A stretch of DNA of 54,050 nucleotides, counting the filler, from Ionaspis alba (lineage: Eukaryota): assembly GCA_964255285.1 (NCBI GenBank). It is 2 parts of 2 records of this genome, joined end to end, with 100 filler letters (N's around TTAATTAATTAA, not from the genome) between each part and the next. Parts side by side here need not be neighbours in the genome. Positions count along the whole stretch, not along the records: positions 1 to 27,025 come from CAXUUL010000140.1; 1 more part is not named here. One strand, 5' to 3'. The translations under genes and the position numbers were made by a program. The notes below the pieces were generated by a model, which was not told where the DNA came from, searched no databases, and was given only the letters and a program-made list of their open reading frames with translations. Shown in pieces: positions 1 through 54,050 of the stretch (positions are counted from its first letter, which is position 1; every line of letters begins with the position of its first letter).

Positions 1-216
1 CCATTCCCAGCCCAGCCAGGACACCCAAGAAACACCAAGATGCGAGAACAGCGCCATTGGGTAGCTATAGTACAGCCGACTGTCTTTTACGTCTCCAAGT
101 CAACTCCTCCCACTTAAACTCTGCCTACCTCGCCCCAGATCGTCTCTATCCCTAACCGTGCAGGCCAGATCCCTGACTCCGTCTAGTCCTTGCCATCAAC
201 CACAGAGCCGCTCCGG

Positions 217-2359
217 TTATCCCTCACCATCATGATGCAGGGTAACACTGTTGAAATCCTCAAACGGATCCACTATCTCCGCTCCAGGAGTTGCCAGTCC
301 TGAGTCGAGTGGAACCCCCTTCACATCTTTGACATCCTTGACCCTCACTTCTATCCCTCCTGGCCCTCCGCCCATGGCAGAACCAATCCCTATTTCAACG
401 CTCCCGCTCTCTTTCACATTTCTGAAGTTGACTGTGTCGATCGCGCGCCCGGCATGTGGTATCATGGGCGGTTTCATGTGACGTAGCAAAGCCCATTGCG
501 TGGCGCGGAAGAAAGGGTGGGTCTTGACATCGGAGGCGCCGGCGCGAGAGCCGAGCCGGCGCATTTCGTCTTTGATGAGCAGTTTGCGGATAAGAGATTT
601 GCAGAGTCTAAGAACAAAATCAGTCAGTGCACCTGGGAGGCGCTGATGAGGCTTTGCAGCGGAAATAGCATGGACATACGTGGAAATTTGAGGAGCGCCG
701 TTTTGCTCCGGGAATGGAACATCGTCTCTCAGGATGTTAGCAAAAGTAGCATTTCGGTTCTTGCCCTTGAACGGCGTGGTGCCAAAGAGCATCTCGTAGA
801 CAAGAATCCCGAGTGTCCACCAATCGACTGCACTGGTATGGCCACAGCCTTTGATGACTTCGGGAGCGATATACTCTTCAGTACCGACGAAAGAGTTAGT
901 CCGAAAATTGGCGATGCAAGTTTTAGTGTCAATGATGGGAAGGGAGGTCGGGGTTGCGCCATTGCGGCCAACTATCATCGTTGGAACTCCACCTGGATCG
1001 GATTGTTTGGAGAGGTCGAAGTCTGAAAGCATTATGTGGCCAGACTGATGAAGAAGAATATCTGACGATTGTTATGATAAGTAGAGAGTAGAAGAGACTG
1101 GGAGCACAACGACGCACTTTCAGGTTTGAGATCTCGGTATATGAATCCCATGAGATGCAGATACTCTAAGGCTGCTGTGACTTCACCGGCGTAGAATCTT
1201 GCGTCATCTTCTGGTATGCATTTTCCGGGACGGGTTTGCAATGCTGGACTTGTTAGATATTGGAGGAAATATAGACTAATTTATATACAGACCTCGAAAG
1301 AATTCCCCTCCACTGCAATATTCCATACAGAGGTAGAGATGGTCTTCGGATTGGAAAGAGTGGTACAGGGTAACGATGAAGGGATGGTTGCTGGTGGCGA
1401 GGATCTCCTGCTCTGCTAAGGCTCGCTTTATCTTGTTTCGTTTGATCATTTCTTTTTTGCTAAGAACTGTTGGATATCAGTCCCCGCGAACTTATAGCGG
1501 GGTCGCCTTGCATACCTTTCATGGCATATAACCGACTTGACTTCTTCTCCCGCACCAGATACACCTTCCCAACGTCGCCTTTCCCGATAAGCTTGATCTT
1601 GTCAAAACTCGAAGGTCCAACCTCGACATTCCTGACTTTTATAGAATTCGAGCTGTATGTTCTCCGAAATGCAATCGACTGCCGTAATTGACCAGGCAAA
1701 GGTACCCCATTCGGATTTGGAATTGGGAGCAGATGTCCTTTCGACTGGTCGACCATACCTAGGGGTGAATTATCGGCTTCCACTAACGGCTCCTTGCCCA
1801 TTTCTGCAGTCGATGGTCTTTGCTCTGTCTTGTTGCTGGAGAATAACCCCTGTGCATTAGGAGCTGATGCGACGCGCCTCAACTTCCGAGCCAATTCTTC
1901 CTTTCCAGCCGTTGTAGCTTGATCATTTGCACCACTAACAGCCTGTACCTTGTGTATCGGTGTATCTGGTGGCGAAGGGGGCACACTCCCCTCGTTGTGA
2001 TGTCTCAATACAGGAGGCCCTTGATGTGCAAAATAGGGATTTGCATGAGCAGTGGGCGACATGCCTTCCTCAAGACGATCCCCTTCGCTATTCACCGTGA
2101 CCGACCGATTTCTCGTGATGCCTCCTAAAAACCTCGATTGTCGAAAGGACCGGCCCTCAACCTTCGGACTGGTGGAGCCATCGCCATGAAGATTGGAGCT
2201 ACTGCCCGAGCTATTAATACGAAAGAAGTTTTTGAACTTTTGTGGGAAGTGACTCGAGCCGAAAGATTGCTTGGAAGATGACATGGATGGGCTGGAGAAA
2301 TTGCGTTTCTCGTTGGGATACCCCGAAGAGGTTGTGGTCGTGCCGAAGAGTTGCGTCAT
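217..2359 (-). CDS. nrc-2: AGC-family Ser/Thr protein kinase, Nrc-2/Fpk1/Kin82 type (638 aa, 5 exons)
   Basis: Exons 2359-1516, 1466-1293, 1243-1118, 1061-680, 607-217 with GT..AG introns. Motifs [26 protein letters not shown] in place of [18 protein letters not shown] and DWWTLG are typical of this subfamily. Confidence 0.93.
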
Positions 2360-2974
2360 GGGGCAGCTATCTCATGCAGAACGAATGCAAGCGTGTAAGG
2401 GATGAGGATGAGGAGCTGAATATGAGGCTCCAAGTCCCGTCGTCTGCTTATTTGGAGGTTATAAGAAGGTGGTTGAGTAATGAACGAACGTATTCTTGAC
2501 TGCAAGGTACTCTCCAGTGGAATGCAGAATCAAGACGAGGAGCGCATAATTGTGGCGGCTGGCAGGATACCAGAGCTGGAGCTTGCTCGGCGGATCATCT
2601 GTAAAAAGGCTAGAGGTTTAGCAGCCTGGGAGATAGCTCAAAAGATCAGACTCTTGTCCCAGAAATGAGCAGGTAGCATAGATGGAGTGGTTTGCATTGT
2701 TCGACGTATCTGGAGATGGTTGATTTTGGCGTTGCTCACTAATTGAATTCGGAGCCCCGCCCGAGCGCCGCTTAACAACTTTTTTATCAATCTTCCGCCC
2801 GGAACCGCCGCCCCTGACAAGCGATCATCCTCGGCTTAGCAGGCAGGGGCAAGCATTCGTCGTGAAGGTGAAGAGTTTCAATAACGGCACTGGTGTTCCA
2901 CCCAAGCACCATTACGAGATGCGTCAAAATTTCTGTTTATGAAATTAATTCTTCATGTTTTCGATATACAATAT

Positions 2975-4259
2975 CTACACATTGCCCCCATAATACACTT
3001 TCCGTACATCCACCAGCTTCTTACCCCGTGCTCGAGCTATCTCTTCTGGTATCCTTTGGCTCAGTAAAGCCTGCATAGTCGCCTTGACTGTGTTCATAGG
3101 GTTACGAGACCGCGTCACTCGAGCTGCCAGATCAGAGATACCTGCGCATTTGCACATCTCGTAGATGAGCTCCTGACATCGGATACCAAAACCTATTTCA
3201 TGTCAGATATCGGCCGAGTCGAAGGCTGGCTTGAGTCAACTCCAATATAGGGCGGGACATACCAGGCGGTCTCGTCATCAGTTCCAGCTCTGTAGCACCA
3301 ACCTTCCCCTTGACGTCCCCATAGATCGTCCTATCCTCGTACCTTGTGATCGGTCTCATGTTACGAATAGCATTCATCTCAGCCTGCCTCCTCGCATCCT
3401 CAGGCTCTGTCGACTTGCCCTCGCCAATCCCCAGAAGCCCTTTCCCGTTCCCAGCCACTGTGAGATAGTACTGACTTTGAATCTTCCCTAGCCTCGTTTG
3501 ATTCACCACTCGATGTTCCACGAGTTTCTTGACTCTGAAACGTGATATCTGTTTTGGGGTCAGGCCAGTGTTCTTGGCCAGCCGTGCGATATAAGGGCCT
3601 CGCTCGCTTTCGTCTTTATGGGCGGCCGCTACCTTGGCGGTTGCGACAATGCGTTCATCAGTCAACTTGGGGAGTTCTGGTGCAAGGTAACTTCGTGGGT
3701 TCAACTCGGCTTCCTCTTTGCCCACCGTAAGCCGTGTCTTGTCCACAAACTTCATCCACTCGACTCGATCTGGCTCATCGGGCAAACTCTCCATCCAATT
3801 GACCAGATCCTCAGCTAACTCATCTTCTTCTTTGAACCGTAAATTTGGATCATAGTTCTCTTCCGGGGCGCGAATGGGTTTGTCGATGACAGAGCGGATA
3901 GTAGAGAAATCATCGATGTACTTCAGCGCCATCGGGTCTTCCCTCAAAGCGCTTTGGCTGGCTAGATCATCAGGAGAGATAGCCGCCTCACCAGCTTCAA
4001 TCGCGGCAAGCTGGTCAGGTGTGTATTTCTTTTGCAGGTAAGCTCTCTCGGATTTTGTGTATCCAGGAAAGTCAGCAGCGGTGGTCTCGGGTTGTGTGAG
4101 ACCGAGATCGGATGCTTTTATATTGGGATGTTTGGGTGGTGGACGGCCTAGATGGCGTGGAGAGTTGTGGAAGCATCGTCGCGGTATTCTTGAAGTTGAT
4201 CGGCTGGACCAGGAGGAGGGTGCTGCGAAGACGCATCGAGCATGACGTGAGACACTCAT
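2975..4259 (-). CDS. MRPS5: Mitochondrial small-subunit ribosomal protein S5 (uS5m), 404 aa
   Basis: Exons 4259-3263 and 3192-2975. Arg/Ser-rich presequence. S5 motifs RVVNQTRLGK, VAGNGKGLLGIGEGKS, RYEDRTIYGDV, RSRNPMNTVKA. Confidence 0.93.
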
Positions 4260-4450
4260 CTATCGTACAAAAAAAAAGAAAAACTCCGGACCTCGTCCTT
4301 GTGCTGCTGGTGCAAGCAAATCTGGAGGTTCGTGGCAGCGTCAGCGAATTAGAATATCCTGTAACTTATGCACATGACACAAATCTTTGTGCAGCACTTC
4401 TTGGCATTAATTTCCCTTTCACAAAACCTCGACGTGGGTTGGCTATCCTT

Positions 4451-7035
4451 ATGGATGCCAGCACTCGAGAACAGCGGGCGATCGACTATGCTAATGAAGC
4501 AATCCAGCTTGTGTCTGAAGGCAAACGCGAGGTTCTTTGAATATCCTGCCACAGGCTTGGGATCTCTAGCTAATACGCGCGTGTTAGGAAGGGTTTGGGG
4601 CACTCCGGGAAGCAGCTTCGCTTGACCCAAACAATGATCAAGTCCGAGCAGCATTCAGCAAGCTTCAGATAGATGAATCGACCGACACCTTGCTCAAGCT
4701 TTGCAAAAGCCTTTTTGAATCCAAATCAGCATCCGCAGCCAAGGAAATTTCACGGTATCTAAGCAGCCATGGAAATCAAGTTTCTGCGGAGGTCGCAGAG
4801 AAGTGTATACAATTGGCAATCGAGGCCAAAGACATTTCGGACCTAGACGCCCGGGACGACGTAGTGACAAGTCTACTGCAAAACTGTCTACCAGCTCGAA
4901 GATGGCTGGCAAGACGACTTTCGGAGTCTGTTACCACAGTATTTGAAGAAGTCTTTGACATCGGCAACGCGGCAGCGACTGGTATGGCAATGGTGGTGAC
5001 CGACATCGCAGCTTGGCCATCGGAGTCACAGCGAGAGAGTTGTGAGAAGGACGTCTTCTTACTAGCCCTTGCTAAGCTCATGGAATCGGGACATGACTAC
5101 GATGGCAGAGCTATGAGAGAGATTGCCAGACTTTTATCTGTCGATGGCAAGAAGATTGAGCAACTTGTTGACGAGGAGTCATTCGACGCTATTCTTGCGG
5201 CTCTTGACGTTCGATGGCCAATTGACGTACGTAGCCAAGCTACCGTTGCAACGGCTAAGTTCTTCGAGTTTGCAGAAGACCGCGGCCGGACTTACTTGAC
5301 CAAATTTATCACGCAGCGGATTGGCCGGCAAACTAATGATGGCCTAATTGTGGCATTCTCTGCTGCCGCCGGCGTCTTTCCCATCGTTCCATCCATTGCC
5401 TCTGCCCTCTTTCTTACGGAAGGATTTGTGCCGTCGCTGGTACCAATGCTAGAAACAAGATCCAAATCTCGGAAAGTGGAACGTGCCGCTCTCGAGATGC
5501 TTAGTGCTGCTTGTATGGATGGTGGATGTCGCGAAGCAATAGCTAAACATTGCTTGAATTGGCTTCATAGCGTGATGAGCGCAGGAGAAGACGAGGCTAG
5601 AGGGCAAGCAGCGGTTGTCTGTGCCAAAATTAGCATTGTTACAGCCAAGTCGCCTGCTTCGACAGCGGGTGGTTCAGACCAGGACAGCAGGGTGCTAGTT
5701 GCCAGATTCAAAACTATGCTTTTCCAAAATAGCGAGACGCAGTTGAAGCATGCAGTTGAGGGTTTGGCTTTTGCTTCGACTCAGCCAAAGGTCAAAGAGG
5801 AAATCGTCAACGACTCTGACCTTCTCAAGAAACTTCTAGGTTTCGCTAGATATCGAGCAACATCAAATGCCAAAGCTTACCCAAAGTCACGCCCAGCTGC
5901 TTACCTAGAGTATCCTTTCCTCATACAATCTGCATTTGGCTTACTAACGATCTTTTATAATATCACTCGTTATGTTCCAAACCAGTCCGAGGAGCAGAAG
6001 CGAATGGCACAGCTTCAAGCATATGCCAACGCATCAAAGGATACGGGCCAGGTTGATCCGCTCGACGACGATAATCACGTTGAGAAGCGCTGCAGAGCTG
6101 TCTTTGAAGCTGATGCTCTGGAAGCCTTGAATGCCTTGTCTGAGGCAGACCGCGCCAAAGGCCTGTCGCCAACTTCTCTTAGCCTTTGCGCATCAATTAT
6201 CTTGTCGCTGTCTAGGACTTCATCATTACGAGGTAAAATGGTCCAACAAGGTGCACTTCCACTTCTACTCAAAGTCTATGAGAAAAATTCAAATACAGAA
6301 ATTGCGAACAGAGTCACTGCTGCGCATGCTATGGCCCGTCTGCTCATCTCGGCTGATCCGAACCTTGTCAGCGATAAAGTCGAGCCCACTGCCAAATCTA
6401 TTCTCTCTCTGATGGTCGACGAGGCTTCCTCCCATACTGATGGCCCTCGTGATCTCCTGCCAACTTTCGAAGGTCTTCTAGCCCTGACAAATCTGGTTTC
6501 GGAACCCCGATTCGGAGTGGGCCAGGACGTCGTCAAGGCGGCTTTTCCAAAGCTAGTGGACTTTCTCACCAGCTCCAACCAGTACATCCAGCGTGCATCA
6601 ACAGAACTGATCTGTAACCTGATGACCTGTCCGGAAGGTATCGAGAAATTCGCTGATGGCTCTAAAGCCGCTGCAAACAATATCCACATCTTGCTTGCAC
6701 TGGCGGATGTTGAGGACGTTGCAACTAGACGGGCGGCTAGCGGTGCTCTGGCTATGATTACCGAGTTTGAAGCTGTTGCCAAAGCCATCTTGGCTAGAGA
6801 CAGGGGAATGAAAATAGTTGTTCAACTCATGGAAGACGAAGATGCGGGTTGCGTTCACCGCGGGTTTGTCTGCGTGAGAAACTTGGTGATGATGGAAGGC
6901 AAGACCGGTCACGAATGCCGGGAAAGTCTGAAGGGTTTGGGGGCCCTCGACATGATGAGGGAGAAGCTACGAACCGCGAACGATGAGGCACTTTTGCAGT
7001 CTGCGGTGGAAATCTACAAGGCTCTCAACGTATGA
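4451..7035 (+). CDS. cro1: UCS-domain myosin chaperone CRO1/She4/Rng3 family (842 aa)
   Basis: Exon 1 4451-4531, intron 4532-4587, exon 2 4588-7035. ARM-like UCS motifs RGKMVQQGA, AHAMARLLISADP, FEGLLALTNL, QRASTELICNL, TRRAASGALA. Confidence 0.9.
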
Positions 7036-7479
7036 CTGTTCGGGGCTGACATTCACCAGAACAGGGCTTCTGGATGCTCAGCGTTACGGCGTAGTAGCAG
7101 TCGCTGTCTCGGCCAAGGAGACTTTGTGGGATCTCAGGTGATGGCTACACCAAAATCGGGAGGTCCGTTCAATGACATACATGCCATTTTAGACTTGTGG
7201 TGCTCAGCTGTCTACAACTTTGTGTATGTGGGGCCAAAGTCCCTGTTGTTTTCCTGCAACGACGCCATACGATCAACTCCGTGCACTTCCAAGAGTTGCC
7301 GAACCTGTTCAGTTAGGAATCCTTCTCCGCACCATGTTGCGACCCCATTCTCCACTATCTACCGTGCACCATTGCCGATGTGTGCATGTGCCTACTCACA
7401 CCAGTTGCCAAAGCACTGCCGCGGACATCTCCCGATCAAGGTAGGATCGTTGTGATAAGTAATCCTGTTGGTTGGATCT

Positions 7480-8520
7480 ACCCGACGAAGAAAGCATAAC
7501 CACTTACATGCATGTATGATGAGAGCACAACAAGCCTTGATACAGATCTAGCATTGAGACCAACACTTCTCAAAGTAGAGTGCCCATAACTGCCCTCAAC
7601 GCTACCGAAATTCTGAATTTCATGTGTGCTGGTGGCATATCCATTTAGGGTCAGTACCGTCAGTCGGTGTGTGGTGATATGTACCTCCAAATCAAAAACC
7701 AGCTCTTACAGCCGGCTTCTCTCGAAATTTCAAGCACTCCATTAAGCTTCATCAGTGCGAATGTAACACGTAGAGAGTCTCTTCCAGAGCCCTGTGTTTT
7801 GTTATCCTGATATATAATCCTTCAAATTTGGCATCGGTAAGTATTCACTGGATGAATGGTCTGAAACTTCTCCACCAAGTACTCTAGCAATGCTTTGGGT
7901 GGAAGACTTGAACAAAAGCCCCGAACGATTTTAATGTAGAAGTCATTCATTTAGCTGCTTCCTTGGACCAGATCCAATCATGCACCGCAACAATTCTATC
8001 GTTTTAATCACATTACCGTCATAGTGCTTCAGACTGATGAAACTCGGTCTTGAAGTTGCCGATTTGAAAAGCAGTAATCGGTTCTTCTGTTTCATTGGTA
8101 GACCAAAGCTCCGGCAGCTCGTAAGTACCATCGTAGACATCGCAATCTTTTTGAAGCGGCTGGACATCGTTCAGGTAAAGCCCGTGGTCTTCAATCGTTT
8201 CCGCGAGTTTCAGTGGCAGCTTCTCTAAGTATTTTCATGTCAGCCATAATATCCTCATATCGCTCAAACGTATTAAGCCCAGAGCTTCTTCAAAGCAGCA
8301 ACGGTAGAAAGGATCTGCTGTAGTCTCAGACACTGCAACTTGACCTTATCAAACTGCAACCCATCGTCTCCCATTACCACCAAGTGCAATACACATGTTG
8401 AGCCGCGCCATATGTACTGGATTATTGGCGGAGCTTGTTAAGGTATTCCCTAAGAGCACTTGAGACCTGTGTGTGTCAGATGAACGATCATCGATCCCCG
8501 TCTACTACTTGCCAGTCTCT
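7480..8520 (-). pseudogene. Probable decayed protein-coding gene, family not recognised
   Basis: Protein-like segments (LHLVVMGDDGLQFDKVKLQCLRLQQILSTVAALKK; EKLPLKLAETIEDHGLYLNDVQPLQKD; MNDFYIKIVRGFCSSLPPKALLEYLVEKF) are broken by stops and frameshifts. Two intron-like elements with a CTGAC branch site and AG acceptor lie near 8467 and 8225. Confidence 0.35.
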
Positions 8521-11041
8521 TGCAGTGTGACTCCAGAGGCCCAAGAGAGAAAAGTGTCAAAGTTCAGGGTATTAGGGGGCTGGGGGGATACCAGCCACCC
8601 CTGTGTATATAATACCTAGCTAGTCCCTCCATAGTTCACCAAGCTTTACCCCTCTATTTTCACAAAAAGCGCCACCGAGAATACCAGATCTGGCGTCAGG
8701 AAAGCCCGTTCGACCTGACAGATGTACATTGCATTCGGAAGGGTGCCAGAGGTTTATTTCTTTATACTTGGAGGAACTGCAGTCACTGGCTCTTCACGTC
8801 GACACGACATGTATGATCTGACGCAGCCAACCACGACGTCTTTCGGCAACATTCATGGACCTGGGTTGGCATGTAGCAAGTACATCGTGGGAGGTGTACC
8901 ACTGCACAGTCTGCACATATTCTGTACTCAGAAAATGCAGCAAATTCATGGATGACAGCGACGCCTATAACTGTTCGCACTTGTAGGACGTTTTTGATGA
9001 GCCCTCTAGCAATAGCAGCGACACCGGAAGTATGTACTTGAACAAATCAGTGGAAATTATAGCATAAAGAGGGAACTGCAGGTGATTGTGACATAGAGTA
9101 AGGATGCAATGGGCTCTACTCACATCTCTCCTTCATCCATGGTGTAATCATCTATTTCGCACATAACATGGGCACATAATAAACACACAACTATGGCTCA
9201 AGCCGAGCAAGCTTTGCAGCTGCTAGAATCTCCGTTTGGTATCCATGATATCGAAGAACTGTGCGAGGACGTGCCAGAAAATCGGGAGCCATTCTCGGTG
9301 CTTGATCAATTTGTCTTCTATTATTCCGCAGTACGTCTCTGCGGAAATCGAGCGTACTGAAAATGAGGGAGTCGTGTCCCGGAGTCAAAAGAGCCTTTCG
9401 ACCGCCCGGTTGACATTTCCTGGTCACGTTTCCGAAAAAGAAGTGGGCATGCCGGAGAGGCAGTATATTCCGAGTCTCATCGAGCTTGACGATTGAGAGC
9501 TGTGTCATTTGAGGGGTGGGTGGCCAACAAGTTCTAGCCAAAGAGTAGGTATGCCCATTTACAGATTGGCAGCCTCTTTGACCGGCAGTCTGGATTGTGA
9601 AGACGAAGTCAAGCCGGCTGATCGTCCGTCTGGTGCGATAGAGTGGATCACGAAGGCCACCCACCCGTCTCGTCAAAATTTGGTGACAGCGGTGCCCACC
9701 GTGATAGTATACGGGACAATATTACGAGATGATTGCAAAGCATAGCCTCCAAAGCTGACGAGGGAAGAACGGAGTCATAGGTGATGCGCCTCAGCAGATA
9801 CTAGACCAGGTAGATCTTCCATCAAATGGTCTGCAGGGCAAGTGGGAGGATGACGCGGCCATCGCATTGTTCCTAGATCAGGAAGCTGAACTCGTGAACC
9901 CAATGATGGGGGTGTTTCATCGACGATTACAGAAACCCCCACACTCCGAACATGCTGTTCCTAAATGTGTACCCGGGAAGGTGGTCTCATCAGGTCATCT
10001 TGCCAAGGTTCAACATTCATTGTCCCGTTGTAACGTGTGTTGGGGATCATCAGATAATGCACGGCGAAGCCTGACAGGGGCCATTTGTGGTAGATCCGCG
10101 GCAAAGGGAGTGCTAGCCGAGCAATTCGTCCATAAGTGCCAACAACCTGGTTCCCACGTTGAGATGAGCGACCGGGATTGAAAAAGACATTGTACATTAG
10201 TTCCTATTCTGGTTGCATCGGAGGAATATTGGCAGGGGTCGCTGCAAGCAGATCATGCATATAACATTGCGATTTTCCCCGTACCAAGCATTCGCAAGCA
10301 TCAGGCGACCAATGGGAGAGCTTACGGCACAGTGATGTGTGAGACTAGGCACTCCAAAAGACATTTCTCCGTCTCCAGTGCGCCGCCGTCGCCATCGATA
10401 TTCTCTGTAGTTGAGACATGCGTGACTTCACTTCTGCTCTTGTCGCCGATCGGGACACGCTGGGGTACAGAACTCCTGTCCCGCTAAGGGGCGAACAGCA
10501 TGACATAGGAACTGTCTGTATTGGTTACAGATACAAGAAATCCCAAGACACACAATACCAAGCGAGAATGAACAAGGTTTCGGTTACTTGAAATGTTTCT
10601 GGCATGCTCCGTCTCGTTTTCGAACGGATTGCTCGGGACTCCTAGTATTGCACGTTATGTTCTTTTAACTTAGCTGATCGCGCTTGCTGGCGTCTACTCG
10701 TCTATGTCTTGGCAGCGACCTCGCTTGCCAAGAACAGATTCAAGAGCAGGGTTCACACATGATCATGGCTTCCTTACGAAGCAGGAACAACTTGTACAAG
10801 AATAGAGAATCACATTACATCGACAAGAACTTATATTGATAGATCATATTATTTTGGATCCGACACTATGTACAACTGAGTCCTGACTCCTAACGTTCAT
10901 TAAACCCGGAAACGCGCCGCCACCAGAGACCGTGATACCCAGCATTAGTCGTTGAGACGTTTCATTCCATCATACCATAGACATTAGCCCCGTACTCCAC
11001 CTTAACACAAGATAATTGAGGTTCTGCACATCAGAAGCACT

Positions 11042-13000
11042 TCAAACAGGCTGAGTAGCGCTGCCTCCAGCATTGCTAGTCACCGTGACAGCTGTGACCT
11101 TTGCACCCTTAGCATTAAGAGTCAGAGAGAATCTCCCATTGCCAAGATTGTTCATTGCAGCAGGAGGGATGTTGATGTTAGCGGTGATCTTGAGGGTGAG
11201 AAGAGCAGAGAGATTGTTCGTGCTCGCCGTCACCGAGACACTGGTGGCACCCTGCTTGTTTTGTTGGGTAGCTGTAATGATTGTCACTATATCGGCGACT
11301 GGCGGAGTTGGAGTGGTAGCTGGTGCAGTGGTAGTTGGTGGGGGGACAGGAGTAGCTGGGCAAACGGTGGGAACTGGAGCGTTGGCTCCTGGCCATGGTG
11401 AGAGCTGGCCGACGATCGTAGGTGTAGTGGGAGGTGTTGCGAGGGGGTTGCCCGGAACGAAAGGTCCACCTCCTTTGGCAAGGAAGGGAATGACCTCGAA
11501 GAGGAGAGGAAACATTGGGTCGCCAAATGTGAGTAGTTCGGGGAAAACGAAGTCGAATATGGGCTGTATGAACTGCCCAGCTAGCACTCCACCTGCACCT
11601 GGCGCTGTACCCGTGCTGAGACGGAAACCGACTTGCCGTGTAGCCGGCGACACATCTGTCTTACCAAGACGGTAGACGGCTCTGCCTAAAGGAGCAGCTT
11701 GATTGGGTAGCATCTGAAGGAGAGGACGCTCGGTCACAGCTCCCGTGCATGGATCAACGTCCATTGCGAACCATTTGAGGATTGTACTTGGATCGGTAGT
11801 GAAAGCAACAGAACGAGTTTCAGCGATTTCGCCTCCTTGATTGGTGACGACGGCGTAGATGGCTGACTCGACAGTGACGTAGGCTGGTTTACTGCCCGGG
11901 GCAGTGTACGCGCCGATATTTGCATCGAGTGCATAGACAGCCATGGAGCCTCCGATGGTTGTCCCAGAAAACGTGATGTAGTCCCCTACTGCTAACGGCA
12001 TGGCAAGACGAGGGTCAGGGTCAGTTGGACCCACTGCTGTTGGATCCTTGAAGGTACTGTGATGTATGTCAGTCATTGAGCTCATTACGGGATGTGAAGA
12101 GCACCTACATCTTGTTCGATGCTCTATTTGTGGCAGGATCTATGGGGCGGTTCTTTGCTGGACAACCTGGGTCGGAAGCGTTACGAGGGATACACATTGG
12201 GAATCCAGTGGTGGTGTGGATTGACGGATTGTCCTTTGCAAACACTATTAGCGATGTCCTTTAGCGACAGAGAAGTTGGCATAATTACCGGGTCGAGGGT
12301 CCATAGCGGATTTGCGGTGTATGCGACACTATAGTCAAAGGTTTAGTCTGCCGATATGGTAATCAAAAGGTATGGTGACACTTACGCGAATCGCCCGGTT
12401 GGATCGTTCAAAAAGCAGTCGATGCCAGTTGTGCCAGCATCAGCGCCAAAGTTGCCCGTAACACGGAAGTGTCCGGTAGCGGGATCAATCGAATTGACAA
12501 AGCCTTGGAGAACACGGTTTGCCTGCTGTGCAATGTAGACCATGCCAGCGATGTGGTTGTTGTTGACCCTATTGCCAAGGACCTATGTTCAAGTTAGACC
12601 TATCACGTACGATTGAGTCAGCTTCGCTTACCGTAGCTTGCCAAGACACTCCGCCAAAGCCGGGAAGTTGAGGAGTTCCGGCGGCATCGAAAAGCTCCGC
12701 CCATGCAACCGTGATGGAGGGCAGCGTTGCCAGCAGATTCTTCGGGACAGTAATCTTGATTCCGTCTACGGTGATAGATCCCCCGGCTAGGGTTCCTCCT
12801 GCAGTATCCAACGTGAGGCTGTTAAATGCTTGAATTAGCAATGTGCCCATAGGCAGGTGGGACGGGATATCGCAGACATACCCATTAATGTCTCCAATAA
12901 TTTGGAATGGACTAGGGTCGTAAGGTGCATTCTGGGCGGAAGTAAAAGTTAAAAGGCATAGAAGTTTCGAGAGAAGGATGAAGAACGAAATGGACTTCAT
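11042..13000 (-). CDS. Secreted beta-rich protein of unknown function with Pro/Thr linker and C-terminal Ig-like domain (560 aa, 6 exons)
   Basis: Exons 13000-12882, 12818-12632, 12582-12386, 12328-12289, 12233-12109, 12056-11042; all introns GT..AG, total 1683 nt in frame. Signal peptide MKSISFFILLSKLLCLLTFTSA. Motifs GGSITVDGIKITVPKNLLATLP, LNDPTGRF, DPDNPSIHTTTGFPMCIPR, DPGCPAKNRP. Linker PPPTTTAPATTPTPP, then about 85 aa of alternating beta-strands ending VTVTSNAGGSATQPV. Confidence 0.85.
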
Positions 13001-14790
13001 CTTGGTGGCTCAAGGAGGTATGCTTGTGCTGTGAGACTTGGTAATCGGATGAGATATAGAAACATTGTAGAGAAGCGGCCAAGAGCGACATTCTTATACA
13101 TGAGGGTTCGTTCTGGTCTCTCGGTCCAGCTGAGGCGATGCTTGTCACCACTGTCACCACACGAAGAGGGCAAGTCGATCCTCGATGCATCTAGGAGGGC
13201 GACGGAGGTCCAAGACTCTGGTGGTGAAGGGCGGCGCCGCTCCAGATGCCGGACGGCGAGGGATGTGCTCGTAACCATTTTGTGGTTGTACGTAAACGAT
13301 GTGTAGGGTAGGAAACATGCGAACGAAACGTCCGAAAGCCGGCTGGTCAGGCTGACGTGTATTTGACAGCTGAAGGAGGCCACCATGTGGAATAATACAC
13401 ATGGCGTGGTTCAAGTGCAAGCGAAGGCGTTCCGGCTTTGCTCACACGGACACGAGAAGGAGTCCCGAAATGGAAATGGCATTCGAAGAGAGGGAGGGTT
13501 GGGGGCGCAGTAGAACGAAGGATGCAAGTGGTATCATTGGGTGACACGACGTTAGTATGAGGCACCAGCGGGCTGCGCTTGTGGGGAGCATCTGCTGCCG
13601 CTAGCAGAGTGGGATGTTCAGCCAGGGGTCGAGATCCTCCCTAGGGTGCCAGGCAGATCGACCGGATGAACTTTATTCTTCTCCTCCGACCCAGGCGACA
13701 ACATCTTCTCGGCTACTGCCTTGGCGCGTCTCTTGGCGCGTCTCTTGGCGTTTACCGGAAAGGCGGTAATAGGTGGTCCTTGCATACCAGCACTTCATCA
13801 CCCTTCCAACCCAACCTTCTTCCCACTCCATCGCCGCCTTGCAACCCTTCCAGTCCTCGTGTTGGCCATGCCTCCATCCTGCTTGCGCCATTGCTTAGTC
13901 TGCAGCATGATTTTCCTGTTGCAGCTCTGGGCTAGTCATGCTCGGGGAATTATCTCGTTGTCGGGAGCGAGGCTTGCCAGCGGTTGCCGGTTCCAGAACA
14001 GTGATGGATGGGGGAGCCCGTTCACTGACTTTTGGCCCGACGTACGCACCGAGCTCCTGCGCTGGCGATAGCCGCACTGAGGCGTCATTGAGTTCACGCG
14101 TGGAGAGTCTACCATCGCCAAGTATCAGACAACATCGACCGCAACGATGACAAGTACACTATGGCCGCCGAAAAAGACCCAAAGATTCGGTAACAAGGTT
14201 CGCTACTCAGCAGTAGCTGCGTCTTCGAGACTGCTGATGCTTCGTCCCTCGTTTGCCACGACGTTACCGTAGGCTCTAGAGGAGGAGGGGGCCTTCTGCT
14301 CCCAATTCCCTCACCCTGGTCGAGAGCTCTCGGATTTGCAACCATGCACCTCGGAATTGATCATCTGTTCGGATCCAGATCGAGTCATGTTTCTCACCAT
14401 GATGCTTTGATATGTTTGTATCCACAATTTCTGTACAACCCATGTTTCAGTCTCTCCTATTCGCTGTGTTTTTGACCAGCCGCGAGCATCCTTCGGCTGT
14501 AGACTTTCCTCATTCAATATACTGTATCATTCGGGAAGTGGAGAAGTGAACATCATGAGAATTGAGGAATGGATCTATTGTCCAGACCCTGGCAGGGGGC
14601 CAAGGACTGTCTATATAGAGTCGGTCAGATGTCCTCCTTATCTGATCTTCAGCAGACAACTCTCTCAATCTCGCTCTCAAGCCCTTGATTCTTCTTTACC
14701 AACCAGCGCGTTTGCAACACCGTTGTGGTAAACTGAATTGGCTTTTTGTCATTCGTTGCCTGTTCGTCCATCAGACGACCTACTGTCGTT
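13001..14790. promoter_or_regulatory. Bidirectional promoter with 9 PacC consensus sites (GCCARG)
   Basis: GCCARG on + strand at 13078, 13621, 13648, 14117, 14599. On - strand (CYTGGC) at 13720, 13732, 13744, 14588. Confidence 0.6.
13720..13750. repeat. 12-bp tandem repeat (CTTGGCGCGTCT) x about 2.6, each copy containing GCCAAG on the - strand
   Basis: cttggcgcgtct cttggcgcgtct cttggcg read directly. Confidence 0.9.
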
Positions 14791-16859
14791 ATGTCTCGTC
14801 TGGTACTTTCGTCCTTGTTGTACGCAACAGGCGTACTGGCTGGCATAAACCCATGGCTGTCTCCTGTGTGAGTTCTCTGTTTTGTGATTGTCTGATATTG
14901 GTCTCATGATCTTTAGATACCCCGACATCTTCGGACATCCGCTGCCAATAATGCCCAGCCTAGCACCAGCCACCACTTATACCAACACTACTAGTGGCAA
15001 AAGCATCGACTACTACGAGATCAATATTGAGGCATTCGAAGCCCAGACATACCCCAATCTTGGCACCACTAGCTATGTCGGGTACGTCGGCATTTCCTCT
15101 TGTGCTACGCAGCCACATAGCTAATAGTGTCTTACTTAGGTATAATGGCATTGCTCCCGGACCTACCCTTCACATGACGAAGGGTCGTGAGGCTGTCGTT
15201 CGCTTTATCAACAAATACGATCGACCTTCCTCGATTCATCTGCACGGATCGTATAGTCGAACCCCTTTTGACGGATGGGCGGAAGATGTCACCAATCCCG
15301 GACAATCCAAGGACTACTATTATCCCAACGCTCAACCTACTCGCACTCTCTGGTACCACGATCATGCCATCGGAATCACTGCTGTCAATGCCTACTTTGG
15401 ACAAGCCGGCTTCTATATCCTCCATGACCAAGCTGTCGAGGACAAGCTCCAGCTCCCTCAAGGCAAATACGACGTTCCATTGATGCTGGCAGCCAAACAG
15501 TTCCAGGCCAACGGCAAACTTGTGTCCCCTGAGCTCGAAAGAGTGTCTCTTTATGGAGATGTCATCACTGTAAGCGCATACTCATTTCTTGGTCATTACG
15601 TGGACATCTATCTTCACTTGCAATCCATTAAGCGCAGACTGCTAACACTTTTTCAGGTTAATGCTCAACCATGGCCATACCTCAAGGTTGAGCCCCGCAA
15701 GTACAAGTTCAGACTTTTGGATGCATCCATCAGTCGTACCTACAGCCTCTACTTGACTGCCGACAATAATCCCGCCACTCGACTGCCATTCACCGTTGTT
15801 GGTGCCGATGCAGGCTACCTCGACCATCCAGTGCCCACCAGCTCCTTGGTCATTGCGATGGCAGAGCGCTACGAGATCGTGATTGACTTTGCTCAGTTCA
15901 AAGGACAGAACCTGACTCTTGGCAATGAGAGAAACTTCCAGACCAACCCAGATTTCCCAGCTACTGACCGCGTATTGCGATTCGTTGTTGGCGACACGGT
16001 GACCGATCCTAGCAACAATGGTCCCCTCCCGGGTCATTTGTCTGATCTCGCCATCCCAGCTCAGCACCCCACTGTTGACCACGAATTTACCTTCGAGCGA
16101 AGCAATGGACAGTGGCTCATCAATGGTGTTGGTTTCGAGGATGTTGCCAATCGTATTCTTGCCAAGCCGAAGCGAGGACAAGTGGAGAGATGGCGATTGA
16201 TCAACAAATCTGGTGGATGGAGCCATCCTATTCATATTCATCTCATCGATTTCCAGGTCGTCTCAAGAGCTGGAGGACGAGGCTCTGTTATGCCATACGA
16301 AGCTGCAGCACTCAAGGATGTTGTTTACCTCGGTACGAACGAACAGGTCGAAGTCATCGCCAACTATGCACCGTGGGGTGGTATGTCATCCCTTTCCTCC
16401 TCTCTAATGTCTTTTACTAACTCGGAACCAGGAGTTTATATGTTCCATTGCCACAACTTAGTGCATGAGGATCATGATATGATGGGAGCCTTCAATGTCA
16501 GTTCGATTGACCTCAAGCCTTTCGGTTATGACGATAAGGTTATTCTTGAGGATCCCATGACTCCTTTGTTCCGTGCCAAACCCTACACTGGAACGGACCT
16601 GAATACCGTCAAGGGTGTGACGCTTCCAGCGTTTGACCAACTCAATGCATACCCAGATGCCAAGATTGTCGACGCGGCCTTAGCATCCTTCTACGCCGCA
16701 GCGGCCGCCACTCCAGCGCCGGCAGGAGCTGCCCCAGCGGCTGGCACTGCAACTACACTGGCTACCTCGGTCAAAGCATCGTCTACGAAGACCTCTACTG
16801 CGGCAGCTCCAACAGCAACAGTGGCCAGGAGAGGACGAAGAGCTGCTCGCATGGAGTAG
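14791..16859 (+). CDS. Secreted multicopper oxidase, bilirubin-oxidase/CotA-like (607 aa, 5 exons)
   Basis: Exons 14791-14867, 14917-15081, 15140-15569, 15657-16380, 16432-16859. Signal peptide MSRLVLSSLLYATGVLA. All four Cu-binding motifs present: IHLHG, LWYHDHA, GWSHPIHIHL, YMFHCHNLVHEDHDMM (Met axial ligand). FDGWAED and YYYPN are typical of fungal bilirubin oxidases. Ala/Thr-rich C-terminal tail. Confidence 0.93.
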
Positions 16860-17748
16860 GACGAGATCTACGAGTCATGACTCAGCAACGCGATGATGTT
16901 CATGCCCATGGGCAATGAGTTAACGATTTTGGAGGATACATCTGGGCATTAGGTGGCGAAGGATCCGGGGCAAGCATTGCTTGGCGTTCTACCGTCTACA
17001 CACTCCTTCTTTTGGTCGCGACCACTCTAGCATCTACTCTTTTTTTTTGGCTTGAAGATAGTCCGGTCTTGTAATAGTGTCCTGTTACCCATCTTCACCT
17101 TGAATGGAGACAAAGTCTTTCTTGACACGATCAAAGTGACTTCACCGACCGTGACCATTTTGACTGTGTTTTCGTTCTAGAGCTGAACAAGCCTCTTTTC
17201 CAAATCTTTGAGAACCTAATCTGCAATCCCCACAAAACTAGATAACGCTATTTGACGCTTCGGAAGACTCCTTTCGAACTCTAAATTGGCTAGTGGCCAT
17301 TGCAACTCGTTCGCACGTAAGAGCCGTCGTGTATCGATCAGATAACTTTACCGCGCTAACGTAATCAACAACACTATCGTGTCTCCCTTTCTGTGTACTG
17401 TAGACCATCGTATATCTGATCGACTATCTCCCGCTCTTCCTCCCCCCAGGACTAAACCAACCAGCTAGCTCAGCTCGCCACAAATCCCAGGGAAACCCTT
17501 CCAGCCCCGCCACAATGGGTACTAGCTTTTTGAGATTGGTGCATTCTGTTTAAGCTCACACCACTGATCATCGAGCCTCCCAGCCGCACATTCGACCTGC
17601 ATAGCCCCGGCACTCCAGACCCAAGACATCGCCACACCAAAGAACCGATTGGCCTTTGGCGCGCGGAGTGACGGATGCGCTTGCAAAAGGAAATGGCCCG
17701 AACGGGATGCCCAGCTCTAATCATAGATCTAGATCTGGTTAGGGCAAG

Positions 17749-18910
17749 ATGGGCTCGGATCTTCTGGAGCGAGGAAAGAAAGCTACAGTACAGCCGGGCG
17801 AGTCAGCGAAAACTGAATGGCTGACCATTTCACATCATGAATGTCTACGAGTCATCGTTGACGACAAGAGTGACATTGTTGTTTGACATGTCTTAGATCT
17901 TGTCTCAGATGGTTGGAACGCATCGCAGACAGATTGACACCGGCACTGCTCGGGAGTCTGCGACGGCGTGGTTACAGATGACTTCACGACGATATTATTG
18001 GAAAACTGGGCTGATGCGACCATTCCGAAAGCCGACAACTACGATGATTCCGAAGCCTGTAAGACGGCGAGCTGGATTGGGCACTGGCAAGCGAGCTGAA
18101 GGATTGAGTCGTTGGCCATCGTGTGCCCAGCTTTAAGACATATTGACGAGAACGACCGGCGCCGCAAACGTGGCAAATCTAGGCCAAGACAGTGGGATGA
18201 GGGGTACAACTGTGGCTTGACTGGCGAACGGCGATTTCCAAAAAGGCTTCAACCACGGAATGCATCCATTCAACGCCAGCCAGGCTGAACGACCAGAAGC
18301 TTGATTGTTGTTCTTGTTCTTCCACGTTTTCTCCCTGGAACAAACGATGGGATACCGGTCGGATGGTCAATGGTACGCTGTAATACACTCGAGAAGATGT
18401 GCTAGACGATGTTCCAGTACCACGTCTCTCTGCAGAATGCACTACAGTAGACTACACTACTACTCGTCCCACTCCACTGCTACCTGTGTCCACCACGTCG
18501 ATGGTTCCCTAACCAGCCTCTAGGACGATGAGAAAACATAAAGTCAAAACCAAGAAGGAACACCCAAAGTTCCTCCTAGTGACAGATACGACATCACCAC
18601 AGAAGGACGTTCGAAAATACCCCTCGCAAAAGATGCATCCAGAATGCAGGTTCCCCCCACATGTCCCGAGCCTCGAATAGCGACCACGAGGTTGCTACCT
18701 ACTGCGTCTACCAGGCACACCCACCATGCTGTAAGGGGCAAGATGTCGGATGTAACCCCGGGTGCCCATTCGCCAAATACGCCCATTCCCGGCAGAACGC
18801 AACAGCCTCGTGCGAAAAACGACCTGCGGCTGACAGCAGGCCGGATGACTTGGCGCTCGTACAGCTGTCAGCGCAATTTCGCGAATTGGGATTGGACTTC
18901 GTGTTGGTAA
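17749..18910 (+). pseudogene. Possible decayed RING/IBR (RBR)-type gene remnant
   Basis: A long frame from 17749 has only sparse stops. Cys-rich relics LDCCSCSSTF..., VPRLSAECT and KRCIQNAGSPHMSR (compare RING2 K.CP.C...IQK..GC.HM.C) lie in different frames. Confidence 0.25.
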
Positions 18911-19215
18911 GTCTGACCGTATCGATTCGGGGCTGGAATGACCTATGGATGGTCGATGATTGGTAGGCTGTGATGGTACGGACTGTTTCGGGGCATCGCA
19001 GTCAGACGACTGCGCCTGTGAGGATTACCACCACTTTTTTTTTTGTTTGGGTGCTTGGAAGTCTGGATTCAGAAAGCTTCGTGCTGGAAACGGCCTTTCG
19101 ACTCGAGGCTGGCCCTCACCAGTTACAGCACTACCAGTCCGTTCAGATCCTCCCTTCAGAAATACATATATCGCAAACATGCCTTTCCGATCTGTTCCCC
19201 ATCAACTCTGCAACC

Positions 19216-20419
19216 ATGTCTCCACTCACCCTCCTTCTCGCTGCCCTCGCCGTCTTCCTCCTCCCGCTCCTCCCCTCCGCCATCCNNNNNNNNNNCCGCC
19301 ATCCCCCTCCCCACCCCTCAAAGCAACGACGGTTCCGACCAACCAGTCCTAATCGGTGACCTCGGTCCTCCCTTCGGACCGACCACTGCAACCGGCATGT
19401 CTGTCACCAACATCCTCCTCGGCAGCGAATCCGGCCAATCCAACGTCACAGCTCCGAAACCCTCCAAAGCCGACTGTGCCAAAAACCCCTGCTGCGTCTG
19501 GTACGACGTCTCCCGCGACCTGACGGACATGTTCCGCGGGCCGACAGGCCGCTGCAACAACAACGCCCGCGCCGCCATCCGCCTCGGTTTCCACGACGCG
19601 GGAACCTGGTCCCGGAGTCTGGCGAAAGCAGGGCAGGACTTCGGCGGCGCCGACGGCTCCATCATTCTCTTCAACGAGATCGCCCGGCCCGAGAACCGCG
19701 GCCTCGAGGACATCATCATTAAGATGCGCAAACTCGGTCTCAAATGGAACGTCGGCTTTGCCGACCTCATCCAATTCGCCGCCCAGCACGCAACCGTCAC
19801 TTGTCCCCTCGGTCCGCGCGTTCGCGTCTTCGTCGGCCGCAAAGATGCTACCCAAGCCGCGCCTGATAATCTTCTCCCCGACGTCCATGCCCCTGCTGCC
19901 GATCTCATCAAGCTCTTCCGCGACAAGACGATCGAGCCGCATGATCTCACGGCGCTGTTGGGCGCGCACTCGACCAGCAAGCAGTTCTTTGTCGACCAGA
20001 CGCAGGCCAAGGCGTCCCAGGATACGACGCCGGGGGTTTGGGATGTTAGGTTTTATAATGAGACGTTGCAGGCCGACGGGCCGAAGAAGGTGTTCAAGTT
20101 CGATAGCGATGTGAAGTTGTCGACGTATCCGGATACGCAGCTGGAGTGGCATATGTTTGTGGGGAATCAGGCGCATTGGAATGATGTGAGTATTTTTGTT
20201 CATTCATTTTTCTTCTTCTTCTTCTTCTTCTTCTCTTCTTGTGGTTTGGCTGTGAATGGCTTGGCTGACTTTGTTTTGTGGTAGGATTATGCGAGGTCTT
20301 ATACGCGGTTGAGTCTGCTGGGTGTCAATAATATTAATAGTCTTACGGAGTGCACTGTTGCGCTGCCGATGCCGCGGCCTTTCTTTCCGGGCAAGGACCT
20401 GCCGGGATATGAAGAATAG
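19216..20419 (+). CDS. Secreted class II (AA2) heme peroxidase, ascomycete generic type; spans a 10-N gap
   Basis: Signal peptide MSPLTLLLAALAVFLLPLLPSA, then N-gap 19286-19295 with an apparent frameshift. Distal RAAIRLGFHDA, GGADGS, RPENRGL, CPLGP, GRKD, proximal LLGAHS, DTTPGVWD. Intron 20186-20284. Last exon DYARSYTRLSLLGV..LTECT..LP. Confidence 0.88.
20209..20233 (+). repeat. (TTC)n microsatellite in the peroxidase intron
   Basis: About 8 consecutive TTC units. Confidence 0.85.
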
Positions 20420-20430
20420 ATGTTTTGATG

Positions 20431-20640
20431 AAAGCGATGCATTGGATGGCGCTTTGGAGGTTTTATTCGAAAATTAATCGGAGCANNNNNNNNNNNNNNN
20501 NNNNNNNNNNNNNNNNNNNNNNNNNNNNNNNNNNNNNNNNNNNNNNNNNNNNNNNNNNNNNNNNNNNNNNNNNNNNNNNNNNNNNAAAGCGATGCATTGG
20601 ATGGCGCTTTGGAGGTTTTATTCGAAAATTAATCGGAGCA
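20431..20640. other. 100-N assembly gap with a 55-bp sequence duplicated on both flanks (probable contig overlap)
   Basis: aaagcgatgcattggatggcgc...aattaatcggagca occurs at 20431-20485 and again at 20586-20640, either side of Ns 20486-20585. Confidence 0.9.
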
Positions 20641-21158
20641 ATGGCTTGATACCCAGGAGCTTGCCAGATGATTAGATGTATATAATGTTAAAATTATAAT
20701 AATTATTGTCGAGTCTATCTATCTGGCCAACTTCCTTGTATCGCTGCTCGCTCTTATATGTTTAACTGTACCACTCAGTTGAAACCAAACATCTACGCCG
20801 CCCGTACTATCCTATACTTCTCTAGTATTCGGGCTGGAGCAAGATATGCACGGTGAAAGAGGTCTTCAGCCTCTCACTATCTCGACTGTCAATGGATCAT
20901 GGTAGATCTACTTGAAGTCGGCTCCAAAGCTCTTCAAATCACAGCTCAAGGCTTCAAAACAGTAGCTCACGGCTGCGTCGAGTACTATCGGTTGAAAATT
21001 AGGGTTTGATCTTAACCCACACTGGGATCTCACGATCACACCAGAAGCTCAATAGAAGCATTCATGAATGCCAGACTGCTCTCCTTTTTTGATGCAGACC
21101 ATACTATCTATCTCTATCCGTGCCATACGCCATGCGAGTAGAGGTTATCCACCACTTA

Positions 21159-23652
<2,494 letters not shown>

Positions 23653-23859
23653 AAAGGTGGGTACTTGTAGGTATTTGCTTCGTCCGTTCGCAAGGTTCAA
23701 GTCAAACCGTTTGCTCATGTATCAGAACTCGCTTACGAAACTCAAGATGGCGCTAATCCCTGAATGGCATAATTCAACAGTTGCCCGAGGCCTTCGGAGT
23801 AGGGATCCAAATTTACATGAAAAAGATAACCCGTACGGTAACTCTTATCAGGAGGTGTA

Positions 23860-24095
23860 AAGGTTACTGTTAAACTAATATCCTATATTAGGGTTAGTTC
23901 CTCCACCAAGACAAGCTAGGGTTATAGAGCGTATTGGTTGATCCGACCTGACCTATCAATTAATTAAGGTAAAACAGTCAATTGTTTTATTAATTAGTTT
24001 AAAGGATTGGATTAGGTAGACAATTAATTAAATTAAGAAACAATATTAATTGTTGTTAATTGTTATCAATCAATTAATTATTGCAACACGCGCAG
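23860..24095. mobile_element. AT-rich, RIP-like degenerate repeat or MITE-like remnant
   Basis: Sharp AT/TpA enrichment (caattaattaaattaag, caatcaattaattattgcaacacg). Weak inverted ends GAGCGTATTG (about 23927) and CAACACGCGC (about 24084). Confidence 0.4.
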
Positions 24096-24392
24096 TCAGA
24101 ATGATTGTGTGTGTAAAGTTGTCCGTTCAGTCCTCCAAAAAGGAGGCTGTAAACTACATACTAGTAAACTAGAGGTCCTTCGCCCCTTCTACCATAACAT
24201 CAAGATTGAGTTTGGCTCTATTTTTAAACCCATTTCTTTTTAAAATTCTATGATATCATTTGCGAATAGAATTTTCGGATATCGATGCAACCCCTGCTTT
24301 CCCATTCCTGTCTTCCCCCCCTTCCCATTTTCCCTTAACAGATTTCTCCTCTTATCCTCCTATCTCCATTGCACAAATTCATGGCCACAGAT

Positions 24393-25364
24393 TTATCTGA
24401 ATTCGGCTGTCTGCCTCCTGCAATACTCCACGAACAAAGCCGCAATGCCAGTGCCTCCCTCTTCTTTGCTTTTCAGAGCATCTAGCAAGTCCTGGCGCGG
24501 GTTCGGGTGGAGGCGTCCCCATGGAACAATGTACTTGCCTCCATCCTCGATAACTAGATCTGGTGAGAATGCTGCCCAAAGCTCCGTGTACGCTCCCATC
24601 CTAGGCTTGTACAGCAATGGAGCAGCGAGTATTGGGACAATGCGGGGCAAGTGCCGGGTCAACGCGGTCTTCAGGTTGCCTGGGTTCTGGGTCACACTCA
24701 GGACACCCTTGGAGCCTATCTGCCGTGCCAGTGCATCAGCGAGGAACCAGTTGCCGGTTTTGGAGGTCGTGTAGTTCTTCTGTGGATCGGCAGGCGGGCT
24801 CTCAAGGTCGGCAAGGTCGAGGCCACTTTCCGGCGCGCCAATGTCCGTTGTGATAGATGAGGTCCAGACTACTCGCACTGCACCTGGGTTTGTTGCCTGG
24901 GCCGTGCGAGTAAGTATTGGAACGAGAAGCTGCGTGAAGAGATAAGGTCCGAGGCAGTTTGTGGCCAATTGAAGTTCTTGGCCCTGCGCTCCGACAGAAC
25001 CTTTCGGTGGGTTGGAGATGCCGGCGTTATTGAATAAGACATGAAGATTTGACTCGGACGCTGTGAACCTCTCTACCGCAGGTTTTATTGTGGCCAAATC
25101 ATCGAGTGTGATGGAAAGAAATCTCAATATTCCAGGCGATGCCGTGGGTTGAACCTTGATCGTAGATATGGCGCTTTGAGCATCTGCCTCTGAACGCCCC
25201 GCCATGTACACCTTAGCGCCCGCTTGGTAGAGAATAGCACATAGCTCATAACCAACGCCGGAAGCACCACCAGTCACGATGAAGACTTTGCCATCTTGCC
25301 GCGGCAAGTTCGTTTCGGTCAATCTGGGAGCGGGCGGGAAAAATTGCGACCAAGTAGCGCCCAT
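24393..25364 (-). CDS. Short-chain dehydrogenase/reductase (retinol-DH/WWOX-like), intronless, 323 aa
   Basis: Likely start MGATWSQFFPP at 25364. Rossmann TGGASGVG, NNAG, TNCLGPYLFT, catalytic YTTSK, NPGNLKT. Confidence 0.9.
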   Translation of the reverse strand: MGATWSQFFPPAPRLTETNLPRQDGKVFIVTGGASGVGYELCAILYQAGAKVYMAGRSEADAQSAISTIKVQPTASPGILRFLSITLDDLATIKPAVERFTASESNLHVLFNNAGISNPPKGSVGAQGQELQLATNCLGPYLFTQLLVPILTRTAQATNPGAVRVVWTSSITTDIGAPESGLDLADLESPPADPQKNYTTSKTGNWFLADALARQIGSKGVLSVTQNPGNLKTALTRHLPRIVPILAAPLLYKPRMGAYTELWAAFSPDLVIEDGGKYIVPWGRLHPNPRQDLLDALKSKEEGGTGIAALFVEYCRRQTAEFR

Positions 25365-26049
25365 GTTGTGTACGCAGCGGTGTAATATGGTACTGGCTCC
25401 AATCTTCAGAACGAGAAGCCTCAAGACGCTGACGTACATCCGTCAATAATGGGAGAGGTGGGGGGCCATTATTACGCGCAGCACCCGGACATTTAGAGAC
25501 GATTCTTTCGAGTCCAACAAAACGTTGCGTCGATAGAGTCGTTCTGGCTCTGTGATATGGGTGAGGTTGAGGCTGTGGTTGTGACAGAACAGCGCGAATG
25601 AACTAGAAGGTAGATGAGGGTTGGCTGGCACTAGCCCATTGCTTGGTGGAATAGATTGATGGCTGTGGATCCTCTATGCGAACTATTACAACCCCAGTGC
25701 TCGTCATATCGTGTCGTGCCTTATCGGGTAAATAGGTGAACGGTGCAGGTCGGGGTCTGGGTAGATGGGCGAATGGGACCTTGATTGATCGGAAAGTCGA
25801 GTACTGCAGAGCCCGTGGGTTACACTGCTTTTCAGTTTGAATGGATCAAACAGGTGGATCACACCTCAACTGCTCCTCCAGCCTTGGAGCTGGCCTCCCT
25901 TCCCTGCGCCTCTTTCCTTGATCAATTCCACAAGCAAATGTTCAAATGGTTGGCCATGATGTTCGAGGACCTGGCTTCTGGCAAAAGTGATACATCTATC
26001 ACCGCAATTATCATTGACTTAGTCGGCGCTGCAAGTTGTATCTGATTTC

Positions 26050-26702
26050 AACCGTGGAGGACTGCAAAACGAGGTCCGTAACACCTTCGAATCGGCCGAC
26101 GAGATCACCTTCCGGTCTATCGGTATGTCAGGGCGCTTGCCATATCTCGACGCCGTAATTCAAGAAACTTTTCGATGCTATCCATCACTCCCAGCCGCCC
26201 TACCACGCATTACAGGTCTAGGAGGAGCAACTATCGATGGAAATTATGTTCCTGGGAATGTGCGTAGAATTGGTAGCTAAAATCTGTCTTCACACTGACG
26301 CCAACTCGACAGGTTTCTGTTGGAGTGCATCAGTGGTCCACCTATCGCTGTGCCGAAAATTTCACAGCACCAGACGAGTTCATCCCCGAACGTTGGCTAT
26401 CGAACGCACCGCAGAGGTTTTATAACGACAAGAGAGAGGCGCTGCAGCCTTTTCATACAGGCCCTAGAGCCTGCATTGGGAAAAGGTAAGTGCTCCGATG
26501 GTAGAGTAATACGGCCAACAGAGCTCTAACGTATTGGTTCAGTCTTGCCTATTTTGGGATCCGATCCATTCTGACTCGGATATTATGGCATTTTGAGATA
26601 CAACTCGAGGATGAGAGTAAAGGCTGGCTAGACAAACAAAAGGAATACGCCCTATGGGACAAACCATCGCTGTGGGTACGATTTAAGCATCGGGTGACCT
26701 GA
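26050..26702 (+). pseudogene. 5'-truncated cytochrome P450 (CYP65/TRI11-like C-terminal third)
   Basis: Exons about 26050-26259, 26313-26485, 26543-26702 give LQNEVRNTFESADEITF..LPYLDAVIQETFR (ExxR), FIPERW, QPFHTGPRACIG (heme Cys) and LWDKPSL. An in-frame TAG lies at 26020 and no convincing N-terminal two-thirds was found upstream. Confidence 0.8.
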
Positions 26703-26928
26703 GGGACTTTCAGAGTGATATTTACGTCGGAAAACTTTCTGTATCCGTTTTTTAGTTCTAACAATCACCGTCACGGTGTCAAATGTACTCAAAAATATAT
26801 TTCTCTATTTCCAAAACCTCACTAAGAGCATACCATCTTTTTCGCAATCTTCGCAATCCTCCTTTACTCGACCGTGGCCCTGACCCCTTTAGTTTCCAAC
26901 CTGGGCAGTGGCACGAGGAAATCATGGA

Positions 26929-26969
26929 TGTGATCGGTGCCAGTGTGATCGGTGTCAGTGTGATCGGTC
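26929..26969 (+). repeat. 15-bp tandem repeat TGTGATCGGTGYCAG x about 2.7
   Basis: Read directly from sequence. Confidence 0.8.
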
Positions 26970-27025
26970 CTATATAGTTGAAGCTTTGGGGCGCCAGGCC
27001 GGAACAACACCGCCAGCGTCAGGCT

Positions 27026-27125
27026 NNNNNNNNNNNNNNNNNNNNNNNNNNNNNNNNNNNNNNNNNNNNTTAATTAATTAANNNNNNNNNNNNNNNNNNN
27101 NNNNNNNNNNNNNNNNNNNNNNNNN
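27026..27125. other. Scaffold gap with artificial six-frame stop linker TTAATTAATTAA
   Basis: N44-TTAATTAATTAA(27070-27081)-N44, the typical form of a contig-joining spacer. Confidence 0.9.
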
Positions 27126-27667
27126 GGGTTTGACGGGCCCTACGGTTTGTGGAGCCGACTGGCTATGGATGGAAAGACGTCGATATCATGACAGGATTGA
27201 TGGATTCTATAGCGATTGCGAGCGTGGTATCACGTTTCAGCCCGTTCGAGCATTAGAGGTGGAGAACGAGAATATTCGCGATCCAAGTAGCCATGGTCCA
27301 AGATGTTCCCATGCCACAATCGATGTAATCACTTGATCATGCCAACTTCACCCAAGTCGCTGTTTGCGATTCCACCATTCCACGACTCATGTGTTCTACT
27401 CAGGCGTTACAGCTCGTTCCGAACCACCTATTTCATTCTTCCGCGCAGGGGAGTCTGTGAAGGAGCACACCACGACGAGAACGACCTGGAAAGCAAGACG
27501 GGAGTTGCAGCCAGGGCGATCAAAGATTCCGAAGATGATTGTTTTGGTACAGATGCCATGGTACAGCCATTGCTAATCCGCTCCATCGCCGACTTTTTGC
27601 CTTTCACCGTTGTTCAAACAGTGCCGTAGAACGGTACATCTCCACCTTCACGTCAAGCATGTTATCC

Positions 27668-28252
27668 TCACATCTTCGACTTCACCTCTTCCTTCTTGCC
27701 CATAGCCTGCCCCTTCAAATCTGATGCCTTGCCTTGGGCCTTCCCGGCCAATTCCTGGGCTGTGCCTTGAGCCTTTCCAGCCATCTCCTGAGCTGTACCC
27801 TGAGCCTTTCCAGCCATCTCTTGAGTTGTGCCCTTTGCCTCACCGGCCATATGGGAAGCTTCCCCTTCGGCTTTCGCGGTATTGATGCCGGCAGTGGATT
27901 TGATTGCTGCAGTCGCTTGTTCTAAACATTGAAACCATCTTTAGTTACAGATTCCAAGATTTGCTCGACGGAACGTGATGAGGTTGTCGTGGACGCGGTA
28001 CAGACTACAGGCATGGCTTGGGACAAAACCCAGGGAGCTCGGTCGTGTGACGAAAACAATTGGCGATGACTTACCGCCCTTTTCAAGACCCTTCACGGCG
28101 GCATCTGAGACTTTTCGATCTACTGCCTTGAGGGTATCCTTCGCAGCATCAACAGCAGACTTTTGTGCTCGGACCGAGGTGGAGAAGGTAGCTCGTGAAG
28201 TATGTCGCGTGGTGCGGAATGCAGTTGCGGCGGTTCTCGTGAGGAAAGACAT
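27668..28252 (-). CDS. LEA-like hydrophilin with probable mitochondrial presequence (143 aa)
   Basis: Exons 28252-28075 and 27921-27668. Arg/Thr-rich, acid-free N-terminus MSFLTRTAATAFRTTRHTSR. Conserved DAAKDTLKAVDRKVSDAAVKG. 11-mer repeats (AQEMAGKAQGT). Confidence 0.85.
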
Positions 28253-29386
28253 GATGGTTGATGTGTAGATGTATTGGAAATAGTTCGAAGTGGCGCAAGA
28301 GTTATCTTTATTGTTTTGGATGTTTAATGGTAATGGTGCTTAAGGGGTGGGAAAGCGGGCAAAGGTGGAGAATTAGCATGCTGGGGTGAACTCACCTTGA
28401 TGTCATCGCCAAGTCTTGCAGGTATGGACTCGGTGTCGAAGTTGTCTCAAGAGCCTCTGCAGCTCCGAGCCCTACACGTACAAGTAGTTGCATCACAGGA
28501 GCATTATAATGGATAGATTTCCACAGGCATTCGATCCCACAGCCTATCAATCTAGCGATTCGGCACCGCCGCCTTCTGCTGCGATTCTTTCAGCAGCAAA
28601 CCGAGGATGAACAATATAGAAGCTCTTGTGGAACGATTGGCCATGCTTAGCGTAGATACAGCATTTTGCCTGTACCGGGACGTTGATTGCTGCCTGAATC
28701 GCCACCTGATCTGTATCCGTGGTAACATGATAGACTCAAGCTGCAACATTGTTTGCATCCCAGGCACATAACGTGAATGCTAGGCTGCCAAATGCAGCAT
28801 CTTGGCATCCCAACACCCGTTGACGAGCGGTGCAGCTGGTGGCCAATCGTACAACCTCTCCAGTATCGATTCAGCGACGAACATCCCATTGCACACCAAC
28901 CGTCCAGTCGGTACAAACTCTGAGTAGGTTGTCCGACTACTATCACGATCACCATCATTATCATCATCATATTCTATTGTCCCAAGTTTAGCATTTCCAA
29001 AGGCTAGATACCAGATGCACTTATCAACGGCACCCCGAGTTGGCGATAAGCTAATTGAGGAGATGATGACTACGCGCACAGAGTGAAGTATCCAGCCATC
29101 TTGGATGATCCGTAGCCACTGTCCTTCGTGTCCTTCTGCATACCAGCTTCCCCTACCGGCGTCGAATAAGCCTTCAGACTGCCTTGACCAAAGGATGAAA
29201 TTGGTCGTGTGCACAGCCACGGAGCCTTATCTGACGGATTACAGCTGAGTCGAACATATATCCACAGCGTTGGCTGTAACTGCTGTCAAGTACTCGGTCA
29301 TGACCTCAATCCTGAGATCCATCTTCCAGAAATGCAAATCGCTTCTCTCTTCTTTCTTTCAAGAGAGTCCGGCCACAACCACAAAC

Positions 29387-30847
29387 ATGTTTGATCTCGT
29401 CCATGGCTTGGACCGTACCAAAGTCATTCGCGAGAATCTCCAGACCGACTTCGGCAGGCCTAACGACCTCAAAACATGGAGAGAAACCGGCCAACAGTTC
29501 AAATTCGTTCGTCAGGGTATCGAACAGTGTCCCCTCTTTACCATGAGTGATTCAGAAATTGTGAAAATGTTCGGAGACGCTTTCGAGCCAGAGTTCAGCC
29601 GCCTCAGGAATGCATCGCCCACCATTGAGTCTAGTCCGGTCAAAGCCTCGGGAGCCTTTGGGGTGTTCAATCTTTCGCCATCACAGCTCTTGTTTCGAGC
29701 AGATTATGCGGAAGTCAACAGAACCATCGTTGGCATGCTTGCTCTCAAATGGATCATCTCTGGCGATTACGAATCCTTTACAGCTTACCAGACTCCTCCG
29801 GTAAAACTACGACAAGAATCATTCGATCAACTTCGAGAACTCTTTTTCGAAGCACTCAAGATAGACGAGTACGTCTATTCTCTGATTGTTTCGATGCTTG
29901 TGAACGATCTCGGAAAGGACCCAAGTCTGCGCAGTGATATAGCACCTTTGATCGAACAGTACGGTTACCCTGCACATCCAAACCATGATATGGTTGTCTA
30001 CATTGCTAGCGTTCATGGTGGAATCCCGTTGATCAACGAATTCGAAGGCAGGCAAACCCTGGCGGACCTTCAGCTAGGTCTTCGTTTCGGCTCGGAGCTG
30101 AACATGGGGCAACTCGCTCAGGCCGAGAATATTCCTGGTAGCATGGAGAAGGCGATGGCCATGATGGACGGCCATCGCCAAGCCTTCGACCTCAAGTTCA
30201 TGGAACTCATCCTCGATGTTGCCGGAGCCGCTGGCCACGATGATGCTCGCTGCGCCAAAGCAATGGTTGAACCTGTTTTCCAAACGTACATGACGACTAG
30301 ACAAGCACTATTGGATATCTTGGATGGCAAAGCCAATCTGGAAGGTGGCTATAACTATATCCTTGATCAGCGAGGGCAATTGCTTCAGCAACTAGGCTTT
30401 CAATCATTGTCTGTGGAGATACCGGCTGAACGTGCCCTTCTTCGTCTGCTGACAATGTCCCGAACAGCCACGAAGCAACAAGCAGAACTCGTCGCGGATG
30501 GCTTCCTCCGTCTGCCGGCGAATGTACGTCAAGCTCTGATCGATGGATTAAGTGTGACAGGACTCAATGATGGCACAGCGATCCTGCCTTATTACATGCC
30601 TGCTCTCTTCGCCGAGACCATCAAAGCCACCAAAACCGCCGGTACCGAAATCAAATTGGTTGCACTAACCTGTCTTATGCATTTTCTTGCCCGCGTCTAC
30701 CGTGGCACCAAGCCTATGCCTGGACAGCCTGGCAGGGTCGTCGAGTACGACGTGTCCTTTGCGAAAAGCGTCATTCAGAGTAGTGACTTCCTGTTTGATC
30801 CTAAAATCCTCGATGGAATCAAACTGCCTGATTCTACGCTGAGTTAG
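29387..30847 (+). CDS. Intronless uncharacterised alpha-helical protein with an HD-like motif (486 aa; alternative start 29300)
   Basis: Long open frame with good start context (AAACATG at 29387). Motifs SMLVNDLGKD, PNHDMV, LNMGQLAQAENIPGS, LKFMELILDVAGAAGH. Confidence 0.8.
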   Translation: MFDLVHGLDRTKVIRENLQTDFGRPNDLKTWRETGQQFKFVRQGIEQCPLFTMSDSEIVKMFGDAFEPEFSRLRNASPTIESSPVKASGAFGVFNLSPSQLLFRADYAEVNRTIVGMLALKWIISGDYESFTAYQTPPVKLRQESFDQLRELFFEALKIDEYVYSLIVSMLVNDLGKDPSLRSDIAPLIEQYGYPAHPNHDMVVYIASVHGGIPLINEFEGRQTLADLQLGLRFGSELNMGQLAQAENIPGSMEKAMAMMDGHRQAFDLKFMELILDVAGAAGHDDARCAKAMVEPVFQTYMTTRQALLDILDGKANLEGGYNYILDQRGQLLQQLGFQSLSVEIPAERALLRLLTMSRTATKQQAELVADGFLRLPANVRQALIDGLSVTGLNDGTAILPYYMPALFAETIKATKTAGTEIKLVALTCLMHFLARVYRGTKPMPGQPGRVVEYDVSFAKSVIQSSDFLFDPKILDGIKLPDSTLS

Positions 30848-31415
30848 CCTTTGGACATGGTGATGGGCTGAGCTTGGTAGATACTCTCTGCACTGTTGAT
30901 CCTCTTCTCGAGCTTTCCGCTGGAAGATCAGCCTTCCTAGGCGTGGCGCAAGTTCTTCGGAAGCTTATCAATGCTAGCGTGGGAGCGGCCGGCCCGTTAC
31001 TTGGATTCCAGACCGTCATCGTCTTTGATACGGCGCTGGGGCCGAAATAAAGGGAATATCGAACGGATGCCGGAGCTGCGGAGGTTATTCTGCTGGTACA
31101 GGAGTGAAACAGTGGCGTCTCGGCGTGATACTCAGGCTTTTGTGCGAGAGACTGGAGCTCGTGGACTTCGAAAGGGATGAGATTTCGTATGTGCTATGGC
31201 TGATGATCTTTTGGATACTACCTACCAACACATGCTGGGTTTCTCTGAATCCAGTGATGCATCACACTCTGTCAAACCGACTGTCCTCTGATGGGTCCAT
31301 TCCACTATCTGTAATGGTAGGTTTCACTTGGACAGGGACTTCTCAATTGTGTTCTCACTTTCGACTCCTACAATATCTCCATATTAGATTCCTATGCAGC
31401 ATTGCACTGGCCTTC

Positions 31416-32682
<1,267 letters not shown>

Positions 32683-33149
32683 AGGATAACGCTTGATTGA
32701 CTCGTGAAGTAGAAGTCAAAGAGTGGTGAGTAGATGGAACGGTCCACAGAAGCTTGGAGACTCTTGGTAGAGGATCCTTTGAGGCTGCCTTTGGGCCAAT
32801 CTAAGCTTGTCGGCGGCCCCACTCTTCGACACACATACACATCTGAACTACTGCAAGTCATGTTACTCACCGTTGATTGATTGCCTCAGGGCACAGCTGT
32901 GACTTGAATGATCTGAACATCTGTGTCACCATGGCGTCTGGCTCCAATAAATGAATTGCCAATGACTCGATGCGGAGCGTTACTGTCGACCAGTTCCATC
33001 TCCACTCATCAATGATTCACTAGCTCCAGCAAGCACAAAGATCTCGATACCACTTAGCAACAACGGAGCTCTAGATTCTATGCTTACTATATCTCGCTCT
33101 TCTTCAAGAGCCACTCACCTTCCTCGACCAATCTACAGAAACTTCAACC

Positions 33150-33986
33150 ATGCAGTCAGCCGACCTCCCTTCACCTGCCGCTGCGGCCGCCTTCAGCTCG
33201 CCGAAGCGCAAAAGAGATCTGGACGAAATGGACGACGTCTCGCCCAGCGCTATTCGTATTCGAACAGACCTACCTTGTAGACCTTCAGGGCAGGACCCAA
33301 CCGAAGGTGGAAGTCCAAGGACAACAGTGGCAGGTCGCTTACAAGGTCTCGATCTCGACGATTCGGTGTCGATGACCAAGATCAGCTTTCGAGGATCTTC
33401 AGAGGACCAAACAGAGCCATCAAGCACCGAAAATCAGACTGGAGACCCTGATATGGGCACATCGCTATCCTTCACTGGTGACACGTCTCAGCCCGAGGTG
33501 GCAAAGACCACACCGATGACTACTGCAGGATTAGAGAGTGCCTGCATATTTTTGCAGACGCAAGCTCCCCTGAAGACGCTGGCCTTCGAACTCCCCGAGA
33601 CACCTCAACTCAAACCAAGCATACCAGCGAGCCACCGCACAATCTCGCCTCTCTCCACCCCCAGTCGCCGGAAGTCTCCACCACCACCGTTTCCTGCGTC
33701 TGCCAGTCTCTCCTGGCAGGAATCGGAAATAACAGGTCACGATCCGCAAGATCTGCTGGACGATGGCTATGGTATCAACGGCATTGGATTCCGGCCTACC
33801 CCGGCCATGGCTTATGCGAGGGCGCAACGACGTAAACAGCAGGTTGCGGAATGGAAGAGTCGAGAGGCGAGGGAGGCGAGGCAGAAGCGGAGCGAGCAGA
33901 GGAGGCTGAGGGAGGGCAGTCTGGAGGGTAGCAGAGGTGCCAGGGTCGAGGGGATGAGAAGAGTGAGGTTTCAGGTTGAGGGTTAG
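33150..33986 (+). CDS. Conserved fungal hypothetical protein (278 aa), low-complexity N-terminus and basic C-terminal helix
   Basis: Intronless ORF with WQESEITGHDP..DDGYGINGIGFRPTPAMAYARAQRRKQQVAEWKSREAREARQKRSEQRR, a motif I recognise from Pezizomycotina hypothetical proteins. NLS-like PKRKR. Confidence 0.8.
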   Translation: MQSADLPSPAAAAAFSSPKRKRDLDEMDDVSPSAIRIRTDLPCRPSGQDPTEGGSPRTTVAGRLQGLDLDDSVSMTKISFRGSSEDQTEPSSTENQTGDPDMGTSLSFTGDTSQPEVAKTTPMTTAGLESACIFLQTQAPLKTLAFELPETPQLKPSIPASHRTISPLSTPSRRKSPPPPFPASASLSWQESEITGHDPQDLLDDGYGINGIGFRPTPAMAYARAQRRKQQVAEWKSREAREARQKRSEQRRLREGSLEGSRGARVEGMRRVRFQVEG

Positions 33987-34374
33987 AGATCTGGCGCTGA
34001 ATGGATATGAGCAACAACGGGGATTATGATTATACAGAGGAACTCCATGGGATACCACGCCATCAGTATGGCATTCACGATATGCATTACGATCACAGAA
34101 TTATGGATAAGGTCTTGAAGACCGGATTATGCTATATAGATATGGGTTTGGGTCTGCTGGATATCAGGGAAGTGGGCCTTTAAAAGGGGAGTTCTTTGAC
34201 GCATCCTGATTCAATACATCAACAATGAATATGGGACATTCTATCTGTAAAGACCTCCGCTTGTGACCTGGTAGAGATCGACCATCCTTTGATTTATATG
34301 TCGCTCCCAATTCCTAGGCCCCTAGTTCAACATCGGCCTTGCCATTCTCTTGCCCCGGCTTCTGCTCCCGAACA

Positions 34375-35118
34375 TCATCCATAACCCAATCCCCACCATT
34401 TCGATTTTTTCCTCCTCTCTTCCTCTTCCTTCTTCTGTTCCTCCTCTTCTCTCTTCTTCCGCCTTTCGGCTCTTATCTGCTCCTTCATTCTCTCCTTCTC
34501 AACCTTCTTCCTCTCAATAATCTCAGCGGCCCGCTCCATCCCCTTCCGCTCCAGTGCCCGCTTCCGTTTACAGAACTCATAAGTTCCCGCCGAGCTGAAA
34601 CAGAACGATCCGATTGCTAAGGACATAGCTCGCCACATGGTTGCTAAGAAAGGGACCTATCAGCCCTAATCTCAAAAGCAGGCTACCAGCGGTCGCTCTT
34701 GCTCTAGCTTATGTAGAAGCAACACCATGATCTCAGAATATCAAAGAATGTAGAGACGAGTCCACTAACCCCCTAATATTATCCTTACCCCACCAAACGC
34801 AAAGCCTCCCCCGATCCCTATTAATAGCGCGTCCCGCACGCATGGTTTTGTATGCACTTCTTTGATATCTTGCCACCGTATCGATTTCAGCCCATCGAGA
34901 ATGGTAGCCTCGCGGACGCGCCCGCCAGCGGTATTAGTGCTACCACCAGGGATAGCATTGGCGTTTTCAGGGGCGGGGATAGAAGGCTGGGTAGCGATGG
35001 GGCAAGGAGCGGAGAATGTTTCGATTTTGCCGTAATAGGGGACGTTGGGGGAGGACTCGGTAGTGGTTGAACCATCAGAGGAAGGGGAAGATGGGGTCGG
35101 AGGAGGATTTTTGGGCAT
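34375..35118 (-). CDS. COX20: Cytochrome c oxidase assembly chaperone COX20 (205 aa)
   Basis: Exons 35118-34770 and 34643-34375. PCVRDALLIGIGGGFAFGGVR and AIGSF..YEFCKRKR flank two TM segments. Charged tail. Confidence 0.88.
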
Positions 35119-35763
35119 TGTTAGCGTTCAATGCGTACTTGAGACTTGGTATCTAGCAACAATGTAGAGTATCTAGTCTGAGAAAGCAGCTTCAATGTAT
35201 TATAGGGCTGAGAATTGAACGTTTTGGCTAGCCACGGGCGAATTCTCAGAGCTCAAGAAAAATCGTACGCTATTGACAGAATGCTCCATTAAACTAGGAG
35301 GTTGCACTATTTGTCATCTCTATTTCACGAAGTGGGTCGCCATCTAGTCCAACTCGAAAAGATTGTCAGTCTCGAAGAGGAAACGGACACTGCTATTTAC
35401 CGGACACAGCATCCCAGAACGATACCACGTTGAATAATGGTATTAATACGACTCTACTATGATCCAAAATTATCTGATTTTTGTCGTAAATGCATGGGTG
35501 TAGAGATCTTTCTTGGCCTCCATACCATTCCCAACTCCATATCTCTTCCGCAGTCCCGTTTGTAAATGCGAGATGTGTTTTTTCGGTCATTCAATGCAAG
35601 ACCCACGAGTTCAGATTTCCACAACGGTGTAAGTGCCAGTCTTTGAAATGATGCCCAGAACAAACGGAGTCATACACTCACAGTAATCAGGTTTACCAGG
35701 TTCAGACACCAAATATTCACTGCCCACGTCGCCTCCGTCTCCCTCCAGGAGTTGTTGCCCAGC

Positions 35764-38700
35764 TCATCGCTGCAGATCCCTCACAGAAGGAATGCGGTTC
35801 AACTCCGGGTAAGGTAGCGGCAAACCCTTTTGTTCTTCGAGCGGGCGCCAAATCCCCAAATCGTCCACGCTGTCCAAGCCTTCGAATTCCTCCCTCCCAT
35901 ACTCATCTCCAATATCCTCCCTCCTAAGAGCACCACCCTCCTGCTCAACCCCATTCATCCTCTCCGACCCTTCACCACTCCCCCTCCCACTTCTCAATCC
36001 TCTCTCCTTTAACACCCCTTCCCAAGCCTTCCACCTAGCCCTTGCATCTTCCAGCCTCACAGGCTCGAACTCTCCAAACACCACTTCCCCGCCCTCTCCG
36101 AACGGTGCGATGCCCAAGCCGCCTTCCTCTTCAACGGCAACGCCCGGACCAGAACCGTGTCTGGACATTGGCCTGGATGCCGATGCCGATAGAGACATGG
36201 CTGCAGGTGGGAAATGCTCTGTTCTGTTGGGAAAGAAATGGAAGGATGCGGAGCCTTGATGCTGACCTCTAACGCCTGGATATACGCTCGCGTTAGCTGC
36301 CCATTCACCTGTGCCCTCGAGCAGGTCTCGACTACTCGGACCAGCTTCGTAGCTTCCGACCTCGACCGGATGTGAGTAAGCTGTTTTGGGCGATTTGCGA
36401 AGTGGGGAGCCATCCGGTAATCGAGACCGTGGCGAGGCATTGTCGGGCCCGATCGCGGAGATGTAAGGAGACCCTGGTGGATATTGTGGAAAGGCGGGTT
36501 CGGTGGCTGTGCCGGAAAAGTTTGAGTTGTGGGAATGATCTCGGGAAAGGGGCTGCGAGTAGTAGCCTGAGGGAAAGGAGGACGAGCCCGGGTTGAAGGG
36601 TGTGGAGGGTACGAAGTTACGTTTGATGGATCCCGCGGAGGTGGGAGTAGCGTAGCCCTGGGTGATCATGATGTTGGGCTCATAGGGGAGAGGGCGAGGA
36701 TAGGAACCTGTAAGTTGGGCGGGGGAATAGTGGGGCTCGTCGGGTTCGTCGTGGGACTGATAGTCAGAGGGTGGAAAGTTTGGCGACGACCGATTTTGTG
36801 AGAAGGCTTGCTCAGAGGCTTCGACAGAATTCGTACTATTGTGACGGGATCTTGAAGATGCTATGTAGGGTTTTGAGAGCGAGGAGAGAACAAACCGGCC
36901 CTTGTAAGATGACTCTTGTGCGTTACTCGATCGACTTAGCACATTTTCACGTGTCCGCCCTCGCTCTCCATCAGACGATGGTGGCGATGGGGGAATCTGT
37001 TTCGATGTTGATGTTTCCCTTGCAGAAGACGGAGATCGAGTATGCTGGCCGGCTGCTGCCTTAGCATAAGTCGCTTGAATCGGCGTGGCAGTTACAGGAC
37101 GACTCGAGGGGCTTCGTGACCAGCTCAAGCCTCCACCTCGAGACGGAGGTGGACTTGCACGGTGGATGGTGGTCAATGAACTCACTGCTTCAGAGGGACC
37201 CGTCAAATTGCCTTGCGACTCTCCAGGTCGGGGGACCACAGACCCTATTGCATGGCCGCGATCGACCTTTACTCTGGCTGGTACTCGGCGGAAGCTGCTG
37301 CCAGGAAGAACGGGTCTTCTCGGCTTCCTGGCTGGAGGAACTACTTTCCAGCCTCCACCTTCGCTCCCTGTGCTCACAGCACGTGGGCGCAACGTTGAAT
37401 CGGACAGACCCTTTTCCATAGGGTAGGAACCCTGTCCGTCGTTGTCGTAGAAAATGGGGAAACGGGAGTGGGGGCTGTGATCTAAGATTCTCGGACCGAC
37501 CATCGGGGAAGTCGTCCCAATACTTCTAGGAGAATCAATGGAAGGCTTGTCTAGCTCTATGCCATATTGGTTTTGGTTGTTCAAAGGCAATGGCGTCGGG
37601 CGATAACCAGGAGTTCTGATATCTGGAGCCGAGTGTCCCGAACTCGAACTGCTGCTGGTCCTGTCAAAGACTGAAACCTGGAATTCAGCTCGGTCAACAC
37701 TCTCTTGTGACGAGCCGGGCTCCCGAGCGTGAATTTCGTTGTTTATGACCGCCAGGACCGGGTCGAGCTCTTCTCGGATAGGTGTCAAATCCTGGTTTTT
37801 GCTCTCATATGCGAGCGAATGCTCACGTAGCCTTGCTCCGTGCACAAGGTATTCTCGGTAGTCAGAGACTCGACCGCGTTCCGATCGTCCCTTGATCCTG
37901 AGGTCGGCCTCACGGAATGAATGACAGAATAATTTGACAGCATAAGTCAACCATATTGGAAGCATCTTTAGAGAATTGAGATTGTCGCGGCAAAATCCTT
38001 GGACGACGCTATGCATTTTGAGCATGTCAATCGGCTCCGGCTCTACCAGACTGTCTCGACTGCTTGACATCGAGTCCTTGTCGTCTGGCTCGTTGCGTTC
38101 GATCAGTGCATGGCGCATGAGGATCGCAAATGTGATATTAAGGTCCGGCTTCTCTCCGTTTTCGCTCGATCTGACTTCAACCCCTTCATATCGAAGAGTA
38201 CGGATCCCGAGATGGACGAGTTCTACTGGCAGATGTGGTCCATAGAAGCAAAGAATGTTGATGAGATTGTGTGCTTCCATATGGTCACTAGCCCTCAAAT
38301 CGTCCATAATCTTGCGGTACGTAGATCCAAGTTTTGGGTCTTCCGAGAAGGATTTGAGGTTATATCTCTCCAGGGGCTCATGCGTATACGCAATGCGATG
38401 GCTGATGGCATTGATGGCCATCGGGAGACAGTCAACCTTCTTGACCAGTTCTGTCGCGCTCTTAATCTGTGCATCTCGGGGTTTCGGTATCGGGATTTCC
38501 TGGAAGAGTAGTTTACGAGCATCCTCCTCCTTCAGCGGCGGCACTTTGATGGCGTATGGTCGAAGAAGTCTTTGTAAATTTTCCAGTCTCTTCGCCCTTG
38601 AGACATAAATTAGACTGCAATTCTTGCTATCTGGCACGAACTTTTGTAGCTCTGTGATATCATCGTCATTCTCTACCGTAACACCATCGAATACCAGTAG

Positions 38701-40740
38701 CCAGTCGCGTCGACCTTCGAACCACTCTTTGACGATTTCGACGTATGATGTTTGCTCGCCTGAGCCATCACCTGATGTGCGCAACGCGGGTGAGTCCTTC
38801 GCCACAGCCTTCTGAGCGATTTGCCAATAGTCCTTATATAGTTCATCTTTGAGACGAGCGTTTATCCAGAAGACACCACCCTTGAATTTTGCCCGATTTC
38901 TGTACACATACTCTCGACTTAAGTGCGACTTCCCGCTACCAGCTTGGCCGTGAATCAGCGTGCACGCGGTGCCAACTTTTCGTCTCTTGTCAAACAGTTT
39001 GCGATCTAATAGCTGCAGTTCCTTTTCCATGCCCACGAAGAAAGTGTTTGGGCGAAATCCAGCTGGAACAATGAAGAATGGCTCGGGTGGCTTTTGGGCG
39101 AAGTCACGGACATCGATGGTAGACTTTTGAGATGGAATTTGCAATAGATTCGTGGAGTCACGAAGATCGTGAATTGAACTACCTAAGAAAACGACAGAAA
39201 TCAGCCACTAAGCGCATAGCGACGAGACACCGAAAACTCTGCGAACAAGGATATACATGATTCCTCTAAGGACCAGAGAAAGCACCATGGCAATACATAT
39301 GCATAGAAATAACCGACATGCACACCGAGACAAAGGAGTCCCGTTGCAAAATTTATTGTCCATACGACCTCGGGACCATCTCAACTTCTTTCATCTTGTT
39401 GGGGTCTTCGAATTCCTCAACTTCCCACTCGATTTGAGACGGAGGCCTCCTCGGATCCGCTGTAGGCAAAGCCATTTGTGTCTTACCGGGAGTTTTCTCG
39501 AACGAGCTTGCCGTGTCCGAAGGTGGAGTCTGAATTATGCTACCTAGGAACGTCAGTTGGGTTTGGGCTGAGTACGATGCATGACAGATATAGCGTACCG
39601 GTAGGGCCAACGAGTTCCTCCGCCTGATGCAATCTCTGCGCTTTTCGATCTGCTTTCTCTGAATTCCACCGAGTCTGCATCATTTCCGGCGCAGCGGCCG
39701 AATACCGCGCGATTGCATCTACGACGACATCGAAGCCAGGAGAACTTTCGCTCTCGAATTTGCACATGTGCGAATGATCAGCCTGGATGCCTGCTCGCTC
39801 TACATCGTACATGGTAGGTGCGGCAGATTCTTCCTCGACGACCTGTCCACCGATTAGCCGGTCGCAACCCAAACCCAACGACGCGGACTTACAAATCGCA
39901 TTGTTCCTTTCAGGTCTGTAGGTTTCGCTTCATGGAAGAAGAAGATGTGGAATTTTGTCATGATCTCAGCAAACTCGCGATGGATCACCTGCAAGGTTTC
40001 ACTATTACTTTTCAAAGCCTCTAGAAGCTGCGACTGTGTGTCGAGGAGCTTCTTTGGTACCACGGCGCTGAACAGATGTTCGAGGTACGTGCCCCACTGT
40101 CCAAGGTCCGATCCCATGTGAGGCGTCCCCATAAACAGTATTCCGTATGTTGAGACGAAGATGGATCGCAGGTGCTCGGTGTTGGAACCTCTGATTGCAG
40201 CGGACGTGATCAAAGCCCTCTTGATTATTAGGCCTCCGAGTGAGTGGCCAACGAACACGATTGGTCTCTCGGTAGCTTTTCGGATCTGTACATTCCATAG
40301 ATTAGCACCTCATGATACACCCTTCCCTAGGCACTTGCAGGTTGAATTTAGGAACAGCATACCCTTCTATTTGCGAACAGCTCTGCAACAAGTTTTTCAG
40401 CATGGTTGTGAATCTTGTCCTTGGTTACCCCGTCATTCTTTCTAAACGAGGTAACGTCCGCGTCGTAACCCCAAACCAAGACCCGCACTTTCTCCTCTTC
40501 AATGAACTGTGGAAGTAGTTGAGCTGGCCAGAACACATTGCTCTTCTCGCTGGTCCAGGTGTTGTGGGGGTTTCCGTTCAACCCGTGGACAAAAACGAGG
40601 TCAACGAGGACAGAGCTAGGAGGTTCAGGACGATAGACTTCGGTGAAGCCATAGCGTGTGACAGTGGGAGTCGGGGACGAGGAAGCCTGATACTGTCAGC
40701 TAACGGGACCACTCCACAACTTGGAGTCGGCACATACCAT
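35764..40740 (-). CDS. Alpha/beta-hydrolase (LipA/SesB-like) plus NB-ARC NLR-like protein (1479 aa, 6 exons)
   Basis: Exons 40740-40738 (ATG only), 40686-40363, 40285-39893, 39842-39599, 39543-39487, 39182-35764. VDLVFVHGLNG, GHSLGG nucleophile, GTPHMGS, ADHSHMCKF. Walker A GQAGSGKS, Walker B WLLVFDGV, CLPMAI, KMHSVVQ. Ser/Pro-rich disordered tail. Confidence 0.88.
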
Positions 40741-40790
40741 CACCACTCCGGGTACCGTCCTCGAGTATCCTGCGCCAGGCCAACTGCCAT
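40740..40790 (-). promoter_or_regulatory. 16-codon uORF whose stop overlaps the main start (TGATG)
   Basis: ATG at 40790 reads MAVGLAQDTRGRYPEW*; the TGA (40742-40740) shares its A with the predicted ATG at 40740-40738. Confidence 0.45.
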
Positions 40791-43700
40791 GTATCGGGAG
40801 AGTTGCCTTCTGCGACAGTAGGGCCGTATGAAAGAGGCAGGCTATATCCTATAAGATGGTGGAGTTACAAAACTCGAAATACAAAATGTTGCAAGCGCCG
40901 CTTCGAAAAGAAAATAGATAGCAAGGCAGGATACTGGGAAGGAATGCGCTTTATACAGGAAAGAGAAGGAATGGGAAAGGCATCTGCAGGACGAGGAGTG
41001 CAGAGCTTCCGCAAAGCATGACGAGGAGACTTCTTTGTAGGAAAAGTTCAGCTGATCGAAGGAGGGCAAGATGGTGCCGTGTGGTATGCATTCGACAGCC
41101 AATGCCATTGCAGCCGGGGGGGGGGTTTTCCTCGAAGGCGCGGGCAGGTGTGCTACAGTACTGCTCCACAGCCTTGCAACCCCGGATGTCTGGCGCCTTT
41201 GCGGCACGAGGCTGTGGTTGCCAAAAATACACATGCCCTGTTCATTATTCCCATATTCAGCCACGAAGGAAAGGAGGCTAGTCTCGATTGGGACCGAGCT
41301 AATACAGTCTAGGCTAGTCATCACCCCCAAGAGGATTAGATAGTACTGTGTAACGAAACAAACCAGAGGCATCCTTTGATGAGGCTCATGATTACATGCA
41401 GCTGACAGCCAAATGACTCCCCTGCAGCAACATCTATATCTCAGTCGGTCGCACAGCATGAGAAGTTCAACAACTTTTAACACTTACCTGCAGTCTACCC
41501 CAAGTCACTTGGGCGGGCCGTACCGCGCATGCATCCGGTCCTAGTATTTGAATATCAAGCATGCATCATCATCACCATCATCTTTCATTGCGAACAACAA
41601 ACACTTTTCTTTCACCTCTTTGCTGGGACTGGTCATCACACTTGGTCGCCTACGCTGTTTCAGGCAGACCAACGCCCTGGAAGCTTCTTTGCCATCGTAT
41701 TCGAAGCCACTCCGTCCTTCTCCATGAGTCATTTGTATGACAACTGCTGCGTCGAGTTTGCAATCGCCGAGCCTCGTGCTGCACTATTGCCTGTTTGGTA
41801 GTCTTGGGCGATCTAGGCTACGTTTGCTCATTTCTTGCCTTGAGAATCTATTTGTTTGTTTTTGTGCCAGACATCTCACGTCGATTCAAAATACACGACG
41901 TGACGACTCATCTCGGGAGTTTGCAGGAACGCCCACCGCTAACGCGCAGATTGGGAAGAGAAGTTCTATGCCTATGACAATTCATTGCCGAGCGCTAGTT
42001 CTCCTGGCTACACAGAGATTTTTGACGTCAGATAGGCTTCATAGCTACATCGATCGCTTTCGGTGTCTCCTTAGTGCCTCGAAGAGATTGTTGTTGGTCA
42101 CGAAGCTAGAATTTCGCCAACCTCAAAGTCTTGAGCGCGTCATTAGGTGTGGGTCACTTTGAGAGCGCAGCACAGCTAATCCAATGTGCATATATACGGA
42201 CATCAGCTTCTTACTTTCAGAAGTGTACACGCCCAAGGCGGCCCTAGAGTATCGAATCTCTTCCAGGTTTAGTAGCTTGTTTGCCACTGCGAAACATAGG
42301 AATCGTTGCGCCCTCTGATGGAACACCAGATTGCGCCCATCTGTTATCTCTTAGAACGAGACTTGAAGTGGCTTGGGCATAAAAGCTATCACGGGCATAG
42401 CATTCTGCGTCAGGCTTCCTTTGAAGCTTCAGCACGCTAAGCTCCAACCACTATTGGTCTTGTCTGGGTTGGAAATGGCAGCCTGGCGTTTGCATCATCA
42501 GAATCTATTTGTCTACGTAGTTATGGTGCCTGGTGGATATACACTCGCCTGCAAGGCACTCTATAGCATAGGTGGTTTACATAGCTAATTGAAGCCAACT
42601 GTCAAAGGACTTTGGTCTTGTGGGGGTCACAATCGCATGTCTCGCCCCGTGAAATTGATTTGCCTGGTAAACTATGCGTAGGGCGTACCACGGTGCCCAC
42701 CTCATTCTTTCCAGGAGTCAAATATGATAAGAAATATTGAGACAGGTTCTGGAACCCTCTCTGGCCTCATTCTACTATATCGAAAGTCCCCGGGAGCTAT
42801 GGAGTTCAGAGACAAAGCTTGGCTCGCAAGCAGGATTACTCTTCCTTGTATGGATAGGTTAGCTCGAAAAATTAGATACTGATCAAGATGATATGGACAT
42901 GCCATCACACTTTGAAGCCCCATGCACGACTAGATTGATCTTGTTGGTCTGATAATGAGCACCCCGTCTTCAGCCTCTTATTGAGAGAACAACAACAAGA
43001 ATCGTTGGACAGGATGCAATTACAGCAGCCGAGAGGTATGGGGACGAAGTTGATCTGCCACGGAGACCACCGTTGATCCTCCAACATGGAAAACGGAAGC
43101 TGGACACCCATAGCGGAGACGAAACTTGGACCATACATCAACGTCGTTGCAGTTGCCGTTGACTGCATCGGGTTTGTCATATAGAAGACGATTGACAAAA
43201 GCCGGTCGAATCGCAAAGCAGCCTCGCCCTCCCTGAACATTCGAAGGATGGACACTACAAGTAGAGGCAGAAGGTCGTATGGCTGCCCTGGATCCAGGGG
43301 GATTTTACCCTTGTTCCATGCACAGTCGAGGGGTAATAAATAGATGAATAATGTGCGGTTCTCTGTTCTCTTTGGGTGCGATGGAGATTACTCGCAGGAT
43401 GACAAGGTAACTGCCCTCAGGAAATATGTTTCGACACTTCTTCATGCTACGAGCATGAATGAAGATAAGTAGAAGCAGTGCCATGTCAAGGGAAGCCATT
43501 CAGTTGCTCTGGTCAGGATGCAAGCCAACGACTTGGATGACTACCGCCAACATCGCACTGCAGCTCCAGGAGGTGTCACTGTGGCCAAACTCATGCCGAC
43601 CCCTTTCTTCCCGCTGTTTCATGCCCAAGCAGTGTGTCAGCCCAGACCTCGAATGGAAGCACGAAGCCTGGTGGAAGAGCAGTACATCCCCAAAGCGATA

Positions 43701-44245
43701 GATGATTGTGCTCCCAAGACTGTAGTAGTACTGCGGACAAAACTACGGACAGACTCGTTGATCTAACGGCTTCAATAATCTCCTGGCGGATGTTTAATCT
43801 CTGCAATATTATTATTATTTCGTAGATGTGGCTGCTCCTGGTTCTACCATCTCCCAAAGCCTGGTCGGAGGAACTAAGATTAGTCTCTCACGTCTTCCTA
43901 CCCAATAATGCCCGTGATCCTGCGAACAAATCCGCCAGCCCCCTGAACTCCAGCATCCATTGAAGACCCGTGCTTCCATCCTCTTTCGTCCTCGCACACC
44001 GCCGCGTCAGTTCTTAGCATCTGCAAAACCAACAACCTGCCGGTCGGGTCTTTGGTTGCACTGGGAACGTGCAGCGCCGCAACAATGCCTTTATGCCAGT
44101 TGCACCATTATTGACTGACGCCCAAAGCGGGCTCACGTCCCCCCCGCCTCCCTCAAGCCCATTATTGCTCGACCCAGCATACCGTTGACGATCGTCCCAA
44201 AGGAGCCAACTAATACTCGATGAGCCAGTCTTTCGAGCCGCCAAC

Positions 44246-47200
44246 ATGGTCTGGGACGAGAATCTGACATCTGCCCACCCTCAACGCACGACTCCCAGAA
44301 CCTCCTTCGAGAACGACGACCGGTCCCCACACGCGTTACACCCGAAACACCCGCCTCATACACCTCCATCCCGAGGCACTCGTGCCGCCGGAGGCAAGGG
44401 CGCCGCGAGGACCAGAAATCGTCCAGCGCTGCGTGAGACTTTCTCGGGCGATAATGCAAGGGCTGATGCAAATCAGCGCGGCCGGAATAGGAGTGACTCG
44501 CATGATCTATCTTGGTCACCGAAAAACACACGCGATTCCGTCGTCGACAACATGTTGTTGTCATTAGACCAGCTCTTTGTCGGCGATGCCCCACCCGCCA
44601 GCGTCCGCAAGAACGACGGAATTTACTCCGCTTTCAATGAGGAGACCGCATACACTGCCAGTCCACATCAACCATCTCTCCCCCGCGGCCGAGGATATAC
44701 ATTTTCGTCGTCCATGTCTTCCGACTACAGCCTACACGCCCCTGAAGCTACCTCTCCTCAATCAATCAGATCACCACGCGGGCGTCGAAGCAATAGCAGC
44801 TCCAACTTTCAATCTGCGCTTGGAAGAATCGACAGCGTCCGTGCGGAAGACGAGGAGGGCACTAAAAGCTCAAGGGGAAAATTATCCGATGCCCAGCGTG
44901 CTCCCTTATCCGACGACAGAGCGGTGACATCCCGACCGAGTAGAAGGAAGGGCAGTAAGGGCAGTGGCTCCTCCAGTCTGGATTTCGGTCCAATGATGGG
45001 GGGACCACGATGGCAGCGCGCCATCGAGCGACGGTCCTCCAGCTTTGACCATGGACTCAACAGTCGAGCAGTCCTCGTGTCGGAGCCGCACACTGTTATC
45101 CGTGCCCGTATAGAACCAGCTCCCTCCCCCACATTCCCCTACGATAACTATGAGTCTGCCCCTGAGCCTACAATACCTGCGGGTCCACGACGAGACCACT
45201 CCCCTCAACCTGCAGCAACATTTCCCCTCTCATCGATACGCAACGGGACTCAGCCCAACCAGCTTCGACGCAAGAGCAGCAAACGCTCGGCAGCGACATT
45301 GTTCAGTCGGCACGACAAGGCCGTACCCTCCGGTACCACCTCGCAAACCCACAGCCAATATCGTGCGCACACCAGAACCAACTCTCGAGACCTTCCTCCT
45401 ACACCGAGTTTTGGTGGTGCATCTGACCAAGTCTTTCCGGTATCCGACCATAAGCTGTCCGTGGTGTCCTCACACAACTCTTCGACTGCCGGGAAAGAGA
45501 AGGATAAACCGGGCTTTTTCAGAAGGGTCTTTGGATCTGCGAAGAGTCCCATATCGAACGCGGGTGAGTCGCCAGCAAGTTATGTACCACTTGCATCGAC
45601 GCGAAGTAGTACAAGAGCAGACAGTCGTAACGAACAAGTCCCAATTATCACACCGACGGCCAAACTCTCCAGATCCGGCAATCCGATTGTCCCTCCAAAA
45701 GACAATTCCAAGGAGATGCCTCCAGCCACTCTGAACAAGAAGTCCTCGTTCTTTAGACGCCGGAAGAAGTCGGTGTCAGCAGACATGCCGATCCCAGTAC
45801 TCCCGCTGCAATTGCAGTCTCAGATGGGCCAGCGAACTCGTCTACGTACCGGCGAACGCAGTCCTGTGAGCAGCTTGAGAGAAGTAATGAATCCTTACCT
45901 GAGTAGCTCAGTCCCCACACATTACAAACCGGGAAGTAGCGGTCTCAGAGATTTCAATTATCCGGCTGTCAGTCCGGAGAGCCTTGCTGTACCCAACCCA
46001 TCTACGACAAGGTCGGTACCGAAATCACCACGTACCGTTGCTACGACTGCTGTCACAGATCGGAGCCTTGCTCCGTCTCCTGAACGGGAGAGTTTCGATA
46101 TCAGGCCCCCGGATGCCGTTGCACCTCCGCTCCGACCAACTGGACAAGAATCGAAAGTGTCGTCAAATGCTCAGACATTGCATACTCATCCGCAGCGCAA
46201 TGACATTGTTTCCGAGCCCTTGTCAAGCTACAACACCAACCTCAAGCCTAGGATGAGCCCTAACAAAGAAAGCGTCCAAGTTACGCCCAATAAAAATCAC
46301 AACAGATCTCAATCTGCCGACAAAGATTTACCCAAGCTGCCCCTTGAACCGACACCACTACCAACCGTCAACAAGAAGACGCCGGATCCCAGTGGTCTTG
46401 CGAATGCGCCCACCGGGACGACGTCCAAGGAACGGGGTGAAACACCTCCACGTATATCTTCCAAAGAGCTGTCTGATCTACCAAAACGTACAAGCTCGAA
46501 AGAATTGGCACCTCTTCCTGTTCGTACGTCATCCAAGAAATCGGTGGATTTGCCCATCCGTACCTCGTCCAAGGACCAAGTCGAAGCATCAACTCGAACA
46601 ATGGTCAAACAAATGACGGATGCACCGGTACGCACAACCTCAAAAGATTGGATCAGTGTTGGCCCTCCCTTAACACCAAACCAGATCGGCGGCTCATCAC
46701 CAAGACCGTCATCGAATCGATCTACTCGTGTTTGGATCCAGCCTACAAAATCCGAGGAAGAGCTCCAGGAGGCTAAGCTTTCGCTTCCGCGAGAGAGAAT
46801 CACCGAATCTGCGCGGGCTTCTGACTCAAGCATCAGCGAATACAGATCAGCTTCTTCTAACCTACATACGCCGGTGATTGGCGCCGACCCGGAGAGCCCT
46901 AGAATTTGCGCAGAGCCTGAACCTATTGCAGATGTTCCTGAACCAGAAACTGTGGCGGAAGCTCCAGAGCCCGATACTTGCCAACCAACACAAGAGGAAG
47001 CAGTTCGGGCTAAGCGCATATACGACGGCGAAGATGAAATCGTGGACAAGGCGAATTCTGCAGCATGGCTTGGGGATGCTGGAAAGGATCGTGGCGGCGT
47101 GCGGAAAGCATACATGGACTTGTTTGATTGGCAGAATCTCAATTTATTGGTTGCTCTTAGAGACCTCTGTGGCCGTTTACTTCTTAAAGGCGAGACACAG

Positions 47201-49387
47201 CAGATCGACAGGATCTTGGAAGCATTCTCGACGCGGTGGTGCAATTGCAATCCCAATCATGGTTTCAAAGCGGAAGGCGAGTGAATACCCACTCTTGGGG
47301 AAGTACTTCTACTGAATCATATACCTTCTAGACGTCATCCACACCATCTGCTACTCCGTTCTTCTACTCAACACAGACCTTCACATGGCAGATATTGAGA
47401 AGAAGATGACCCGTTCCGAATTCATCAAGAACACCATGCCAACCATTCGCCGTGTGGCGGCTGACGCCGCACCTGGAGCTTTTGACCTGCAATCAGCCAC
47501 CTTGTCGCCCTTAAGAAATGAATTGTCACCTTCGCAGCCATTGTCATCGAACGCCAAGTCAGCCACATTCCCCAGGTCTCGAGATCCAAGTCCTGCATCG
47601 GAACCTCGTCGCCCAATCCACAGACTTTCCATGCGAGTCTCGGATCACGCAGGCAACGATTCCGCCTCAGGCAACCCATTCACGCCTCTGGATTACGAGA
47701 CTCCCGTGGATGATTGCGGACCATTGGTCAAAGCACCGTTCCATGGCAAGATGAGTACATGGGAGGTGCAGGTCGAGATTGTGTTGAAGGACTTTTATAA
47801 TTCCATCCGTCAACAGCGACTACCGCTGTTTGGCAGTGACGAGTCGGAGAAGTCCCCAGAGTCTGCTCAAACATCCAATAGCCTTTCCACTTTCGCCAGC
47901 GGAATGCTTCGCAGAACACCGAGCATGCTCAGTAAAGCTGAGAGTCAATCGACAAGGGGTAGGCTCAACGAAAATCGCCTTGGCGCTGGACGCTGGGCTT
48001 CCAAGACACGGTCGAGACCTCGTATGTATCCGGCAATGATGGTTGCATCGAGTCGATCGAGCTTCGATGATGAGTCTTCTGCAATGAGCCCATCTGCCTC
48101 AAGCACTTGGAGCAAGTACTCGCTTGGAAAAACTCAAACTTCGATGTCTGTGAACTCCTTCGCCTCTAGCTTTTTACAAGGAGACTATCAACAATCAATT
48201 GGGTTCGCAAATGCGCTCAGTCAAGCTATTATACGTGAGGAAGCTGTGGGCGACAATGCCGAGGAGAATTTGCGTGTTGCCCCTCTCATTGAGGACGAGA
48301 GTCTGGAGCTTGCGGGTGCGCCGTGGGCGAAAGAAGGTATCCTGAAGCATAAACATCATCTTGAGGCTGTCGACAAGAAGGCCAAGGATAGGAATTGGAA
48401 TGAATGCTTTGCCGTCGTTGAAAAGGGATGGATGCGGCTCTTCCAGTTCAACATGAACGCCAAGTCGATGCGTCTCAAAGCAAAGCACCAGAAGCTCCCA
48501 GGTGGCGTCGTTGGCGGGGGTAACTGGACCGAGAATGCCGAAGCGCTTGGGACATTCTTGCTCAGACAGACCATCGCAAGTGCATTACCGCCCCCAGGGT
48601 ACTCGAAAACTCGACCACACGTTTGGGCTCTGAGTCTGCCCACTGGAGCGGTGCACTTGTTTAATGTCGGGACTCCAGAGATCGTCAAGGAATTCGTGAC
48701 CACTGCCAACTACTGGAGTGCTAGATTGTCCAAGGAGCCGCTCGTGGGAGGTGTCAGTAACATAGAATATGGCTGGAGTGACATGGTTATCAACATGGCT
48801 CTGCTTTCAATGGAGAACAGACCTCCCTCCACCGGACCTCGGCCAAGTCTACAGAGTTCTATCAGAAGCTCAATTGACCAAGGCGGCACGAGACCGAGAT
48901 TGCCAGGTGACAGAGTAGTCATCAGTGATTGGAATCCACCACAACAAAGCATGATGGCCAGCGCGCTGATGGAGGTCGATCAACTGAAGGCATTGACAGC
49001 TTATGTCAAGAACATCGAGGACGAGCTCCAGAAGCACAACGAGTTGAGGAGTGCAATGCTACTTGCTGTGAGTGTGACTCGTCAGATTCTCGGTTGGTCA
49101 GACTAACCAATAGCCAGTTCACTCCTCGTCACATCAACCATACCCGAGCTATGGCCAATTGGGAACGCAAATCGTCCTACCTCCTTCGGGAAATTGTCAA
49201 GTTTAGAACATACATTGACTGCCTGCAGGCAGCGCAGATGCAGAAGGAGAAGATCTATGCTGAGAGGGCCGCATCTGCCAAGGTGGATGAGCCAATGGAG
49301 ACGACCAGCCAGGCGGAAGAGAAAGAAGCTTCTGCCCCATTAGAAAAGGAAAGCAGCGCGACGGGAGCCGAGTCCAGGAAGATATGA
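44246..49387 (+). CDS. Sec7 plus PH domain Arf guanine-nucleotide exchange factor (Syt1/Sec74-like), 1678 aa
   Basis: Exons 44246-47276, 47332-49067, 49118-49387; first intron is GC-AG. Sec7 motifs LKGETQQIDRILEAF and DVIHTICYSVLLLNTDLH. PH domain WAKEGILKHKH..RNWNECFAV..YWSARLSKEP. C-terminal NWERKSSYLLRE. Confidence 0.9.
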
Positions 49388-50281
49388 TGCCTGAGACTGC
49401 TCCAGCGCTTTTGGATTCGGCGAAGACATGACGATGCTACGCGTTTGTAATTAATGCTTTGTTTCATTGTACTTAATAAGTGTCAACGCCGGCGGTGGTG
49501 AACTGTGCATGCAAAGCATTCGGTGTGGCTATTCAAGAGCGATTGTGCTCTTCTGGGATGGTTTCTCTACTTTTGACTTGCAAGATACCATGTTGCGATG
49601 CATTTGCATTGAGTTTCTAGCGTCTTTATTATTGCTTTTCATGCAGAAATACTCCTTTATGATCTATAACCGTCCTTCTCGGACATACTTGGCGTAAAAT
49701 TCCACAAGAGTCTCTTAGAGACGTCCGATCCTCAGACCATTGAAGCAAAGCATACAAACAATCCTTTGCCGGCCAAGCATATATCTCTGCCAAGTAACGC
49801 TATACTCAAAGGCGTTACGGCCAACCACTCCGGTGCCTGGACAGTAGAAAACCCCCGCACTTCTGAGAACTTCACCATGTTTTCTCATCACTGCCCCCGT
49901 TTCAACCCATCGTGACTGAACATTCTCCCCACCACGAATACCTGAGTCGGTAGAGTGGAGCAAGCCTCTTGCTCCAAACCCTAATCGGAAGAACAAACAA
50001 GGGGAGCTAACGCACCGGTACGTCTTGCTGCACTTCTGGGAGGAAACTGGTCTCTTTGCGCCGGCGAAAACGTCGCCCGACTTTTTCTGGAACTGCAACG
50101 TCACTCCTCTGTCCTTCGAATGTGACTGTGGATATTGGCGCTGACTAAGCAGGGTACAGAAAGAGCAGTCACAAAGTCCTCCCTGATCGTGCCGAGTATC
50201 CAAATTGGCGGCGATTCGTGTCTTAAACCCTTCAGTGCCTCCCGGATTTCATCCGCCAATCGATCCCTCCACGACCCAACT

Positions 50282-51956
50282 ATGCCTGCCCTCCTAGACG
50301 ACCCACTCGCTCGCCCTATCCCTCCACCAGCCATTCCCCTCTCCCCAGACACCAACCTCCCACGGACCATCACCCCTCGACGTGTTACTCTCCGCGACCG
50401 CATCACCCTCGCAACACTCCTACCCTTCTCCTCCCCCTCCCAGGTTCCGCCTTCCTTACTAACCTACCTGTCTGACCAACTCAACCGCGAGATCGAAAAA
50501 GGCGACACCTACCCCATGGTCGAGCCTCTGAGCGTGGAAGCCTTTGGCGCGTACTGGTTTGGTGCGTTCGGCGCCGTTATGGTCCTAGGCGAGGTAGGTG
50601 GTGAGCATGGAGATGTCCAAGGGGAGCTTCATCGATTCGGGCAGCCGACGAGCCAGGGGACGTTGAGGATGGGAATCGGACCGCAGAGTGGTAGGCCGGA
50701 AGCGTGGGGATTGGCGGATGAAGGCGTGGAGTGGGAGAAGGTTTGTCTGGGGAGCTTTTACGTCAAGCCGAATTATCCCGGTAGGTCGAGCCATGTTTGT
50801 AATGGTGGGTTCTTGGTCACGGATGCTGCAAGGAACAAGGGCGTCGGGCGGTTGATGGGAGAGGGCTATCTTGAATGGGCGCCGAGACTCGTAAGTCCGC
50901 CATAGCTGATCCACATTATAAGCTAGAGATTTCGAAGCGCTGACAAAGTTCGATCGAAAGGGATATACCTACTCGATCTTCAATCTGGTCTACGAAACCA
51001 ATACCGCCTCTCTCCGCATCTGGGACGCCCTCGGCTTCAAGCGCATCGGCCGTGTCAAAGGCGCCGGAGCTCTTCGCTCGTATCCCGACACTCTTATCGA
51101 CGCATTGATCTATGGTCGTGACCTGGGCCCAGACGGCGAAGATTTTGTGTCCGAAGAGCGCTTCGACAAAATCCGCTTCTACCTCAAGCACGGCAAATAT
51201 CCAAATGGCGCTGATCGAGCCGAAAAAAGCAGACTCAGAAGTGCTGCAACGCACTACAAGCTGCTACCGGCAGAGAATGTCGAAGGCGAGGGTGGCGAAA
51301 GGCTGATGCTTAAAGACAAGGAAGTGGTAGCTGACCCGCAACGTCAGTATGAGATCGCACGCGTGGTACACGTCAATGGCCATGGTGGGATCAATAAGAC
51401 CACAGCAACGATCGCGGAAAAATTCCACTGGGTGCGCATTAAGGAGACTGTGAGTCTGGTAATCAAGAATTGTGCGGATTGCAAAGATGCTGCAAAAATC
51501 TTTGTCGGTGGAAAAGGAGAGAGCAAGAAGGCGGAGAGAGATGATCCAAACCGTGAGATTGAACGCCTGGTCAGGTTCGACGAGGCTGCTGCAATGGTGG
51601 GCAGCGGTAGTGTTGTGGGTAATGCGAAGGGAGGAAAGAGAGGTGGTAGGAGAAGTCCTGCTGAAGCACCTAGAGGACCTGCGCCCGTGGCAGCTATGAG
51701 TGCGGCATCGTATGGCGACATGCCCTTGGATCCGCTTATCATGCAGGATGTGCAGCATCGGGTTCCTGCATATCAGGATGGAAATTTGCATTCGCATCAG
51801 CCGCATGGGAATGCCAACGGCACCGGCTTGGACCACTATGCTATGGACATGGATATGACGAATGGACAAGATGGCATGGATGTCGATACTGAACAGGGAG
51901 ATATGCAACAGCAACTTCTGGACGCCGATTTCGGTTCTCACGGTAGTGCTGCTTGA
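50282..51956 (+). CDS. SPT10: GNAT acetyltransferase plus H2C2 zinc finger, Spt10-like histone gene activator (534 aa)
   Basis: Exons 50282-50890 and 50961-51956. GDTYPM, CLGSFYVKPNYPGRSSHVCNGGF, RNKGVGRLM, GYTYSIFNLVYETN. H2C2 finger H..GHGGINKT...NCADC. Confidence 0.88.
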
Positions 51957-52529
51957 GAGCGAGTTTTTCTGGTAAGGAAGGGCTATCGAAGGAAAGCTTG
52001 TTTGTTTTCATGCATGGCGGGTGCATAGTTTGCAATAGAGTGCTTAGAATTTTTGTGCTGCCTTCCTTTTGTGCAACAAGTTTCGGATGTCAATGAACTA
52101 AAAAAACTATAAGCCATCTTATGTATGAGCAGCTCGAACGACCGCTCTATCAGTTCATGTTGGACGTATCCAATTAAAGATCAACTTCAGGCAAGACAGT
52201 GAAATTGTCTAGCATAACTTGATTCAGACATGCTTTTGCTCAGCATTGAGACCCTCAAGAGATAGCGAAGAGACGATGAACATTACGGAGTTTATTCTCA
52301 GGGCTGGATAATAGTGCTGTCTTCACTTTTGGACCTCACCCGCCTCGGCATCTTGCATCCAACGCCTTCCACCTTCTTCCAGCATCGACAACATGGGGAT
52401 CATTCCAGTTCTCTGAGCAGCCACTACTGCATGGGATTCAATTGTTAGAGCTCTGCATGGGGGTAAAACCTTCATAACAGTCAATATTCCTGCAGTATAT
52501 TTCACGTCAGCTCATGCGACCGAGCCATA

Positions 52530-53353
52530 ATGCCTCTTTGTCGGTATTACATGAGCGGAAGATGCAAGTTTGGAAAGAAGTGTTTGAACGAGCACGATGA
52601 CAGACACTTGATGCCTGTATGCACCAGATACAAGGAAGGAGTCTGCACATTTGGAGATACGTGCAAATTTCGACATGTTGAGAACGTGGTAAGCCTGTCT
52701 GTTCACCTCTCTCGTTCATCAAGCTGACCGTACAGTAGGAAAGACCTGAGGTTTGGAAAACCAGAGCCGCCGTGCCGTGGACATCTGATAAGAAGTCCCA
52801 AGACCGAGTTATGTCCGGTTGCCACGTCACATTCGGAGTTGACGCAGCCGTCAGTCGTATTCAGATTTTTGCCAGTCTGCCCGATCAAACCATACCAAAG
52901 TGTCTTCTTTGTAACAACAATGCTCTCCAGCCATACACGACACCGTGCGACCATACGTATTGTGCGAAATGTATCAAAAAGCACTGCTTGACCAGCAACA
53001 TCCCCGTCCAATGTTTTGAAATCAACTGCCGATACCGCTTCAACATCGATGAGCTGCAAAAAGCACTCTCGGCTGGTGCTATAGAGAATCTGCTCAGATG
53101 CTCATTCCTCGAACAGGTTCGGGCAAATGCTGCAGAGTTGCAGTTTTGCCCCTCATCTTACTGCGACACCGTCTATGCTGTTTCAAAAGATGGAACGCCG
53201 GCCATCTGCACCCGGTGCGGCAAGCTCATTTGCACAGCTTGTAAGAGGTTCGCGCATTATGGAAAGACATGTGAAGAGTCTCAAGAAGCAGCATCGGACG
53301 AGGAAGATGCCTTGGAGGCTTGGACCGGTGGGGAAACAGCCGGCAGACAGTAA
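52530..53353 (+). CDS. Two CCCH zinc fingers plus RING1-IBR; truncated RBR E3 ligase-like protein (257 aa), possibly a pseudogene
   Basis: Exons 52530-52688 and 52739-53353. CRYYMSGRCKFGKKCLNEH and CTRYKEGVCTFGDTCKFRH. RING CLLC..PCDHTYCAKC..PVQC..C. IBR FCPSSYCDTVY..CTRC..ICTAC..H..TC. Stop precedes any RING2. Confidence 0.7.
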
Positions 53354-54050
53354 GCTGCCCATCAATGTCACAGCTTCAACGCATACTGAGAAGAGCAAGC
53401 AGACTCGATGAGCTGAGTGGAATCACTGGGAACGGACAAACAGATTTGATCGATTTTTGACTTGTTGAAGATTGCTGCACGAAGCGTACGAACGCTTGAA
53501 TTGACATCACTCGTCCCTCGTAGCTATCCGTTTCGAGGACGGCCTCCCACACTGGAGGAGCCTTTGGTCGTACGTAGATGGTTGAGAAGTTGCCGACAAG
53601 TGCTAGTTTCATCTCATCACACAAAAGATCTGTTCTACAAGCTGTTCCATGCAGCCCGGTGCTCTCGTTATCCGTGCGGCACTCAGAACAGATCCACATT
53701 AGTCAATCCTTCGTCCCTAGCCTCAATTCTACCAAATGCTTATGCCTCTATTTCATGTACTGCTGCGGAGGCACGAGTAATATGAAAGTGTAAGTTCAAT
53801 TTCTTACTCGCTACAAATCTTATTGGAAGAGGGCGAAGAAGTCTAACCAACCATGCTCGTAAACAGATCTTCGTTTTGTAATCGTGATGCATCTTATACT
53901 ATCCGAGCCATTAGCAGCGAGCAGTCTTTCAATGCGTTCAGCAAATTGAAGCGGTCCTCGATTTCTGCTACTCGCAGATAGGGATATCCATCATCTTTTC
54001 ACTCTCAGTCGGCTTGGCTACCAATGCCCCTTTGTGGACAAGGCGAAATA

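Follow-up and report, generated by a model that had tools for sequence, protein, structure and literature searches.

A multicopper oxidase (MCO) gene and a divergently oriented gene whose secreted product (the partner) belongs to an unnamed family were found in the window, that is, the whole stretch of Ionaspis alba DNA analysed (54,050 nucleotides, filler included), followed by the presence of a class II haem peroxidase gene. In both fungi and bacteria, genes of the partner family were found to be linked non-randomly to those of MCOs and haem peroxidases. Members of the family have copper oxidases and haem peroxidases as gene neighbours in fungi and in many bacteria, which makes an undescribed helper role in extracellular oxidation probable. 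The chance that these genes form a conserved, co-inherited extracellular oxidation module, with the uncharacterised member serving as a non-catalytic accessory or scaffold, is estimated at about one in two.

Gene organisation of the cluster

The features of the cluster were as follows.

11042..13000, minus strand: partner gene, encoding a secreted 560-aa protein whose family is unnamed; ATG at 13000, stop codon at 11044-11042 (sequence, splice sites, tblastn)
13000-12882, 12818-12632, 12582-12386, 12328-12289, 12233-12109, 12056-11045, minus strand: the six partner exons
roughly 11300-11370, minus strand: Pro/Thr-rich linker of the partner, preceding the Ig-like domain
11045..11299, minus strand: predicted C-terminal Ig-like beta-sandwich domain of the partner, approximately the last 85 aa (fold match of a homologue model)
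13001..14790, no strand: spacer between the divergent start codons, presumed shared promoter (coordinates of both genes)
14791..16859, plus strand: MCO gene of the bilirubin-oxidase (BOD) / CueO-PhsA type; ATG at 14791, stop codon at 16857-16859 (Pfam, tblastn exon ranges)
19216..20419, plus strand: class II (fungal secreted) haem peroxidase gene (Pfam PF00141, solved relatives)
19286-19295, plus strand: run of 10 N in the peroxidase gene, just after the part coding for the signal peptide
near 20190-20284, plus strand: single intron of the peroxidase gene

The sequence-only reading had described a head-to-head pair with a 1.79-kb spacer, and both genes were found where it had placed them (14791 - 13000 = 1791 bp). 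The gene models are based on homology and splice signals only. The partner exons were called from sequence and splice sites and checked by tblastn with Cryomyces and Hymenoscyphus homologues, and the six-exon model gave the 560 aa previously proposed. The partner was predicted to contain a signal peptide (the N-terminus resembles one, as judged by eye) followed by a core of beta domains of approximately 430 aa, a Pro/Thr linker and a C-terminal Ig-like domain. The motifs TGFPMCIPR, DPGCPAKNRP, LNDPTGRF and VTVTS..GGSAT, listed earlier for this protein, were all found in the translation.

A signal peptide precedes the three cupredoxin domains of the MCO, and its C-terminal tail is rich in Ser, Thr and Ala. 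Matches to Cu-oxidase_3 (75.9 bits), Cu-oxidase (28.4 bits) and Cu-oxidase_2 (81.2 bits) were all over the Pfam cut-offs, and NCBIfam PhsA/CueO matched under the cut-off. The complete set of Cu ligands claimed for the enzyme was recovered in the ORF translation as HLHG, HDH, HPIHIH and HCHNLVHEDHDMM (patterns HxHG, HxH, HxxHxH and HCHxxxHxxxxM), and the corresponding columns were invariant in an alignment of 54 MCO sequences. The gene contained at least four introns, two of them in frame. The protein was 67-70% identical to Helotiales proteins named bilirubin oxidase or cupredoxin by their sources, and homologues at 47-70% identity carried the source names 'bilirubin oxidase', 'cupredoxin' and 'oxidase cueO precursor'. 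The window MCO is of the BOD type by sequence, and any activity on bilirubin or Mn(II) is putative.

The flanks of the pair had been described as decayed DNA, which was not confirmed; the regions 9722-11041 and 16860-19021 were merely found to be without long ORFs. No RIP-like signal was found in them because their TpA/ApT ratios (0.64 and 0.67) equal that of the window (0.64), and the right flank runs into the intact class II peroxidase gene. In two fungal metagenome loci with the same head-to-head pair, L001 and L039, the spacer was approximately 1.4 kb and 3.0 kb, respectively. The spacers of the window, L001 and L039 contained no common k-mer of 9 or more bases and no conserved promoter motif. 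The MCO and the partner may nevertheless be co-expressed from their common spacer.

The class II peroxidase gene is located 2.36 kb (2,356 bp) downstream of the MCO stop codon; this third cluster member had been overlooked in the sequence-only reading. The protein matched PF00141 at 92.4 bits, and its best solved relatives were Coprinopsis 1ly8 (E 1.1e-37) and Pleurotus MnP4 4bm1 (E 4.6e-36), followed by LiP and VP, whereas ascorbate and cytochrome c peroxidases matched at E 4e-11 or weaker. By Pfam and by these relatives it belongs to the class II peroxidases (CiP, MnP, VP, LiP). The distal Arg/Phe/His and the proximal His were found to be conserved, and the L001 copy also matched Peroxidase_ext.

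The Mn(II) site of manganese peroxidase contains two Glu and one Asp. In the alignment to 4bm1, the MnP4 stretch GECGEEVHES, into which we take the Mn-site glutamates of MnP and VP to fall, lies opposite GRCNNNARAA, so that Asn and Ala presumably occupy the positions of the Glu pair. A manganese peroxidase was rejected as the identity of the window enzyme on this replacement, given the presumed residue roles. As both Glu are replaced, the enzyme resembles a generic peroxidase.

Linkage of the partner to oxidases in fungi

The partner genes were found to be linked to MCO genes in fungi far above chance expectation, as the recurrent pairs bear out. The head-to-head arrangement was present in the window, L001 and L039, the latter being two of the three fungal metagenome loci of at least 8 kb. 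Consecutive MCO/partner accessions or locus tags were found in Coleophoma cylindrospora (RDW64720/RDW64721), Coleophoma crateriformis (RDW68551/RDW68550) and Cryomyces antarcticus (LTR16_000866/867, LTR16_000475/474, LTR60_000288/289 and KAL2358047/8), and both genes were present on two further contigs (18,319 and 17,491 bp). All 8 partner-linked fungal MCOs were grouped in one 20-row subclade of the MCO tree (124 MCO rows). The Cryomyces sequences were grouped with Helotiales sequences in the MCO tree and the partner tree alike, as expected if the pair moves as a unit.

The peroxidase and the pair were found together in all three long fungal contigs (window, L001 and L039), the peroxidase homologues showing 53% identity in L039 and 42% in L001. 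None of the 13 other window ORFs had a match in L001, L039 or a further fungal locus, L009; no other window gene being syntenic with L001 or L039, the cluster is specific and not just part of a conserved region. The peroxidase also adjoins the partner in Polyplosphaeria fusca (KAF2735726/KAF2735727) and lies four locus tags from it in Cadophora sp. M221 (IFR05_003729, IFR05_003733). No report of a class II peroxidase clustered with a BOD-type MCO and the partner family was found in the literature searched.

L009 contained three tandem partner copies with no MCO and no oxidase nearby. The closest MCO orthologues of Hymenoscyphus albidus, Halenospora varia and two Cadophora species were found off the contig of the listed partner, and Glarea, Rhynchosporium and Diplocarpon contained close MCO orthologues with no partner among the 120 matches listed. 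Such unlinked MCOs and oxidase-free partner loci count against an obligate pair of MCO and partner.

Linkage of the partner to oxidases in bacteria

It had been suggested that bacterial homologues of the partner lie next to MCO genes, and this was borne out, an MCO being present within 10 kb or less in 42 of the 77 species-genome loci. The MCO was MnxG-like in 27 of these and BOD/CueO-like in 15; the 77 loci were drawn from the best 80 of 166 matches to a query from an MnxG-linked locus, which overstates the share of MnxG. A MauG/MbnH-like di-haem peroxidase gene was found in 35/77 loci, SCO1 in 32/77, and either an MCO or a di-haem peroxidase in 62/77. Where full flanks were available, an MCO was present in 18 of 28 loci. 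MCO-domain matches numbered only 2-9 per 3.9-5.1 Mb in five of these genomes, and by our own arithmetic an MCO would be expected in approximately 1-4% of random 20-kb stretches of them.

The giant MCOs of L042, L045 and L051 matched NCBIfam NF041487 'manganese-oxidizing multicopper oxidase MnxG' at 945, 846 and 867 bits, respectively; these scores are under the equivalog cut-off (3100 bits), and the proteins are therefore termed MnxG-like only and not assigned as MnxG. The di-haem neighbours matched NCBIfam MbnH (151 bits) and MauG (85 bits), likewise under the cut-offs. The MCO linkage was spread over several deep clades of the partner tree and involved two MCO architectures, the partner lying beside MnxG-like genes in Nitrospira and other bacteria and beside three-domain MCOs in methanotrophs and Acidobacteriota. 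Many of the bacterial holders were, by record title, methanotrophs and nitrifiers in a taxon list that is biased by the query. A sigma-54 activator gene adjoined the partner gene in 7 of the 46 bacterial metagenome loci. In a 39-row bacterial subclade, 33 rows were without an oxidase in the available DNA, many contigs being short, and the single partner gene of Leptothrix discophora was located at least 190 kb from the nearest MCO-domain match on its contig.

Conservation and predicted fold of the partner

A conserved partner family with bacterial members had been proposed, and 136 homologues were found. The family comprises 406 representative clusters from fungi and bacteria; its bacterial members carry GYP(M/V)CIP and some also carry the same C-terminal domain, that of the window partner being alignable to those of the bacterial members L018 and L015. 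The bacterial origin put forward earlier as a possibility gained no support from the partner tree, which only split fungi from bacteria. The partner matched no Pfam or NCBIfam family (Pfam matches in 0 of 4 exon translations), and no paper naming the family was found in the literature searched.

The core of the family was predicted to be compact with high confidence (pLDDT 91.6, pTM 0.89), the predicted build being two OB-like barrels, a beta-sandwich and a tethered Ig-like domain. In the fold search, the best Z was 5.3, to OB-fold nucleic-acid binders, which is below the stated noise level of the tool. A structure search of the ESM Atlas returned an ascomycete cluster auto-named 'Beta-1,3-glucanase N-terminal domain-containing protein' (TM 0.70/0.79), which is a lead only, the aligned part being without any family.

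Among 70 aligned sequences, 74 positions were conserved in at least 80%, including 7 Asp, 6 Asn, 4 Arg, 2 Gln, 1 Glu, 1 Tyr, 1 Thr and 3 Cys as the polar residues and Cys. No His column reached 50% in this alignment, and the best Trp column, that of the PWPG motif, reached 79%. Invariant Asp, Thr and Gly positions were found across 67-70 sequences from both domains of life. Judged from sequence, this profile fits hard-cation or glycan binding and does not fit a copper site. The invariant residues, the confidently predicted core and the glucanase-named lead would suit a so far unrecognised enzyme that supplies the oxidases or consumes their product, for instance by freeing a substrate from a polymer or acting on an oxidised product. 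This is the least probable of the readings considered and seems improbable, as no enzyme family or fold was matched and no recognisable cofactor or catalytic motif was found in the family.

Residues 468-551 of a homologue model matched Ig/FN3/PKD-type domains (Z 8.0-8.8, rmsd 2.0-2.8, 73-81 residues aligned). No Pfam match was found for the window partner exon or for 7 of 8 homologues, the Infundibulicybe homologue matching K319L-like_PKD. PKD, Big, cadherin-like or HYR domains were present in 15 of 25 long bacterial representatives and an oxidase domain in none, and the weak top rows of Foldseek were adhesins and S-layer proteins. Together with the Pro/Thr linker, the large bacterial subclade without a nearby oxidase, the tandem expansion in L009 and many paralogues in Mycena, these features would agree with a protein that simply belongs to the surface or matrix, as an adhesin or a component of sheath or wall, the proximity of oxidases reflecting common regulation or an inherited old arrangement without direct coupling. 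That reading is considered unlikely, because several deep clades show the linkage, with MCOs of two architectures and haem peroxidases of two unrelated families, in fungi and bacteria, and because the synteny with L001 and L039 is confined to the cluster.

Comparison with known systems

In the Mnx complex of Bacillus, the Mn-oxidising MCO MnxG needs the non-MCO accessory proteins MnxE and MnxF, encoded beside it and described as small subunits in a hexameric ring (PMC13689576). The present cluster resembles that complex in the presence of a candidate non-MCO accessory protein encoded beside an MCO. The partner is unlike MnxE/MnxF as these are described, with its 560 aa, several domains and Ig-like tail; a small subunit of that type was ruled out on size and multi-domain build.

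In Pseudomonas putida, mnxG and mcoA depend on sigma-54/MnxR (PMC13689576), and sigma-54 activators were also found near some partner-bearing loci. P. putida GB-1 has an mnxG operon that contains mnxG, a YVTN beta-propeller, two SCO1/SenC genes, SBP/cytochrome c and SurA (PMC11409713). Partner-bearing bacterial loci were found to contain an MnxG-like giant MCO, a YVTN/YncE-like beta-propeller and SCO1 in the same order, whereas the operon as tabulated contains no gene of the partner family (PMC11409713, Table 4).

Fungal MCOs of the BOD type have been proposed as Mn(II) oxidases in Acremonium KR21-2, with candidates in Stagonospora and Paraconiothyrium sporulosum, and no partner protein is mentioned in that account (PMC7902709). 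These are of the same enzyme type as the window MCO. A cupredoxin of Paraphaeosphaeria sporulosa was 52% identical to it but belonged to the other large clade of the MCO tree, outside the partner-linked subclade.

The MauG/MbnH-like and SCO1 neighbours described above would also be expected if the partner were a matured metalloprotein or quinoprotein. In bacteria, the MauG/MbnH-like enzyme would oxidise a residue and copper would be inserted by SCO1; in fungi, maturation would fall to the MCO and/or the class II peroxidase; and the mature protein would bind or process a metal, as in copper acquisition or handling. MauG-like partners mature the Cu proteins MopE, CorA and MbnP, which are secreted or periplasmic, and proteins of this type contain conserved His ligands and a modified Trp. 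A further precedent is the mtoX + SCO1 + mauG operon, in which mtoX encodes a Cu-dependent methanethiol oxidase with a proposed protein-derived cofactor (PMC5739008); the partner loci resemble it in that genes for a di-haem MauG-like enzyme and SCO1 accompany one for a beta-rich protein that is secreted or periplasmic. The abundance of methanotrophs and nitrifiers among the holders would agree with such a role, but the taxon list is query-biased. The partner family differs in that its His, Met and Trp columns are not conserved to the degree required of a copper site, and a profile search of the partner against all PDB sequences, MopE entries included, gave 0 matches at E up to 1. No MopE/CorA/MbnP-type entry was found among the listed rows of the fold searches. 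An MCO is usually present in the partner clusters too, and is the simpler explanation of SCO1. The MauG/MbnH-like adjacency belongs to bacterial members only, the fungal clusters containing a class II peroxidase and no MauG-like neighbour. A matured protein is accordingly regarded as a doubtful explanation, somewhat ahead of a plain surface protein.

Proposed role and significance

Under the preferred reading, the MCO, the partner and the class II peroxidase would belong to a conserved, co-inherited cluster whose secreted products serve extracellular oxidation. The two-component enzyme of MCO and partner suggested in the sequence-only reading is putative. The MCO would reduce O2 and the peroxidase would take H2O2 as oxidant, both being ordinary and apparently intact enzymes. 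The partner, coupled physically or functionally with the oxidases, would work on the cell surface together with the oxidase encoded next to it, whichever that is, and it may anchor the enzymes, or hold or present a substrate or product that they share. The most plausible substrate would be either an oxidisable polymer or a hard metal cation, for example Mn(II); any Mn link is circumstantial and would come from the MnxG-like neighbours in bacteria.

A bolder extension, considered about as doubtful as the matured protein, is that extracellular oxidation of Mn(II) or metals, in organisms ranging from nitrifiers and methanotrophs to fungi, has a missing common component and that the partner family supplies it. 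The protein would sit at the surface, bind Mn(II)/Mn(III) or nucleate the oxide, and serve whichever oxidant enzyme is available, be it an MnxG-like MCO, a three-domain MCO, or a di-haem or class II peroxidase, and the fungal three-gene set would be a laterally mobile 'oxidation cassette' moved between fungal classes.

It is an open question which proteins biological Mn(II) oxidation requires beyond the oxidase, and a 2026 Pseudomonas review directly asks whether the MCOs of other Mn oxidisers also need accessory proteins (PMC13689576). The natural role of fungal BOD-type MCOs and of ascomycete class II peroxidases is also unsettled. The partner family, unnamed, widespread and confidently folded in prediction, is a concrete candidate, and the idea is directly testable by knockout, co-expression and pull-down. 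Homology to mnxG alone has been held to be a poor predictor of Mn oxidation in metagenomes (bioRxiv 10.1101/2024.12.25.630300); if the proposed role of the partner is true, the calling of candidate Mn-oxidation genes in metagenomes would change.

Organisation of the gene cluster

The partner, a secreted beta-rich protein, and the bilirubin-oxidase (BOD)-type multicopper oxidase (MCO) were both found where the sequence-only reading had placed them, and the cluster was found to extend further than first reported, by a class II haem peroxidase gene.

Features of the gene cluster in the window
13000-11042, minus strand: partner gene, ATG at 13000, stop codon at 11044-11042, 560 aa, modelled from splice signals and homologue alignments
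13000-12882, 12818-12632, 12582-12386, 12328-12289, 12233-12109 and 12056-11045, minus strand: the six partner exons
14791-16859, plus strand: MCO gene, ATG at 14791, stop codon at 16857-16859, three cupredoxin Pfam domains and four copper motifs
19216-20419, plus strand: peroxidase gene, start with a signal peptide at 19216, end at 20419, crossing a run of 10 N

The models of the partner and MCO genes were homology-based. The gap at 12881-12819 (63 nt, in frame) was missing from all homologues, in support of its reading as an intron, and the MCO gene contained four or more introns, of which two were in frame. The two start codons were separated by 1791 bp, and both N-termini appeared by eye to be signal-peptide-like. 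The motifs quoted earlier were all found. The best matches of the MCO were the proteins of Hymenoscyphus, Halenospora and Glarea (67-70% identity), which point to an ascomycete source, probably among the Leotiomycetes. A Ser/Thr/Ala-rich C-terminal tail of about 50 aa was seen by eye in the examined MCOs of the partner-linked subclade (window 16680-16856; homologues P0254 and P0375), and this tail and the Pro/Thr linker of the partner may be heavily O-glycosylated or wall-associated. The three fungal spacers compared shared no 9-mers (0.41 expected), and known Cu, stress and CreA elements were not consistently present across them. The flanks had been described as decayed; neither RIP-like bias nor relic homology was found there.

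The ORF at 19022-20284 matched the Pfam family "peroxidase", and its best solved relatives were class II fungal peroxidases. The N run at 19286-19295 falls within the 5′ portion of the gene, so the pro-region is not fully readable. Both glutamates of the MnP/VP Mn site were replaced.

The other neighbours were of housekeeping type, namely a kinase, ribosomal S5, UNC45, a DEAH helicase, an SDR, DUF6829, QPRTase and a Sec7 GEF. An NLR-like ORF of 1147 aa with NB-ARC/AAA_16 matches was found at 35764-39207 (minus strand), and an ORF matching the integrase zinc-finger (zf-H2C2) at 50922-51956 (plus strand) is probably a retroelement relic. N runs, read as gaps in a scaffold, were found at 19286-19295 (10 bases), 20486-20585 (100), 27026-27069 (44) and 27082-27125 (44).

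Members and conservation of the partner family

No Pfam match was found for any of the four partner exon translations or for seven of eight full-length homologues, the remaining one matching a PKD domain, and no NCBIfam model covered the partner core. DUF5666 was matched faintly (E ~0.007-0.01) in two of 25 long representatives. With the last exon as query, 136 proteins were found at E ≤1e-3, including many Mycena paralogues, several Helotiales, Cryomyces, Polyplosphaeria, Flagelloscypha, Infundibulicybe and Colletotrichum, and the exhaustive representative search gave 406 clusters at E ≤0.001 and 222 at 1e-10. The bacterial-looking members (31-35% identity) contained the TGYP(V/M)CIP motif, and the C-terminal domain of the fungal partners aligned with that of some bacterial members; the proposal of bacterial relatives with GYP(M/V)CIP and a matching C-terminal domain was therefore correct. 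The homologue P0079 of Drepanopeziza brunnea had lost the conserved NDP...CIP region over about 60 residues (columns 200-300 of the partner alignment A1) and looks frameshifted or mis-modelled.

Across 70 partner sequences, the columns with conservation of 80% or more were mostly Gly and Pro, in addition to 7 Asp, 6 Asn, 4 Arg, 3 Cys, 2 Gln, 1 Glu, 1 Tyr and 1 Thr. His did not reach 50% in any column of these 70 sequences, and a classical copper site in the partner is therefore unlikely. Extra PKD, Big, cadherin-like or HYR domains were found in 15 of the 25 long representatives, and an oxidase or peroxidase domain was found in none of them.

Predicted structure of the partner

Confident AlphaFold2 models of the Hymenoscyphus homologue (pLDDT 92.0, pTM 0.77) and of a bacterial core-only member (pLDDT 91.6, pTM 0.89) were used for structure searches. 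In the full model, the C-terminal 85 residues were predicted to form an Ig-like sandwich (Z 8.0-8.8), the sole region matched. For the core-only model, Z reached 5.3 at best, for OB folds near residues 22-126 and 127-288, and at most 3.7 for a beta-sandwich near 296-441; both are beneath the noise level stated for the tool, and no fold was therefore named for the core. Foldseek returned generic beta-sandwich rows alone for both models (TM 0.17 or less), and the sequence-profile search of PDB sequences gave no matches. The matching ESM Atlas clusters were labelled "hypothetical protein", and a structure row with an automatic glucanase-domain name was treated as a lead only. That the partner is a new enzyme was rated the least probable of the readings.

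Linkage in fungi

The metagenome scan gave 57 loci, 11 of them judged fungal. The MCO was found head-to-head with the partner in two of the three fungal metagenome loci of at least 8 kb (contigs L001 and L039), the third (contig L009) being without an MCO. The MCO and partner carried consecutive accessions or locus tags in Coleophoma cylindrospora, C. crateriformis and four Cryomyces antarcticus records, and both genes were also together on two further contigs (17-18 kb). All eight partner-linked fungal MCOs fell within one 20-row subclade of the 124-row MCO tree (FastTree; support 83, nested in a 27-row clade at 100). This subclade also included MCOs from fungi whose listed partner was on another contig (Halenospora, H. 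albidus and Cadophora) and from others that had no partner among the 120 matches listed (Glarea, Rhynchosporium and Diplocarpon); the pairing is therefore frequent, not obligatory.

When 14 window ORFs were compared with L001, L039 and L009, the peroxidase ORF alone had homologues. Its homologue lay directly after the partner in L039 and beyond the MCO in L001, where Pfam confirmed it. The peroxidase and partner had consecutive accessions in Polyplosphaeria fusca and shared one 89-kb contig in Cadophora sp. M221, at a distance of four locus tags, and no linked peroxidase was found for Coleophoma and Cryomyces among the matches listed. Between the MCO and the peroxidase of L001, an ORF at 4721-5305 (minus strand) matched HODM_asu-like strongly (184 bits; haem-dependent oxidative N-demethylase alpha subunit-like), and the window flanks showed no counterpart to it.

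Contig L009 contained three tandem partner copies (31-7642), one partial at the contig end, and an MCO or peroxidase was absent across its 14.4 kb. These copies and the many Mycena paralogues show that expansion of the family can proceed apart from oxidases. The reading of the partner as an unrelated surface protein is improbable, and ranks just ahead of a new enzyme.

Linkage in bacteria

The species-genome scan, with the 10-row alignment A4 as query, confirmed 166 relatives, of which 77 loci were kept; neighbour genes were called by tblastn at thresholds set in the script, the DNA covered being at most 10 kb on each side. The adjacency of MCO genes to bacterial relatives, suggested in the sequence-only reading, was tabulated: an MCO was found near the partner in 42 of the 77 loci (27 MnxG-like, resembling the Mn-oxidising MnxG, and 15 three-domain), the 77 being the ones most similar to the MnxG-linked query, with many short contigs and with arrangements shared by related genomes. 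A MauG/MbnH-like di-haem peroxidase was found in 35 of the 77, SCO1 in 32, a YVTN-type beta-propeller in 19, and an MCO or di-haem peroxidase in 62. Where the flanks were full, 18 of 28 loci contained an MCO. In the metagenome set, which was independent and had a fungal sequence at the head of its query, an MCO was present in 9 of 46 bacterial loci and in 7 of the 15 of at least 8 kb. Chance linkage was estimated at a few per cent; five of these genomes contained 2-9 MCO-domain matches in 3.9-5.1 Mb and 1-4 partner genes.

Typical gene orders in bacterial loci
Nitrospira: partner, MnxG-like MCO, beta-propeller, (SCO1)
Methylobacter psychrophilus: MCO, SCO1/cytochrome c, MCO, SCO1, partner, di-haem peroxidase
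Terriglobia: MCO, SCO1, di-haem peroxidase, partner, partner
Leptothrix discophora: di-haem peroxidase, partner; MCO not near

The MnxG-linked partner genes formed one clade on the partner tree (95-99 support), and the three-domain-MCO and peroxidase contexts recurred across several clades. A 39-row subclade, mostly of Acidobacteriota and Holophagaceae, contained 33 rows without an oxidase in the DNA covered. The mtoX-SCO1-mauG operons offer a precedent for maturation of a protein by the products of adjacent genes (PMC5739008). That the partner is a matured metallo- or quinoprotein is unlikely, and stands second among the readings.

Two or three partner paralogues were seen in many bacterial loci, often flanking the di-haem peroxidase gene (L044:6299-12772; L011:772-7197; L077:7233-11929; L121, L105, L111 and L122), and in L044 the 749-aa ORF that separates the MCO from the peroxidase was itself a member of the partner family. 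Sigma-54 activator genes adjoined the partner in 7 of the 46 bacterial metagenome loci, several being near-identical copies, an arrangement reminiscent of the sigma-54/MnxR control of P. putida mnxG and mcoA.

Sigma-54 activator genes, by metagenome locus
L028: 3036-4928
L029: 3427-5394
L031: 3-782
L032: 4418-6379
L033: 1345-3306
L043: 2033-3994
L044: 4695-6107

Phylogeny of the partner

In the 51-row IQ-TREE partner tree, one branch parted the fungi from the bacteria (98 SH-aLRT); this tree contained no bacterial sister clade to the fungal partners, and a donor clade is not nameable. In its fungal part, Mycena, Flagelloscypha and Infundibulicybe were placed among ascomycetes and Cryomyces with Cadophora, in discord with the species tree, and the distribution of the family across fungi was patchy. 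The pattern is suggestive of transfer among fungal lineages, or of ancient paralogy followed by loss. The MCO tree also placed Cryomyces beside sequences from Helotiales, and the position of Cryomyces in both trees would fit co-transfer or co-retention of the pair.

Comparison with published systems and interpretation

No published description of the partner family or of the three-gene fungal cluster was found in the main texts searched, and none of these texts contained any of the six locus tags looked for. The BOD-type MCOs of ascomycetes are presented as candidate Mn(II) oxidases (PMC7902709). Genomes of Nitrospira, Nitrosomonas and Methylomonadaceae are reported to contain homologues of mnxG, with the warning that mnxG homology is a poor predictor of function (bioRxiv 10.1101/2024.12.25.630300), and P. 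putida GB-1's mnxG operon, as tabulated, contains no partner-family gene (PMC11409713; PMC8218464). The Bacillus Mnx complex shows that an MCO can depend on accessory proteins, and a 2026 review asks if this is so elsewhere (PMC13689576).

The partner is a secreted protein of an unnamed and structurally unmatched family, encoded beside oxidant enzymes in fungi and bacteria; the neighbours are a BOD-type MCO and a class II peroxidase in fungi, and a MnxG-like or three-domain MCO and a di-haem peroxidase, with SCO1, in bacteria. The likeliest reading, at a probability of roughly one half, is that these genes form a functional module, with the partner as a putative non-catalytic accessory protein at the cell surface.
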